Made by a program: the position numbers and the translations under genes
DNA from: an uncultured Candidatus Rokubacteria bacterium
Lineage (GTDB): Bacteria > Methylomirabilota > Methylomirabilia > Rokubacteriales > CSP1-6
Direction: 5' to 3'
Assembly: GCA_963789955.1 (NCBI GenBank)
Contig: CAWBMV010000001.1
Location: forward strand, 96,001-160,000
DNA length: 64,000 bases
Shown: positions 1 through 64,000 of the stretch, one piece after another
How the letters are laid out: every line of letters starts with the position of its first letter
Position numbering within the stretch: position 1 is the first letter of the stretch
Notes under the pieces: model-generated
The model's input: only the letters and a program-made list of their open reading frames with translations
Told to the model about the DNA's origin: nothing
Database searches by the model: none

Positions 1-1274
1 TCATGGGCCGCACCTCGCCGCCTGCGCCAACATCATCGAGCACTACCCGATTCTGGAGCACCGAGAGCACCGCGCGGTCGCAATGCTCCCGCTCTGTCAC
101 GCGATGGGACGCAATCTCGCGATCACGATGCCGCTCATCGCGGACATCGTGCCGCACTATCCGGAGTCGGTGGACACCTTCGCCGACGCGCTCTACGAGA
201 TCGCAGCCGACGTTCGTGTTCACCGTGCCGCGCTATCTCCAGAAGTTCGCGGCGCATCTGCTGGTCGGTCTCGACCAGAGCTCGTGGGTCAAGCGAACCG
301 CCTATCGCTCGGCGATGAGCGGTCGGCCGGCGCGCCCTCGATCGGCGACGGAGCCGTGGCGGCCGCGCGTCGATGCCGGCGGCGCTCGCGCGCGCGCTCG
401 TCTTTCGCTGGCTCCTCGAGAAGGTCGGCTTCGCGCGCGCGGAGCTCGTGATCTCGAGCGGCGCGCCGCTGCCGGCCGCTGTGGCCGAGCTCTGGCAGGC
501 GTGGGGCGTCAATCTCTGCGAGGCGTACGGCCAGACCGAGACGGGCGGCGCGCTCGTCTCCGGCCAGCGCGGACCGTATCCGCAGCCCGGCGACGTCGGC
601 TCCGCGGCGCCGAACATGACGGTGGAGCTCGACGACGACGGCGAGATTCTCGTGACCGCGGCCGAGTTTTTCGGTGGATACTGGCGCGACCCCGACGCCA
701 CCCGGGCGCTGTACCGCGATGGCAAGCTCGCGACCGGCGACGTCGGCGAGTGGACCGCCGGCGGCTCGCTCAGGCTGGTCGACCGGAAGAAGGACATCCT
801 GATCACGGCCGGCGGCAAGAACGTGAGCCCCTCGCTCGTCGAGAACCGGCTGCGCGCGAGCCCGTACGTCAGCGAGGCCGCCGTGTTCGGCGAGGCGCGC
901 AAGTATCTGGTGGCGCTGCTCGAGGCCGACGGCGAGACGGTCGCCGAGTGGGCGCGCGAGCACGGCGTGGTCCACACGGGCTATGCATCGCTCGTGTCGC
1001 CACCCGGACGTGGTCGGGCTGATCGAAGCCGAGGTGAAGCGCGCGAACGGCGAGCTGACGCGCGTGGAGCAGGTGAAGGCATTTCGCCTGCTGCCGCGCG
1101 AGCTCGATCCCGAGCTCGAGGGCGAGCCGGTGACGCCGACGCGGAAGGTGAAGCGGCGGGTCATGGCCGAGCGCTACCGCGCATCTGGTCGAGTCGATGT
1201 ACGCGAACGACGAAGAACGACGGATCGCGGCCGAGGTCGGAACCGGCCGCCTTTCTCTTTCGACGGAGGACTAG
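1..1274 (+). CDS. Long-chain acyl-CoA synthetase / AMP-binding protein (5' partial, several frameshifts)
   Basis: YGQTE, ATGDVG, VDRKKDILITAGGKNVSP and TPTRKVKR motifs split over ORFs 83-451, 373-1320 and 983-2059; TAG 1272-1274 abuts the next ATG. Confidence 0.85.
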
Positions 1275-2427
1275 ATGGTCAGACGTGCTCTCACACTGCT
1301 CGCCGCGTTCCTCGTCGTGACCGTCACGCCGGCCCTCGCCCAGTACCGCATCGGGATGAGCGCCGCGATCACGGGCCCGGCGTCGTCCACGTACGCGCCG
1401 ACGTACGAGGCCTACAAGGCGTACTTCAAGCGCGTGAACGACGCGGGCGGTATCAACGGCCAGAAGGTGGAGATCACGTACGAGGACGACCGCGGCGAGC
1501 CGCAGCGCGCGGCTGCCAACGCGAAGAAGCTCGCCGAGGGCTCGATCCTGATGGTCAACGCGTCGACCTCGGCGACGTACAAGCCCTTCATGACCGAGTC
1601 GGAGTCCGAGAAGCTGCCGCTCCTGTTCGGCGGCGGCGTCTGTCCGCGCGAGGCGTTCCCGCCGGCCAATCCGCTCATCTTCTGCTCGACGTCGTTCGGC
1701 TCGAAGTGGGACAGTCGCTTCGCGCTCGGCTTCATCAAGGAGCAGGCCGCCGGCAAGAAGGTGAAGGTGGGCTTCGCCGCGCAGGACATTCCGCTCTCGC
1801 GCATCGAGCTCGAGTTCGCCGAGCAGCTCGCGAAGGAAATGGGGCTCGAGGCGATTCCGGTCGTCGTAGTCCCGGGCAACACGCCGGACTTCACGCCGTT
1901 CGCGCAGAAGCTGAAGGACGCCGGCGCCGACTGGGTGCTTCTCGTGGGCGCTGTGGCACGTCGAGGTCGGCGTGTTCGAGGCGCTTCAGCGTCTCGGCTG
2001 GCAGGGTAGCTATCTCCTCTACGGTCACCAGCAGACGCAGGACGAGCTGGCGCGGCTGAAGGCGCCGAACCTCTACGCCTTCGGCGGCAACACGCTCTTC
2101 ATGGAGAACCTGCCCATCCACACGGAGATCACGAATCTCGTCAAGGGGCAGACGACGCATCCGGCGCACTACATGGCCGAAGGCTGGGTGTCGGCGATGG
2201 TGCTCGAGGCCGGACTGAAGAAGTGCGGCTGGCCCTGCCCGAAGGACAAGCTTGCGACGGCGCTGGCCGGCGTGAGCGTCGACACGCGCGGGCTTCGCGG
2301 CGGTCCGATCGAGTGGACCGCGGACAACCACTACCGGAAGAACACCTACTACAAGGTCTACCGGTGGGACGCGTCCAAGAACGGCATCGCGCCGGTCGGC
2401 GGCTGGACGCGGCTCGAGATCAAATGA
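1275..2427 (+). CDS. ABC transporter substrate-binding protein, LIV (branched-chain amino acid) family; frameshift ~1940
   Basis: Signal peptide, IGMSAAITGP and GGINGQKVEITYEDD motifs; continues in ORF 1972-2427. Confidence 0.85.
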
Positions 2428-2558
2428 AGCCGCTGGCGCCTACAGCAGGCCACTCGCGGTCCGCGCCGGCCTCACGGACCCCGCTACAGTGAAGCCGCTG
2501 GCGCCTACAGCAGGCCACTCGCGGTCCGCGCCGGCCTCACGGAACCCCGCTACAGTGA
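2425..2558. repeat. Tandem direct repeat, 2 copies of 65/66 bp
   Basis: tgaagccgctggcgcctacagcaggccactcgcggtccgcgccggcctcacgga(a)ccccgctacag at 2425-2489 and 2490-2555, differing by one indel. Confidence 0.95.
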
Positions 2559-2562
2559 CGCG

Positions 2563-3438
2563 GTGACGCAGGCCCTCGCCACGACCGTCGTCGTCGCGAG
2601 CCTCTACGCGCTGCTGGCTGCCGGGTACGTGCTCGTCTACCGGGCGACGCGCGTCCTGAATCTGGCCCAGGGCGACATGATGACGCTCGGCGGCTATTTC
2701 CTGTTCCTGGTAGCCGCCGCGGTGCCCGGACAACCTGCGCTGGCGATCCTCACGGCCACGCTGCTGTCGGCGCTCGCCGGCTTCTTCATCTACCGCCTCC
2801 TGATGCGGCCGATGGCGGGCCACCCGATCTTCGCCGCGGTCCTCGTCACGGTCACCCTCGGCATCTTGCTGCGCGCCGCGATCGTGCTCGTCTACACCGA
2901 TCGCATCCGCCACCCGCTGCCGCTGCTCGGCCTCGCGAATCCCCCGCGCCGGCTGCCGGGTGGCGCCGTCGTCTCGACGTTCGACCTGCTCACGGTCGGC
3001 GCCGCGGCGGCGCTCTTCCTCGGGCTCTTCGCCTTTCTTCGGCTCTCGCCGCTCGGCATCCAGATGCGGGCGGCCGGCGAGAAGGCGCTGCTGGCCGCGC
3101 AGCGCGGGATCAACTTCCAGCTGCTCTTCGCGCTCTCGTGGGCGCTGGCCGGCCTCGCCGGCGCGCTCGCGGGCATTCTCTACGCGAACAACGTGCGCCT
3201 CGATCCGTCGCTCGGCGTCCTCGGCCTGAAGGCGTTTGCGGTCGCCCTGGTCGGTGGGCTCGACAGCCTCGCCGGCGTGATTCCCGGCGCGCTGCTCGTC
3301 GCTGCGGTCGAGGTGCTGTCCGTCCGCTATGGCGACCCGCTGCTCGCCGACGTCTCGCCGTTTCTCTGCCTGCTCGCGATGCTGCTCGTGCGGCCGTGGG
3401 GACTCTTCGGGACGAAGGAAGAGCTGGAGCGGGTGTGA
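2563..3438 (+). CDS. livH: Branched-chain amino acid ABC permease (LivH-like)
   Basis: Hydrophobic; VLNLAQG, GIQMRAAG, LVGGLDS and RPWGLFG motifs. Confidence 0.9.
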   Translation: MTQALATTVVVASLYALLAAGYVLVYRATRVLNLAQGDMMTLGGYFLFLVAAAVPGQPALAILTATLLSALAGFFIYRLLMRPMAGHPIFAAVLVTVTLGILLRAAIVLVYTDRIRHPLPLLGLANPPRRLPGGAVVSTFDLLTVGAAAALFLGLFAFLRLSPLGIQMRAAGEKALLAAQRGINFQLLFALSWALAGLAGALAGILYANNVRLDPSLGVLGLKAFAVALVGGLDSLAGVIPGALLVAAVEVLSVRYGDPLLADVSPFLCLLAMLLVRPWGLFGTKEELERV

Positions 3439-3443
3439 GCGCG

Positions 3444-3788
3444 CTACGGGAGGCCCAGGGTGTTCTTGAGAGCTCGTTCGACCTGGGCGAGCAGGTCGGG
3501 CGCCAGATGCCCCAGTCTCTTCACCAAGCGTCGTTTGTCGATCGCCCGAATCTGCTCGGTGACGGCCTTGGACTGAAACTTCAGCCCCGCGGCGCCCGCC
3601 GGGACGACCGCGTGACTCGGGGACACGAGGGCCGTGTTCTTCGTGAGCGGGATCACCACGGCCAGCTCGGCAAAGTGATTGATGCTGTCGTTGGAGAGCA
3701 CGATCACGGGCTGCGTCTTCTTGATCTCGACACCCAGTGTCGGATCGAGCCGCGCGAGGACGACATCACCGCGCCGGGCGGCGACCAC
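3444..3788 (-). CDS. mazF: Type II toxin, PemK/MazF family endoribonuclease
   Basis: RRGDVVLARLDPTLGVEIKKTQPVIVLSND and EQIRAIDKRRL. Confidence 0.92.
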   Translation of the reverse strand: MVAARRGDVVLARLDPTLGVEIKKTQPVIVLSNDSINHFAELAVVIPLTKNTALVSPSHAVVPAGAAGLKFQSKAVTEQIRAIDKRRLVKRLGHLAPDLLAQVERALKNTLGLP

Positions 3789-4074
3789 GCTTCTCTTCGT
3801 CCTCGAGAATGGCCCCGGCTTCGGCGTCGCTCACTTCCCACTCGGCGAGCAGATCGCGATCTTCGCTCGCGTGACCGGCGGCCCGCCGCGTGTAGTAGGT
3901 TCGATACCCTTCCGCCACTTTGTGCCGCTCGATCGCGTCGAGATATGACGTGAGGACCCTGGTGATGACCCGGCTCCGACGCGTCTTCGGAATCAAGGCA
4001 TTCGCCCGTTTCACGAGGTCGCGCGGCAGCGAGATGCTCACGACCTCGTATCGTCCCCGCGGCTCCGGCGACAT
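3766..4074 (-). CDS. Ribbon-helix-helix antitoxin (CopG/MazE-like)
   Basis: VVSISLPRDLVKRAN...RSRVITRVL RHH pattern, acidic C-terminus, overlaps toxin start; GGGGAG RBS before ATG 4074. Confidence 0.8.
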   Translation of the reverse strand: MSPEPRGRYEVVSISLPRDLVKRANALIPKTRRSRVITRVLTSYLDAIERHKVAEGYRTYYTRRAAGHASEDRDLLAEWEVSDAEAGAILEDEEKRGRRPAR

Positions 4075-4088
4075 AGACTCCCCCGACT

Positions 4089-4138
4089 CTGATAGTAGAT
4101 TTGTTATTAACTCTACTGATAGCCACATGTCACGTCAA
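4089..4138 (-). promoter_or_regulatory. Sigma70-type promoter and operator-like repeats of the TA operon
   Basis: TTGACG (4138-4133), 17 bp, TAGAGT (4115-4110); inverted repeat AGTAGA-N12-TCTACT 4094-4117; direct repeat CTGATAG at 4089 and 4116. Confidence 0.7.
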
Positions 4139-4159
4139 GCCCGGCGATTCGAGACGTAG

Positions 4160-5229
4160 ATGGCGTTCGGCGGCGGCTACTTCAAGACCACGTACGCGAG
4201 CGATCTGGCGCTGGTCGACACGCGGCTCCGGCGCGTCGCGCTCGGGCTGCTCATCCTCGTGCTGCTGGTGCTGCCGCGGTTCGTGTCGTCCTTCGCGCTC
4301 GATCTCGTCACGCAGACGGCGCTGGCGGCGGTCGGCGCGCTCGCGCTCAACCTCCTGACCGGCCTCGCGGGCCAGATCTCGCTCGGCCACGCCGGCTTCA
4401 TCGCCGCCGGCGCCTTCACCACGGCGTTCCTCGTCGAGAACCGCCTGCCGTCGCCGCTGCTGGCGCTGCCCGCCGCGGCGCTGGTGGGCGCGGCACTCGG
4501 CGTGATCGTCGGGATCCCGGCGCTCAGGCTCAAAGGGCTCTACCTGGCGCTCGGCACGCTCGCGCTCCATCACGTGGTGCTCTACGCGTGCGGCGAGTTC
4601 CAGAACCACTGGGGCGCCAACACGGGCGTGTCGATTCCGCCGCCACGACTCGGCGCCTGGGTGCTGAAGGGCACGACGGCCTGGTACTACGCGCTTGACC
4701 GCGGTCGCCGGCCTGGTGTTGATCCTGTCGGTGAATCTCCAGCGCTCGCGCGCCGGGCGCGCCTGGATGGCGATTCGCGATCGCGAGATCGCCGCCGAGT
4801 CCGTCGGGATCGACGTGGCGCGCTACAAGGTGCTCGCGTTCGTGTGGTCGAGCGCGCTCACGTCGGTGGCCGGCGCGCTGTTCGCGTACCAGCGCGCATT
4901 CGTGTCCGTCGAGGCGTTCGGATTCTTTCTCGCGATCGAGTACATCGCGATGGTCATCATCGGCGGCCTGGGCTCCGCGCTGGGCGCCGTGCTCGGCGCC
5001 GCGTTCGTGACCTTGCTGCCGTACGGGATCGACGCCGGCGGTCGCCGCGCTCCGTGTGCCCGGCGGCGCCGAGTACTACCTGTTCCCGCTGAAATTCGGC
5101 GCGTTCGGTCTCCTGATGGCCGCGTTCCTGGTCTTCGAGCCGCAGGGGCTCGTCGGGATCTGGCGTCGCGCCCGCAACTGGGTCGTGCTCTGGCCGCTGC
5201 GCTACCGGCCGCTCCGGCCCGCGTCGTGA
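4160..5229 (+). CDS. livM: Branched-chain amino acid ABC permease (LivM-like); frameshifts ~4695, ~5040
   Basis: LNLLTGLAGQISLGHAGF, LRLKGLYLAL, GRAWMAIRDREIAA and FEPQGLVG. Confidence 0.88.
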
Positions 5230-6035
5230 CGCCGCTGCTCGAGCTGGAGAACCTCGAGGTCGTGTACCACCACGTCGCGACGGCGATCCAGGGTGTGTCG
5301 CTTCGCGTGCCGCCGGGCTCGATCGTCGCGCTGCTCGGCACCAACGGCGCGGGCAAGACGACCACGCTCCGGGCGATCTCGGGCTTTCTCGGCGCCGACG
5401 ACGCGCAGATCGTCGGCGGCCGCGTGGTCTTCCAGGGCACGGCCGTCACCGGTCGTGCGCCCCACGAGCTGGCGCGCCGGGGTCTCGTGCTGGTCCCGGA
5501 GCGTGACAAGGTCTTCGAGACCCTGACCGTCCAGGAGAACCTGCGGGCATTGGTGCCGGGCTCGCGGGCCGATCGCGACGCGGAGCGGCCGCCCGTGACG
5601 CTCGAGCAGGTCTTCCACTACTTCCCCGTGCTGGCCGGGCGGCGCCGCCAGCTCGCCGGCTATCTCTCGGGCGGCGAGCGTCAGATGCTGGCCCTGGCGA
5701 CGGCGCTGCTGTGTCGGCCGCGCGTGCTGCTCGTCGACGAGCTGTCGCTCGGGCTGGCGCCGCTGGTGGTCGAGACGCTCATGGCCCTGGTCGCGCGTCT
5801 CCGCGACGAGCTGGGGCTGGCCGTGCTGCTCGTCGAGCAGAATGCCGGCGCGGCGCTCGCGGTCGCGAACTCCGGCTACGTCATGGAGCACGGCCGCATC
5901 GTCTACGACGGCACGGTCGAGCGCCTGCTCGCGCACGAGGACGTCCGCGAGTTCTATCTGGGCGTGGGGCATCGCGCCGGGCGCAAGAGCTACACCGACG
6001 TGAAGCAGTATCAGAGGCGCCGCCGGTGGTTCTGA
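5226..6035 (+). CDS. livF: ABC ATP-binding protein (LivF-like)
   Basis: Walker [33 protein letters not shown]. Confidence 0.9.
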
Positions 6036-6809
6036 GGGTCGACGACGTCACGCTCGATTTCGACGGGCTGCGCGCGCTGACGTCCGTCAGCATGTCGATC
6101 GACGCCGGCGCGCTGGCCGCCCTGGTCGGGCCGAACGGCGCCGGCAAGACGTGCCTGCTGAACTGCGTGGGAGGATTCTACGCGCCGACGTCGGGGAGAA
6201 TCGTGTTCGGCGACGCCGCGATCCAGGGCCTGGCGCCTCACCGGATCGCCGCGCACGGCATCGCGCGAACGTTTCAGTTCGTGGAGCTCTTCCGCGGCAT
6301 GACGGTGCTCGACAACATCCTGCTCGGCCGGCACCGGCACATGCGGGCCGGGGTGCTCGCCGGCGGCGATCTTCTGGGGACGCTCGCGGCGCGAAGAGAC
6401 GACTCACCGGCGGCGCGTCGAGGAGATCATCGAGTTCCTCGAGCTCGAGCGCGCTCGCAAGGAGCTGGTCGCGAGCCTGCCGTTCGGCGTCCAGAAGATC
6501 GTGGCGATCGGGCGGGCGCTCGCGATGGAGCCGAAGCTCTTGCTGCTGGACGAGCCGTCGACCGGCATGAACCGCGAGGAGAAGGAGAACCTCGCCCGGT
6601 TCCTGCTGCGGATCAAGCACGAGCTCCGGATGACCATGCTGTGGGTCGAGCACGACATGGAGCTGGTGGGCGATCTGGCCGACACCGTGACCGTGCTGGA
6701 CTTCGGCCAGCGCATCGCCAGCGGGCCGCCGGACGCGGTGCTCCGCGATCCGCGCGTGATCGAGGCCTATCTGGGCCGCGCCGCGAGCCGAGAGAAAGGA
6801 GCGCGATGA
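6026..6809 (+). CDS. livG: ABC ATP-binding protein (LivG-like); frameshift ~6370
   Basis: [36 protein letters not shown]. Confidence 0.9.
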
Positions 6810-7823
6810 TGCTGTTGCCGACGTCGGTCGTGGGAAGTCATGGGCTGCCCGGGTGGGTGTGGCTCGCGCGCGAGGCGATGGAGGCCGGCCGCCTGGGGCC
6901 GATCGACGTGCGCGAGCTGATGGAAGACGCGACGCAGGCGGCGTTGCTCGACCAGGAGCGCGCCGGCGTCGACGTCGTGAGCACGGGCGAGATGATGCGC
7001 GTGCGCTTCATCATCGGCTTCTACGATCGCTTCACCGGCATCCGGACCTTGCCGGCCGCGCGGCGCCTGGGCCAGCCGCTCTGGGACACGAACACGCCGT
7101 TCGAGGTCATCGAGCGCATCAGCGCGCCCGAAGGGCTCGGCATCGTCGACGAGTTCAAGCTGGCGCGCTCGCTGACGTCCAAGCGCATCAAGGCCACGGT
7201 GCCGGGACCGTACACCTTGCTCGTCCCGCTCAAGCTCGGCGGCAGCTACCGCGACAAGGACACGCTGCTCGCGGACCTCGTCGGGATCGTCAACGCCGAG
7301 TGTCGGGCGCTCGTCGCCGCCGGCGCCGACTTCATCCAGATCGACGAGCCGCACAGCGGCATGTACTCCGGCGCGCCGCCGCGCTTCGACCAGGGTGTGA
7401 ACCGGGCGGTCGAGGGGATCGAGGCCAAGATCGCGGTGCACGTCTGCTTCGGCAACCTCTACGGGCGTCCGTTCTCGGCGGTGCGCGACTTCCGGAACCT
7501 CTACCCGCTCGTGCGCGACCTGCGCGCCTCGCAGATCGTGCTCGAGTTCGCCAACCGGGGCATGGACGACCTGCGCTTCTGGAAGGAGTTCCCGAGCGAC
7601 AAGGAGCTCGGCGCGGGCGTCATCGACGTGAAGGCGTTCAAGGCCGAGTCGCCGGCCGACGTGGCGGAGCGCATCCGTGAGATGCTGAAGCACGTGCGCG
7701 CCGGACAAGCTCTGGCTCAATCCCGATTGCGGATTCTGGGAGACGCCGCGCTGGGTGGTGAAGCAAAAGCTCGCCGCGCTCGTCGAGGGGGCGGCGATCG
7801 TCCGAAAGGAGCTCGGCGGCTAA
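6806..7823 (+). CDS. Cobalamin-independent methionine synthase II family (MetE catalytic domain only); frameshift ~7700
   Basis: TSVVGS, TGEMMR, IQIDEP; Zn ligands HVC, LEFA and NPDCG (after the frameshift). Confidence 0.85.
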
Positions 7824-7867
7824 GACGTTTTGAGCGTCGCGTATCGTGTACGGAGGAGGAGCCCACC

Positions 7868-10228
7868 ATGACCGACGTGCTGTCCGCGAGCGACCTGGAC
7901 CTGGTGGATGCCTACTGGCGCGCCTCGAACTACCTCACGATCGGCCAGATCTACCTGCTCGACAATCCGCTCCTGCGCGAGCCGCTCAAGGCCGAGCACA
8001 TCAAGCAGCGCCTCCTCGGACACTGGGGGACGTCACCCGGTCAGAATCTCCTCTACGTGCACCTGAACCGCCTCATCACGCGGCACGACGCCGAGATCGA
8101 TCTATCTGTCCGGCCCCGGCCACGGCGGTCCGGCGATCGTGGCCCAGGTGTACCTCGAGGGCACGTACTCGGAGATCTATCCGGACGTCACCGAGAGATG
8201 TCGCCGGCCTACGCAAGCTCTTCCGACAGTTCTCGACGCCCGGCGGCATCCCGAGTCACGTGAGCGTGACGACGCCGGGATCGATCCACGAGGGCGGCGA
8301 GCTCGGCTACGTGCTCGTGCACGCCTTCGGCGCCGCGTTCGACAATCCGGACCTCATCGTCGCCGCCGTCGTCGGCGACGGCGAGGCGGAAACCGGACCG
8401 CTGGCCGGAAGCTGGAAGGGGATCAGCTTTCTGAATCCCGCGCGGGACGGCGCGGTGCTGCCGATCCTGCACCTGAACGGCTACAAGATCGCGGGGCCGA
8501 CCGTGCTCGGTCGTTCCAGTGATGCCGAGATCGAAAGCTTCCTCGGCGGTCAGGGCTACGACGTGCTGTTCGTCGAGGGCAGCGAGCCGAAGGCGGTCCA
8601 CCGGTTGCTCGCCGAGGCGCTGGAGACGTGCTACGTGCGGATCCGCGCGATCCAGCGCGAAGCGCGCGATCGCGGTGGAGTCGGCCGCCCCCGCTGGCCC
8701 GCGCTCGTGCTGCGAACGCCGAAAGGATGGACGGGCCCCAAGGTCGTGGACGGCGTGAAGATCGAGGGCACGTTCCGAGCGCACCAGGTGCCGCTGAGCG
8801 AGGTGAAGACGAATGCCGAGCACCTGCGCATGCTCGAGAGCTGGATGCGCAGCTACCGGCCGCAGGAGCTGTTCGACGCCGCCGGCCGGTTGGTGCCCGA
8901 CGTGGCGGCATTGGCCCCGGCCGGCGCGCGACGGATGGGGGCGAACCCGCATGCCAATGGCGGCCACGGGGCGCCGCTCGATCTTCCGCCCTTCCGGGAC
9001 TACGCGATCGCCGTGCGCCGCCCGGCGACGGAGCACGCCGAATCGACCCGGCAGCTCGGCAAGCTCATGCGCGACGTCTTTGCCCGCACCAAGCAGCACG
9101 CCAACTTCAGGCTCTACTGCCCGGACGAAACCAACTCGAATCGCCTCGGAGACGTCTTCGAGGCGGAGAACCGCTGCCTCGTGGAGCGCGTGCTGCCGGA
9201 CGACGACCACGTGTCGCCGGACGGGCGCGTGATGGAGGTACTCAGCGAGCACCTCTGTCAGGGCTGGCTCGAGGGCTACACGCTCACCGGGCGTCACGGG
9301 CTCTTCGCGACCTACGAGGCGTTCGCGATGGTGTCGGCCTCCATGACGGTGCAGCACGCCAAGTGGCTCGAGGAGAGCGTGCGGCTTCCGTGGCGAAAGC
9401 CGATCCCGTCGCTCAACGTGCTGCTCACCTCGACCGTGCTGGCGAAACGATCACAACGGCTTCAGTCATCAAGGCCCCGGCTTGATCGATGTGATGCTCT
9501 CGAAGAAGGGGACGGTCTCCCGGATCTATCTGCCCCCCGACGCGAACTGCCTGCTCGCGACGGCGGATCACTGTTTCCGGAGCCGGAACTACGTGAACCT
9601 CATCGTCATCGACAAGCAGCCGCAGCTCCAGTGGCTCGCCATCGACGAGGCGATCGAGCACTGCGCGCGCGGGGCTTCGATCTGGCGGTGGGCCAGCAAC
9701 GACGGCGGGACCACGCCCGATGTCGTGCTGGCGGCGGCCGGCGATATCCCGACTCTCGAGATCGTGGCGGCGGCGTGGTGGCTACGACATCACGCGCCGG
9801 AGCTGAAGGTGCGCGTCGTCAACGTCGTGGATCTCATGACGCTCTTCACTCCGGACGTGCACCCGCACGGGATGGACGGGGCCGCGTTCGACGACGTCTT
9901 CACCAGCGACGCCCACGTCATCTTCGCCTTCCACGGCTATCAGCGCGCGATCCACCAGATCATCCACGGCCGTCCGAATCCCGAGCGGTTCCACGTCCGC
10001 GGGTTCAACGAGGAAGGCACCACCACGACCCCGTTCGACATGGTGGTCCGCAACGGCATGAGCCGGTACGACCTCTGCATCGAGGCGCTGCGGCGCGGCG
10101 GCAGCGCGCTCCCGCGCAGCGCCGCGTTGATCGCCGAATGTCGCGAGGCGCTGGAGCGCCATCACGTCTACACTCGCGACCACCTGGAGGACATGCCCGA
10201 GGTGCGTGACTGGACGTGGAGCGAATGA
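7868..10228 (+). CDS. xfp: Xylulose-5-phosphate/fructose-6-phosphate phosphoketolase (frameshifts ~8100, ~8195, ~9440)
   Basis: [62 protein letters not shown]. Confidence 0.95.
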
Positions 10229-11421
10229 ACGTTCTCGCGATCAACTGTGGCAGCTCGTCCATCAAGTTCGGACTGTTCGCGCCCGCCGGCGGGCAACAGG
10301 CTCGTGCCGTGAGCCGGCTCGCGGGCGGCCGCGTCGAGAAGCTCGGCGGCGAGAAGACGGAGCTGCACTTCGAGACGGAGGGAGGTAAGCCGCTGGAGAC
10401 GACGGCGGCGGTGCGCGACCACACGGCGGGCGTGCAACGGATCGCGGAGTGGCTGGGCGCGATGCAGCTGGTCGTCCACGCGGTCGGGCATCGCGTGGTG
10501 CACGGCGGCCCGCGCTTTCGGACACCGACGGTACTCGACGACGGGGTCATCGCGGCGATTCACGAGCTCGAAGCGCTTGCGCCGTTGCACAACGGTCCGA
10601 GCCTCGCCGGTATCAAAGCCTGTCGCGCTGCGCTCGGCGGCGACGTTCCGATGGTCGCGGTCTTCGACACCGCGTTTCATGCCTCGCTGCCGGAGCGCGC
10701 CTGGCGCTACGCCATCCCGCGGGAGCTCGCCGACCGTCACGGTATTCGTCGGTTCGGGTTCCATGGAATCTCCTACCGTGCCGTGCTCGAGCGCTACTGC
10801 GCCCTCACGGGCACCCCCGAGTCGCAGGCGACGATCATCGCCCTGCATCTCGGGAGCGGCTGCTCGGCGGTGGCGATCGCGAACGGCCGCTCGGTCGACA
10901 CGTCGATGGGACTCACGCCGCTCGAAGGGCTCGTGATGGGCACCAGATCCGGCGACATCGATCCGGCGATCGTCGAGCATCTCTCGCGGGTCGAGAGCGT
11001 CCCGGCCACCGACGTGGAGCGCTGGCTGAACGAGCGATCCGGCTTGCTGGGGCTCTCGTCGCGGAGCGGCGATCTACGCGACCTGCTGGCGCACGAGCGT
11101 GACGACGACCGCGCGGCGATCGCCATCGAAGTGTTCTGCTATCGCATCCGGAAGTACATCGGCGCGTACCTCGCCGCGCTCGGTGGCGCGCAGGCCGTTG
11201 TGTTCACGGGCGCCATCGGCGAGCGGTCGGCCGAGGTTCGGGCGCGGGTCTGTCAAGGTCTCGAGTGCGTCGGCCTGATCCTCGATCCGCGAGCCAACGG
11301 CGCCGACGACGGCAGCGCCCGACGCATCAGCGCCTCGGGGGCGCGGCTGGCGGCCTTCGTCATTCCGACCGACGAGGAGAGCGAGATCGCGCGCGACACC
11401 GTGCAGGCGCTGCGTCGGTGA
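10216..11421 (+). CDS. ackA: Acetate kinase
   Basis: LAINCGSSSIKF, GHRVVHGG, LAPLHN, VFDTAFH, GFHGISY, LEGLVMGTRSGDIDP. Confidence 0.95.
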   Translation: MERMNVLAINCGSSSIKFGLFAPAGGQQARAVSRLAGGRVEKLGGEKTELHFETEGGKPLETTAAVRDHTAGVQRIAEWLGAMQLVVHAVGHRVVHGGPRFRTPTVLDDGVIAAIHELEALAPLHNGPSLAGIKACRAALGGDVPMVAVFDTAFHASLPERAWRYAIPRELADRHGIRRFGFHGISYRAVLERYCALTGTPESQATIIALHLGSGCSAVAIANGRSVDTSMGLTPLEGLVMGTRSGDIDPAIVEHLSRVESVPATDVERWLNERSGLLGLSSRSGDLRDLLAHERDDDRAAIAIEVFCYRIRKYIGAYLAALGGAQAVVFTGAIGERSAEVRARVCQGLECVGLILDPRANGADDGSARRISASGARLAAFVIPTDEESEIARDTVQALRR

Positions 11422-12137
11422 GGATCGTCCTTCCGCTCGTGCTCCTGGTCGCGCTGGCCGGCTGCAGCGTGCTGGAACGCGCGCGGTCGAACTTCTGGGA
11501 GCTCGAGCGCGGGCCGTCGAGGCAAGCCCCCGATCCGGAGGTCGCGCGCGAAGCGGTGATCCAGGTGTACGCCGCGCGCACGGTCGGCTGGCGCGGTTTC
11601 TTCGCGGTGCACACCTGGATCTCGGTGAAGCCGCGCGACGCCGAGTCTTACACGCGCTACGAGGTGATCGGCTGGGGCGTCGGCAGCGGCGCACCCGCGA
11701 TCCGGGTCAATCGCACCGGCGCCGACAATTACTGGTTCGGCGATCGCCCCGAGCTGCTGGTCGATGTCCGCGGCGAAGCCGCCGAGCCGCTGATCGCGCG
11801 AGTCGAGGCGGCCGTGGCGTCCTATCCGTATCCGATGAGCTATCGCACCTGGCCGGGTCCCAACAGCAACACGTTCACGGCCTGGGTCGGACGGAGCGTA
11901 CCGGAGCTCCGCCTCAAGCTGCCGCCGACCGCGATCGGCAAGGACTTTCTGCCGAGCTCGCTCGCGGACACGACGCCGAGCGGCACGGGCGTGCAGTTCT
12001 CGCTCTTCGGGCTCACCGGGCTCGCCGTCGGCTGGGAAGAAGGCATCGAGGTCAACCTGCTCACGCTCAACTTCGGCGTCGAGGTGAAGCCACCCGCGCT
12101 CAAGCTCCCCATGGTGGGTCGCATCGGCCCTTCCTGA
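11418..12137 (+). CDS. DUF3750-family lipoprotein
   Basis: Lipobox LAGC; AVHTWI, RYEVIGWG and WPGPNSNTF motifs; GTGA overlap with ackA. Confidence 0.75.
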   Translation: MRIVLPLVLLVALAGCSVLERARSNFWELERGPSRQAPDPEVAREAVIQVYAARTVGWRGFFAVHTWISVKPRDAESYTRYEVIGWGVGSGAPAIRVNRTGADNYWFGDRPELLVDVRGEAAEPLIARVEAAVASYPYPMSYRTWPGPNSNTFTAWVGRSVPELRLKLPPTAIGKDFLPSSLADTTPSGTGVQFSLFGLTGLAVGWEEGIEVNLLTLNFGVEVKPPALKLPMVGRIGPS

Positions 12138-12165
12138 GGCGCCGGAGCCATGCGCTCCGGCGCCT
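12137..12165. terminator. 12-bp GC stem-loop after the DUF3750 gene
   Basis: aggcgccggagc-catgc-gctccggcgcct. Confidence 0.55.
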
Positions 12166-12350
12166 ACTCCGCGCCAGCGGCTTTCGCGGTGGGCGTGCTC
12201 GTCGGCCCGGACGTGCCGGGCCCCTTTGGACCAACGTCGGACCGCGGTGCAACGATCGTCCGATAGCGCGCTCTCGTGTTGTGCACTAGCTTCGAGCTGA
12301 TCAACGGCGCGCGTGCGCTCGACCGTGGCGCGCGCGAAAGGAGGCGTACC

Positions 12351-12737
12351 GTGAACGAAGAGATTCGACGACGTCGCTTGGCAGGAGGGCTCGCGGTGCT
12401 GGTCGCCGCGCTCATCACGGCGAGTTGTGCAAGTGCGAGGCCCATGGCGGACAGCAAGGTCGGGCAGGCGGACCGGGCGGTCGTCGACGCGCAGCAGGCC
12501 GGCGCCACCGCCAATGCCTCCATGGAGCTGACGACCGCGCAGAACAAGCTAAAGGACGCGCAAGCGGCGATCGCCAGGCGTGACTACGAGGCGGCGATCA
12601 AGTTGGCAGATCAGTCGACGGTCGATGCGGACTATGCGCGGGCCAAGTCGGTCAACCAGCGTACCAACAAGGCGATCGAAGAGATGAAGCAGAGTCAGCA
12701 GGTGCTACGCCAAGAGCTCGAGCGGCTCCCTCAATGA
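12351..12737 (+). CDS. DUF4398-like helical lipoprotein
   Basis: AAGGAGG RBS; lipobox TASC; ELTTAQNKLKDAQ...AIKLADQSTVDADYARAK. Confidence 0.7.
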   Translation: MNEEIRRRRLAGGLAVLVAALITASCASARPMADSKVGQADRAVVDAQQAGATANASMELTTAQNKLKDAQAAIARRDYEAAIKLADQSTVDADYARAKSVNQRTNKAIEEMKQSQQVLRQELERLPQ

Positions 12738-12766
12738 CTCGAGAGGAAATCCCGGAGGTCACATTC

Positions 12767-13033
12767 ATGAGTCGGTTGAGCGCGCAGATCAGATACGTCG
12801 TCGCTGCACTCCTCCCCCTCGCCGTCCTGGCCGGGTGTGCCCTCGAGGGAAAGCGCGATCCGTCGTGTGAGGACTTGATTCGCTGGGCGCGTGCGTCGTC
12901 TTCGGCTTTCGGGGGCGGGCTATGCCGTGAGCCCTTGGGGGTGGTATGTTCGGGCAATCTCGGATCGGGAGGCAGCGATGGACGTCCTGGAGCTTGGTCT
13001 CGCCGGCAAGGTCGCGATCGTCACGGGCGGTAG
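12767..13033 (+). CDS. Possible small lipoprotein (3' end uncertain)
   Basis: GGAGG RBS, signal peptide with LAGC lipobox; overlaps the SDR start. Confidence 0.3.
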   Translation: MSRLSAQIRYVVAALLPLAVLAGCALEGKRDPSCEDLIRWARASSSAFGGGLCREPLGVVCSGNLGSGGSDGRPGAWSRRQGRDRHGR

Positions 13034-13760
13034 CGAAGGGCTCGGCCGCGCGTGCGTCGAGCGGTTCGCCATCAGCGGCGCGAAGGTCGCCGCGTGCGCG
13101 CGTCGCAAGGACGTGCTCGCGCGCGCGGTCGACGCGATCCAGAAGAAGACGGGTGCGGACATCCTGGCGATGTCCACCGACGTCACCAATGGCCCGGAGG
13201 TCGAGGCCTTCGTCGCCGCGACCGTGGCGCGGTTCGGCGGGGTCGACATCCTCGTGAACAACGCGGGCACCTCGTCCGCCGCCGGCTTCGAGGAGGTGGA
13301 CGACGCCACGTGGCAGTACGACTTCGACTCGAAGGTGATGGGCGCGATCCGGTTTTGCCGGCTCGTCATCCCGCACATGAAGCGTCGCGGCGGCGGGCGC
13401 ATCATCAACGTGACGACCGTCGGCGGCAAGGCTCCGGCGGCGCGCTCGCTGCCGACCAGCATGTCGCGCGCGGCGGGCATCAACCTCACGAAGTCGCTCG
13501 CCCACGAGTACGCGGCGGACAAGATCCTCGTGAACACGATCTGTCTGGGCCTGATCAAGAGTGCCCAGCACGAGCGACGCGCCACGGGCGATCTCGACGC
13601 GTACTACCGCGACATCGCGCAGAAGCGCAAGCTGCCGCTCGGACGATTCGGCGAGGCCCACGAGTTCGCCGATCTCGTCGCGTTCCTCGCCTCCGAGCGC
13701 GCGGCCTATATCACCGGGACGGCCATCAACTTCGATGGCGGCATCACAGCGGCGGTGTAA
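12978..13760 (+). CDS. Short-chain dehydrogenase/reductase
   Basis: TGGSEGLG, DILVNNAG, ITGTAINFDGG. Confidence 0.9.
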   Translation: MDVLELGLAGKVAIVTGGSEGLGRACVERFAISGAKVAACARRKDVLARAVDAIQKKTGADILAMSTDVTNGPEVEAFVAATVARFGGVDILVNNAGTSSAAGFEEVDDATWQYDFDSKVMGAIRFCRLVIPHMKRRGGGRIINVTTVGGKAPAARSLPTSMSRAAGINLTKSLAHEYAADKILVNTICLGLIKSAQHERRATGDLDAYYRDIAQKRKLPLGRFGEAHEFADLVAFLASERAAYITGTAINFDGGITAAV

Positions 13761-13772
13761 GCGGAGGCGCGA

Positions 13773-14130
13773 ATGCTCAAGCGGAGCGTGGTCGTCGCCA
13801 GCATGCTGGCGATCGGGTGCGTCCTCGGGTTCGGAACCCTCGCGTTCACCCAGGAAAAGAAGCCGCCGGCGACGCGCACCGGACTGCACCTGATTCACGC
13901 GGCGGCCAAGGCGCTCGAGGACGCCGAGAAGCATCTGCAGCGCGCCGAGCACCACTTCGGCGGCCATCGCGCCAAGGCGCTCGAGCTGGTGAAGCAGGCG
14001 GAAGGCGAGCTGAAGCAGGCCGTGGAATACGCCAAGGCCAATCCGCCGGCGCCCAGCAAGCCGGCGAGCACGACGACCCCGGCCACCACTCCGGCGCCGG
14101 CAACTCCGCCGCCGCCGCGCCAAACAATGA
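13773..14130 (+). CDS. Secreted His-rich helical-hairpin protein with Pro/Thr tail (in frame with the next gene in this assembly)
   Basis: Signal peptide; HLQRAEHHFGGHRAKAL; ATGA at 14127-14130 suggests a native stop/start overlap. Confidence 0.6.
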
Positions 14131-14936
14131 CCGCCATGCTGGCTCTCCACACGTGGACTCTCGACACGACGCCGCTGGCCGACGCACTTCGCGCGACGCG
14201 GACGGCGGGCTGGGACGGCGTGGAGCTGCGCCGGATCGATTTCGCTCGCGCGGCCGAGAAGGGGCAGGCCGCGGCGGACGTGCTCGCGCTGGTCAAGGCG
14301 AGCGGACTGCGCGTGGCGTGCGTCGGCGTCGAGCTCGGCTGGATGTTCGCCGACGGTGACGAGCGCCGCAAGCTGATGCAGGCGTTCGACGAATCCTGCC
14401 GCTGGGCCGTGGAGCTCGGATGCCAGACGGTGATGAGCGCGTCGGACCGCGGGCGGGGCGACCTGGCGCGCGCCGCCGCGAACATGCGCGAGGCCGCCGG
14501 CATCGCGGCGTCGCATCGCGTGAAGCTCGCCGTCGAGTTCAACTCGCAGGCCGACCAGCTCAACAATCTCGAGGTCATGCGCGGCGTCGTCGCGAAGGCC
14601 GCGCATGCGAGCTGCGGGCTCCTGCTCGACACCTATCACCTGCAGCGCAGCGGGGCCAGCCTGGCCGCGATCGAGGACGTCGCGCTCGGCGAGATCGCCT
14701 ACTTCCAGTACAGCGACGTGCCGCGCAGCGGGCTCGAGCCGGGCAAGGCGCTCGACCGGCTGCCGCCCGGGCGGGGGAGCGTGCCGTTCAAGGAGATCTT
14801 CGCGCTGCTCGATCGGAAAGGATATCGCGGGTTCATGAGCTACGAAGCGCCGAACCCGGCGGCGTGGGCGCGGCCCGCCGACGAGGTCGCGCGCGAGGCG
14901 CTCGACGCGACGCGCGCGCACCTGCCCGCCCGCTGA
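14127..14936 (+). CDS. Sugar phosphate isomerase/epimerase (xylose isomerase-like TIM barrel)
   Basis: AGWDGVEL, LAVEF, LLDTYH, RLPPGRG, MSYE. Confidence 0.85.
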   Translation: MTAMLALHTWTLDTTPLADALRATRTAGWDGVELRRIDFARAAEKGQAAADVLALVKASGLRVACVGVELGWMFADGDERRKLMQAFDESCRWAVELGCQTVMSASDRGRGDLARAAANMREAAGIAASHRVKLAVEFNSQADQLNNLEVMRGVVAKAAHASCGLLLDTYHLQRSGASLAAIEDVALGEIAYFQYSDVPRSGLEPGKALDRLPPGRGSVPFKEIFALLDRKGYRGFMSYEAPNPAAWARPADEVAREALDATRAHLPAR

Positions 14937-14971
14937 GACCCGCGCTCGCTGAGATAAGAGAGAGGATCCCC

Positions 14972-16706
14972 ATGCGCAAGACCATCACCGGCACCGGCGG
15001 CATGCTGCTCGTGCAGACCCTGAAAGACGCGGGCGTGGAGTATCTGTTCACGAATCCGGGCTCCGCCGAGACCGGCATCTTCGCCGCGCTGTCCGAGGAC
15101 CAGGATCAGAAGCTCATCGTCGGCAAGCACGAGGGGCTCGTGGCGGCGATGGCCGACGGCTACCACCGCACCAGCGGCAAGGTGGGCGTCATCATCGCGC
15201 ACGTGATGGGGGGCTCGTGGCAGCTGGCCGGCCAGCTCTTCAACGCGCAGATCGCCGGCTCGTCGCTCGCTGGTGATCGCGGGCGACTGGGCGTCGGAGC
15301 TCCAGGATTTCCGCGGCCTGGCGCCGTTCCCGGGGCTGACGCAGGCCGAGTCGATGCGGCCGATCACCAAGGACGCGCGCGCCGCGTATCAGGTCGCGGC
15401 GAATCCGGCGGCGATCACCGTGGCGACCACGCGCGCGCTGCGCGAAGCTACCACGCCGCCGACCGGTCCCGTGTACCTCTCGATCAGCGCCGAGCTCTTG
15501 CTCCGCGAAGGGCTGGAGGCGCAAATCGGCGAGGCCGCGGCGTACCAGATCGAGCGGCCGGGCCCGGCGCGCGCGAAGACGGTCGAGGCGATCGCGCGAA
15601 AGCTCGGCGAGGCGAAGTGCCCCGTCCTGATGTTCGGTGACGACGTCTGGCGGGAGCGCGCGGGGGTCGAAGCGGTCCGGCTCGCCGAAGCGCTCGAGGC
15701 GCCGGTGTTCGCCACGCGGCAGATCTTCCCGAACTTCCCGACGCGGCATCCGCTCTATTGCGGCATGTATCCGGTCTCCAAGGATTTCGAGAAGGTCACC
15801 GGTCTCAAGCCGGATCTGATCTTCATGGTCGGCGTGCAGGGCGTGCACGGCGGCGTCGCCGAGCCGTTCGTGATCCAGATCGGCCAGAACCCGGTCCTGA
15901 TGGGCCGCCACTACCCGCTCGACATCGCCGCGCAGTGCGAGCTGCCGGACACGCTCCGCAGCATCACCGCCGCCCTGACGCGCGTGCACGCCGCCGACAA
16001 GGTGTCGGGATGGGCGCGCCAGCGTGAGAAGGTGCGGGCCTACGCGAAGCTCTTGATCTCGCGCGAGGAGGATCTGGCGCGTGAGCACGAGCACGACGTG
16101 ATCGTGCATCCGAGCGTGCTCGAGACGCATCTGGCCCAGCTGCTGCCGAAGAACACCATGATGGTGCAGGAGAGCTCGACCGCGCGGACCACCTTGCTGC
16201 CCTTCGGCCACGACGCGATGGGCTGGACCCGCAGCGGCGGCGGCTCGCTCGGGTTCGGCGTGGGCGCGGCGATCGGCGCCAAGATCGGGGTCGGCCGCGA
16301 GCGGCCGGTCGTCCTGCATCTCGGCGACGGGGCCCTGACCTACAGCGCGGCCGGCTTCTGGTCGATGGCGCGCTACAACACCGCGATCCTCACCATCATC
16401 TCGAACAACGAGACCTATCAGGTCGTCCGGACCAACTGGGCGCGCGAGGTGCCGGACAGCAAGATGGTGCACACCGGCAAGTATCCCGGGCTCTATCTCG
16501 ACGCGCCGGCGACCGACTACGCCGGGCTCGCGCGCTCGCAGGGCGTCGACGGCGAGACCGTGAAGACCTTGAAGGAGCTCGAGCCGGCGCTCAGGCGCGG
16601 CATCGAGCGGACGACGCGCGAGAACAAGCCGTACGTGATCGACGTGAAGGTCTCGCGCGAGGGTATCGGCGCGGACTCGACCTGGTACCAAGACTGGAAG
16701 ATGTAG
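14972..16706 (+). CDS. ThDP-dependent enzyme, benzoylformate decarboxylase-like; frameshift ~15270
   Basis: FTNPGSAE, HEGLVAAMADGY, GGSLGFG, GDGA...NN ThDP motif. Confidence 0.85.
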
Positions 16707-16805
16707 CCGCCTGCGTGCCTGTCTCTCGGTCGTCCAAATCTCGGCGGAGCCCAGGTAGTGGACGCGACCGTTCACCACGGGTACGCTCGGCGGTAGGAGG
16801 TGAAC

Positions 16806-17175
16806 ATGGCTAATCCATTCGTCCACGTGGAGCTGCAGACGAACGACCCCACGAGCGCGAGAAAATTTTACACGGGTCTCTTTCGGCTGGAAGCTGCAGG
16901 ACGTGCCGATGGCCGGCGGCACTTACACGATGATCGACGTGGGGGGCGGTACCGGGGGCGGCATGATGCTCAACCCGATCCCGGGAGCGCCATCGCACTG
17001 GCTCTCCTACGTCGGTGTCGATGACATCAACGTGTCGACGAAGAAGGCCAAGGAACTCGGCGCGATGGTGGTCATGGACGTGACCGAGGTCGGTGAGTTC
17101 GGCTGGATGAGCGTGGTCACCGATCCGACCGGCGCGACCCTGGCCATGTGGAAGCCGAAGACCCCGCACAAGTGA
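16806..17175 (+). CDS. VOC/glyoxalase family protein; frameshift ~16882
   Basis: MANPFVHVEL, GGGMM, WLSYVGVDDI, DPTGATLAMW. Confidence 0.85.
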
Positions 17176-17183
17176 GCTGACGC

Positions 17184-17212
17184 CACGGTGCCCGCGCTCG
17201 GCGGGCACCGTG
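17184..17212. terminator. Stem-loop between convergent genes
   Basis: cacggtgcccgc-gctcg-gcgggcaccgtg, 12-bp perfect stem. Confidence 0.65.
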
Positions 17213-17213
17213 C

Positions 17214-18083
17214 CTATCTCGCGCCGTCGCGCAAGGCCACCAGCAGACGGCGGACCCACACGCGGATCATCTCGCGCCGGTAGTCTGCGCTGCCCATGAG
17301 GTCGGAGAGGGGATCGGCCTCTTGCGCCGCGGCCTCGGCAGCGGCCCGCACGGCGGCGTCGGTCAGCGTCTCTCCGCGCAAGGTTCTCTCGGCGTTCTCG
17401 GCGCGGATCGGCGTCGGGGCGGCGCCCCCGAGCGCGAGGCGGATGTCCGCGCAACGCCCGGCCTCATCGCGCGTGACGAGCGCGGCGACGCCGATCAGTG
17501 GCTTGTCCTCCGCCGAGCGTGACGTGTACTTGATGTAGCCGCCTCGCGCGCCGGCCGGCGTGGGCGGAACGCGGATCGCCGTGACGATCTCGCCGGGCTC
17601 CAGCGCCGTCTCGTAGAAGCCTCTGAAGAACCGCGCGATCGGCACCGTTCGGCTCCCGCGGGGGCCGTCTACGCGAACCTCGGCGTGCAGGCACAGGAGC
17701 GCGGGCGCAGGATCCGACGCGGCCTCGGCGTAGGCGAGGTTGCCGCCGATGGTCCCGGAGGTCCGGATCGCGGGCGTGGCGACGCGCCGTACCGCTTCGG
17801 CGAGCAGCGGCCAGCCGTCTCGGACGACGCGCGACTGCTCGATGTCCGCGTGCGTGGCCATGGCGCCGAGCTCGAGCGTGCCGCTCTCGACGCGGATCTG
17901 GCTCAGCCCGGGCACCCGGTGCAAGGAGATCAGGCGGTCGGGCTTCACGAGCCCGAGGCGGATCATCGCGACGAGCGCCGTCCCGCCCGCGACGAGCCGC
18001 GCCTCGCCGTCGAGTCGCCCGAGCGCCTCGATCGCGTCGGGGATCGACTCGGGCTCGACCAGACGAAACGGATGCAGGCGCAC
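17214..18083 (-). CDS. Molybdenum hydroxylase FAD-binding subunit (CoxM/XdhB-like)
   Basis: LVAGGTAL, TIGGNLAYA, GSADYRR. Confidence 0.88.
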   Translation of the reverse strand: MRLHPFRLVEPESIPDAIEALGRLDGEARLVAGGTALVAMIRLGLVKPDRLISLHRVPGLSQIRVESGTLELGAMATHADIEQSRVVRDGWPLLAEAVRRVATPAIRTSGTIGGNLAYAEAASDPAPALLCLHAEVRVDGPRGSRTVPIARFFRGFYETALEPGEIVTAIRVPPTPAGARGGYIKYTSRSAEDKPLIGVAALVTRDEAGRCADIRLALGGAAPTPIRAENAERTLRGETLTDAAVRAAAEAAAQEADPLSDLMGSADYRREMIRVWVRRLLVALRDGAR

Positions 18084-18085
18084 GC

Positions 18086-18541
<456 letters not shown>

Positions 18542-18545
<4 letters not shown>

Positions 18546-18997
18546 GCCGGTCGCTCGATGGCCGCCCGCACGTTCGCGGCGAAGTCGCCGGCGAGCTGCT
18601 TGGCCTTGACCTTCATGACCGCGTCACCGACCGAGCCGAGCCGGCCGAGCACGCGGACCTCGCTGCGGTATCGCACGAGCGTGCCGGCCCCGGCGGCGGG
18701 TGCCAGATCGAGCGTGTTTCGGACTTCGACCTGGCTCGCGAGCTTTCGGTCCTCGCCGCGCGCCAGCGAGACGAGATGCCGCGGCCGATCCGATTCGACG
18801 ATCTCGACCTTGAGACTCTGGGTCGTCGAGAGAAAGCCGACCTTGACGGTGAGGCGCACCCGGTAGGTCTTCGCGTCCTCGACCTCGAGGCTCTCGCAGC
18901 CGGGCAGGCACGGCGCGATGCGCTCGGGATCGAGGAGAAAATCCCACACGACGTCGGGCGAGGCGCTGACGGCGAATTCCTCCTCGAACACCGGCAT
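18542..18997 (-). CDS. coxG: CoxG / SRPBCC family protein
   Basis: VWDFLLDPERIAPCLPG, VLGRLGSVG. Confidence 0.8.
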
Positions 18998-19000
18998 GCG

Positions 19001-21284
19001 CTACGCCCGCTTCGCGCGAAGCGCCGCCAGCACGCGCTCAGAGGTGATCGGCAGCTCCGTCATGCGCACGCCGAGCGCGTTCGAGACCGCGTTGGCGACG
19101 GCGCCGATGCTCGGCGTCATGGCCGGCTCGCCCAGCCCCTTGGCGCCGAACGGACCGAGCCCTTCGCCGGATTCCAGCAGGACCGTCGTGATGGCCGGCG
19201 CGTCGAGCGAGGTCGGAATCTTGTAGTCGGCCAGGTGCGGGTTCTTGCTGACGCCGTTCTCGAGGGCGATCTCTTCCATGAGCGCGTAGCCGAGCCCCTG
19301 GACCGCGCCGCCCTCGAGCTGGCCTTCGGCGTTCGCGCGATGGATGATGCGCCCCGCGTCGAAGCACGAGACGAGGCGCGTCGGGCGCGTGCGACCCGTC
19401 TCGTCGTCGATCTCGACCTCGAGCGCGTGCGTGCCGAACGTGTAGTCGTTGAACGCCTTGCCCTGACCCGTGGCCGGGTCGATCGTCGGCGCCGAGGGCG
19501 CGTCGTATTTCTCGAGCACCTGCACGGGCCGCCCCTGGCCGGTGGCGCCCTTCACGACGCTCGCCATCGAGAGCGCGCGATCCGGCGTGCCGCGGACGAA
19601 CGCGCGTCCGCCGGCCAGCTCGATGTCGCCCGGCGCGGCCTCCAGGAGCGCCGCGGCCGCCTCGACCAGATGACGGCGCAGCTCGCGCGCCGCGGTGAGC
19701 ACCGCGTTGCCGGACATCAGGAGCTGTCGCGTGGCGGTGGTCGTGCCGGCGCGCGGGGTGAAGTGGCTATCGCGGCCCACGGCGGTCACGTGGTCGAGCT
19801 CGAGGCCGAGCACCTCGGCGGTGATGGCGCAGAGGGACGAGGTCTGACCGCCGCCGACGTCGGGCGCGGCACAGCGGACGACGGCGGTGCCGTCGAGCTC
19901 CATGCCGATCCACGCGCTCGCCGAGTCGCGCGTCCAGCACATGCGCCCGTACGGGGAAAACGACGCGGCCACCGCGCGGCCGATTCGCGTGGGCGCCTGC
20001 GACGGCCGGCGCTCGCCGAGCCCCGCCCATGCCCGGCGCATCGTCTCGGCCAGCATCGGCTCGGTCTCGAGCACCTGACCCGTCGCGAGCTTGTCGCCCT
20101 TTGCGCAGAAAGTTCTGCTCGCGGAGCGCGAGCGGGTCCATGTGGAGCGCCTCGGCCAGCGCGTCCATCTGGCCCTCGTAGGCCAGGCAGGTCTGGATCG
20201 ATCCGAAGCACCGGTAGGCGCTCGCGACGGGATTGTTCGTGTAGACCGTCGTCGCGTCGACCTTGACGTTCGGGATCCGGTAGGGCCCCGTCGAGGTCAC
20301 CAGGCTGTAGAGCAGGACCCACGGCGAGAGCGCCGCGTAGGCGCCGGAGTCGGAGATCAGCTCGGCCTCGAGCGCGACGAGCGCGCCGTCGCGCGCGGCG
20401 CCCGTGCGATAGCGCATCACGTACGGATGCCGCTTGCCGTGACCGATGAACGACTCTTCGCGCGAGAAGACGAGCTGCACGGGGCGGCCGGTCTTCCAGA
20501 CGAGCAGACCCAGCAGACACTCGACGGTCACGTCTTCCTTGCCCCCGAAGCCGCCGCCGAGGTAGGCGCCCTCGAGCCGCACCCGTCCGTGCGGCAGCTG
20601 CAGGACCTCGGCGACGTCACGGTAGTGCTCGAGCACCTGGGTGCTCACGCGCATGGTCAGCACGCCCTCACCGTCGATCCAGCCGATCCCGCTCTCGGTT
20701 TCCATGTAGACGTGATCGACGAACGGCGTGCGATACGTGTTCTCGACGACGACGGCCGCGCGCGCGAAGCCCTGCGCGATGTCGCCGGAGCGCAGATGCC
20801 AGCTCCGGAGGAGATTGCCGCTGTCGTGAACCTTCGGCGCATCCGGCGCGAGCGCCGCGAGCGGATCGTAGACGCCCGGCAGATCCTCGTAGTCGACCTC
20901 GACGAGATCGGCGGCGGCCGCCGCGATCTCGGGTGTCGTGGCCGCGATCGCCACCACGGGCTCGCCCTGGAAGCGCACGCGATCGTCGGCCAGCACGGGC
21001 TGCGTGGCCAGCACGGCGCCGGCGGTGGCTTCGGCCATGCGGCCCGGCAGCTCCATCCGCTGCTCGTTGCGCGGCACGTCGCGCGCGGTGAGCACGGCGA
21101 TCACGCCGGGCAGGGCGCGAGCCGCGCGCGTGTCGATGCGTACGATGCGCGCCGACGCATACGGGCTTCGCACGATGCGGCCGTGGAGCATGCCGGCCAG
21201 CGCCAGGTCGCCGGCGTAGATCGGCCGGCCGCGCACCTTTTCCCACGCGTCCGGCCGGGCCGGGCTCGTGCCGATCACTCGCAT
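19001..21284 (-). CDS. Xanthine dehydrogenase/CoxL-family molybdopterin-binding large subunit; frameshift ~20100
   Basis: YLGGGFGGK, AYRCFG loop, GQLEGGAVQGLG, catalytic GAKGLGEP. Confidence 0.9.
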
Positions 21285-21309
21285 GGACTGAACGCGACGG
21301 CGGCGAGGA

Positions 21310-21645
21310 TCATGAGTTCAGTGGCCGAGAGCGATCATGAGGAAGTAGATGGCCTGGAAGGGCGAGGCCGCCTGGAGTGCTGTGGACCATCGAACACTCG
21401 AGCGGCAGCATGCGAACAGGCGGAAACATCTGCAGGCGGTCCAGCGCCGGCCACGGCAAGGGGCCGAAGTACCACGTCACCGTCTGGTAGCGCACCTGCA
21501 AGGCCGTTCCCGACAGCCGGACCTCACGGAAGCCGGTCAGCATCTCGCGAGCCGCCCCGATCAGCATCGCCGACTTCGTCACGCACCCGCCCATGACCAG
21601 CGAGACGACGATCACGCCGAGCACGGGCGTGACCTGCGAGCGCAT
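21310..21645 (-). CDS. Hypothetical lipoprotein-like protein (possibly degenerate)
   Basis: MRSQVTPVLGVIVVSLVMGGC signal/lipobox-like start. Confidence 0.35.
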   Translation of the reverse strand: MRSQVTPVLGVIVVSLVMGGCVTKSAMLIGAAREMLTGFREVRLSGTALQVRYQTVTWYFGPLPWPALDRLQMFPPVRMLPLECSMVHSTPGGLALPGHLLPHDRSRPLNS

Positions 21646-21653
21646 CGTGCGCC

Positions 21654-23105
21654 TCAGTGCCCCGCCGACGCCTTCACGGAGCCGGCCGGCTGGGCGTCGA
21701 TCCACTGGAAGTACTTGATGTACTGCTTGATCTCCGCGTCGCCGAGGCTCTGGTTCGGCATCGGGAGGTTGTTGAACTCCTTCAGCATCGCCTTCGCGTC
21801 GGCGTCGGTCTCGAGCATCTTCTCCGGCGCCTTGAGCCAGCGCGTCAGCCAGGCGTCGCTGCGCCGCTTGGTCACGCCGGCGAGGTCGGGTCCGAGCTTC
21901 TTGCCCTCGCCGATCGAGTGGCAGGCCAGGCACTTGCTCTCGAAGGCGAGCTTGCCCCGCACCGCCTCCGGATCGGTCGGCGCGGCCGAGGCCGGCGATG
22001 TTGTGGTGCTCGAGCTCCTTCGCCGGCGGCTTGGCCGCGGTCGAGATCAGCCCGATCGCGCCCTGCGAGGCGTTGGCGAAGTGGTGGTCGACCATGATGT
22101 AGGAGCCCGCCTCGGGGATCACGAACTCGACCGTCGGCGCTGTTGGACGAGCCGAGCAGCACCGTCTGCATGCCGCGGAACTGGTTGTCCGGGTTGCCCT
22201 CGATCCAGACGCGGTCGAAGATCGTGCCGACGACGTGGAAGCTCGAGGTCTTGCTCGGGCCCACGTTGAGCACGTAGCAGGCGCACGCGCTCGCCCGGCT
22301 TGGCGGCGAGCGGCGTCTTCACCATGCCGTTGTGCACGCCGTTGAACACGGTGTGCGTCGGCTGCGCGGCGCGCAGCCGGTCGCCGTCGAGCACGTAGAG
22401 CGGCGCGCCGTCGACCTTCTGCTTGCCCGGGATCGGGCTTGGCGTAGAACTCGCTCTGCACGATCACGTACTCGCGGTCGACCTTCGTCGGGATAGCCGT
22501 CGCGCGGCTCGACGATCACCGCGCCGTACATGCCCGAGGCGATGTGCTCGAGGATCATCGGCGTGCCGCAGTGGTACATGAAGATGCCGGGATAGTTGGC
22601 GGTGAACTCGAAGTCGATCGTCTGCCCCGGCGCGATCGAGCGGTACTTGTCCTGCGGCGACACCATGGCGGCGTGGAAGTCCATCGAGTGCATCATCGGC
22701 GCGGCGGTGATCTGCACGCCCGGCATCGGCTCGTCGCTGCGGTTGGTCATGCTGAACTTGATCTTGTCGCCGACGCGCGCGCGCACCGTCGGGCCGGGCA
22801 CCTGATCGCCGAAGGTCCAGGCGCTGAACTTCACGCCGGGCGCGATCTCGATGATCTTGTGCGTGGTGTCGAGCCGCACCGTCTTGACCGGCGCCGGATC
22901 GAGCGGCTTGAGCTCCGCGCCCAGGCTGAGCGCGCTGCCTTCGGCAAATGCGCCCTTGATGACGCTCGGCGCTGAGCTTTGCCGGGGTGGGCTTGAGGTC
23001 CATCTTGCTGGCGTCGTAGGGATCGGATGTCGGCCGCGCGCCCTGGTCGCAGGCGGCGAGCAGCAGGACGGCGGCGGCGAGCGAGCGGGCCAGCCGAGCA
23101 TGCAT
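21654..23105 (-). CDS. nirK: Copper-containing nitrite reductase lipoprotein fused to a C-terminal cytochrome c (several frameshifts)
   Basis: LAAC lipobox; HSMDFH, YHCGTPMILEHIASGMYG, SSFHVVG, MVDH; CLACH heme motif and distal Met in LPMP. Confidence 0.88.
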
Positions 23106-23121
23106 TCGTTTTCCTCCGGTG

Positions 23122-23903
23122 TCAGACGTCCCAGCCGCCGTCGACGGTGACCGACTGGCCCGGTCATGTTCGACGAGTCGTCCGAGACGAGGAAGAGCAC
23201 GGCGTTGGCGATGTCCTGCGCGATCGTCACGCGCCGGAGCGCCATCTCGTCCACGTACTCCTGGTACACCTGCTCCGGCGTCCAGCCGCGCTTCTTGGCC
23301 TTCTCGCGGCAGAGCTTGTCCATGCGGTCGCCGCCGACGATGCCGGGGTGCAGCGCGTTGACGTTGATGTTGTACGGGCCGGCCTCCAGCGCCACGGTGC
23401 GCGTGAAGCCGCGCAGCGCCCACTTCGACGACGAATAGGCCGCGCGATACTTGTAGCCGCGAAGCCCGGACGTGCCGCTGATGTTCACGATCTTGCCGTA
23501 GCGCTGCTTGATCATGGTCGGCAGCACGTGCTTGGTCGGCAGGAACGTGCCGCGCAGGTTCACCGCGATCACCTGGTCGAAGTCGTCGGCCTTGATCTCC
23601 CACACCGGTGTCTCGATCGGACCGGTCACGCCGGCGGCGTTGACGAGGATGTCGATGCGGCCGAATGCCTCGCGCGCGCTCGTGGCCAGGCGCTCGACGG
23701 CGGCCTCGTCGGTGACGTCGGTGGGCACCACGACGACCTTGCGGCCGAGCGCCGTCGATCTCGCGGCCGAGCGCCTCGAGCGGCGCCGTCTCGCGCGCGG
23801 CGATCGCCAGATTCGCGCCCTCGCGGGCGAGCGTCAGGCAGATGTCGCGGCCCATCCCCTTCGCGGCTCCGGTGACGACGGCGATCCGATCGGCGAGCTT
23901 CAT
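23122..23903 (-). CDS. Short-chain dehydrogenase/reductase (frameshifts ~23760, ~23160)
   Basis: TGAAKGMG, DILVNAAG, YSSSK. Confidence 0.88.
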
Positions 23904-25525
23904 GGAGCCTCTCCCTCCGCACGGTCACGCGCTTTCAGCTCGGCCGACCGATCTTCCGGCCGGCCGTAGCCGCCGCCGCCGCACGTCTCGATGACGACGA
24001 GGTCGTTGGCGGCCAGGCGCAGGGTCTCCTTGCCGCGGATCACGCGCTCGCGAGGTCCGGGATTCAAGGTGATCCGGAACGGCGCCGCGTCGCGCCCGCC
24101 GGCGAGCCCGTAGGGCGGGATCACGCGCCGGTCGAGCATGCTCGTCAAGGTGAGCTCCGAGGCCAGGATGCGATAGGCGCGCCGGAATCCGAGGCCGCCG
24201 CGATGGGCGCCGTCGCCGCCGGAGCCGAGGCGGAGCGCCTGCTCCTCGATCATGATCGGGTACTCGCCCTCGATGACCTCGATCGGCGTGTTCATCACGT
24301 TCGACATGTGCACGCGCACCGCGGAGGCGCCGTCCTTCGACGCGGTCGCGCCCTCGCCGCCGCCGTGCACCTCGTAGAGGATCGACCAGCGGCCGTCGGG
24401 CTGGCGCGCGCCGAAGATCAGGACGCCGGAGGTCGTCGGACCGCCCGCGGAGACGCGATCGGGCAGCGCGGGCGCCAGCGCCTTGACGATGGCGTCGACG
24501 ATGCGCTGACAGGTCTCGTGATTGCCGCCGACGACGGGACGGTCCGGATCGGCGCTCAAGACCGTGCGCGGTGGTACCAGGACGTGCAGCGGCCGGTAGC
24601 AGCCGTCGTTCGGCGGCACGTCCGGCGCGACGAGCGCCTTCATGGCGTAGTACACCGCGGAGCACGCGATGTAGTACGTCGTGTTCACGGGGCCGCGGAC
24701 CTGCGGCGAGGTGCCGGTGAAGTCGAAGCGCGCCTCGTCGCCCGCGATCTCGACGCGCACGTGAATGCGGATCGGCGTGTCGTCGACGCCGTCGTCGTCG
24801 ACCCAGTCCTCGCCTTCCCAGACGCCGTCCGGCAGCGCGCGGATGGCCGCGCGCATCTGCGCCTCCGACTCGTCGTGGAGCCGCTCGAAGCAGGCGTCGA
24901 TGGTCTCGGCGCCGTGATGGGCGAAGAGCTCTTGCAGCCGCCGGGCCGCGACGTCGTTGGCGGCGAACTGGGCCAAGATATCGCCCTCGCGCTCCTCGCG
25001 GCCGCGAAGATTCGAGAGGACGAAATCGATGGCCGGGCGCTCCGGGCCGTCGGCCGAGAACAGCTTGATCGGCGCGATGCGCAGGCCTTCCTGATAGGAC
25101 TCGGTGGCCCACGGCACGTAGCTGCCGGGCACCGCGCCGCCGATGTCGGCCCAGTGGGCCAGGTTGATCGCGAAGGCGACCAGTCGGCCGCCGACGAACA
25201 CCGGCCTCAGGGCCTTGACGTCGGGCAGGTGGTTGCCGCCCACCTCGGGAAGATTGAGGAACCAGACGTCGCCGTCGCGCAGCCGATCCTTCGGCACCCG
25301 CTTGAGAAACTCTTTGACGGTGAAGCCCATGACGCCCAGATGGATCGGGATGTCGCGACCCTGCGCGATGAGCCGCCCGTCGGCGTCGGTCAACGCCGAG
25401 GAGAGATCGCCCGCTTCCTTGAGGAGCGGCGAGCGCGCCGAGCGCATGACGATCACGCTCATCTCCTCGGCGATCGCGTAGAGCGCGTTGCGGACGACCT
25501 CGAGCGTCGCGGGATGCAAGGTCAC
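23900..25525 (-). CDS. Hydantoinase B / 5-oxoprolinase family subunit
   Basis: RSARSPLLKEAGD, GNHLPD, HWADIGG, NTPIEVIE, CGGGGYG. Confidence 0.9.
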   Translation of the reverse strand: MTLHPATLEVVRNALYAIAEEMSVIVMRSARSPLLKEAGDLSSALTDADGRLIAQGRDIPIHLGVMGFTVKEFLKRVPKDRLRDGDVWFLNLPEVGGNHLPDVKALRPVFVGGRLVAFAINLAHWADIGGAVPGSYVPWATESYQEGLRIAPIKLFSADGPERPAIDFVLSNLRGREEREGDILAQFAANDVAARRLQELFAHHGAETIDACFERLHDESEAQMRAAIRALPDGVWEGEDWVDDDGVDDTPIRIHVRVEIAGDEARFDFTGTSPQVRGPVNTTYYIACSAVYYAMKALVAPDVPPNDGCYRPLHVLVPPRTVLSADPDRPVVGGNHETCQRIVDAIVKALAPALPDRVSAGGPTTSGVLIFGARQPDGRWSILYEVHGGGEGATASKDGASAVRVHMSNVMNTPIEVIEGEYPIMIEEQALRLGSGGDGAHRGGLGFRRAYRILASELTLTSMLDRRVIPPYGLAGGRDAAPFRITLNPGPRERVIRGKETLRLAANDLVVIETCGGGGYGRPEDRSAELKARDRAEGEAP

Positions 25526-27538
25526 GGCGCCACCTCGATCAGGAGATTGCCCAGGCGATCGGCCCGACAGCGCTGACCGGGATAGACGAGCGTCGTCGAC
25601 CACTCGTCTTCGACGAGCGCCGGGCCCGAGACCTCCTGGCCCGGCGGCAGCGCGCCGCGCTCGTACCGCGGCATCGCGAGCGGCTCGGCGCCCCGGAAGA
25701 ACGCGCGCAGCTCGCCGACCGGTTTCGCGGTGCCGGTGGCCGCGCTCGAGCCGAAGGTCAGCTCGTCGCGAACGAGCTGGGCGGACACTCTCAGATTCAC
25801 GCACTCGACGCTCTCGCCGGTCGCGTAGCCATAGAGCTGCCGGTGCCGGCGCTCGAACGTCGTCCGCAGCGCGTCCGGCGTGCCGGCGCCGTAGTCCACC
25901 TCGAGCTCGTAGTTCTGGCCGGCGTAGCGGAGGTCGACGCTGCGCTTCAGGAGCACGCGCTCGGCCGCGTGGCCCTCGTCGAGCAGCGGGGTCAGGCACT
26001 GCGACTCGAGCGCGCGCAGCCGGTCGGCGACGACCTTGGCATCCCACGACTCGAGACGCATGCGCTGCGTCTGCACCGCGTCGTACCGCAGCGGCGAGAC
26101 CAGGCACCCGAGCGCGGAGAACGCGCCGGAATGGGCCGGCACGACGATGCGCGCGATCCCGGCCTCGCGCGCGAGCGCGCCGGCGTGCACCGGCCCGGCG
26201 CCGCCGTAGGCGATCAACGTGAACTCGCGCAGATCGTAGCCGCGCTGCACCGAGACCAGCCGGAGCGCCCGCTGCATGTTCGCGTTGGCCACCTCGACCA
26301 CGGCGTGGGCCGCGTCGAGCAGCGACAGGCCGAAGCGACGCTGGATCGGCTCGAGCGCCCGCTCCGCGCGCGCGCGATCGAGCCGGATGGATCCGCCGTA
26401 GATCCGCTCCGGGTTGAGATAGCCGAGGATCAGGTTGGCGTCGCTCACGGTCGGCTCGGTCCCGCCCAGGCCGTAGCAGGCCGGTCCCGGCACCGCGCCC
26501 GAGCTCCGCGGACCCACCTTGAGGGCCCCGATCGCATCGATCGAGGCGATCGAGCCGCCCCCGGCCCCGATCGATTCGACGGCGACCGCGGGCAGGCGCA
26601 CCGGATAGTCGCCGAGCTTTCGCTGGCGCGCCGTCTCCGGGACGCCGTCGGTGATGAGGCACACGTCGGTGGTCGTGCCGCCCATGTCGAAGGCGAGCGC
26701 GCGCGAGAGATCGAGCGTGCGCGCGAGGTAGGCGGCGGCCGCGACGCCGGCGGCCGGACCCGACATCGCCATCGTGAGGGGCCGCGCCCGCGCGGCATCG
26801 ACGGACATCATGCCGCCGGCGGAGTGCAGAAGATGAAGCGGAATCGAGCCTGAGCCGACGGTCAAGCGCCCGACCAGATCGTCGATGTAGCGCGCGGCGA
26901 GCGGCATGACCGACGCGTTGAGCACGGTCGTGCACGTGCGTTCGTATTCGCGAAACTCGGCGTTGATCTCGCTCGAGACCGACACGTACGGAAAGTGCGC
27001 GGCGAGGGCCTGGCGCAGCGCCTGCTCGTGCGCCGGGTTCGCGTAGGCGTGCAGGAGACAGATCGCCACGCTCTCGACGCCCTGGCGCTTGAAGCGCTCG
27101 ATGATCGTCGGCATCTCGCCGAGGTCGAGCGGTGACGAGCACCGAGCCGTCGGGCCCGACCCGTTCGCCCACCTCGGCCCGGAGCCGGCGCGGCACCAGG
27201 GGCTCGGGCTTGGCGGGCAGATCGATCCGGTAGAGATGCGGCCGATTCATGCGGCCGATCGCGAGCACGTCGCCGAAGCCGCGCGTGGTGACGAGGCCGA
27301 CCGCGCCGACGCGGCGCTCGACGATCGCGTTCGTGACCAGCGTAGTCCCGTGGGCGAGTGACGCGCAGCGGCCCGCCACGCGGCCGATCGCCGCCAGACC
27401 GTCGAGCACGCCGCCCGCCGGATTGGCGGGCGTGGTCGGCACCTTCAGCGAGGTCGTCCGGCCGGAGGCATCACAGGCCACGAGGTCGGTGAACGTCCCG
27501 CCGACGTCGACACCCACGCGGACGCCTTCGGGTGTCAT
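25522..27538 (-). CDS. Hydantoinase A / 5-oxoprolinase family ATP-binding subunit; frameshift ~27130
   Basis: GVDVGGTFTD, HGTT, FREYER, SGPAAG, DMGGTTTD, GAGGGS, FSALG. Confidence 0.9.
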
Positions 27539-28093
27539 GCGATCCGGAACCGCGCCCGAATGTCGTCGGGTCGCTCGGAGTAGGGCGGGATCGGCTCGCT
27601 CGGATCGAAGGCCACGTCGACGACGAGCAGCGCCGGCGCTTTCGCGGCGCGGGCGCGCGGGAAGGCCGCGCGAAGCGCCGGCACGTCGCCGACCCGCTCG
27701 ACGTTCGCGATGCCGAATCCCTTCGCGAGCTCGAGCCAGCTCGACCGGCGCCGAGGGCAGCGCCTGACCGCCCGACGATTCATAGTGTCCGTTGACCCAC
27801 AGAAGCGCCGTCAGATTCGACGGGCGCGCGGCGGCGACGGTGGCGAGCACGTTCGGGCACATCAGCAAGGAGCCGTCACCCTCGAGCGCGACCACGTGGC
27901 GATCGGGGCGCTGTAGCGCCATGCCGAGCGCCAGCGGTATCGCCGCGCCCATCGAGTCGCACAGGGCGAAGACCGGCGCGGTCACGTTCAGATGAGGAAG
28001 GTAGCGCGAGTTGGCGCCGAGGCTCGAGACGAGGACGTCGCTGGGTGTCAGCATCGCGACCAGCGCCTCGAGCAGCGGCCGCCGCGGCGTCAC
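27535..28093 (-). CDS. Sulfopyruvate/phosphonopyruvate decarboxylase beta subunit-like (ComE-like); frameshift ~27745
   Basis: SMGAAIPLALG, EGDGSLLM, NGHYESSGGQ. Confidence 0.8.
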
Positions 28094-28580
28094 TCGACGT
28101 CCTCGCCGCTGATCAGGAGCACGGCCGGTCCGCTCGAGGCGACGGCCGATTCCACGCCGCGGACCACCTGCGCCTCGAGGTCGGTCGTGTGGTCGGCGAT
28201 CGCGAAAGGCAAGCCCCACGCGGAGAGCGTCGGCTCGGTCACGCGCCCTTTCGGTTGGTGATAGTAGATCGGGTCGCGCCGGTCGCCGCGGTAGGACACG
28301 ATGAAGAAGCACGGGATGCGGTAGAGGCTCACGAGGCCCGCCAGTACGCCGCCGCAGTTGAAGAGCCCGGCGTTCTGGATCAGCACCGCGCCACGGCCGC
28401 CCGCGAGGGTGGCGCCGCACGCGATCGCCACCGCTTCCTCCTCGCGCGCGGCGTCGACGGCACGAATCGTCTTCGATGTTCGCACCGCCGCCATCAGCTT
28501 GCCGATCCAGGTATCGGGCACGGAGGCCGCCAGGGTGACCCCGGCGGCCTCCAGGCCGGCGACGATCCGACTCGCGCCGC

Positions 28581-28584
<4 letters not shown>
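28090..28584 (-). CDS. Sulfopyruvate/phosphonopyruvate decarboxylase alpha subunit-like (ComD-like)
   Basis: [27 protein letters not shown]. Confidence 0.82.
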
Positions 28585-29789
<1,205 letters not shown>

Positions 29790-29824
29790 CGTCCTCTCCC
29801 TTGAATCTGTCTCTTGTGCGTGCC

Positions 29825-31457
29825 TCAGTGCTGGTAGCGCGGCAGGGTCTTGAGCGGCGAGAAGAACACGGGTCTCATCATCCGCCCCACCGGCACCTCG
29901 ATCAGCACGGGCCGGTCCATCTGGATCGCGTCGGCGATGAGCTTGCCCACCTCGCCCGGCTCCTTCGCGCGCCGGCCCACGGCGCCGTAGGCCTCGGCGA
30001 GCCGGACGAAATCGGGATTGTGCAGCTCGGCCGCGAATTTCCCGCCCCAGTGCTCGTCGAGGTCTCGGGCGACGTTGCCGTAGGCGTTGTCGTTGAAGAC
30101 GACCGCGACGACGTTGATGCCTTGCTGGACGGCCGTGGCCATCTCCTGCGCGTAGTACATGAAGCCGCCGTCGCCCGAGATCATGACCACCGGACGGTTC
30201 GGCGTCGCCACCTTTGCGCCGAGCGCGGTCGGGTACTCGAATCCGAGATTGCCGGAGTACGACGACGTGATGTACGTGCGCGGCTGGTACACGGGGAAGA
30301 ACGGGCGCGAGAAGTAGCCCATCTGCGTCATGCCGGCGATGACCACCGCATCGTGCGGGATGCCCTGGCGCAGCGACCGGAGGATCGACGAGTTCGGCTC
30401 CTGGGTCATGAAGCCGGCGACTTCCTCGCGAATCTTCTCGCGCTCGGCCTTGTCCGAGGCGCGCGGCTTGCCGCCGGCGCGAAGCCGTTCCAGCAGCGCC
30501 TCGAGCGTCGCCTTCGCGTCGCCGACGAGCCCGGACGTCGTCTTGTGGTTCCGCCCGATCTCGTCGGGATCGGCGTCGATCTGGATCACCTGCTGGTCCG
30601 CCCGGAACATCGCGGCGGAGCACCGGCTCCCGACCGCCAGCACCACGTCGGCCGCGTCGAGATAGCGCCGCAGCGGGCTCTTCGGGAAGAGCCCGGCGCC
30701 GAGCGAGAGATCGCTCGCGTCGCTGATCGCGCCCTTGCCCTCGGCCGTCTCGACGACGCCGGCCTGCAGGTGCTCGGCGAGCGCGGCGAGCGCCGCGTGA
30801 GCGCCCGAGAGATGCACGCCGCCGCCCGCGTAGATGGCGACCCGCTGGGCGCGCAGCAGCATCTCGGCCGCGCGGTCGATGATCGGCCGCGGGCGCCGCG
30901 GGACGCAGCGGGTGCGCCGGCACGGCCGGCAGGGTCACGTCGACCTCTTCCTCCATCGTGTCCCACGGCATGTCGATCGCGACCGGCCGCGGGCGGCCGC
31001 TGCGCAGCTGCGCGAAGGCTTCGTGGACGATGCGAGGCGCGTCGGCCACCTGCATGATGGTCTGACGCCACTTCGTCGAGCCGGCGATGGCGTCGAGCTG
31101 GTTGTCGAGCTCGTGGAGCACGCCGATCTTCTTGCCGATCTGGTTGCGTGGAATCTGTCCGGCGATCATCAGCACGGGCGAGGAGGCCGCGTACGCGGTG
31201 TTCAGTCCCGCCGCCGCGTTGAGCAGGCCCGGTCCAGGCACGGCCACCGCGACGCCGATGCCGCCGCCGGCGCGCGCGTACCCGTCGGCCATGTAGGTCG
31301 ACGACCCCTCGTGGCGGACGGTGATGAACCGAATCGGCTCGTCCCGGAACGCGGTGACGATGCCATAGAGCTGAACGCCCGGGAGTCCGAACGCCACCTT
31401 CACGCCCTCGCGGGCGAGCGCCTTCACGATCGCTTCACCACCGGTCATCCGTGCCAT
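29825..31457 (-). CDS. ThDP-binding acetolactate synthase-like protein; frameshift ~30890
   Basis: [23 protein letters not shown]...FNDNAYG. Confidence 0.88.
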
Positions 31458-31661
31458 CGACAGCTCCTCTGATTCATGAGCGCGCCTCGACCGGCGGGGC
31501 CCCAGCCCCGCGACGGTCTGCAGCGCGCGATGCGGATTCATGGGCGCGCCGCGGGCCGACGGGGCCCGGCGTGCGTCGCCCCAGAGTTAGGGCCGAAGCG
31601 TATCACGTGCGGCCGCCGGCCGTCTCCGCCCGCTCGCGGGGGTCTCGGGTACACTAGCCCG

Positions 31662-32506
31662 ATGCCCGAGCTGCCCGAGGTCGAAGCCGCCCGGCGCCTG
31701 CTGATGCGATCCGCCGTCGGCCGGCGCATCGTGAGCGCACGCGTCGTGCCGGACCCGATCGTGTACCAGGGCGTGAGCCCGGCGCGCATCCGGACGGCAC
31801 TCGTCGGTCGCCGGGTGCTCGCGGCGCACCGCCACGGCAAGCATCTCTGGGTCGAGCTCGACCGCCGACCCTGGCCGTGCTTTCACTTCGGGATGTCCGG
31901 TGGAATCGAGGTGCGCGGCCGGCAGCGCCAGCGGCTCATGGTGGAAGGGCGTCGGGCACGCGAGGAGTCGTGGCCGCCGCGGTTCCTCAAGCTGCACCTG
32001 ACGCTCGACGACGGTGGGGAGATCGTGTTTCGCGACGCGCGGCGGCTCGGCCGCGTGCGGCTGCGCCACGATCCGGCGGGCCGAGCCGCCCATCAGCTTG
32101 CTCGGCTTCGACGCGCTGCACGACCTGCCGCCCCTCGCCCGGCTGGCCGAGCTCTTCGGCAAGCGTGCCGCACCGGTCAAGGCGGTGCTGCTCGATCAGT
32201 CGTTCTCGGCGGGGGTCGGCAACTGGATCGCCGACGAGGTGCTCTATCAGGCCCGCATCGATCCGCGCCGCCGCACGCACATGCTTGACGCGCGCGGAGA
32301 TCGGCCGGATTCGTTCGAAGCTGCGCTCGGTCATCTCGACCGCGGTTCGCGCCGGCGCCGACAGCGACCGCTTCCCGCCGAAGTGGTTGTTTCATACCCG
32401 GTGGAGCAAGCGCTTGCAGCGCCCGGTGACGGTGCGCGGCGAGCGGATCCGCTACCTGACCGTCGGCGGGCGAACGACCGCGTGGGTCGCTGAAGTCCAG
32501 CGCTAG
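31662..32506 (+). CDS. mutM: Fpg/Nei family DNA glycosylase, zinc-finger-less type (frameshifts ~32080, ~32285)
   Basis: MPELPEVE, HGKHL, HFGMSG, GVGNWIADEVLYQARI, GGRTTAW. Confidence 0.9.
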
Positions 32507-32509
32507 CTT

Positions 32510-33739
32510 CTATCGGTCAGGAAACAGGCCCGGCATCCACCTGGAAGCGTGCGCGGCTGGAAGAGCAAGACGCAGCGGTGCTCGGGTACTGTCAGAAAGC
32601 AAAACCTGCTTGTCCATGAGCGCCGAAATAATCCTTCGAGCCTGACGCTCGCCAGTGCCGACGATGGGCGCTGCATCGGCGCGCGGCAGCTCGCCGCGGT
32701 AGAGAACCGCCTCGAGGATGGCATCCGATTTCTGCGGCAAATGACCCAGCCTGATTTCTTCCGCCGCCCAGAGCAGGATGCGGGCGCGCAGGCGGTCGGG
32801 TTGGATCAGGGACTCCATGAAGCTGACCTGGTCGAGACATGTCGTCAAGAAAAACCGGGTGAACGCGGTAAGGTTCTCTTCGCTGAGGTGACCGCGCCCG
32901 TCCAAGTCATTGCGGCGCGTCTGGTCACAGGCGGCAAGATGGCTCTTGTAGCTCCCCTCGCTGCGGGCGAGCCCGCGGGCGACTGACCACACGGCGCCGG
33001 TGTCGAGAGTCGCGAGCAGTATTGCGTGCGAGAGAAGTCGTACGACGCGGCCATTACCGTCGGCGAACGGGTGGATCCACACGAGGCGGTGATGCGCGGC
33101 CGCCGCCGCGATGACGGTGTCGATAGTGCCGAGGCTTCCGTAGACTTGCTGATAACGGTTCAGAAAGCGCGGCACCGCGCCCGGACTGATGGCAACGTGC
33201 TGGCCGACCTTTACGTCGCGCGCCCGGAGTTCTCCCGGGAGGACTCTGGCTCGGTCGTTGGTGTCCGGATTGTCGACCAACAGCAGGTCGTCGGGCAGGG
33301 GCTCGCAGAAGCGGCGGTGGACCTCACGGATCGACCCGGGGTCGAAGGCCCGGCCCGTGAGGCTCCCGGCATCGATCCATTGCTGGACGGTGACGTGCGC
33401 TTTGGCCTCGAGCTGCAGGTCGCGCTTTTTCGGCTCCCGGCTGTAGTCGTTCTTGAGGGCGCGCTCGATGTCGATCGGGTGCGTAGCGTGGCCTTCGATG
33501 ACGTTGCTGTAGTAGCAGTTCATCGTTCGGACAAGCGAGGCAAGTGACTCGAGGAGGCTAGGTGGCAGCGATCGTCGGAAGCCCGCGCTCTGTTTCGCGA
33601 GCTCGAGGGCGAGGTCCGGCAACCCGGCCCGCTTGAGAGCGGATTCGCTGATGAGCAACGGCTCCATCAGGGCCGTGGTCTCACCACGGTCCTTGACCGC
33701 TTTGATGTCCGGTTTTATGTCCGCTTTGTTTCTGGTCAT
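32510..33739 (-). CDS. Fic family protein with C-terminal HTH-like region (start uncertain)
   Basis: HPFADGNGRVVR catalytic motif; SNVIEG inhibitory motif. Confidence 0.9.
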   Translation of the reverse strand: MTRNKADIKPDIKAVKDRGETTALMEPLLISESALKRAGLPDLALELAKQSAGFRRSLPPSLLESLASLVRTMNCYYSNVIEGHATHPIDIERALKNDYSREPKKRDLQLEAKAHVTVQQWIDAGSLTGRAFDPGSIREVHRRFCEPLPDDLLLVDNPDTNDRARVLPGELRARDVKVGQHVAISPGAVPRFLNRYQQVYGSLGTIDTVIAAAAAHHRLVWIHPFADGNGRVVRLLSHAILLATLDTGAVWSVARGLARSEGSYKSHLAACDQTRRNDLDGRGHLSEENLTAFTRFFLTTCLDQVSFMESLIQPDRLRARILLWAAEEIRLGHLPQKSDAILEAVLYRGELPRADAAPIVGTGERQARRIISALMDKQVLLSDSTRAPLRLALPAAHASRWMPGLFPDR

Positions 33740-33940
33740 AAGCAATTGTATATCAGCTACTTGCATGGTCAATGTTGCTGGGAATGCCTCCCAAGATGTC
33801 CGGTATATTGTCCGCCTGCTGCCCTGGTAGGGGCTGACAACTCCCGCCTGGGAACAGCCTCGTCGACCCACGTCGGCTGCTTGTTGGTGCTCGATGGACG
33901 GTCATCCGGGCGCGGCGTAGGATTCGGGCGGGAGGAATCG

Positions 33941-34476
33941 ATGGCGAACATTTCGCCCGTGCACCTGATGAAGTGGATCGACGAGCACAAGACGTCTGTT
34001 CAGCGGGCCGGTCGCGAACAAGGAAGTCTTTCCCGAGAGCGAGTTCATCTACCAGATCGTCCGCGGGCCGAACGCGCGGAACGACTTTCCACATCGATCC
34101 GGGCGACGAGATCTTCTACCAGCTCAAGGGCGACATCACCGTGCGGTGCATCGACACCGACGGCACGCCGCGCGACATCACGGTGCGCGAGGGCGAGGCG
34201 ATGCTCTGCCGCGCCGGCACGCCGCACTGCCCGATCCGTCCGGCCGACACCTGGGGTCTCGTGATCGAGCGCAAGCGCCGGCCCGACGAGCGCGACGGCC
34301 TCGCGTGGTTCTGCGACAAGTGCGGCGCCAAGCTCCACGAGACGACGTTCTCGGTCACGAACATCGAGGTGGAGCTGCTCGACGCCATCAAGAGTTCAAC
34401 GCGAGCCCGTCCCAGCGCACGTGCAAGACGATGCGGCGCCGTGCTGCCGGTGCCCGCGGGAGCGGCGTCGGCCTGA
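33941..34476 (+). CDS. nbaC: 3-hydroxyanthranilate 3,4-dioxygenase (frameshifts)
   Basis: GPNAR.DFHIDPGDEIFYQLKG, PHCPIRP, GLVIERKR, WFCDKCG and a second CxxC. Confidence 0.88.
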
Positions 34477-34515
34477 TTGTCGTCGTCGATCGACCGCCGC
34501 CCGGCCGACCCGAGG

Positions 34516-34821
34516 CTACGCGCCGACGTCCGTGTATTTGACGTCACAGCGATACGTCTTGTACTCGCCCACGAAGAACGGCTGCAGCGGCGCCATGATC
34601 TCGCGATAGAGCGCGCTCTCCTCGTACGCCTTCATGTCCGCGGGATTCTCCCAGAGACTCACGGCGAAACCGGTGTCCTTGTCCCCGGAGTCTTGCGCGA
34701 GCCAGCGGCCGCGCAGTCCCTTGAGCCCTTTACCTTTGGTGAGCACGTTGTCCCGGTAGGTCCGCTCGAAGTCGTTCCACGCGCCCGCCCGCAGCTTGCC
34801 CCAGGTAACCCGGATCACCAT
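34516..34821 (-). CDS. Antibiotic biosynthesis monooxygenase (ABM)-like dimeric alpha-beta barrel protein
   Basis: 101 aa; GFAVSLWE; GGAGG RBS. Confidence 0.7.
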   Translation of the reverse strand: MVIRVTWGKLRAGAWNDFERTYRDNVLTKGKGLKGLRGRWLAQDSGDKDTGFAVSLWENPADMKAYEESALYREIMAPLQPFFVGEYKTYRCDVKYTDVGA

Positions 34822-34854
34822 GGCTGGCCTCCTTGTTGTGACGACCGATCGAAC

Positions 34855-35088
34855 TCAGGCGCCCGGTGCCTCGGGCGCGGTGGTCTCCGCGGGATCGAAC
34901 GCGACACGATCCCAGATCGCATCGGCGACCGGCCAGGCGCGCAGGATTGCGGCGAGCTGGTTCGCGTCCTGGATGGGCCCGTGCTCGGCGCGAAACCGGA
35001 GAATGGCGCGGGCCTGTTCGGGGCCGATGCCCGGCAGCTCGAGGAGCTCCGCGGGATTGGCGAGGTTGACTCGCACTCGGTTCGACAT
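34855..35088 (-). CDS. Helix-hairpin-helix (ComEA-like) domain protein
   Basis: VNLANPAELLELPGIGPEQARAILRFR. Confidence 0.8.
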   Translation of the reverse strand: MSNRVRVNLANPAELLELPGIGPEQARAILRFRAEHGPIQDANQLAAILRAWPVADAIWDRVAFDPAETTAPEAPGA

Positions 35089-35179
35089 GGGCGCCTCCTA
35101 ACTACATACCGAGTGTGCTCCCGAAACGTCGAACCGCCAGCGATCGGACCATCGGACGACGGAGACGTCGCCCGGAAGG

Positions 35180-36043
35180 TCAGCGCGCGAAGTTGTCGAT
35201 CAGGTAGCGCGAGATGCTGTGGCGCGAGGGGAGGCTCGGGAGGTTCGTGCACGGAAACCAGCGCGCGTCCTCCAGCTCCTCGGCGTCCACCTTGATCTCG
35301 CCGCCCGCGTAGGTGGCGACGAAGCCGACCATCAGCTGGCTCGGGAAGGGCCAGTTCTGACTGCCGACGTAGCGGATGTCCTTCACGTCGACGCCGACCT
35401 CTTCCTTCACCTCGCGCGCGACGCAGCCCTCGAGCGATTCGCCGTTGTCGACGAAGCCGGCGACGAGCGCGTAGCGGCCGGGCGCCCAGATGGCCTTGCG
35501 CGCGAGCAGCACGCGGTCGCCGTCGCGCACGACGACGATGACCGCCGGGTGCAGGTGAGGGTAGTGCTCGTACTTGCACTTCGGGCAGCGCTTGCCCCAC
35601 TCGCCGGCCAGGCGCTCGGTGGGGCCGCCGCAGCGGGGACAGAAGCCGCTCGTCGATTCCCACCAGAGGGCCTGCATGGCCATGCCGCCGAGCGAGAGCA
35701 GATCGTCGGGCAGACGCGTGCCGGCCATCGGCACGAGCGTCTCGCGCTGGAATTCGTCCGGGACGGCGGCATCGCGCGGGAGCGACGCCACCCAGCATTC
35801 GGTGTCACCGCCCAGGGTGCCGAGCCAGATCGGCTCGCCGAGGGCGCCGTCGAGCTTGGCCGGGCGCTGACCCGACGGGAGCCGGAAGCGGTCGCCGTCC
35901 GGAACGACCAGGAGCTTCTGATCCTGGACGATGATCCAGTTGCCGCGCTCGGTCGGCGGCTTCGTCCCGCGCTTGGCCGGAACGAAGGCTCCGCGGAGGC
36001 AGTCGATATTGAACGGCAGATAGACGCTGAGTGGAGTCGTCAT
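35180..36043 (-). CDS. nudC: NAD(+) diphosphatase
   Basis: FCPRCG...CPKC zinc ribbon, Nudix box, SQNWPFPSQLM. Confidence 0.93.
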   Translation of the reverse strand: MTTPLSVYLPFNIDCLRGAFVPAKRGTKPPTERGNWIIVQDQKLLVVPDGDRFRLPSGQRPAKLDGALGEPIWLGTLGGDTECWVASLPRDAAVPDEFQRETLVPMAGTRLPDDLLSLGGMAMQALWWESTSGFCPRCGGPTERLAGEWGKRCPKCKYEHYPHLHPAVIVVVRDGDRVLLARKAIWAPGRYALVAGFVDNGESLEGCVAREVKEEVGVDVKDIRYVGSQNWPFPSQLMVGFVATYAGGEIKVDAEELEDARWFPCTNLPSLPSRHSISRYLIDNFAR

Positions 36044-37182
36044 GAGCCGAGAAGTCCCACGTCGCCGGGCTGGCCGGCGCGCGAGGCCACCGGCACGCGG
36101 TCGCCGGCCGGCGCCTCGACGCCGAGCTTCTTGAGGGCGGGCATGACCTCGCGGGCGAAGAGGCGCATGTTGGCCTCGGCGTCCTCGTACGGCATGCCGG
36201 CGTAGCTGAAGACGCCGATGTAGTGGCTGTTGTTCGTTCGCGCGTGGATGTCGAGGATCTTCTCGTAGCACTGCTCGGGCGTGCCCCAGACTTGAAGGTT
36301 CATGAAGTAGTCGACGACGGTGTCGGTCCCGTACTGCGTGATCTTCTCCGCCATCTTGCCGTAGTACTCGTAGCCCTTCGTCCGGGCGAGGTGATCGCCC
36401 TGGAACTGATAGTGATCGAGCACCGTCTGGTAGTAGCCGCCGATGAACCGTCGCGCCATCTCCTCGGCGCGCGCCGCGCTCTCGTCGCAGAACGTCCAGC
36501 CCGCCGAGACCGGCGGCGGCGCCTCGACGCCGTTCACGTCGCGGTAGATCGAGCGGTAGGTCTCGAGCTCTCGCGCGACTTCCTTCCAGGGCTTCTGCGG
36601 AATGATCAGGATCCCGACGCCGAGCTTCGCCATGATCGGCAGCGACTCCGGCGAGACCGCGGCGGCATAGGTGCGGCCGCGGAACGATTTGAAGGGCGCG
36701 GGCCGGATCGCGGCGCGTGGCTGCTTGACGAAGGTGCCGTCGTACTCGCAGTAGCCGGTCTCGAGACCGCCCAGCAGCATCTCGGCTGATTCGGTGAAGC
36801 GCTGGCGCGACTCGTCCATCGAGAGGCGGAAGCCGTCGAACTCGACCTTGCCGGCGCCGCGCCCGAGGCCCAGGATCAGCCGGCCGCCCGAGATGTTGTC
36901 GAGCATCGAGACTTCCTCGGCGACGCGCATCGGATCGTGCCACGGCAGCACCACGACCATCGAGCCCAGCCGCGCGCGCTCCGTGCGGCCGGCCATGTAC
37001 GTCAGGAATTGCAGCACGTCCGGGCACATCGTGTAGTCGGTGAAGTGATGCTCGACGCCCCAGATCGACTCGAAGCCGAGCGGCTCGGCGAGGTCGGCCA
37101 GCCGGAGCTCGTTTCGATAGACGTCGCGGTCGGTTCGCGCCTTGCCGGGGTTCTGGAACACGGCCGCCATTCCAACGTGCAT
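36040..37182 (-). CDS. Luciferase-like (LLM class) flavin-dependent oxidoreductase
   Basis: GFESIWGVEHHF, PMRVAEE..MLD, LGLGRG. Confidence 0.9.
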   Translation of the reverse strand: MHVGMAAVFQNPGKARTDRDVYRNELRLADLAEPLGFESIWGVEHHFTDYTMCPDVLQFLTYMAGRTERARLGSMVVVLPWHDPMRVAEEVSMLDNISGGRLILGLGRGAGKVEFDGFRLSMDESRQRFTESAEMLLGGLETGYCEYDGTFVKQPRAAIRPAPFKSFRGRTYAAAVSPESLPIMAKLGVGILIIPQKPWKEVARELETYRSIYRDVNGVEAPPPVSAGWTFCDESAARAEEMARRFIGGYYQTVLDHYQFQGDHLARTKGYEYYGKMAEKITQYGTDTVVDYFMNLQVWGTPEQCYEKILDIHARTNNSHYIGVFSYAGMPYEDAEANMRLFAREVMPALKKLGVEAPAGDRVPVASRAGQPGDVGLLGS

Positions 37183-37218
37183 GGGACGCTCCCCCTTCGC
37201 CGTTGTATTATTGCGCCG

Positions 37219-38676
37219 ATGAGCCCATTCGATCCAGCCCCCTTCGTCGAGCGTCGGCAACGGTTCGCGGCGGCCATCGGTGACGGACTCGCCATCATCC
37301 CGGGCGCCCGGGAGATCCAGCGCAACGCGGATGTGAACTACGAGTTCCGCCAGGCCTCGGACTTCTTCTTCCTGACCGGGTTCGACGAGCCCGACGCGGT
37401 CGCCGTGTTCAATCCGGCGGACGCCAAGGAGCGCTTCGTCCTCTTCGTCCGCCCGCGCGACCGCGAGATGGAGATCTGGAACGGCCGGCGCGCCGGCACC
37501 GAGGGCGCCATCGCCACCTACGGCGCGGACGCCGCGTACACGATCGACCGGCTCGACGCGAAGCTGCGCGAATACATGATCGACCGGCCGGCGATCTTCT
37601 ACCGGCTCGGCAGCGGCGCGTTCGACAGCCGGGTCACGCGGCTGGTCGGCGATCTGCGCGCCGCGCGCGCGCGGGGCTTCGCACCGCCCGTGCGCATCGA
37701 GGATCCGGGGCCGATCCTCAACGAGCTGCGACTGCGCCGCTCGGCCGCGGAGCTGGCGCGACATCGCCGCGCGTGCGAGATCAGTCGCGACGGGCACGTC
37801 GAGGCGATGCGTTACGCGCGGCCCGGACTCTACGAGTACCAGGTGCAGGCGGCGCTCGAGTACGTGTTCCGCGTGAACGGCTCGCCGCGCAACGGTTATC
37901 CCTCGATCGTCGCCTCCGGCGCCAACGCGTGCATTCTCCACTACAGCGAGAACACGCGGCGCATGGAAGACGGCGATCTCCTGCTGATCGACGCCGGCTG
38001 CGAGTACGGCTATCACTCGGCCGACATCACGCGCACGTTCCCGGTCAACGGGCGATTCACGGCCGCCCAGCGCGCGGTCTACGAGATCGTCCTGCGCGCG
38101 CAGCTCGCCGGGATCGCGGCGGCGCGCCCGGGCAACCGGTACGAGGCGGTGCACGAGGCCGCGCGGCGCGTGCTCACCGAGGGGCTCGTGGCGCTCGGGG
38201 CGCTGCCGCGCGGCGTCGAGGAGTCGCTCGCGATGCACCACTATCGCGAGTTCTACATGCACGGCACCGGGCACTGGCTCGGCATGGACGTGCACGACGT
38301 CGGCGACTATCGGATCGACCGCAAGTCGCGCATTCTCGAGCCCGGCATGGTGCTGACCGTGGAGCCCGGCCTCTACTTCGATCCCGAGCGCGAGAGCGCG
38401 ACGTACCATCTGCGCGAGTACAGCGAGGAGGAGGCGTGGGAGCGCCGCCTGCGCCTGGGCGCGGCCGCCGCCAAGAAGATCGAGGACGAAGAGAAGGCGA
38501 AGGCCGAGAAGATCACGCACGCCGTCCCGAAGGAGCTGCGCGGCATCGGCATCCGCATCGAGGACGACGTGCTGATCACCGCGGACGGCTGCGACGTGCT
38601 CACCGCGGGCACACCCAAGACGATCGACGAGGTCGAGCGCGCCTGCGCCGAGCCGCCCCGCCTGCCCCGTCCCTGA
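37219..38676 (+). CDS. pepP: Xaa-Pro aminopeptidase
   Basis: FRQASDFFFLTG, LIDAGCE, ADITRT, HGTGHWLGMDVHD, TVEPGLY, GIRIEDD. Confidence 0.93.
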   Translation: MSPFDPAPFVERRQRFAAAIGDGLAIIPGAREIQRNADVNYEFRQASDFFFLTGFDEPDAVAVFNPADAKERFVLFVRPRDREMEIWNGRRAGTEGAIATYGADAAYTIDRLDAKLREYMIDRPAIFYRLGSGAFDSRVTRLVGDLRAARARGFAPPVRIEDPGPILNELRLRRSAAELARHRRACEISRDGHVEAMRYARPGLYEYQVQAALEYVFRVNGSPRNGYPSIVASGANACILHYSENTRRMEDGDLLLIDAGCEYGYHSADITRTFPVNGRFTAAQRAVYEIVLRAQLAGIAAARPGNRYEAVHEAARRVLTEGLVALGALPRGVEESLAMHHYREFYMHGTGHWLGMDVHDVGDYRIDRKSRILEPGMVLTVEPGLYFDPERESATYHLREYSEEEAWERRLRLGAAAAKKIEDEEKAKAEKITHAVPKELRGIGIRIEDDVLITADGCDVLTAGTPKTIDEVERACAEPPRLPRP

Positions 38677-38733
38677 TTCGCCGGGCGCCTGGTTCGTCTC
38701 GCCGACGAGCTGGCCGCGCCCGCATCCGCGTCG

Positions 38734-39136
38734 GTGCTGTCAGCCTCTTGTTGGTCTCGCCTGTTCTTCGTCGCGGCGTGCTCGCTGCGCCGGCCGCGGC
38801 GCACCCGGCGGCGCGGTGATGATCACACCCGAGAGCAATGGCCGCACGGTCGAGCTGCGAACGGATCAGGAGCTGTTCGTCCGTCTGCCGGGCAATCCGG
38901 CAATGGGCTATCGATGGTCGCTCGCCGCGGCGCCGGCCGCGGTCCTGAAGCTGGAGGGGCTGCCGCAGCTCGAGAGAGATCCAGCCGGTGCCGGCGTGGG
39001 CGGGCCGGTCGTCGAGATCTGGCGATTCACGACGGCGCACACGGGCCAGCAGGTCCTGGTCTTCGACTATCGCCTTCCGTGGGAAACGGACGCGCCGCCC
39101 GCGCGCCAGCTCTCGTTCACCGTCACCGTTCGCTAG
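38734..39136 (+). CDS. Protease inhibitor I42 (chagasin) family protein; 5' end frameshifted or uncertain
   Basis: LPGNPAMGYRW, VGGP, YRLPWE motifs. Confidence 0.75.
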
Positions 39137-40044
39137 TCGAGGCTAGCGGCCGAGCACGGCGCGGAGCGCGTCCTCCAGGGTCGGGTAACGGAAGCGGTAG
39201 CCGCTCGCCTGAAGCCGCGCCGGCACGGCGCGCTGGCTCGCCAGCAGCATCTCGTCCGCCATCTCGCCGAGCGCCAGGCGCGCCGCGAACGCCGGCAGGG
39301 GCACGAGCGTGGGGCGCCCGAGCGCCCGGCCCAGGGTCCGCGTGAACTCGGCATTGGTGACCGGCGCGGGCGCGACGACGTTCAGCGGCCCGCGGAGCGC
39401 GTCGGTCGTGAGGGCGTGGCGGATCGCGCCGATCACGTCGTCGAGCGCGATCCAGCTCATCCACTGTGCGCCGTCGCCGATGACGCCGCCCAGGCCCAGC
39501 CGGAACGGGGTCAGCATCTTGGCGAGCGCGCCGCCGTGTGCGCTCAACACGACGCCGAGCCGCAGGTTCACCACGCGGATCCCCTGCGCGATCGCCGTGG
39601 CGGTGGCCGCTTCCCACTCGCGGGCGAGATCGGCCAGAAAGCCGGTGCCGGGTCGGCTCTCTTCGCTCAGCACCTCGTCGCCGCGGCTGCCGTAGTAGCC
39701 GACGCCCGAGGCGCAGACGAGCACGGCCGGCGGCTTCGCGAGCCGCGTCAGCGTCTGAACCGAGCAGGCGGGTCGCGATCACGCGGCTCTCGCGGATGCG
39801 GCGCTTCTTCTCCGCCGTCCATCGGAGCCCCATGAGGCTGTCGCCGGCGAGATGGACGACTCGCGTCGGCGACCGACGGGCCGGCCGGCGTGATCGCGCC
39901 GGAGGCCGGATCCCAGCGGAGCACGTCCTCGCCGGGTCTCGGGGCGCGGCGCACGAGCGGGATCGCTCGATGCCCACCAGCCTCGAGGGACGCGATCAGC
40001 GCGGCGCCGATCAGACCGCTCGCGCCGCTGACCGCGACGTTCAC
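39133..40044 (-). CDS. TIGR01777-family NAD-dependent epimerase (frameshifts)
   Basis: VSGASGLIG, ASGVGYYG, GDGAQWMSWI, LLASQRAVP. Confidence 0.88.
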
Positions 40045-40793
40045 GCCATCGCGCCGCCGTCGACGGTGTAGATCCCGCCGGTGATGTACGTCGCGTCGGG
40101 GCTCGCCAGGAACGCCACGAGGGCGGCGACCTCTTCGGGCGCGCCGTAGCGACGCATCGGGATGGTCGCGGTGAGTCGCTCCCGCTTGATCTCGGTCTCG
40201 AGCTCTTGCGCCATCGGTGTCTCGATCGGCGCCGGGCACACGGCGTTGACGCGAATGTTGTGGCGCGCCAGCTCGAGCGACGCGGCGCGCGTCATGCCGA
40301 CGACCGCGTGCTTGCTCGCGGTGTAGGCGATGATGTTCGGCGAGCCGCGCAGACCCGCGATCGACGCGGTGTTCACGATGGCCCCGCCGCCGCGCGCGCG
40401 CATCAGCGGCGCGACCACCTTCATCCCGAGCCAGACGGCCTTGAGGTTGACGGCGATCACCCGGTCGAACGTCTCTTCGGGATAGTCGACCAGCGGCTTC
40501 AGCGCGCCGAGCACGCCCGCGTTGTTGAAGAAGACGTCGATGCCGCCGAACCGCTTCACCGCCGCGTCGGCGTATTTCTGCACCTCCGCCAGCTTCGTCA
40601 CGTCGGCCTCGACGGCGTGCACCTCGCCGTCGACCTTCTCGACCGCGGCCACGCTCTGCCGGAGCGCCGCCGCGGCCAGATCGACGACCACCACGCGCGC
40701 GCCCTCGGACGCGAAGCGCACGGCGGCGGCACGACCGATGCCACCGGCGCCTCCGGTGACGAGCACGACCTTCCCGGTGAATCTCGCCGCCAT
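40041..40793 (-). CDS. Short-chain dehydrogenase/reductase
   Basis: TGGAGGIG, FNNAG, YTASKH. Confidence 0.92.
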   Translation of the reverse strand: MAARFTGKVVLVTGGAGGIGRAAAVRFASEGARVVVVDLAAAALRQSVAAVEKVDGEVHAVEADVTKLAEVQKYADAAVKRFGGIDVFFNNAGVLGALKPLVDYPEETFDRVIAVNLKAVWLGMKVVAPLMRARGGGAIVNTASIAGLRGSPNIIAYTASKHAVVGMTRAASLELARHNIRVNAVCPAPIETPMAQELETEIKRERLTATIPMRRYGAPEEVAALVAFLASPDATYITGGIYTVDGGAMA

Positions 40794-40844
40794 GTCAGGC
40801 GCCATCTTGCTCTTGGCGCCGACTCGACGCAAGCTTGGGGCGCC

Positions 40845-41322
40845 ATGACCGAAGACGAGGGCTTGAAAGCGCTGCTCGGGGACGACGCGGCGGCGGCGGC
40901 GCGCGCCGAGGCCGCGCTGTGGGAGATGTGGCATCGTTCGGGCGATCGCGAGGTCGATGCGCTCCTGCGCGAGGGCATCACCCTCATGGAGCGGCGCGAC
41001 CTGCTCGCGGCCGAGGCGATCTTCGCCCGCATGATCGCGCAGGCTCCCGCGTTCGCCGAAGGCTGGAACAAGCGCGCGACCGTGCGCTACGTCGCCGAGA
41101 ACTACGAAGGCTCGATCTCCGATTGCGAGGAGACGCTCTCGCGCAATCCTCATCACTTCGGCGCGCTGGCGGGCGCGGGGCTCTGCTACATGGCGCTCGG
41201 ACGGCCTCGCGAGGCTGCTGGGATGTTTCGTCGGGCGCTCGCGGTGCATCCTCGGCTTGGGCGGAGCCCGGCAGAATCTTGCCGTCGCTCTTGGGGAAGC
41301 CGTGCGCGGTAACGGTCACTGA
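40845..41322 (+). CDS. TPR-repeat protein (3' frameshift)
   Basis: LWEMWHRSG, PAFAEGWNKRAT, NPHHFGALAG. Confidence 0.82.
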
Positions 41323-41331
41323 GCTTGGTGG

Positions 41332-41495
41332 CGGGGCGCCGGGGCGGGGGTGTGCGGGAGGGGTCGAGCTGACCACGCGGCACGCGTGCGCTGCTCCGCG
41401 GCGGCTGGGCTCCATCCGGGCGCGCGTCGTCCGCCGCTCGCTTGGAGGGAACGGGTCCCTCGACCCCTCCCGCACACCCCCGCCCCGGCGCCCCG
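41332..41495. repeat. 164-bp element with perfect 37-bp terminal inverted repeats (MITE/REP-like)
   Basis: 41332-41368 is the exact reverse complement of 41459-41495. Confidence 0.9.
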
Positions 41496-41607
41496 ACTCT
41501 CCGTCTCGCCTAGTCCAGTAGCGAGCGACTCGGTCCAGCTGTGAGCAATCTGAGCGGCGGTTGGCGCTGCCGGCCTGGTTTTGCGTGCGCCCGTCGAGCC
41601 CGGGCGC

Positions 41608-42120
41608 TCAGCGCGCGCGGTAGTCACGGTGCCAGAGGTTGAGGTAGTCGCGGGCGTTTTGGAGGATGTCTTCGAGCTCGGCGGCGTCCATTTTTCGGAT
41701 GGGCTTGGCCGGGACGCCCATGAAGAGCCAGCCGGCGGTCACGATCTTGCCCGGCGGGACCAGGGCGCCGGCGCCGACCTGCGCGCCCTCCTCGATGACG
41801 GCGCCGTCCAGGACGACCGCGCCGATGCCGATGCGCACATTGTTCATGACCCGGCAGCCGTGGACGACCGCGCGGTGGCCGATCGTGACGTTGTCGCCGA
41901 CGATGCACGGAAACTCGGGCCTGACGTGCAGCACCGAGTTGTCCTGCACGTTCGAGTTCCGACCGAGCGTGACATAGTTGTCCTGGTCGCCGCGCAGGAC
42001 CGCGAAGGGCCAGACCGAGGCGCCGGCGGCGATCGTGACGTCGCCGATGACGGCCGCCTGCGGATCGACGTACGCCTCGGGATCGATTCGTGGCGAGCGA
42101 CCGGGTACCGAGCGGATCAC
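41608..42120 (-). CDS. Gamma carbonic anhydrase / hexapeptide-repeat family protein
   Basis: VLRGD, SNVQDNSVLH, TIGHRAVVHG. Confidence 0.9.
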   Translation of the reverse strand: MIRSVPGRSPRIDPEAYVDPQAAVIGDVTIAAGASVWPFAVLRGDQDNYVTLGRNSNVQDNSVLHVRPEFPCIVGDNVTIGHRAVVHGCRVMNNVRIGIGAVVLDGAVIEEGAQVGAGALVPPGKIVTAGWLFMGVPAKPIRKMDAAELEDILQNARDYLNLWHRDYRAR

Positions 42121-42154
42121 GCGTGCCCTCCGGGAGTGGAAATAGCGCGAGTGG

Positions 42155-42162
42155 ATTATACT
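42155..42162. promoter_or_regulatory. Overlapping divergent -10 elements
   Basis: TATAAT on minus (42160-42155) and TATACT on plus (42157-42162), between divergent genes. Confidence 0.5.
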
Positions 42163-42191
42163 GACGCGCGCACGGGAGGAGACCCAGCAAG

Positions 42192-43233
42192 ATGATCGCG
42201 CAGACCGCCGAGGTCCGTGAAGCCCACCGGTTCGACGTGGCCGCGCTCGAGCGCTACCTGCGCGCCCACGTCGACGGCTTCAGCGGGCCGATCGAGGTGC
42301 GCCAGTTCCGGGGCGGCCAGTCCAATCCGACGTATCACCTCGTCGGCCGGCGGCCGCGAGTACGTGCTGCGGCGGAAGCCGCCGGGCAAGCTCTTGCCCT
42401 CCGCGCATGCGGTCGACCGCGAATACCGGGTGATCACGGCGCTCGGCAAATCCGGGTTTCCCGTGCCGCGCACCTTTGTCCTGTGCGAGGACGATTCGGT
42501 TATCGGCACGGCGTTCTACGTGATGGACTGCGTGCACGGTCGGATCTTCACCGATCCGGCGATTCCCACCGTCACACCGCGCGAGCGCCGCGCCATCTAC
42601 GAGTCGCTGATCGACGTGCTGGCGCGTCTGCACACCGCCGACTGGCAGGCGCTCGGCCTCGCCGACTTCGGGCGGCCGGGTAACTATTTCGCGCGTCAGA
42701 TTCACCGCTGGACCCAGCAATACCGCGCGTCGGAGACCGAAAAGATCGAGTCGATGGAGCGACTCATCCCGTGGCTGCCGGAGCACATCCCCGCCGGTGA
42801 CGAGACCACGCTCGTCCACGGCGATTTCAGGCTCGGGAACACGATCATCCACCCGACCGAGCCGCGGGTCGTCGCCGTGCTCGACTGGGAGCTGTCGACC
42901 CTGGGCCACCCGCTCGCGGACCTCGCCTACTTCTGCCTGCCCTATCGGTTCACGCGCGAGTGGGAGGGGCTCGCCGACAAGGATCTGACGGAGCTCGGGC
43001 TCCCGAGCGAGGCCGAGTACGTCGCCGACTACTGCCGGCGCGCCGGGCGCGGCACCATCGGCGACTGGGAGTTCTCTCTCGCGTTCGCCATGTTCCGGCT
43101 GGCCGCGATCGCCCAGGGCATCATGGGACGTGTGGTCGCGGGGACCGCGAACGATCCGAATGCCCAGGAGCGCGGCCGGCGCGCACGCCCGCTCGCCGAC
43201 TCGGCCTGGGCGCTGATCTCCTCGCGCGCCTAG
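42192..43233 (+). CDS. APH-family phosphotransferase (ACAD10/11 kinase-domain-like); frameshift ~42345
   Basis: QFRGGQSNPTY, LLPSAHAVDREY, VHGDFRLGN, VLDWEL. Confidence 0.9.
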
Positions 43234-44357
43234 TAGTCGTAGAGGCGTTCGATGGTGAGGCCGCTTCTTCCCAGGTCGGCGACCACTCCGTTCAGGGATC
43301 TGACGGGCGCCTTCACCGCGATTCGCTGGGCGGCCGGATTCGTCAGGAGCGGTTCCGTCGCGAGAATCTCGCCGGTCTCGAGCCGAAAGTTCAGGGCGCT
43401 CGGCGCGATCACGGTCAGCAAGATTTCGTCGTTGCCGGCGATCTCGCGGAAACGTACGCCTTGCTTCACCAGCTCCGCGACGAGCGGCGTGAAGGCATCG
43501 CGGCGCGGCATGGCGATGACGTAGGACCGGTCGCCGAGCGCCTTGATCTTGCGGATCCGATGGTCGCTGAAGATGCGGTCGGGCACGTCGTCGACCCAGG
43601 CATAGATGACCAGATCCTCCGGCCGCTGAGCGTTCCGCGTGCCGAGCCGGACGATCTCCGCGTAGACCGCCATCAGCGCGTACTCCGCGCTCAGGGTGAA
43701 GCGCCGCTCCCACTTGCGGACGACGTCGAGGCCCCACAAGGGTGTTTCCTTCCACAGGGCTTCGAGACGCTCGGCGAACGGAAACTCGTACCAGGGCGCC
43801 GTGCGCACGAACTCGGCGTACTGGCCGGCGGTCTTGCGCGCGAACACGTCCTCCTCGGTGTGGTAGAAGCCGATGCTCTCGGTGACCACGCCGACCGTGT
43901 TCTCGTACGCGCCCTTGACGGTGTTGTCGAGCGTGAAGGCCAGACCGGTGAGCCCGAGGATCACGTGCGCGCGCGCGTCGAACGGGTAGATGCGCTTGGT
44001 CCCCCCGCACGAGCTCGCGTAGTACCGCCAGTACTGCCGGATCGCCGCGAAGTACGGAAACCGGCTCGGGGCGTGAGACGTGACGAACGTCGCGTACTCC
44101 TCGGCGTTGTACACGACGTACCACGCGGGCAAGGTGAGGAAGGTCGACGACCCGTTTCGGCGGTAGCCGGGCACGTCGACGGTGGCGCTGACGAGCTCGG
44201 GCGATCGCTCGCGCGGCTGGATGCGCACGCTGAAGCAGTGTTCGCCGATGAATCGGGCGGGGACCGCGACGGCGATCAGGCCGAGCACGGCCACCGTCGC
44301 AACCGCGAGCACGACGAACGTTCCGATGCGTCGCCGGGACCGACTCCGACGAGCCAC
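43230..44357 (-). CDS. Hypothetical membrane-anchored protein
   Basis: 375-aa ORF with N-terminal TM helix, aromatic-rich, coding-like codon bias. Confidence 0.7.
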   Translation of the reverse strand: MARRSRSRRRIGTFVVLAVATVAVLGLIAVAVPARFIGEHCFSVRIQPRERSPELVSATVDVPGYRRNGSSTFLTLPAWYVVYNAEEYATFVTSHAPSRFPYFAAIRQYWRYYASSCGGTKRIYPFDARAHVILGLTGLAFTLDNTVKGAYENTVGVVTESIGFYHTEEDVFARKTAGQYAEFVRTAPWYEFPFAERLEALWKETPLWGLDVVRKWERRFTLSAEYALMAVYAEIVRLGTRNAQRPEDLVIYAWVDDVPDRIFSDHRIRKIKALGDRSYVIAMPRRDAFTPLVAELVKQGVRFREIAGNDEILLTVIAPSALNFRLETGEILATEPLLTNPAAQRIAVKAPVRSLNGVVADLGRSGLTIERLYDY

Positions 44358-44408
44358 TACGGTAAGGTCTCGTCTCCTTCGAGGTTGGTGCTACCGGAGA
44401 GTCTTATA

Positions 44409-45015
44409 TCACGGCCGTGCGTCGGACGGCGGACCTTGTTGGGCCGACGCATGCGCGGTGACCACGTAGCGCAGCGGACCGCCGGCCACGAGCGCGTCGA
44501 ACGGATAGCAGGTCATCAGCACGAGCGCGGCTGACTCCGGGCTCCGTGCGGATCACGGCGGATCTCGAGTCGACGACCGAGAGCTCGTCCACTCGAAATC
44601 GCCCGCTCGGCCGCCCCGGCACGTCGACGAGGATCTCGTCGCCCCGCTGCAGCCGCTCGAGAAAACGAAAGTGCGTGTCGCGATGCGCCGTCACGATCGC
44701 GGTCCCCGGCTCGCCGGGCGCGGCACTCTGCGGCGCGTGGCCGGGACCGAACGCGAGGGTGCGGCCGCTCACGCCCGTGAGGACGATGAGGTCGACGCCG
44801 TGAGCCGGCACCCGCAGCCTCGCGACCGGCCACGTGTCGGCCCACGGCCACGGCTTGGAGGCCGGCTCGCCCCGGAGCGTGCGCGCCCACGCCCGCTGCA
44901 AGAGGTACTGCGCGAGCTGGGCCTTGGCGTGGATCCACGCGCCGTGGCCCAGCTCCCACGCGCCGAGCGCGGCGAGCAGGGCCACGGCGACGACGATGAT
45001 GCTGCGGCGGTTCAG
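44409..45015 (-). CDS. Class GN (proteobacterial-type) sortase; frameshift ~44530, start uncertain
   Basis: TM anchor, IHAKAQLAQYLL, KPWPWADTWPVARL, LAFGPGH; catalytic H (AHRDTHF), C (LMTCYPF), R (GPLRY). Confidence 0.9.
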
Positions 45016-47069
45016 ATCTTCCTCGGGTGCCGAGCGCGCCGAGCCGCGGCGGCGAGGACCGCCGCGAGCAGGCAGGCCACGAGGCCGAGCATGACGTGGA
45101 CGGGTGCGTCCGTCGCGCCCTGACCCAGACCGAAGACCGCGGTGTAGTCCCAGCCGTCGGGAAGATTCGTCTTCAGCGCGTGACTCTCGAGTGACTGGTC
45201 TCCCGGGCGGACCGGGGTGACGTCGACGGCGACGAGGCTCGTGTACGGGCTCACCAGGTGGTACGTCAGCGCGAGCTCCAGCACCGAGTGACGGATCTCG
45301 TCCTCGGACGTGCCGGTGCGGCGCCGGTCGAGGAGCGCCGCGATCTTTCCGCTCGCCCAGTACGAAGAAAGGCCGGCGCCCTCGCCGGTCGGGTGGAGCG
45401 TCAGCACGCGCTCCCACACCTCGACGCCGAGGCGACCGCGCAGCACGACCCGCGACGGTAACGCCGGCGCTCTCAGCGCGACGGTGATCGGCTCGCCGAG
45501 ATAGACATCGGGGATCCGCTCGGGCACGATCTCGGCCCCGGCCACGGGCTCGATCTCGACGTCGGTCAGCGCCGGCGCCTCGAGCTTCGCGAAGAGCGTG
45601 ACCATCTTCTCTTTGACCTCGTTGATGCTGCCGATATAGGTGAACGTGCCGCGCCCGACCCGCGCGGCCTCGCGCATGAAGTGGCTGTTGGGCGCCGAGC
45701 CGATGCCGATCGTGAAGAGCCGGCTGTCGCCGAGCCGCTCGTGGATGGCCGCGAAGAGCTGCTGCTCGTTGCCGACCGCGCCGTCGGTCAGGAAGATCAC
45801 CTGCCGCAGACGGCCTGGATGCTCGCGGCCGTCGAGGGCCTGCTGGAGCGCCGGCAGCATTTCGGTGCCGCCGTCGGCGTGAATCCGGCCGACGTAGCGG
45901 TTCGCCGTCGCCAGATTCGGTTGCGTCGCGGCCTGCGCCGCCGCGAACACCGCGTCCGTCGTGTGGTTGAACCGAATCACGTTGAAGGTGTCGCCGGGCT
46001 TCAGCCGCTCGAGCGCGAGCTTCAGGGCGGCCTTGGCCTGATCGATGGACGCGCCGGCCATCGAGCCTGAATTGTCGAGCACGAAGATCACCTCGCGCGG
46101 CAGGCGAAGCCCGTCGAGCGCGCCCGGCGCGGGCGGTGTCACCATGAGAAGGGCGAAGGTCTCCGCGCCTTTCCGCTCGGTGAAGAGCGTGGCGATCGGC
46201 GTGGCTTCGATCGACGGTTGCCAGACCAGCTCGAAGTCGCGATCCGCGGGCACCGTGCCCTGGGCGAGCTCGATCCGGTAGCGCCCGTCGGCCAGCGGCG
46301 TCGTGTGGACCGCGTGATACGAGGCCGTCAGCCGCGCGAGCGGTGTCCCCGGATCCAGCTCGACCGCGAGGCTGACGGGATTCAGCGGGCCCCGCGACGG
46401 GTGCTCGACCGGGGGCGTGATCCGCGAGGCGTCGGGCACCTGGACCGTATCGGACGACCAGCCGGTGCCGCCGGACGGTCCGGGCACCGGTGCGCCCGGG
46501 ATGTAGCGTGGACCCACCACCATCGGGAAGCGCAGACGGAACTGGCCCGAGTCGTATCGAACGGTCTGCTGGTACTCGATCTCGATCGTGATCGCGGCAC
46601 CGGGCGCGATGTTCGCGACCGACGTCGTGAAGATGTTGGGCCGCTCCTGCTCGACGAGGCTCGCGCGCCGGCCTTCGTGCTTCGCTTGCTCGTACTGCGC
46701 CTTGGCCGCCGCCCGCTCCTGAATCACGCCCTCGATCAACCGGTCGCCGACCTTCATGCGGAGATGGTCGACCGCGGCGTCCTCGGGCAACGGGAAGACG
46801 TAGATGCCCTCCGCCCACGCGGCGCTGGGGTTCGTGAACTCCTGACGAACGCTCGCCCGCGCGACGATGCCGGTCACGACGATGTTGACGTCGGTCTTGA
46901 GCGTCGGCGCCGGGACGGGCGTGCTCTGCTCGGCGCTTCGCCAGAACAGCGTGCCCTCGGTGACGCGGTCCGTACGTCCACGCGCGTCACCGGCGACCTC
47001 CGCCCTGGCGGCCGAAGCCGCCAGGACGAAGATCAGACTGACGAGGATCAGTCCTCGAACGCACCGCAT
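45012..47069 (-). CDS. VIT + von Willebrand A domain protein, sortase target
   Basis: Signal peptide; VIT (YVFPLPEDAAVD, EQERPNIF); MIDAS DNSGSM and FLTDG; C-terminal LGQGAT + TM helix + basic tail. Confidence 0.9.
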   Translation of the reverse strand: MRCVRGLILVSLIFVLAASAARAEVAGDARGRTDRVTEGTLFWRSAEQSTPVPAPTLKTDVNIVVTGIVARASVRQEFTNPSAAWAEGIYVFPLPEDAAVDHLRMKVGDRLIEGVIQERAAAKAQYEQAKHEGRRASLVEQERPNIFTTSVANIAPGAAITIEIEYQQTVRYDSGQFRLRFPMVVGPRYIPGAPVPGPSGGTGWSSDTVQVPDASRITPPVEHPSRGPLNPVSLAVELDPGTPLARLTASYHAVHTTPLADGRYRIELAQGTVPADRDFELVWQPSIEATPIATLFTERKGAETFALLMVTPPAPGALDGLRLPREVIFVLDNSGSMAGASIDQAKAALKLALERLKPGDTFNVIRFNHTTDAVFAAAQAATQPNLATANRYVGRIHADGGTEMLPALQQALDGREHPGRLRQVIFLTDGAVGNEQQLFAAIHERLGDSRLFTIGIGSAPNSHFMREAARVGRGTFTYIGSINEVKEKMVTLFAKLEAPALTDVEIEPVAGAEIVPERIPDVYLGEPITVALRAPALPSRVVLRGRLGVEVWERVLTLHPTGEGAGLSSYWASGKIAALLDRRRTGTSEDEIRHSVLELALTYHLVSPYTSLVAVDVTPVRPGDQSLESHALKTNLPDGWDYTAVFGLGQGATDAPVHVMLGLVACLLAAVLAAAARRARHPRKI

Positions 47070-47077
47070 GGATCGGA

Positions 47078-47668
47078 CTACCGATCGCCGGCCGGCGAGG
47101 TGGACTCGGCCGGCACCGCGGCGGCGAGCTTGCGAAACTCGAGGTGCACCCGGCGGTTGATCTCCTGGCACTCCTTGCCAGGGTCGTCGCACAGCGACCC
47201 GTCCGGTCCCATCGTGACCATCTTGATCGCCGGCTCCGGGACGCCCAGGTCGACGAGGAAGCGCTTCACCACCTGAGCCCGACGCTGAGCCAGGCCGCGG
47301 TTGTACTCGGCCGGGCCCTGGTTATCGGTGTAGCCCTGGACCATCACGACCCACGAGTTGGTCAGGTCCATCCGTCCCGTCGTCTCCTGGAGCACGCGGG
47401 CCGCGTCGGCGCGAAGGCGCGTGCTCTTGAAGTCGAAGTAGACGTCGGCGTGGAAGACTCCCGCCGGCGGCGCGGGAATCACGGCACGAGGGCCCGTCGG
47501 CGCCGCGGCGCCCTTTCCCGTATCCGCGCCCGTGCCGGACGCCGCCTCGACCCCTTGCGAGTGAACCCAGTACGTTCCGATCGCTCCGGCGATCACCGTG
47601 AAGAGGATCCCGACGAGGATCACCAGCTCCTTCACACCACCGATCTCCTTCCGCTGCATCTCGCCCAT
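47078..47668 (-). CDS. OmpA C-like peptidoglycan-binding protein with N-terminal TM helix (PdsO-like position)
   Basis: VYFDFKS, QGYTDNQGPAEYNRGLAQRRAQVVK, NRRV. Confidence 0.85.
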   Translation of the reverse strand: MGEMQRKEIGGVKELVILVGILFTVIAGAIGTYWVHSQGVEAASGTGADTGKGAAAPTGPRAVIPAPPAGVFHADVYFDFKSTRLRADAARVLQETTGRMDLTNSWVVMVQGYTDNQGPAEYNRGLAQRRAQVVKRFLVDLGVPEPAIKMVTMGPDGSLCDDPGKECQEINRRVHLEFRKLAAAVPAESTSPAGDR

Positions 47669-47760
47669 TGGCCCTGTCCCTTCTTTCTCGAGACGTCGTG
47701 CGTCTCGTTGGTCGGGTCGCTCGTGCCGCCTGTACGGCCGGCGCCCGGCTCGAGATGCAG

Positions 47761-47776
47761 AGCAACGCGCACGCCA
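47761..47776 (-). promoter_or_regulatory. Sigma54 (-24/-12) promoter for the ompA-like/VIT/sortase operon
   Basis: TGGCGTG-CGCG-TTGCT with correct GG-N10-GC spacing, ~93 bp upstream of ATG 47668. Confidence 0.75.
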
Positions 47777-47863
47777 CGCCGGCCGTACGCGTTCGTGGTG
47801 CGGGAATGCAACGACTTCGAGAGACTTGGGCGTGCGAAGTGGCGGGCGGCCGATCGACGGGAC

Positions 47864-47887
47864 GCGGGGAATCCCCGCATCCCCGCA
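47864..47887. promoter_or_regulatory. Candidate upstream activator sequence
   Basis: Palindrome GCGGGGA-A-TCCCCGC plus an extra ATCCCCGCA copy, ~90 bp upstream of the sigma54 site. Confidence 0.5.
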
Positions 47888-47914
47888 CGGCTCCCGCGCT
47901 GACCGGGCGAGCGG

Positions 47915-50419
47915 TCAGACCTTGGCGGTCGGCGAGCGGCGGTCGAGGTGCTGGCGGACGAGGAGCTCCAGCGAGCGGAAGTGGCGCTCGGGGAGGTTCT
48001 TGAAACGCTTCCGGCAGGCGGCGACGGCCTCGTCCGGCGAGCTGAAGCCTTCGACCACCCTCAGCAGGTGGTCGGAGTATTCGCGGAGCTTCAGCTCGAC
48101 CGTCCGGCCGAGCGCCGGGTCGCCCGCCAGGGCCAGGGCGGCCTTGCCGCGATCACCCTGCGCGTCGACCAGGGCCCGGAACCCGAGGCCCTTGAGCCGC
48201 TGGGTCACCGTGCTGCGATCCCAGCCGAGCGCGCGCGCGGTGGCCTGCATGTCGAAGCCGTGCTCGCGCAGGGAGGTCAGGACGGCCTCGTCGCCTCCGG
48301 AATCATCGTGGCTCTGCTCCCGGGCCGGAAGACGCAGGTCGGCGACCGTGAGGGCGGCGCCGTCGGCCAGAGCCAGCGCCTGGCGCAGACAGTTCTGGAG
48401 CTCACGGGCGTTGCCGGGCCAGTCGTTCCGCTCGAGCGCGGCGAGCGCGGCCTCGGACAGGGGCAGGGGCGGTCGTCCGACCTCGGCGGCGGCCTCGCGG
48501 ACGAAGCGCGCGGCCAGGAGCGAAACGTCCCGCGGCCGCTCGCGCAGCGGCGGCAGCCGCAAGACGAGCCCCTTCAGGCGGAAATAGAGATCCTCGCGGA
48601 ACCACCCCTCGGCGCTGCCTCGCTCGAGATCGCGATTGCTCGCGGCGACGATACGCACGTCGACGGTGGTCGGGCGGGTTCCGCCGACGCGATAGAAGCT
48701 CTTGTCCTGGAGCACCCGCAGGAGCTTGCTCTGGTGCTCCGCTCGGAGCTCGCCGACCTCGTCGAGGAAGATCGTTCCACGGTTGGCTTGCTCGAAGAGC
48801 CCTTTCCGGTCGGCGACCGCGCCCGTGAAGCTGCCGCGAACGTGGCCGAACATCTCGCTCTCGAAGAGCTCGGCGGGGATCGCGCCCATGTTGACCGCGA
48901 CGAACGGCGCCTCGGCGCGCGCGCTCAGCCGGTGGGCCGCCCGAGCGAACAGCTCCTTGCCGGTGCCCGGCTCGCCGGCGAGGAGGATCGGCAAGGCGGA
49001 GCGCGCGGCCTTCTCGAGGTCGCGGAAGAGCGCGAGCATCGCGGGATCGCGGGTGACGATGCCAAGTCGTTCGGCCTCGCGCTGCAGGCGCTCGAGCTCC
49101 GCGTCGCCGAGCGGCGCCTCGCCGACGTCGGCGGCGCTCGCCGCCCGCACGCGCTGCTCCAGCTCTTCGAGCCGGGCGCGTGTGCGCTCTTCCTGGTCGC
49201 GCGCGGCCGCGAGCTGCGCCCGCAACGCCGCCTCACCACCGCTCGATCGAGCCACCGCGGCTCGCGCCGCTTCCAGGTCTTCTTCGAGCGCCTCGACCGC
49301 CGACTCTTGACGCACGAGGCCCTCGCGGATCGCCGTGACTTCGCCCTCGAGATGGCGAACCCGGTAGGCCGAGCCGATCTGGGTCCAGACGAGCGCGCTC
49401 GCCGAGGCAACAGCCGTCGCGAGCAGCGGGATCGCTACCGGCAGGAGAAGGCCGATGATCGACGCCGCGAGTGCGACGCTCACGATGTAGCCGAGGGTCA
49501 GGACGGCGCCCGCGATCCCGGCCTTCCACCATCTGGCCGTCAGCCAGAGCCACGCCGCCAGGGCCGAGAGCAGGATGCTGCCGAGCACGGTCACCGGGAT
49601 TGGTGTTTCTCTCAGCCACGTGCCCGCCCGAGCCCTGTCGAACAGCCGCGCGTGAACGAGGGTCCGAGACATTCCAGCCCGGGGCTCGGCCAGGACGAGC
49701 ACGGTCCTGTCGGCGACCAGGCTCCGGAGCGCTTCCGGCTGGCGCTCTTCGATCGGAGACCAGATGTCGGCAAAGTTGACGACCTGGACGCGCGGTATTC
49801 GCGAGCCTCCCGTGGCCACCAGCACCTGTCCGTGTCGATCGACCGGGATTCGAGCGGTATCGACCTTCGTGAGCGCGGCGGCCAGCGCCAGGCCGTATGC
49901 GGGCACTCGTCGCTCGCCCACGCGGACGAACAGCGGCACTCGCCGAACGACGCCGTCGAGATCGGCGACGGTGAGCGTGTGCCCCACGCCGTTCGCGTGC
50001 TGCGCGAATGCCGGTAGCGATGCGGGGGCGGCGGGCTCGAGCGTGATCGCGAGCACGACGTTCTCCGCGTGCGCGATCGCCTGACTCAGGAGCACATCGC
50101 TCGCGGCGCCGCCGCGGCCCGGCGCGCTCGGCTGGTCGAGCGAGGCCTCCAGACCGATGACGGCGGCACCAGCCTGGGACAGCCCCGTGACGAGACGGGC
50201 GAGCACCGTTCGATCCCAGACGCCCTGGCCAAACCGGGATTCGCTCGCCGGGTCACGAACGACCACGATCGGCGGCTGGCCCGAGGGCTGCCGCACGGGA
50301 AGCCACTCGTAGACAGACCACTCGAACGCGGCGACCGCTGCGCCGTCGGACAGGGCCGCGCCGGCGGCGAGAGCGGTGGCTACCAGTGCGATCACCGCGG
50401 CCAGCGCCACGGTTCTCAT
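47915..50419 (-). CDS. Membrane-bound CHASE2-domain sigma54-dependent transcriptional activator
   Basis: CHASE2-like (WDRTVLARLV, DLDGVVRRVPL), 3 TM helices, coiled coil, GEPGTGKE, GSFTGA, FLDEV, WPGNAREL, HTH. Confidence 0.9.
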   Translation of the reverse strand: MRTVALAAVIALVATALAAGAALSDGAAVAAFEWSVYEWLPVRQPSGQPPIVVVRDPASESRFGQGVWDRTVLARLVTGLSQAGAAVIGLEASLDQPSAPGRGGAASDVLLSQAIAHAENVVLAITLEPAAPASLPAFAQHANGVGHTLTVADLDGVVRRVPLFVRVGERRVPAYGLALAAALTKVDTARIPVDRHGQVLVATGGSRIPRVQVVNFADIWSPIEERQPEALRSLVADRTVLVLAEPRAGMSRTLVHARLFDRARAGTWLRETPIPVTVLGSILLSALAAWLWLTARWWKAGIAGAVLTLGYIVSVALAASIIGLLLPVAIPLLATAVASASALVWTQIGSAYRVRHLEGEVTAIREGLVRQESAVEALEEDLEAARAAVARSSGGEAALRAQLAAARDQEERTRARLEELEQRVRAASAADVGEAPLGDAELERLQREAERLGIVTRDPAMLALFRDLEKAARSALPILLAGEPGTGKELFARAAHRLSARAEAPFVAVNMGAIPAELFESEMFGHVRGSFTGAVADRKGLFEQANRGTIFLDEVGELRAEHQSKLLRVLQDKSFYRVGGTRPTTVDVRIVAASNRDLERGSAEGWFREDLYFRLKGLVLRLPPLRERPRDVSLLAARFVREAAAEVGRPPLPLSEAALAALERNDWPGNARELQNCLRQALALADGAALTVADLRLPAREQSHDDSGGDEAVLTSLREHGFDMQATARALGWDRSTVTQRLKGLGFRALVDAQGDRGKAALALAGDPALGRTVELKLREYSDHLLRVVEGFSSPDEAVAACRKRFKNLPERHFRSLELLVRQHLDRRSPTAKV

Positions 50420-51699
50420 TGCGAGGGTGGGACAGCCTCGGGGGCGATCGAGATCTCCTGGAGGAGCCGCTGGGCGTCTTCGTGCGGTGTCGACTTCAGG
50501 AGGCTGATCGCGCGGGCGGTGTCCTTCGGCACGCCGAGCCCCGCGGCGTAGACCTTCGCGAGGGTGATCCGGGCTCGCACTTGCCCCTCGTCCGCGGCGG
50601 TCTTGAAGTAGCCCAGGATCCGCGCGTCGTACGGAGCGATCTGGGCAGGAGCGCCGTGATAGTAGAGCTCTTCCAGGAGCGCCTGTGCCGGCTCGCTGAA
50701 GGCGAGCGCCTCGGAGATCAGCACGGGCACCGCGTCGGCGCCGCGGCCCTGCCGGAGCAGCGCGCCGCCGACCGTGTCGTCGTCGCCGGTTCGCGTCAGC
50801 TCCGGGTAGTCGCTCCAGAGCCCGGTTCGATAGTCTCGAAAGGCCTGCTCGATCGCGCGACGCTCGGCCGGCGTGCGCCGGGTCCTGCCGAGGGCCGTCT
50901 GCCGCAGCTCGCCGAGGGCGGCGGCGGCCTCGAGCGAGCCCTGATCGGCCGCGCGCGACCACCACGCGATCGCGCGCGCGGTGTCGGGCTCGACGCCGAG
51001 GCCCCTCGCGTACGCGATGCCCGCGAAGAACTGCGCCCGAGGGTGCCCCGCGCGCGCCGCGACCACGAATTCCGGCGTCGCCTCGGCGTCGCGATGGGTC
51101 AGCTTCAGCACGAGGGCCAGGTTGTAGCGCACGTCCGGTTGGTCAGGGCTGCGGGAAATGGCCTGGCGGTACGCCTCGATCGCCCCGTTCAGATCGCCGA
51201 GCGCGTAGCGCACGAGCCCGAGGCTGTAGAGCGCCGAAACCTGATCCGGTTGCCGGCGGAGGACGTCTTCGAGCTCGGAGCGTGCGGCGGGCCAATCCTG
51301 CTTCGCCATGAGCGCCGTGGCGAGGACGTACCGCGCGCGCACGGCGTCCGGCCGCTGGCGCAGGAGGGCCCGAAGCTCCTCGACGGCGCCGTCGAGGTCG
51401 CCCATCTCGTAGAGGGCGAGCCCGAGATTTTCTCGCGCGTCGGCGAGATCGGGCTGAAGGCGGAGCGCCTCGCGAAACGATGCCGCAGCGGTCGCCGCGT
51501 CGCCGCGCGCCATCGCCGCGCGACCGAGCGCCAGATGCTCGCGGGCCCGTACCTCACGCGGTGACCCGCTCGCGGCCGAGGTGGCCGGCGCGGGATCGCC
51601 GATGGCGCCGGTTGGAGTCGTCGAGCGCGGAGCGCTGCCGGTCGAGCACCCGGTTCCGATCGCGGCGAGGAGCGCGAGGCTGACGGTCGTCGAGCGCAT
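50416..51699 (-). CDS. TPR + Sel1-like repeat lipoprotein
   Basis: Lipobox GTGC; tandem TPRs; Sel1 repeats (AQFFAGIAYARGLGV, LAKVYAAGLGVPKD); ATGA overlap with the activator gene. Confidence 0.87.
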   Translation of the reverse strand: MRSTTVSLALLAAIGTGCSTGSAPRSTTPTGAIGDPAPATSAASGSPREVRAREHLALGRAAMARGDAATAAASFREALRLQPDLADARENLGLALYEMGDLDGAVEELRALLRQRPDAVRARYVLATALMAKQDWPAARSELEDVLRRQPDQVSALYSLGLVRYALGDLNGAIEAYRQAISRSPDQPDVRYNLALVLKLTHRDAEATPEFVVAARAGHPRAQFFAGIAYARGLGVEPDTARAIAWWSRAADQGSLEAAAALGELRQTALGRTRRTPAERRAIEQAFRDYRTGLWSDYPELTRTGDDDTVGGALLRQGRGADAVPVLISEALAFSEPAQALLEELYYHGAPAQIAPYDARILGYFKTAADEGQVRARITLAKVYAAGLGVPKDTARAISLLKSTPHEDAQRLLQEISIAPEAVPPSQ

Positions 51700-51763
51700 A
51701 GGCAACTTCCGATGATAGCAAAGCGGTCCGCGGGAACCTCAGGGCGGGATCGTGCGCGCGGCA

Positions 51764-51808
51764 GGCCGTCGCGCCGTCTCGCGGATCATCCGAGACGGCG
51801 CGACGGCC
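51764..51808. terminator. 18-bp perfect stem-loop between thiolase and TPR genes
   Basis: ggccgtcgcgccgtctcg-cggatcatc-cgagacggcgcgacggcc. Confidence 0.65.
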
Positions 51809-51828
51809 GAGCTACTCGGACTCGATGT

Positions 51829-53016
51829 CTAGCGGTACGCCTCGAAGAGACCCGCCGCGCCCTGGCCGCCGCCGATGCACATCGTCACCACGCCGTAGCG
51901 CGCCTTGCGGCGAAGCAGCTCGTTGGCGAGGGTGCCGACCATGCGCGAGCCGGTCATGCCGAACGGGTGGCCGATCGAGATCGAGCCGCCGTTGACGTTG
52001 AGCTTCGCCGGATCGATGCCGAGACGATCGCGGCAGTAGATGACCTGCGAGGCGAACGCCTCGTTCAGCTCCCACACGTCGATGTCGTCGATCTTGAGGC
52101 CGTGACGCTTCAGGAGCTTGGGCACCGCGTACACGGGCCCGATGCCCATCTCGTCCGGCTCGCAGCCGGCGACCGCGAAGCCGCGGAAGACGAGCTTCGG
52201 GCGAATGCCGAGGGCCTTCGCGCGATCCATCGACATCACGAGCGTCGAGCTGGCGCCGTCGGAGAGCTGCGAGGAGTTGCCGGCGGTCACCGTGCCCTGA
52301 CCGGAATCCTTGTCGAAGTGCGGCGGCAGCTTCAGGAGCCCTTCGAGCGTCGTGTCCGGGCGATTGCACTCGTCCTTCTCGACGTAGTACGGCTCCTGCC
52401 CGACGACCGCGCCGGTCGTCTTGTCGAGGATGCCGCGCGTGACGTTCATCGGCGCCAGCTCTTCCTTGAAGAAGCCTTCCTGCTGGGCGCGCGCGGTGCG
52501 CTGCTGGCTCAGGAGCGCGTAGCTGTCCTGGGCCTCGCGGCTGATCTTGTAGCGCTTGGCGACGACCTCGGCCGTGTCGCCCATCACCATGTAGATGCCC
52601 GGCAGGTGCTCCTTCACCCACGCGTTCGGGTCGCTGTCGCGCTTGCCCATCGTGATCGACTCGACGCCGCCGCCGATGACCGCGTCGGCGCCGTCGTTGA
52701 TGACGTAGTTCGCGGCGATCGCGATCGACTGCAGGCCCGAGGAGCAGAAGCGGTTCAGGGTGAGCCCCGCGACCGACACCGGGAGCCCGGCGCGCATCGC
52801 GGCGACGCGGGCGATGTTGTGGCCCTGCGAGCCGTGCGGCTGGCCGCAGCCCATGATCACGTCCTCGACCTCTTTCGCGTCGAGCTGCGGCACCTTGCCG
52901 AGGACGTCCTTGATGGTGTGCGCGGTGAAGTCGTCGGGACGCGTCAGGTTGAACGCGCCGCGGAACGACTTGGCGAGCGGGGTCCGCGAGCTGGCGACGA
53001 TGACGGCTTCTCTCAT
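51829..53016 (-). CDS. Acetyl-CoA C-acyltransferase (thiolase)
   Basis: NRFCSSGL, NEAFA, GHPFGMTG, MCIGGGQG. Confidence 0.95.
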   Translation of the reverse strand: MREAVIVASSRTPLAKSFRGAFNLTRPDDFTAHTIKDVLGKVPQLDAKEVEDVIMGCGQPHGSQGHNIARVAAMRAGLPVSVAGLTLNRFCSSGLQSIAIAANYVINDGADAVIGGGVESITMGKRDSDPNAWVKEHLPGIYMVMGDTAEVVAKRYKISREAQDSYALLSQQRTARAQQEGFFKEELAPMNVTRGILDKTTGAVVGQEPYYVEKDECNRPDTTLEGLLKLPPHFDKDSGQGTVTAGNSSQLSDGASSTLVMSMDRAKALGIRPKLVFRGFAVAGCEPDEMGIGPVYAVPKLLKRHGLKIDDIDVWELNEAFASQVIYCRDRLGIDPAKLNVNGGSISIGHPFGMTGSRMVGTLANELLRRKARYGVVTMCIGGGQGAAGLFEAYR

Positions 53017-53050
53017 GTAGAGTCTCCTTTTCGGTGGCCCGTCCGAGGGG

Positions 53051-53114
53051 CGGCCCGGCTACGCCGGGCCGTCTCCGAGCGCGGGGGGCTTGGGGGGCCC
53101 TTCGAGGCCCCCCA
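53051..53114. repeat. Double GC hairpin (REP-like)
   Basis: cggcccggc-tac-gccgggccg (53051-53071) and tggggggcc-cttcga-ggcccccca (53091-53114). Confidence 0.6.
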
Positions 53115-53119
53115 TGAAG

Positions 53120-53471
53120 TCAAACGGCCGCGGTGGCCATGATCTCGACGAGGTACTTCGGCGACGCCAGCCGCGCCTCGACGGTCGCCCGCGCCGGCGT
53201 GTTGGCGGGATCGACCCAGGCGTCCCAGGCCGCGTTCATGTCCCCGTAGACTCCCATGTTGGCCACGTACACCGTGGCGGCGAGAAGCTTCGACTTGTGG
53301 CTCCCGACCGCCGCCAGGGTCTCGTCGATCTTCTTCAAGAGAGATCTGTTGTGTCTGGCCCTTGGCGTCCGCCGACGGATCGGCCGCCACCATGCCGGCG
53401 AGGTACACGGTGTCGCCGTGAACAACCGCCTGGCTCAATCGAGGTCCGACACCGTGCCGCTTGATGGTCAT
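53120..53471 (-). CDS. RidA/YjgF family protein; frameshift ~53345
   Basis: RLSQAVVHGDTVYLAG, MNAAWDAW, PARATVEARLA, LVEI. Confidence 0.88.
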
Positions 53472-53558
53472 CGTGCTGGTCCTTTCTGCTCCGGAAATGG
53501 GGGGTCCTTGAACGGTACGGGAGATCATACTCCGACCGGGCCGCCGGATAAACTCGCC

Positions 53559-53587
53559 TTGCACCGGTCCCGGGCTCTCAGTAGAGT
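53559..53587 (+). promoter_or_regulatory. Sigma70-type promoter
   Basis: TTGCAC, 17 bp, TAGAGT; 9 nt before ATG 53597. Confidence 0.6.
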
Positions 53588-53596
53588 TATGCACCC

Positions 53597-54025
53597 ATGA
53601 GCATCGTCAACGAGTTCGAGAAGGCCTTCAATCGGCAAGACGTGGGCGCGCTGGTCTCGTGCTTCACCGAGGGCGCCAGCTACCGCGACAACTTCTACGG
53701 CGAGCACCGGGGGCACGCCTCGCTCCGCGCGATGTTCGAGCGGATGTTCCGGGAGGGCCGGGACTACCGCTGGGTCATGGACACCGTGGTCGAGGCGGGC
53801 AACCGGGCGACCGCCGAGTGGACGTTCGGGTACGTCGTGACCGACGCGGTGCCGCGGAGCACCGGCCGCAAGATCGGGTTCAGGGGCATGAGCCTCTTCG
53901 AGCTCGAGCGCGGGAAGATCGCGAACTATCGCGAATACTTCGACGTGGGCCAGGCGCTCCTGCAGCTCGGGTTCGCCCCCGAAGGCATCGCAAAGGTCCT
54001 GCGTCGCAAGCTCGAGGGGCACTGA
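53597..54025 (+). CDS. NTF2/SnoaL-like protein
   Basis: AFNRQDV, FRGMSLFELERGKIANYREYFD. Confidence 0.85.
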   Translation: MSIVNEFEKAFNRQDVGALVSCFTEGASYRDNFYGEHRGHASLRAMFERMFREGRDYRWVMDTVVEAGNRATAEWTFGYVVTDAVPRSTGRKIGFRGMSLFELERGKIANYREYFDVGQALLQLGFAPEGIAKVLRRKLEGH

Positions 54026-54026
54026 G

Positions 54027-54519
54027 ATGGCGCTCGATCGCGCGAAGCGACAGGCGCTCATCCAGCAGTACGCCGATGGTCCCGCTCGCCTCCGCGCGGC
54101 GCTCGGCAAGGTGCCGCCGCCGGCGCTCAAGTGGCGGCCGGCACCGAACGAGTGGTCGGCTCACGAAGTGATCTGCCACTGCGCCGACTCGGAGACCAAC
54201 GCCTACGCGCGCATCCGGTTCCTCGTCGGCCGAGAAGAGCGCGAGCATCCAGGGCTACGACGAGGCCAACTGGGCGAGGGTGTTCGCCTATCACGACTTG
54301 CCGCTCGAGCCCGCGCTCGCCGTGGTCGAGGCCGTGCGCGCGACCACCGCCGCGCTGATCCGCGGCTTGCCCGACGATGCGTGGACGCGGGTCGGGACCC
54401 ACACGGAGTCCGGGCGCTACGGCGCCGAGGATTGGCTGCAGATCTACGCCGATCACCTCGAGATCCATTCGCGACAGATCGAGAACAACCTCGAGCTCTG
54501 GAAGAAGCAGCCGCGCTAG
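54027..54519 (+). CDS. DinB family protein; frameshift ~54235
   Basis: WSAHEVICHCADSE, HLEIHSRQI. Confidence 0.85.
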
Positions 54520-54531
54520 CGCGGCCGGCCC

Positions 54532-55254
54532 TCAGCCCCGTACGAGCAGCACCAGCCCCGAGAGCAGGATCATCACGAAGATCAGCTGACGGAAGCGACG
54601 CGGGTCCACGCGGTCGAACAGGAGCACGCCGGCGATCGCGCCGGCGGCCGCGGGCGCCGCGAATCCCAGGGTGAGACTCCACACCTGGCGCGTGAGCAGC
54701 CCGGCCCACCAGTAACCGATCAGGATCGCGCCCTGGTTCACGACGAAGAAGGCCTGGAGGTTGGCCTTGACGGCCCGCGCGCTCCAGCCCTGCGTCGCCG
54801 CGTACAGCACCGCCGGCGGGCCGGGCAGGCCGACGGCGCCGCCGATCGCGCCGGCGAGGACTCCGGCGCCGACGCCCCACCGGCGACCTTCGAGCTTGCG
54901 AGGATAGAGCCCGCGCGCTTCGAGCACGAACGCGACGACGAGCATCAGGCCGATGAGACGATTCAAGGCGCTCGGGGGTAGCGCGGCGAGTCCCCACACG
55001 CCGAGCGGCGTGCCGGCGATCGTCCCGATCAGGAGATCGAGGATCGCGCGCGGCTCGACGTCGTGCCGGAGCTGAACGAGCATCGCCGCCGACATGACGG
55101 CGGCGTAGATCGTCAGCAGCACGATCGCGTCCGAGGCCGACATCAGATACGGCAGGAAGGCGAGCGCGATCAGCGCGATCCCGAAGCCGGCGAGCCCCAT
55201 GACGAAGCTCGCCGCGGCGATGACGGCGGCGGCCACCGCCCACGCGACCGTCAC
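54532..55254 (-). CDS. Sulfite exporter TauE/SafE family membrane protein
   Basis: GLAGFG and GLPGPP motifs, multiple TM helices. Confidence 0.82.
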   Translation of the reverse strand: MTVAWAVAAAVIAAASFVMGLAGFGIALIALAFLPYLMSASDAIVLLTIYAAVMSAAMLVQLRHDVEPRAILDLLIGTIAGTPLGVWGLAALPPSALNRLIGLMLVVAFVLEARGLYPRKLEGRRWGVGAGVLAGAIGGAVGLPGPPAVLYAATQGWSARAVKANLQAFFVVNQGAILIGYWWAGLLTRQVWSLTLGFAAPAAAGAIAGVLLFDRVDPRRFRQLIFVMILLSGLVLLVRG

Positions 55255-55264
55255 GGCGTGGGAA

Positions 55265-56140
55265 TCAGTCGCGCGATGGCGAGGACGGGCGCGAGCGCCA
55301 CCACGGATAGAACGGCGGCAGGTCGGCGCTCGGCCGCAAGGTGAACCGCGCCGGACGCTTGTCGAGGAACGCCGCGATACCCTCGCGGGCGTCGGCGGAG
55401 CGTCCGGTCCAGAACATCCCCTGCGAGTCCAGCAGGTGAGCCTCGATCGGGTGGTCGGCGCCGAGGAGCTTCCACATCATCTGCCGGGCCAGGGTCACCG
55501 AGATCGCGGAGCTGTTGTCGGCGATCTCGCGGGCCAGCTGGCGCGCGGCCGGGAGCAGCGCCTCCGGCGCGACGACGCGGCTCACGAGCCGCCCGGCCAG
55601 GGCCTCCTCGGCGCTGAAGACGCGCCCGGTGTAGACCCACTCGGCGGCCTGGCTGATGCCGACGAGCCGCGGCAGGAACCACGTGCTGCAGGCCTCGGGC
55701 ACGACGCCACGCCGGGCGAAGACGAAGCCGATGCGCGCCGCCGAGGACGCGATGCGGATGTCCATCGGGAGCGTCAAGGTGATTCCAAAGCCGACGGCCG
55801 GGCCGTTGATCGCCGCGATCACCGGCTTCTTCATGTCGAAGATGCGCAGGGTCACGGTGCCGCCGCCGTCGCGATGCTCCTCGGCGGTGACGGCGCGGCC
55901 GCGCGCGGCGGTGTCGAACGTCGAGCCGCCGGAGCCGAGATCGGCGCCCGCGCAGAACGCGCGGCCCGCGCCGGTGACGATGACGGCGCGCACGTTGTCG
56001 TCGGCGTCGGCGCGGTCCCACGCCTCGCGGAGCTCGCTCAGCATCGTCGTGGTGACGGCGTTGAGGCGATCCGGACGGTTCAAGGTGACCGTGCAGACTC
56101 CGTCCTCGACGTCGTAGCGGATCTCGGAAAAGGTCGTCAC
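55265..56140 (-). CDS. Enoyl-CoA hydratase/isomerase (crotonase)
   Basis: LNRPDRLNA, AFCAGADL, AAINGPAVG. Confidence 0.92.
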   Translation of the reverse strand: MTTFSEIRYDVEDGVCTVTLNRPDRLNAVTTTMLSELREAWDRADADDNVRAVIVTGAGRAFCAGADLGSGGSTFDTAARGRAVTAEEHRDGGGTVTLRIFDMKKPVIAAINGPAVGFGITLTLPMDIRIASSAARIGFVFARRGVVPEACSTWFLPRLVGISQAAEWVYTGRVFSAEEALAGRLVSRVVAPEALLPAARQLAREIADNSSAISVTLARQMMWKLLGADHPIEAHLLDSQGMFWTGRSADAREGIAAFLDKRPARFTLRPSADLPPFYPWWRSRPSSPSRD

Positions 56141-59112
56141 TGCTCGATCTGGAACTCGATACGACCTTCGGTCACGTCGTCACTAGGCGCCGCCTTGGCG
56201 GTGCCGGGGATCAACCGCTCGGCGGGGATGCCTTCGTTCTTCACGAGGGCTTCACGGACCGCCGCGACGCGGCGCTCGAGCAGCTCGCTCATGAGAGCGT
56301 CGGGAGCGGGCTCGCGCTCGCGCAACGCCGCCAGCTTCGCCTCGCCCGATTCGGGCGGCGGGACGCCGGGCAGCTCCTCCTTGAACGCGGCGGCGACGGC
56401 GGCGCCGAAGTCCGGCAGCTTGCGATCCTTCTGCAGCCGCTGGATTCTCACGGTGACCTCTTGCTCCTTGAGACTCTCGAGGTCGCGCGGCGCCGCCACC
56501 GGAGTCAGCGCGAACTTGATCATCGGCGTCTTGCGCAGGAAGCCCGCGACGTCCGTCAGGTGCTTGCCCATCTCGGGGTCCACGTCCGCGCTGCCGGCGG
56601 CGAACGTCACGGGATCGACCTGCAGTTCGTCGAGCGGGTCGCCCTTGCCCTTGAAGGCTCTGCTGATCGCGCGGAACGGTGCGGCGACGATGTTGGTGAG
56701 GGCGTTCTTGAGCGCGGTCCAGATGGCGTCGCTCGGGTCCGCCTTCACGTGGTCGAGCTCGCCGGAGATCGGGACGTTGACCTGGATGCCGTTGTCCGCG
56801 TCCGTGACGAGCGCGACGATCATGCCGAGCGGCAGGCCGATCTTCTTCTTTACCTCGTCGTTCTGTCGGGTGGGCGCAACGGTCAGGTTCCTGACGATGA
56901 TCTCGTTGTCGGCCGTCAGCTGATTCTTCTCGACCCGGTAGTGGACCTTGAGCGCGAGCTGACCCGTCTTCATCGCCCACGCGATGACCGGATCGGCGTA
57001 CGGGTTCACGGTCGTCAGCTTGAAGTCGCGGAGCTCACCCGCCAGATCGGCGTAGATCTCGCCGAACGGCGCGATCTCACCCTTGAGGTCGAACGCCGAG
57101 CTCCCGCCGATGACCGCCTGCGTCGAGATCCGCGCGCGGCGGCCGGGTGTCGAGCTGAGGCCCTCGATCGTCAGCGCGAGCCGCGAGACCGTCTCGGTGA
57201 AGGGCGGCGTCGTGGTGCGGTCGACGAACTGCGCGTGGCCCTCCTCGATGACGAACATGCCGACTTCGACGGGAATCGGGATCGGCCCCGATTGGGGCTG
57301 CGCCGAGGACGGCGGCGGCGAGGCATCCTTCTTCGGCGCTTCAGGCTTCGCCGCTTCGGGCTTGGCCGCCTTGGCCTTGGCTGGGTCGGTCTCGAACAGC
57401 TTCTTGAGCGAGATGACCCCGTCCTTGTCGCGCTCGACGCGAATGTCCGGCTTCGTCAGGCTGATCCTCGAGACCTTCGCGTACTTCGGCCACGAGAAAT
57501 CGATCCCGTCGAGCCGCAGCCGCTGGAAGCTCGCCGTCGGCGTCTTGTCGCCCGGCGCCAGGATCGCGAACTTCTCGATCCAGTTCTTTCCGCGCGACGT
57601 CGCGGTGAGCGTGCCGTTGTCCAGGGTCACGTGATTGTGGTTGTCGCCGTAGAAGGTGCCGACGAATCGCGCCTTGATCGGGAAGTAGGCCTGGAACGGC
57701 TCGATCGAGCCATCGCGCAGGCTCAAGTCGAAGTCGATGTCGAACGGCAGCGGCGTGACCGATCCTTTCATCTCGACTCGCCCGGACTTCGGCATGTTCA
57801 TCGAGACCGCAAAGGCCGCCGGACCGGTCACCGGCCAGGTGATGTCCTTCACGTCCGCCGACAGGTCGGTGATCGTGAGCGTCGTGAGGGGCTTGACGGC
57901 CTCGTCCTTGAAGCCGAGCTCGGCTTTCCGCAGCGCGATCTGCTCGACTTTCACCTTGAAGTCGGAGCGGGCCGGCTCGGCCGCCGCGGGCGGGGCGGAG
58001 TCGGCCGCCGCCGGTCGGGCGGGTTCGGCCGCGGCCGATCGAGCGGACCGGGCGGCGACCGGCTCGCCGCTTTTCGCCGAATCCGATGGGCCGGCGAGCG
58101 CCAGGAGATCGATGCGCTCCTGAGCGTCGCGGACCGCCCGGAGCGAGAGCCCTTCGACGCCGAGGGAGCCGATCGTCACCGCGCGCGCGACGAGGTCGGC
58201 ATCTTTGATCTCGAGGTCGAGGCGCGGAATCTTGAGGAACGGCTCGGTCTTGCCGGTCTGAAAGACCTCGAGGCCCGCCGTCGTCACCTTGCCCTGGACG
58301 CGCCCACTCTTGAGCCCTGCCGGACTCAGCTCGATGGCCGCGGCCATCGCGAGACTGACCTTGCCGGTCCGGGGTGCGGCCGGGACACTCGGAGGCAGAT
58401 ACGCCTGAACCGGAGCGACGTCGAAGCCCTCGACGGTGGCGCGCGCCTTCGCCGCCAGCGGGGCGAGCACGAGCGAATCGCTCGTGACCGTGATCGGCGC
58501 GTCGTTGAGCTTGAAGCTCAGCTGGAGGCGGCCGGGCCGCGCACCGGGCCCGAACATCAGATTGTTCGCGGCGAGGTTCAGATCGTCGATTCGCCAGACG
58601 CTCTGGGGTGAGGTGGTCTGATCGCGCGCGACGCCCGCCAGACGCTGGACGGTCACCCGTTCCAGGGTCACGACCCACTTCGAGGGCTCCTTGGACGTCT
58701 TGGACGGCTCGGTGCCTTTGAGGCGATCCAGGATGTCGGAGAAGTCGAATTCCGTCGGGCCGCGGCGCAGAACCTGGATCTTCGGATCCACGACCGTGAC
58801 CTCGGTGACGCGCACGTGGTGAACGAAGAACGGCAGATAGTCGAGGCGCACGTCGATGCGCTCGATGTCGTACGCGCGCTCGTTGGTGCCGGCCTTCTGG
58901 ACCTTCACGCCCTTGAGCGCGAGGTGACCCGTGAAGACGTTCAGATCGACGTCGTCCAGGAGCAGGACGCGGCCGGTGAGCTTGGGGACCTGGGCGATCG
59001 CGACGCGGCGCACGATCTCGGGCAGCACGGCCAGAAACACGCCGCCGAGCACGATCACGGCCGCGACGATGCCGATCAGGATCTTGAGCCGGCGGCCGGA
59101 GACGCGAAACAT
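56137..59112 (-). CDS. DUF748 / AsmA-like beta-rich envelope protein with OmpA-like C-terminal region
   Basis: N-terminal TM anchor, repeated beta segments, LPLGMIVALVTD, VTFAAGSA. Confidence 0.78.
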   Translation of the reverse strand: MFRVSGRRLKILIGIVAAVIVLGGVFLAVLPEIVRRVAIAQVPKLTGRVLLLDDVDLNVFTGHLALKGVKVQKAGTNERAYDIERIDVRLDYLPFFVHHVRVTEVTVVDPKIQVLRRGPTEFDFSDILDRLKGTEPSKTSKEPSKWVVTLERVTVQRLAGVARDQTTSPQSVWRIDDLNLAANNLMFGPGARPGRLQLSFKLNDAPITVTSDSLVLAPLAAKARATVEGFDVAPVQAYLPPSVPAAPRTGKVSLAMAAAIELSPAGLKSGRVQGKVTTAGLEVFQTGKTEPFLKIPRLDLEIKDADLVARAVTIGSLGVEGLSLRAVRDAQERIDLLALAGPSDSAKSGEPVAARSARSAAAEPARPAAADSAPPAAAEPARSDFKVKVEQIALRKAELGFKDEAVKPLTTLTITDLSADVKDITWPVTGPAAFAVSMNMPKSGRVEMKGSVTPLPFDIDFDLSLRDGSIEPFQAYFPIKARFVGTFYGDNHNHVTLDNGTLTATSRGKNWIEKFAILAPGDKTPTASFQRLRLDGIDFSWPKYAKVSRISLTKPDIRVERDKDGVISLKKLFETDPAKAKAAKPEAAKPEAPKKDASPPPSSAQPQSGPIPIPVEVGMFVIEEGHAQFVDRTTTPPFTETVSRLALTIEGLSSTPGRRARISTQAVIGGSSAFDLKGEIAPFGEIYADLAGELRDFKLTTVNPYADPVIAWAMKTGQLALKVHYRVEKNQLTADNEIIVRNLTVAPTRQNDEVKKKIGLPLGMIVALVTDADNGIQVNVPISGELDHVKADPSDAIWTALKNALTNIVAAPFRAISRAFKGKGDPLDELQVDPVTFAAGSADVDPEMGKHLTDVAGFLRKTPMIKFALTPVAAPRDLESLKEQEVTVRIQRLQKDRKLPDFGAAVAAAFKEELPGVPPPESGEAKLAALREREPAPDALMSELLERRVAAVREALVKNEGIPAERLIPGTAKAAPSDDVTEGRIEFQIEQ

Positions 59113-59128
59113 CAGACCTCCACGAGGA

Positions 59129-59404
59129 TCAGCTCGAGCGCTGGTACCCGGCGCTCGTCATGCAGTCACTGAATGCATTAGCCTGCCGCGACTCCTGAAC
59201 CGCAATACGACCAACGTCGAGGAGGCCGCCCAGGATCAGATCCGGCCCCGGCCCGATCTCGAACGCCTTTCGCGCGCATTCCGTTTCGATCAGGGACACC
59301 TCCGTGAACATGGCCCCGGGCTTCTGCCACTCGGTTCCCCGCAGATCCAGGGTGCAACCCGTGAGCAGCAGCACCGCCGCCGGCAGCGCGACCAAGGCTC
59401 GCAT
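59129..59404 (-). CDS. Small lipoprotein
   Basis: LTGC lipobox; C...CM..GY pattern; GGAG RBS. Confidence 0.7.
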   Translation of the reverse strand: MRALVALPAAVLLLTGCTLDLRGTEWQKPGAMFTEVSLIETECARKAFEIGPGPDLILGGLLDVGRIAVQESRQANAFSDCMTSAGYQRSS

Positions 59405-59540
59405 GAGCTCTCCTCCCGTATGGAGCCTAGAGGATACCAGGGAATCGCTCGGGCGGGCCGGCACGCGCCGATCGGGCAATTCACCCGAGCCGCGAGCTCG
59501 CGGCGCGCCAAAAACGCTCGAATTCGATCCGTTCGGTGAG

Positions 59541-59556
59541 TGGCACGGAGCCTGCT
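59541..59556 (+). promoter_or_regulatory. Sigma54 promoter
   Basis: TGGCACG-GAGC-CTGCT, followed by GGAGG RBS and ATG 59585. Confidence 0.7.
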
Positions 59557-59584
59557 ATCTCGATGCGATCGAGGAGGACGGGTC

Positions 59585-59788
59585 ATGGCACTGGTTAACC
59601 TGATCGCGTACGTGGTCGTGTTCGGACTTCCGATCTGGCTCGTGACCGAAGAGATCGTTCACCGGCTCCTCGCGGCACGGAAGGTCGAGGTGCCTGCGCC
59701 GGCGCCGGCCGCGGCTCCGGCCGCCACGTCCGCCGGTCTCGAGCGGCGCGCCCCCGAGGGCGCGCGCGCTCACGCATCGTTCGTCTAG
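59585..59788 (+). CDS. Small single-TM membrane protein
   Basis: MALVNLIAYVVVFGLPIWLV, strong RBS. Confidence 0.65.
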   Translation: MALVNLIAYVVVFGLPIWLVTEEIVHRLLAARKVEVPAPAPAAAPAATSAGLERRAPEGARAHASFV

Positions 59789-59967
59789 TCCGGCCCGGGC
59801 CGGTTTCACCGGCCCTCTCGCGCGCCGCAGGCCGCCCGTTGTAGAGTGGGCGCACTCCGAACCGGAAAGGAGTGTGCCACGCGATGGGCGGATGAGCGCC
59901 CCACCGCTCGCGACCACAGCGACGTCCTGAAGTTCCTCGAACGCATCCAGGGTAGGAGGAGAGGCCA

Positions 59968-60409
59968 ATGTTGAGCGAGTTCAAGACGTTCATCATGCGC
60001 GGCAACGTGGTCGACCTCGCGGTCGGCGTGATCATCGGCGCCGCGTTCGGCACCATCGTCACTTCGCTCGTCAACGACGTCTTGATGCCGCCGATCGGGC
60101 AGGCTCCTCGGCGGCGTGGACTTCAAGGACTTCTTCGTCAGCCTGTCGGGCCAGTCCTTTCCGACGCTCGCCGCAGCAAAGGCCGCCGGCGCCCCGACCC
60201 TCAACTACGGCGTGTTCCTGAACGCGGTGATCAACTTCGCCATCGTCGCGTTCGCGGTGTTCCTGCTGGTCCAGCAGGTGAATCGGCTGTTCCCGAAGCC
60301 GGCCGGACCGGCGGCGCCGGCGATGAAGGAGTGCGCATGGTGCGCGTCGTCGATTCCGGCCGCGGCCAAGCGGTGCCCGCACTGCACGTCGAATCTCTCG
60401 GGCGCCTGA
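59968..60409 (+). CDS. mscL: Large-conductance mechanosensitive channel with C-terminal zinc ribbon; frameshift ~60100
   Basis: [36 protein letters not shown]...CPHC. Confidence 0.93.
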
Positions 60410-60460
60410 GCGGAGACTGGAACGACACGAGCGACCGGGCTTCGGCGGCCCGGTGACGCC

Positions 60461-61445
60461 GTGACCGACGTCGGCGCGACGAGTCTCGAGGATCCGTTCG
60501 AGGAGCTGTTCGCCCGCGGCGTGACCGATGGTCTCCCTGCCGTCCCACCGACGCGCGCTCGGGTCGAGGCAGCGATCGCGGCGTCCGGCCGCCCCCGCGA
60601 CGAGCTGATCGCGCTGGTGGCGCCCGCATTCGGGCGCGCGACCGTCGAGCGCATCGCGGTGAACGCGGTGATGGCCGGCTGCCGACCGGAATACATGCCG
60701 GTCGTGATCGCGGGTGTCGAGGCGCTGTGCGACGAGGGATTCAGCCTCGTCGGAATCTCCGGCACGACCGACGCGATCGCGCCCGTCTTCATCGTGAACG
60801 GACCCGTGCGGGACGCGCTCGGCATCAACTCCGGTGCGGGAGCGCTCGGCCCGGGCTACCGCGCGAACGCGACGATCGGCCGCGCGCTGCAGGCTGGTCT
60901 GGGTGAATCTCGGCGGGGCCCGCGCCGGGGCCATCAGCATGTCGACGTTCGGCAATCCCGGCCGCTATGCGTGCTGCTTCGGCGAGCACGAAGAGGCGAG
61001 TCCGTGGCCGCCTCTTCACGTCGAGCACGGCTTCGCCGCGGATGACAGCACCGTCGCCGCGCTGCCGGGGGAGCCACTTCAGGCGGTCGTCGACGGCCAG
61101 AGCCGGACCGCCGCCGATGTCCTCGACACGGTCGCGCGCAGCCTCGAGGTCGTCGCGAGCCACCGCACGGCCTCGCTCGGCGACACCTTGCTCCTCGTGT
61201 CGCCGATGCACGCGCGGACCATCGCGGCCGACGGCTGGTCGAAGGCCGATGTCCGCCGGTATCTCTGGGAGCGCCTCGAGGCGCGACGCCAGGGCCCCGC
61301 CCCGAAATTCCGCGCGCCGGAGCACCTGAAGCTGGTCGTCGCGGGCGGCGCCGCCGGGCCGTTCACCGCGCTGATCCCCGGCTGGCCCTTCGCCGACTCG
61401 CCGTCGCGTCTCGTGCTCAAGAAGATCAGCGCGCCCAGCCGGTGA
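60461..61445 (+). CDS. Conserved hypothetical protein (TDGLP..PPT family); frameshift ~60890
   Basis: TDGLPAVPPT, IAVNAVMAGCRPEY, ANATIGRAL, VVAGG. Confidence 0.7.
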
Positions 61446-62650
61446 CATATCCTCACGGCCTGCGCGCGCTGAATCACGACGAGTTTCGCCGCTTTTACTT
61501 CTCGCAGTTCGCGGCGCAGATCGGAAGCTGGATGCAGAACGTGGCGCAGGCCTGGCTCGTCCTGCAGCTCACGGACTCGCCCTTCAAGCTCGGCCTGCTC
61601 GCGACGCTCCAGTTCTCGCCGGTGCTGCTCTTTTCCATCGTCAGCGGCGCGGTGGCCGACCGCTTGCCGAAGCGGCCGCTGCTGGTCGCCACCCAGACGA
61701 CGCTCGCGTGTCAGGGGCTGCTGCTGGCACTCCTGGTGACGACGGGTCACGTCGAGTACTGGCACGTCGCGGTGCTGGGGCTCTTCCTCGGCTTCGCCAA
61801 CGTCGTCGATCAGCCCGCGCGCCAGTCGTTCGTGATGGAGCTGGTGGGCCGGGCCGACGTGTCGAGCGCCGTCGCGCTCAACTCCGCCGGGTTCAACCTC
61901 GCCCGGATCATCGGGCCGGCGATCGCCGGCGTCGTGATCGGACGCTTCGGAGTCGGGCCGACGTTCTTCGTCAACGGGCTCGGGTTCGTCGGCGTCATCG
62001 TCACCCTCTTGCGGATGAAGGCGCGCGGCATGCCGTCGTCGGCGCCGCGCGCGTCGATCTTCGAAGAGATCGCGGAGGGCGTGCGCTATGCCGCGGGTAC
62101 GCCGCGGCTCCGGCTCGCCATCGGGCTCGTCTTCGTGGTGAGCCTCTGCGTCTTCAACTTCAGCGTGTACGTGCCGCTCCTGGCCAAGAACGTGCTCGGG
62201 CTCGGCGCCGAGGGCTTCGGCTTTCTGATGGCGTCGCTCGGCGTCGGGGCGGTCGGAGGCGCGCTCACCGTCGGCGCGCGCGCGTCGCGCTACCCGTCGG
62301 TGCGGTCGATGCTCGTGTCGGGGACTCTGGCGTTGTGCATGCTGCTGGCGCTCGGCGTGACCCGCCGCATCGAGCTGGCGGTGCCGCTGCTCTTCTTCAC
62401 CGGTTACTGGGGCATCATGCTGATGGCGAGCTGCAACACGTCGATCCAGCTCCAGGCGCCCGACGGGCTGCGGGGCCGCGTGATGAGCATCTACACGTGG
62501 GTCTCGGGCGGAGTCTTTCCGATCGGCGCGTTCATCGTCGGCACGATCTCGCAGTGGTGGGGCGTGTCGGTGGCGTTCCTCTGGAACGGCACCCTCGGCC
62601 TCGTCGCCGTGGCCGCGCTCGGCCTCTGGTGGCGCTACCGGCGAGACTGA
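61442..62650 (+). CDS. MFS transporter
   Basis: ~12 TM helices, GAVADRLPKR motif A, LRGRVMS. Confidence 0.9.
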   Translation: MTYPHGLRALNHDEFRRFYFSQFAAQIGSWMQNVAQAWLVLQLTDSPFKLGLLATLQFSPVLLFSIVSGAVADRLPKRPLLVATQTTLACQGLLLALLVTTGHVEYWHVAVLGLFLGFANVVDQPARQSFVMELVGRADVSSAVALNSAGFNLARIIGPAIAGVVIGRFGVGPTFFVNGLGFVGVIVTLLRMKARGMPSSAPRASIFEEIAEGVRYAAGTPRLRLAIGLVFVVSLCVFNFSVYVPLLAKNVLGLGAEGFGFLMASLGVGAVGGALTVGARASRYPSVRSMLVSGTLALCMLLALGVTRRIELAVPLLFFTGYWGIMLMASCNTSIQLQAPDGLRGRVMSIYTWVSGGVFPIGAFIVGTISQWWGVSVAFLWNGTLGLVAVAALGLWWRYRRD

Positions 62651-62660
62651 CGGCGGTCGT

Positions 62661-64000
62661 CTACTTCTTCGGGTAACCCCGCGTGCCGAGCGCCTCGGTG
62701 ATCTCGGCGAGAATCACCGGGTCGTCGATCGTCGCCGGCGCGACGTACTCCTGGCCGTCGGCGATCTTCTTCATCGTCCCGCGCAGGATCTTGCCCGAGC
62801 GCGTCTTCGGGAGCCGCTTGACCACGAGCGCGGTCTTGAACGAGGCGACCGGACCGATGCGCTCGCGAACCTTCTCGACCAGCTCCCGGACGATCTCGCC
62901 CTCGTCGCGCGCGACTCCGGCCTTGGTGACGACGAAGCCGACGGGCACCTCGCCCTTGATCTCGTCCGCGACGCCGACGACCGCGCACTCGGCCACGTCG
63001 GGATGGCCGGCCAGCACCTCTTCCATCGCGCCGGTCGAGAGGCGATGTCCGGCGACGTTGATGATGTCGTCCACCCGACTCATGATGTAGACGTAGCCGT
63101 CCGAGTCCTTGTAGCCCGCGTCGCCGGTCAGATAGTGGCCGGGATGCTTCGCGAGATAGGACTTCTCGTACCCGGCGTCGTTGTTCCACAGGGTCGGCAG
63201 GCATCCCGGGGGCAGCGGCAGGCGGATGGCCACCGAGCCGATCTGGCCCGCGGGCATCTCCTGGTTGTCCTCACCGAGCACGCGGACGTCGTAGCCCGAG
63301 ACCGGTTTCGTGGGCGAGCCCGGCTTCACCGGGAGCATGCCGAGGCCGACGCAGTTCGCCGCGATGGGCCACGCCGTTTCCGTCTGCCACCAGTGATCGA
63401 CCACGGGCACGTGGAGCCGATCCTCGGCCCAGTGGAGCGTGTCGGGGTCGCAGCGCTCGCCGGCGAGGAACAAGGTGCGGAACCGCGCGAGGTCGTACTT
63501 CGTCATGTACGTCCCTCGAGGGTCTTCCTTCTTGATCGCGCGAAACGCCGTCGGCGCCGTGAAGAGCGCGTTCACGCCGTGGTCGGCGATGACGCGCCAG
63601 AACGCGCCGGGATCCGGTGTGCCCACCGGCTTGCCCTCGTAGAGGATCGTGGTGCAGCCCTTCAGCAGCGGCGCGTAGACGATGTACGAGTGGCCGACGA
63701 CCCAGCCGATGTCCGAGGCGGCCCAGAACGTTTCCCCGGCTCCCATGCCGTAGACGGCGTTCATCGACCACTTGAGCGCGACGGCGTGACCGCCGTTGTC
63801 GTGCACGACACCCTTGGGGATTCCCGTGGTGCCCGACGTGTACAGGATGTAGAGGGGATCCGTGGCGAGGACCGGCACGCAGTCGACGGGGGCCGCGGCG
63901 GCCAGCGCCTCGTTCCAGTCGAGGTCGCGCCCGCGGACCATCGGCGCGGCCTCCTGCGGCCGCTGCAAGATCACGCAGCGCGTGACCTTGTGCTGCGCCA
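62661..64000 (-). CDS. prpE: Propionyl-CoA synthetase (5' partial)
   Basis: YTSGTTGIPKG, DHWWQTE, AGHRLSTG, LPKTRSGKILR. Confidence 0.9.
   Translation of the reverse strand, partial: AQHKVTRCVILQRPQEAAPMVRGRDLDWNEALAAAAPVDCVPVLATDPLYILYTSGTTGIPKGVVHDNGGHAVALKWSMNAVYGMGAGETFWAASDIGWVVGHSYIVYAPLLKGCTTILYEGKPVGTPDPGAFWRVIADHGVNALFTAPTAFRAIKKEDPRGTYMTKYDLARFRTLFLAGERCDPDTLHWAEDRLHVPVVDHWWQTETAWPIAANCVGLGMLPVKPGSPTKPVSGYDVRVLGEDNQEMPAGQIGSVAIRLPLPPGCLPTLWNNDAGYEKSYLAKHPGHYLTGDAGYKDSDGYVYIMSRVDDIINVAGHRLSTGAMEEVLAGHPDVAECAVVGVADEIKGEVPVGFVVTKAGVARDEGEIVRELVEKVRERIGPVASFKTALVVKRLPKTRSGKILRGTMKKIADGQEYVAPATIDDPVILAEITEALGTRGYPKK

What the first reader, a model, noticed from the sequence alone, without database searches (positions are those of the whole stretch)
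44409..51808. Self-contained sigma54-controlled dedicated sortase system driven by a membrane CHASE2 activator and a TPR/Sel1 lipoprotein
Seen: five co-oriented genes, bounded upstream by an 18-bp hairpin. A TPR/Sel1 lipoprotein is coupled by ATGA to a CHASE2-3TM-coiled-coil-AAA+-HTH activator. A -24/-12 promoter and palindrome follow, then an OmpA-like protein, a VIT-vWA protein with a sorting-signal-like tail, and a class GN sortase with H/C/R triad. Known: the proteobacterial dedicated sortase system pairs a GN sortase, a VIT/vWA target and OmpA-like PdsO with the two-component pair PdsR/PdsS, and its function is uncharacterised. Inference: here a one-component transmembrane sigma54 activator, perhaps modulated by the lipoprotein, replaces PdsRS, giving an envelope-sensing circuit that induces sortase-mediated anchoring in a probable diderm.
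Basis: partly seen in the sequence, partly recalled or inferred. Interest (0 to 1): 0.85.

Follow-up and report, generated by a model that had tools for sequence, protein, structure and literature searches.

The report
Membrane sigma54 switch for cell-wall tether
Two groups of soil and water bacteria share a membrane-spanning gene activator, a partner protein and a conserved DNA palindrome that together likely switch on a protein predicted to tether the inner membrane to the cell wall, with the sortase genes as optional cargo, probably in response to cell-wall damage.

Summary
The five genes, the ATGA overlap, the 18-bp hairpin and the -24/-12 site are real. The sortase is frameshifted between its His and Cys/Arg motifs, most likely an assembly error. 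The system is not dedicated to the sortase. Of 43 activator-positive genomes in the window's phylum, 42 hold the ompA-like gene and 23 a full sortase target. Complete Nitrospira moscoviensis has the TPR gene, activator and ompA-like gene but no target. A palindrome, ATGCGGGG-N3/4-CCCCGCAT, precedes a -24/-12 promoter of the ompA-like gene in both phyla. It follows that gene up to 2.1 Mb from the activator, keeps about 10.5-bp phasing, and occurs in 25 of 43 activator-positive and 0 of 138 activator-negative genomes. The OmpA-like protein fails the PdsO model and is predicted to be inner-membrane anchored. Three sister-family genomes place the same sortase pair beside a PdsR/ChvG-like two-component system instead. 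The Shewanella sortase target is now known to give cell-wall-antibiotic tolerance (PMC13712847). Verdict: a new regulatory variant, likely a cell-wall-damage response; the signal and the TPR role are untested.

The parts
51764..51808 (.). 18-bp hairpin after the thiolase stop; no U-tract; likely the 3' end of the thiolase transcript
   Evidence: Similar stems in the same gap of 8 of 9 same-genus relatives; the arm has only these 2 exact copies in the genome
51712..51720 (-). Extended -10-like element TGCTATCAT, predicted housekeeping promoter of the TPR-activator pair
   Evidence: TGCTAT(C/G)AT in 8 of 9 same-genus relatives, a variant in the ninth; 29 TGnTATVAT sites in the 6.8-Mb genome
50416..51699 (-). 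TPR/Sel1-repeat exported protein, 427 aa; lipoprotein-type signal with Cys18 here, no lipobox in Nitrospirota
   Evidence: upstream of the activator in 26 of 28 full-length loci, the other two starting at a contig end
47915..50419 (-). Membrane sigma54 activator, 834 aa: TM, CHASE2, three TM helices, coiled coil, AAA+ (GEPGTGKE, GSFTGA, TIFLDE), Fis-type HTH, and an unassigned conserved 85-aa C-terminal extension
47862..47888 (-). Enhancer-like palindrome ATGCGGGGATTCCCCGCGT (47880-47862) plus an extra upstream half-site; predicted activator binding site
47761..47776 (-). sigma54 -24/-12 promoter TGGCGTGCGCGTTGCT, 95.5 bp from the palindrome centre
   Evidence: the only 1 of 105 loose palindrome hits in the genome with a promoter behind it
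47078..47668 (-). OmpA-like protein, 196 aa: single N-terminal membrane anchor, linker, OmpA_C domain with invariant C160/C167; the near-invariant target gene
46997..47032 (-). 16-bp RNA stem inside the VIT signal-peptide codons; predicted 3' stabiliser or attenuator of the ompA-like message
   Evidence: (z -4.4 for the 121-nt region)
45012..47069 (-). VIT-vWA sortase target (TIGR03788), 685 aa; optional cargo
45111..45128 (-). Non-canonical sorting motif LGQGAT before the C-terminal membrane helix and basic tail
44409..45015 (-). Class GN sortase (TIGR03784), apparent CTG start overlapping the VIT stop; one extra base at 44532-44534 splits the frame in this assembly

Best explanation
The locus encodes a membrane-spanning sigma54 activator that likely binds a conserved palindrome to switch on a predicted inner-membrane-to-peptidoglycan tether plus interchangeable envelope-protection cargo (here the VIT-vWA protein and its sortase), probably when the cell wall is damaged, with the TPR/Sel1 protein as a likely periplasmic modulator.

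Steps and their status:
(1) The TPR and activator genes are expressed from a housekeeping extended -10 promoter (inferred from conservation).
(2) The periplasmic CHASE2 domain, probably held off by the TPR/Sel1 protein, passes a signal through three helices and a coiled coil to the AAA+ domain (architecture shown; signal and TPR role inferred).
(3) The HTH binds ATGCGGGG-N3/4-CCCCGCAT, DNA loops to the -24/-12 promoter and sigma54 polymerase opens it (motifs, phasing and co-occurrence shown; binding inferred, about 0.9).
(4) The main product is the OmpA-like tether. A hairpin at the start of the VIT gene would favour it over read-through into the cargo (inferred).
(5) The cargo would protect the inner membrane during wall damage, as SO2195 does in Shewanella (by analogy, about 0.6).
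For: Regulation:
- Palindrome and promoter together in 51 of 62 ompA-like upstream regions, against 0.15% of 18,252 background windows.
- Palindrome in 27 of 34 regions fetched after the pattern was fixed.
- Strict palindrome in 25 of 43 activator-positive and 0 of 138 activator-negative genomes.
- It precedes the ompA-like gene 0.55, 1.0 and 2.1 Mb from the activator, and is absent from the fetched 10 kb around two of those activators.
- Seven spacing classes from 51.5 to 114 bp fit a 10.5-bp period (R 0.81, p 0.0014).
- Recognition helix WDRSTVTQRLKGL in 141 of 152 sequences; Walker A/B and GSFTGA intact. GSFTGA is listed among variants expected to activate (PMC4641369, passages).
- rpoN and five HU/IHF-family genes in the genome.

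Target:
- ompA-like gene in 42 of 43 and in 19 of 21 strong activator genomes.
- Its fold matches peptidoglycan-binding OprF/Pal domains.

Function:
- SO2195 (TIGR03788) is induced with pdsO by the peptidoglycan-damage sensor PghKR and gives beta-lactam and D-cycloserine tolerance (PMC13712847).
- The alternative regulator in family f4 is PdsR/ChvG-like.
- Alpha-2-macroglobulin genes follow the ompA-like gene in 3 of 19 target-less genomes plus one further relative, two with PBP1C or a remnant of it.
Against: - No experiment exists on any component, and no CHASE2 ligand turned up in my paper searches.
- The stress function rests on analogy with Shewanella, whose PdsO is not the orthologue of this OmpA-like protein.
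- In 16 of 19 target-less genomes no alpha-2-macroglobulin or PBP1C gene follows the ompA-like gene.
- The ompA-like gene was not found in G263 or G349, nor in 3 of 5 further activator-positive genomes, with only a partial hit in a fourth. In those three the activator lies at a contig end.
- G080 has an internally deleted ompA-like gene but intact VIT and sortase genes.
- The two regions furthest from their activator (L107, L108) hold the palindrome but miss the strict promoter pattern.
- Spacing classes were drawn after seeing the data, and the genomes are kin.
- Four distant CHASE2-sigma54 activators have other neighbours and no TPR, so the architecture alone does not imply wall stress.
Confidence: 0.55

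Rival explanations
1. Feedback version, like YfiBNR. The OmpA-like protein is also the sensor: on wall damage it sequesters the TPR/Sel1 protein away from CHASE2, so the circuit amplifies itself.
For: TPR, activator and ompA-like gene form the near-invariant trio while cargo comes and goes. In YfiBNR a peptidoglycan-binding OmpA-like protein sequesters a periplasmic inhibitor of a membrane signalling enzyme (PMC4887326, abstract). YfiB chains are among the fold matches.
Against: YfiB ranks below OprF and Pal matches and is an outer-membrane lipoprotein, whereas this protein has an N-terminal membrane anchor. The TPR protein shows no sign of YfiR kinship. G080 keeps the circuit with a broken ompA-like gene.
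Confidence: 0.15
2. The same regulatory wiring, but the input is not wall damage. CHASE2 senses surface contact, a neighbour or an outside protease or ligand, and the output remodels the envelope for attachment or defence, as proposed for PrsK/PrsR/PrsT with PEP-CTERM sorting.
For: PrsR (sigma54 activator), PrsK and the TPR lipoprotein PrsT track a sigma54 enhancer upstream of sorted proteins (PMC1569441, passages). Alpha-2-macroglobulins are protease traps (recalled). Distant homologues sit beside trypsin-like and WD40-caspase proteins.
Against: PrsR and PrsT models are far below cut-off (278 vs 503; 70 vs 312). The only tested homologue of the cargo acts in wall stress (PMC13712847). The palindrome-promoter pair marks a single target in this genome.
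Confidence: 0.15
3. One reading: a self-contained circuit whose purpose is to induce sortase-mediated anchoring of the VIT-vWA protein.
For: Target and sortase follow the ompA-like gene closely wherever both are on one contig. The f1 targets form one clade, 100/100. Six target-less same-genus copies keep a VIT signal-peptide stub, so the pair was ancestral in that genus.
Against: No target was found in 19 of 43 own-phylum and 9 of 21 Nitrospirota activator genomes, including a complete one. The motif is [LMA]GQGAT in 14 of 14 intact f1 tails. In Shewanella it is open whether SO2195 needs the sortase at all (PMC13712847).
Confidence: 0.1
4. The palindrome is an RNA hairpin or the site of another regulator, and the activator is only a neighbour.
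For: In the own phylum it lies just behind the activator stop, where a terminator would sit.
Against: It moves with the ompA-like gene when the two separate, keeps helical phase to the promoter and carries extra direct-repeat half-sites. It is absent from 138 of 138 activator-negative genomes.
Confidence: 0.05

Closest known systems
Proteobacterial dedicated sortase system (pdsO, TIGR03788 target, class GN sortase) under PghKR / PdsSR in Shewanella
   Same: Gene order OmpA-like, VIT-vWA, GN sortase; target and sortase pass their models. In S. oneidensis the cluster is induced by the adjacent peptidoglycan-damage sensor PghKR (PMC13712847); in S. algae the adjacent pair is called pdsS/pdsR (PMC11580497). 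That these are the same pair is my inference from gene order.
   Different: The regulator is a membrane sigma54 activator with a TPR partner, not a histidine kinase and OmpR-type regulator. The OmpA-like protein fails TIGR03789 and has a membrane anchor. The sorting motif is LGQGAT. The sortase pair is optional.
PrsK/PrsR/PrsT with PEP-CTERM/EpsH exosortase
   Same: A sigma54 activator, a TPR lipoprotein and an enhancer plus -24/-12 site controlling sorted envelope proteins (PMC1569441).
   Different: Two-component with a receiver domain, many targets and an exosortase. PrsR and PrsT models are not met.
YfiBNR of Pseudomonas aeruginosa
   Same: Trio of a peptidoglycan-binding OmpA-like protein, a periplasmic partner and a membrane one-component output (PMC4887326).
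   Different: Output is transcription, not c-di-GMP. The partner is TPR/Sel1. The OmpA-like protein is a transcriptional target and is predicted to be inner-membrane anchored. No interaction was tested.
ExoR-ChvG/ChvI (ExoR-ExoS/ChvI)
   Same: A periplasmic Sel1-repeat protein beside a sensor. ChvG-ChvI responds to cell-wall stress (PMC9731437, title and abstract start in the search listing); repression by ExoR is recalled. The f4 alternative kinase is ChvG-like.
   Different: ExoR model not met (23.5 vs 450); the sensor here is CHASE2 fused to an AAA+ activator.
NtrC/NifA-class bacterial enhancer-binding proteins
   Same: AAA+ core matches NtrC1, FlrC and FleQ structures.
   Different: No receiver or GAF domain; membrane-embedded with a periplasmic CHASE2 domain; extra C-terminal helical extension; no named NCBIfam equivalog reached.

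Membership tests
Proteobacterial dedicated sortase system (Pds) | Class GN sortase, TIGR03784 above cut-off, with His/Cys/Arg | tested here: met
   165.9 vs 158.25 on the N-terminal frame alone; an intact relative scores 207; the frameshift is absent from contigs of 3 of 4 runs
Proteobacterial dedicated sortase system (Pds) | VIT-vWA target, TIGR03788 above cut-off | tested here: met
   770.4 vs 551.65
Proteobacterial dedicated sortase system (Pds) | LPxT-type sorting motif before the C-terminal helix | tested here: not met
   LGQGAT here; [LMA]GQGAT in 14 of 14 intact f1 tails; LPxT in 6 of 8 Nitrospirota tails
Proteobacterial dedicated sortase system (Pds) | PdsO, TIGR03789 | tested here: not met
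   35.8 vs 152.2, OmpA domain only
Proteobacterial dedicated sortase system (Pds) | Adjacent PdsS/PdsR two-component pair | tested here: not met
   None among the five genes or the two flanking genes. The PdsS/ChvG-like kinase of family f4 was not found in G000 or 67 other activator-positive genomes. TIGR03785/03787 were not scanned genome-wide
sigma54 enhancer-binding protein | AAA+ domain with Walker A/B, GAFTGA-type loop and HTH | tested here: met
   GSFTGA in 145 of 152 sequences
sigma54 enhancer-binding protein | Cognate enhancer and -24/-12 promoter; rpoN in the genome | tested here: met
   (sequence evidence only)
sigma54 enhancer-binding protein | ATP- and RpoN-dependent activation | not testable with these tools
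   Needs a reporter or in vitro transcription
PrsK/PrsR/PrsT | PrsR (TIGR02915) and PrsT (TIGR02917) above cut-off | tested here: not met
   277.5 vs 502.6; 70.2 vs 312.2
YfiBNR-like tripartite system | YfiB equivalog (NF053585) | tested here: not met
   54.3 vs 128
YfiBNR-like tripartite system | The periplasmic partner binds both the sensor and the OmpA-like protein | not tested

The most novel reading that the evidence does not exclude
Rokubacteria and Nitrospira share an undescribed one-component cell-wall-damage response: a membrane-embedded CHASE2-AAA+ sigma54 activator gated by a TPR/Sel1 protein, which its own target, a peptidoglycan tether, sequesters in a feedback loop. Its promoter works as a docking site for swappable innate-immunity-like cargo (inter-alpha-inhibitor-like VIT-vWA plus sortase, or alpha-2-macroglobulin with PBP1C). 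It would replace PghKR/ChvGI and give CHASE2 a defined input.
Probability: 0.2. Interest if true: 0.82.

Novelty: new variant of a known kind. Interest (0 to 1): 0.6.

Why it matters
It gives a regulator, a binding site, a promoter and a target for an envelope circuit in two environmentally important lineages, one with cultured members, so every step can be tested.

An AAA+ sigma54 activator that must oligomerise and loop DNA while embedded in the membrane is an unusual design. I found no paper on a CHASE2-sigma54 fusion.

A transcriptional read-out would make the CHASE2 input directly assayable. The repeated loss of the sortase pair and the changed sorting motif bear on the open question of what diderm sortases do (PMC13712847).

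Tried and rejected
- Tandem second HTH in the C-terminal extension: hhalign matched only the overlap between slices; Atlas hits were all under 0.9. Left unassigned.
- Structure for CHASE2: no sequence match in the PDB. Fold searches of the full model were filled by the AAA+ domain, so CHASE2 and the extension were barely tested.
- TPR-CHASE2 complex prediction: not available; no verdict.
- Search of protein representatives with the C-terminal domain: never returned a result.
- 12-bp inverted repeat around the promoter as the regulatory palindrome: not conserved.
- A larger regulon in this genome: 1 of 105 loose palindrome hits has a promoter. The loose pattern gave many chance hits and was not used for counts; 100 of its matches were not listed.
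- The first promoter pattern had a wrong spacer and was replaced.
- Rfam: no match. Generic sigma70 scan: none.
- Expression: RNA run X15 holds contigs over the locus, but contigs cannot show transcription.
- Spread to Myxococcota: 1 of 301 genomes, on a 3.3-kb contig 78% identical in this domain, possibly misbinned.
- Direction of transfer between the phyla: the VIT tree's deep nodes are unsupported (L094 left out).
- Literature on the Rokubacteria envelope: nothing relevant among the 12 papers listed.


Full report
Observation. The five minus-strand genes are real: TPR/Sel1 protein 50416-51699, activator 47915-50419 (ATGA overlap), OmpA-like 47078-47668, VIT-vWA 45012-47069 and sortase 44409-45015. 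Pfam gives CHASE2, Sigma54_activat, AAA lid and HTH_8 on the activator, and OmpA, VIT plus vWA and Sortase on the others. NCBIfam passes the target (770 vs 552) and the GN sortase (166 vs 158) but not PdsO (36 vs 152). The sortase His lies in one frame and Cys/Arg in another. Contigs of runs X1, X5 and X15, 3 of 4 laid, lack one base at 44532-44534, 26 of 29 sortase rows have all three motifs in frame, and BamA is also split in this assembly. I read the break as an assembly error.

Host. Named closest homologues are Rokubacteria MAGs. The genome has BamA, LpxC, RpoN and five HU/IHF-family genes, so it is a diderm with sigma54. Of 80 loci kept, the first 28 match beyond the AAA+ core; their titles are Rokubacteria, Nitrospirota, one Myxococcales MAG, one 'Nitrosospira' MAG and one unclassified record.

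What is conserved, own phylum. In 181 genomes the activator's C-terminal domain is in 43, all in family f1. Of these, 42 hold the ompA-like orthologue, 36 within 600 bp; the exception, G080, has an internally deleted copy. The TPR orthologue is in 39; in the four misses the activator match lies near a contig end. A full TIGR03788 target is in 23, one more is cut by a contig end, and 19 have none found.

What is conserved, Nitrospirota. In 181 genomes the activator domain is in 25, 21 strong and 4 distant. Nineteen of the 21 have the ompA-like gene and 12 the target, one of them in pieces. All 11 above-cut-off targets in that sample lie within 550 bp behind the ompA-like gene of an activator-positive genome. 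The complete N. moscoviensis chromosome has TPR, activator and, about 11 kb away, the ompA-like gene, but no TIGR03788 match. Against this, the ompA-like gene was not found in G263, G349 and 3 of 5 further genomes, and only partly in a fourth. Six target-less same-genus copies keep a stub of the VIT signal peptide, so there the pair was lost, not never gained. The stable core is TPR, activator and ompA-like gene; the sortase pair is cargo.

The binding site. Alignment of upstream regions showed a conserved -24/-12 element and, upstream of it, ATGCGGGG-N3/4-CCCCGCAT, often with extra half-sites. In 62 ompA-like upstream regions (L012 and L115 appear to be one region; L142 was dropped as too short, L096 and L143 as partial) the promoter is in 56, the palindrome in 57 and both in 51, against 0.15% of 18,252 background windows. 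Those patterns came partly from the same regions. The pattern fixed beforehand hit 27 of 34 later-fetched regions. A strict genome-wide search found the palindrome in 25 of 43 activator-positive and 0 of 138 activator-negative genomes, each time just behind the activator.

The site belongs to the target gene. In Nitrospirota it follows the ompA-like gene 0.55, 1.0 and 2.1 Mb away from the activator; the two furthest lack the strict promoter pattern. The 51 palindrome-promoter distances fall into seven classes (medians 51.5, 62, 73.5, 86, 95, 105 and 114 bp) that fit a 10.5-bp period (R 0.81, p 0.0014 in 100,000 draws), as a looping enhancer would. The classes were set after the fact and the genomes are kin. 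In G000 only this site, of 105 loose hits, has a promoter behind it. The recognition helix is identical in 141 of 152 activators across both phyla, matching the constant site.

The proteins. The activator model (mean pLDDT 81, pTM 0.44) shows an N-terminal helix, an alpha/beta CHASE2 domain, three membrane helices, two long coiled-coil helices, the AAA+ core and a helical C-terminus; the core matches NtrC1, FlrC and FleQ. GSFTGA is among loop variants expected to stay active (PMC4641369, passages seen). The OmpA-like protein has one N-terminal hydrophobic helix, a low-confidence linker and a domain matching peptidoglycan-binding OprF, Pal and OmpA domains, with two invariant cysteines; I infer an inner-membrane tether. 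The TPR protein has a lipobox-position Cys in 14 Rokubacteria rows and none in 20 Nitrospirota rows, so export rather than lipid anchoring is what is kept. The f1 sorting motif is [LMA]GQGAT in 14 of 14 intact tails, against LPQGAT or LPKTAT in f4 and LPxT in 6 of 8 Nitrospirota tails; whether it is still cleaved is open. A 16-bp stem in the VIT signal-peptide codons is 99% paired in 13 same-genus copies, with three pairs changed on both sides (3 of 500 shuffles on covariation; kin, so modest evidence). It is kept after VIT loss.

Function. PMC13712847 (abstract, sections 8 and 11 and passages read; figures and supplements not seen) shows that the peptidoglycan-damage sensor PghKR induces pdsO-SO2195-SO2196, and that SO2195, a TIGR03788 protein, preserves envelope integrity and gives tolerance to beta-lactams and D-cycloserine. 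It notes homologues beside sortases in Nitrospiria; its Fig. 7B, which I could not see, may show neighbours of these. PMC11580497 (passages) links a pdsS mutation to strong induction of pdsO, target and sortase.

Two genomic observations point the same way. First, three f4 genomes carry the VIT-sortase pair divergent from a two-component system whose best models are PdsR and ChvG/PdsS, all below cut-off (one copy scanned, the others 82-89% identical). That kinase is in 0 of 68 activator-positive genomes and the activator in 0 of 14 f4 genomes. Second, alpha-2-macroglobulin genes follow the ompA-like gene in 3 of 19 target-less genomes and one more relative: with PBP1C in L091, as a deleted remnant in L086, starting about 20 bases after the stop in L137, and as a DUF2138-DUF1175-macroglobulin run abutting the stop in L131. 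Only the last two are tightly coupled, and 16 of 19 show no such cargo.

Mechanism and verdict. Shown: architecture, intact catalytic motifs, a conserved phased enhancer-promoter pair, the co-occurrence pattern and two mutually exclusive regulators of the same cargo. Inferred: binding and activation (about 0.9), cell-wall damage as the input (about 0.6), and the TPR protein as a periplasmic repressor by analogy with ExoR (recalled) and YfiR (PMC4887326, abstract). It works like the Shewanella Pds/Pgh module but is not a member, since PdsO, PdsRS and the LPxT motif are not met. It resembles PrsK/PrsR/PrsT in using sigma54 and a TPR protein (PMC1569441, passages). None of the 25 papers listed of 70 contains CHASE2, and searches gave no description of this fusion; subscription journals are mostly outside the library. 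New variant of a known kind; interest 0.6.

Noticed in passing
window 43230-44357 (-) and 44396-44415: 375-aa membrane-anchored protein with no Pfam or NCBIfam hit, often next to the module in same-genus genomes, near DUF4383 and an FAD-binding gene. A TGATATAA extended -10-like element precedes it, so it probably has its own promoter.
   Followed up: partly
L119:165-6560, L120:4-7467, L121, L122: Distant CHASE2-sigma54 activators with the same C-terminal extension in other Nitrospirota, without the TPR or ompA-like gene. Their neighbours are DUF4384 proteins and WD40(-caspase) proteins (L119, L122), or LPP20 and trypsin-like proteins (L120).
   Followed up: partly
L081:3000-20000: G014 carries three palindromes, two ompA-like copies and a partial second activator, with unrelated genes inserted between them.
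   Followed up: partly
L005:1477-4257 and 7214-16067: Two tandem TPR genes precede the activator, and what look like CRISPR-Cas genes follow it; only a partial ompA-like hit elsewhere in that genome.
   Followed up: no
L105:4117-4587, L113:2896-3435, L008:15053-15262, L017:16105-16191: Sortase genes or fragments directly behind the ompA-like gene with the VIT gene gone, suggesting stepwise decay of the cargo in Nitrospirota.
   Followed up: partly
window 45013-45015; L081, L092: The sortase appears to start at CTG in a CTGA overlap with the VIT stop in three related genomes, where other relatives have ATGA or GTGA; this may lower its translation.
   Followed up: partly
L095:1-2826 and L081:10971-13561: Runs of related unknown proteins (starting MAAKT.. 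or M..KNIAKT..) inserted on the same strand right behind the ompA-like gene; the one scanned had no Pfam hit.
   Followed up: partly
window 39143-43233 and 53013-54674: Several neighbouring genes look frameshifted in the ORF list (an epimerase-like, a phosphotransferase-like, a RidA-like and a DinB-like gene; names recalled), consistent with indel errors in this assembly.
   Followed up: no
L144:3977-6658, L098:3650-6448: A DNA ligase D-like gene and a Ku-like gene (names recalled from sequence) lie beside the two-component system and VIT-sortase pair in family f4.
   Followed up: no
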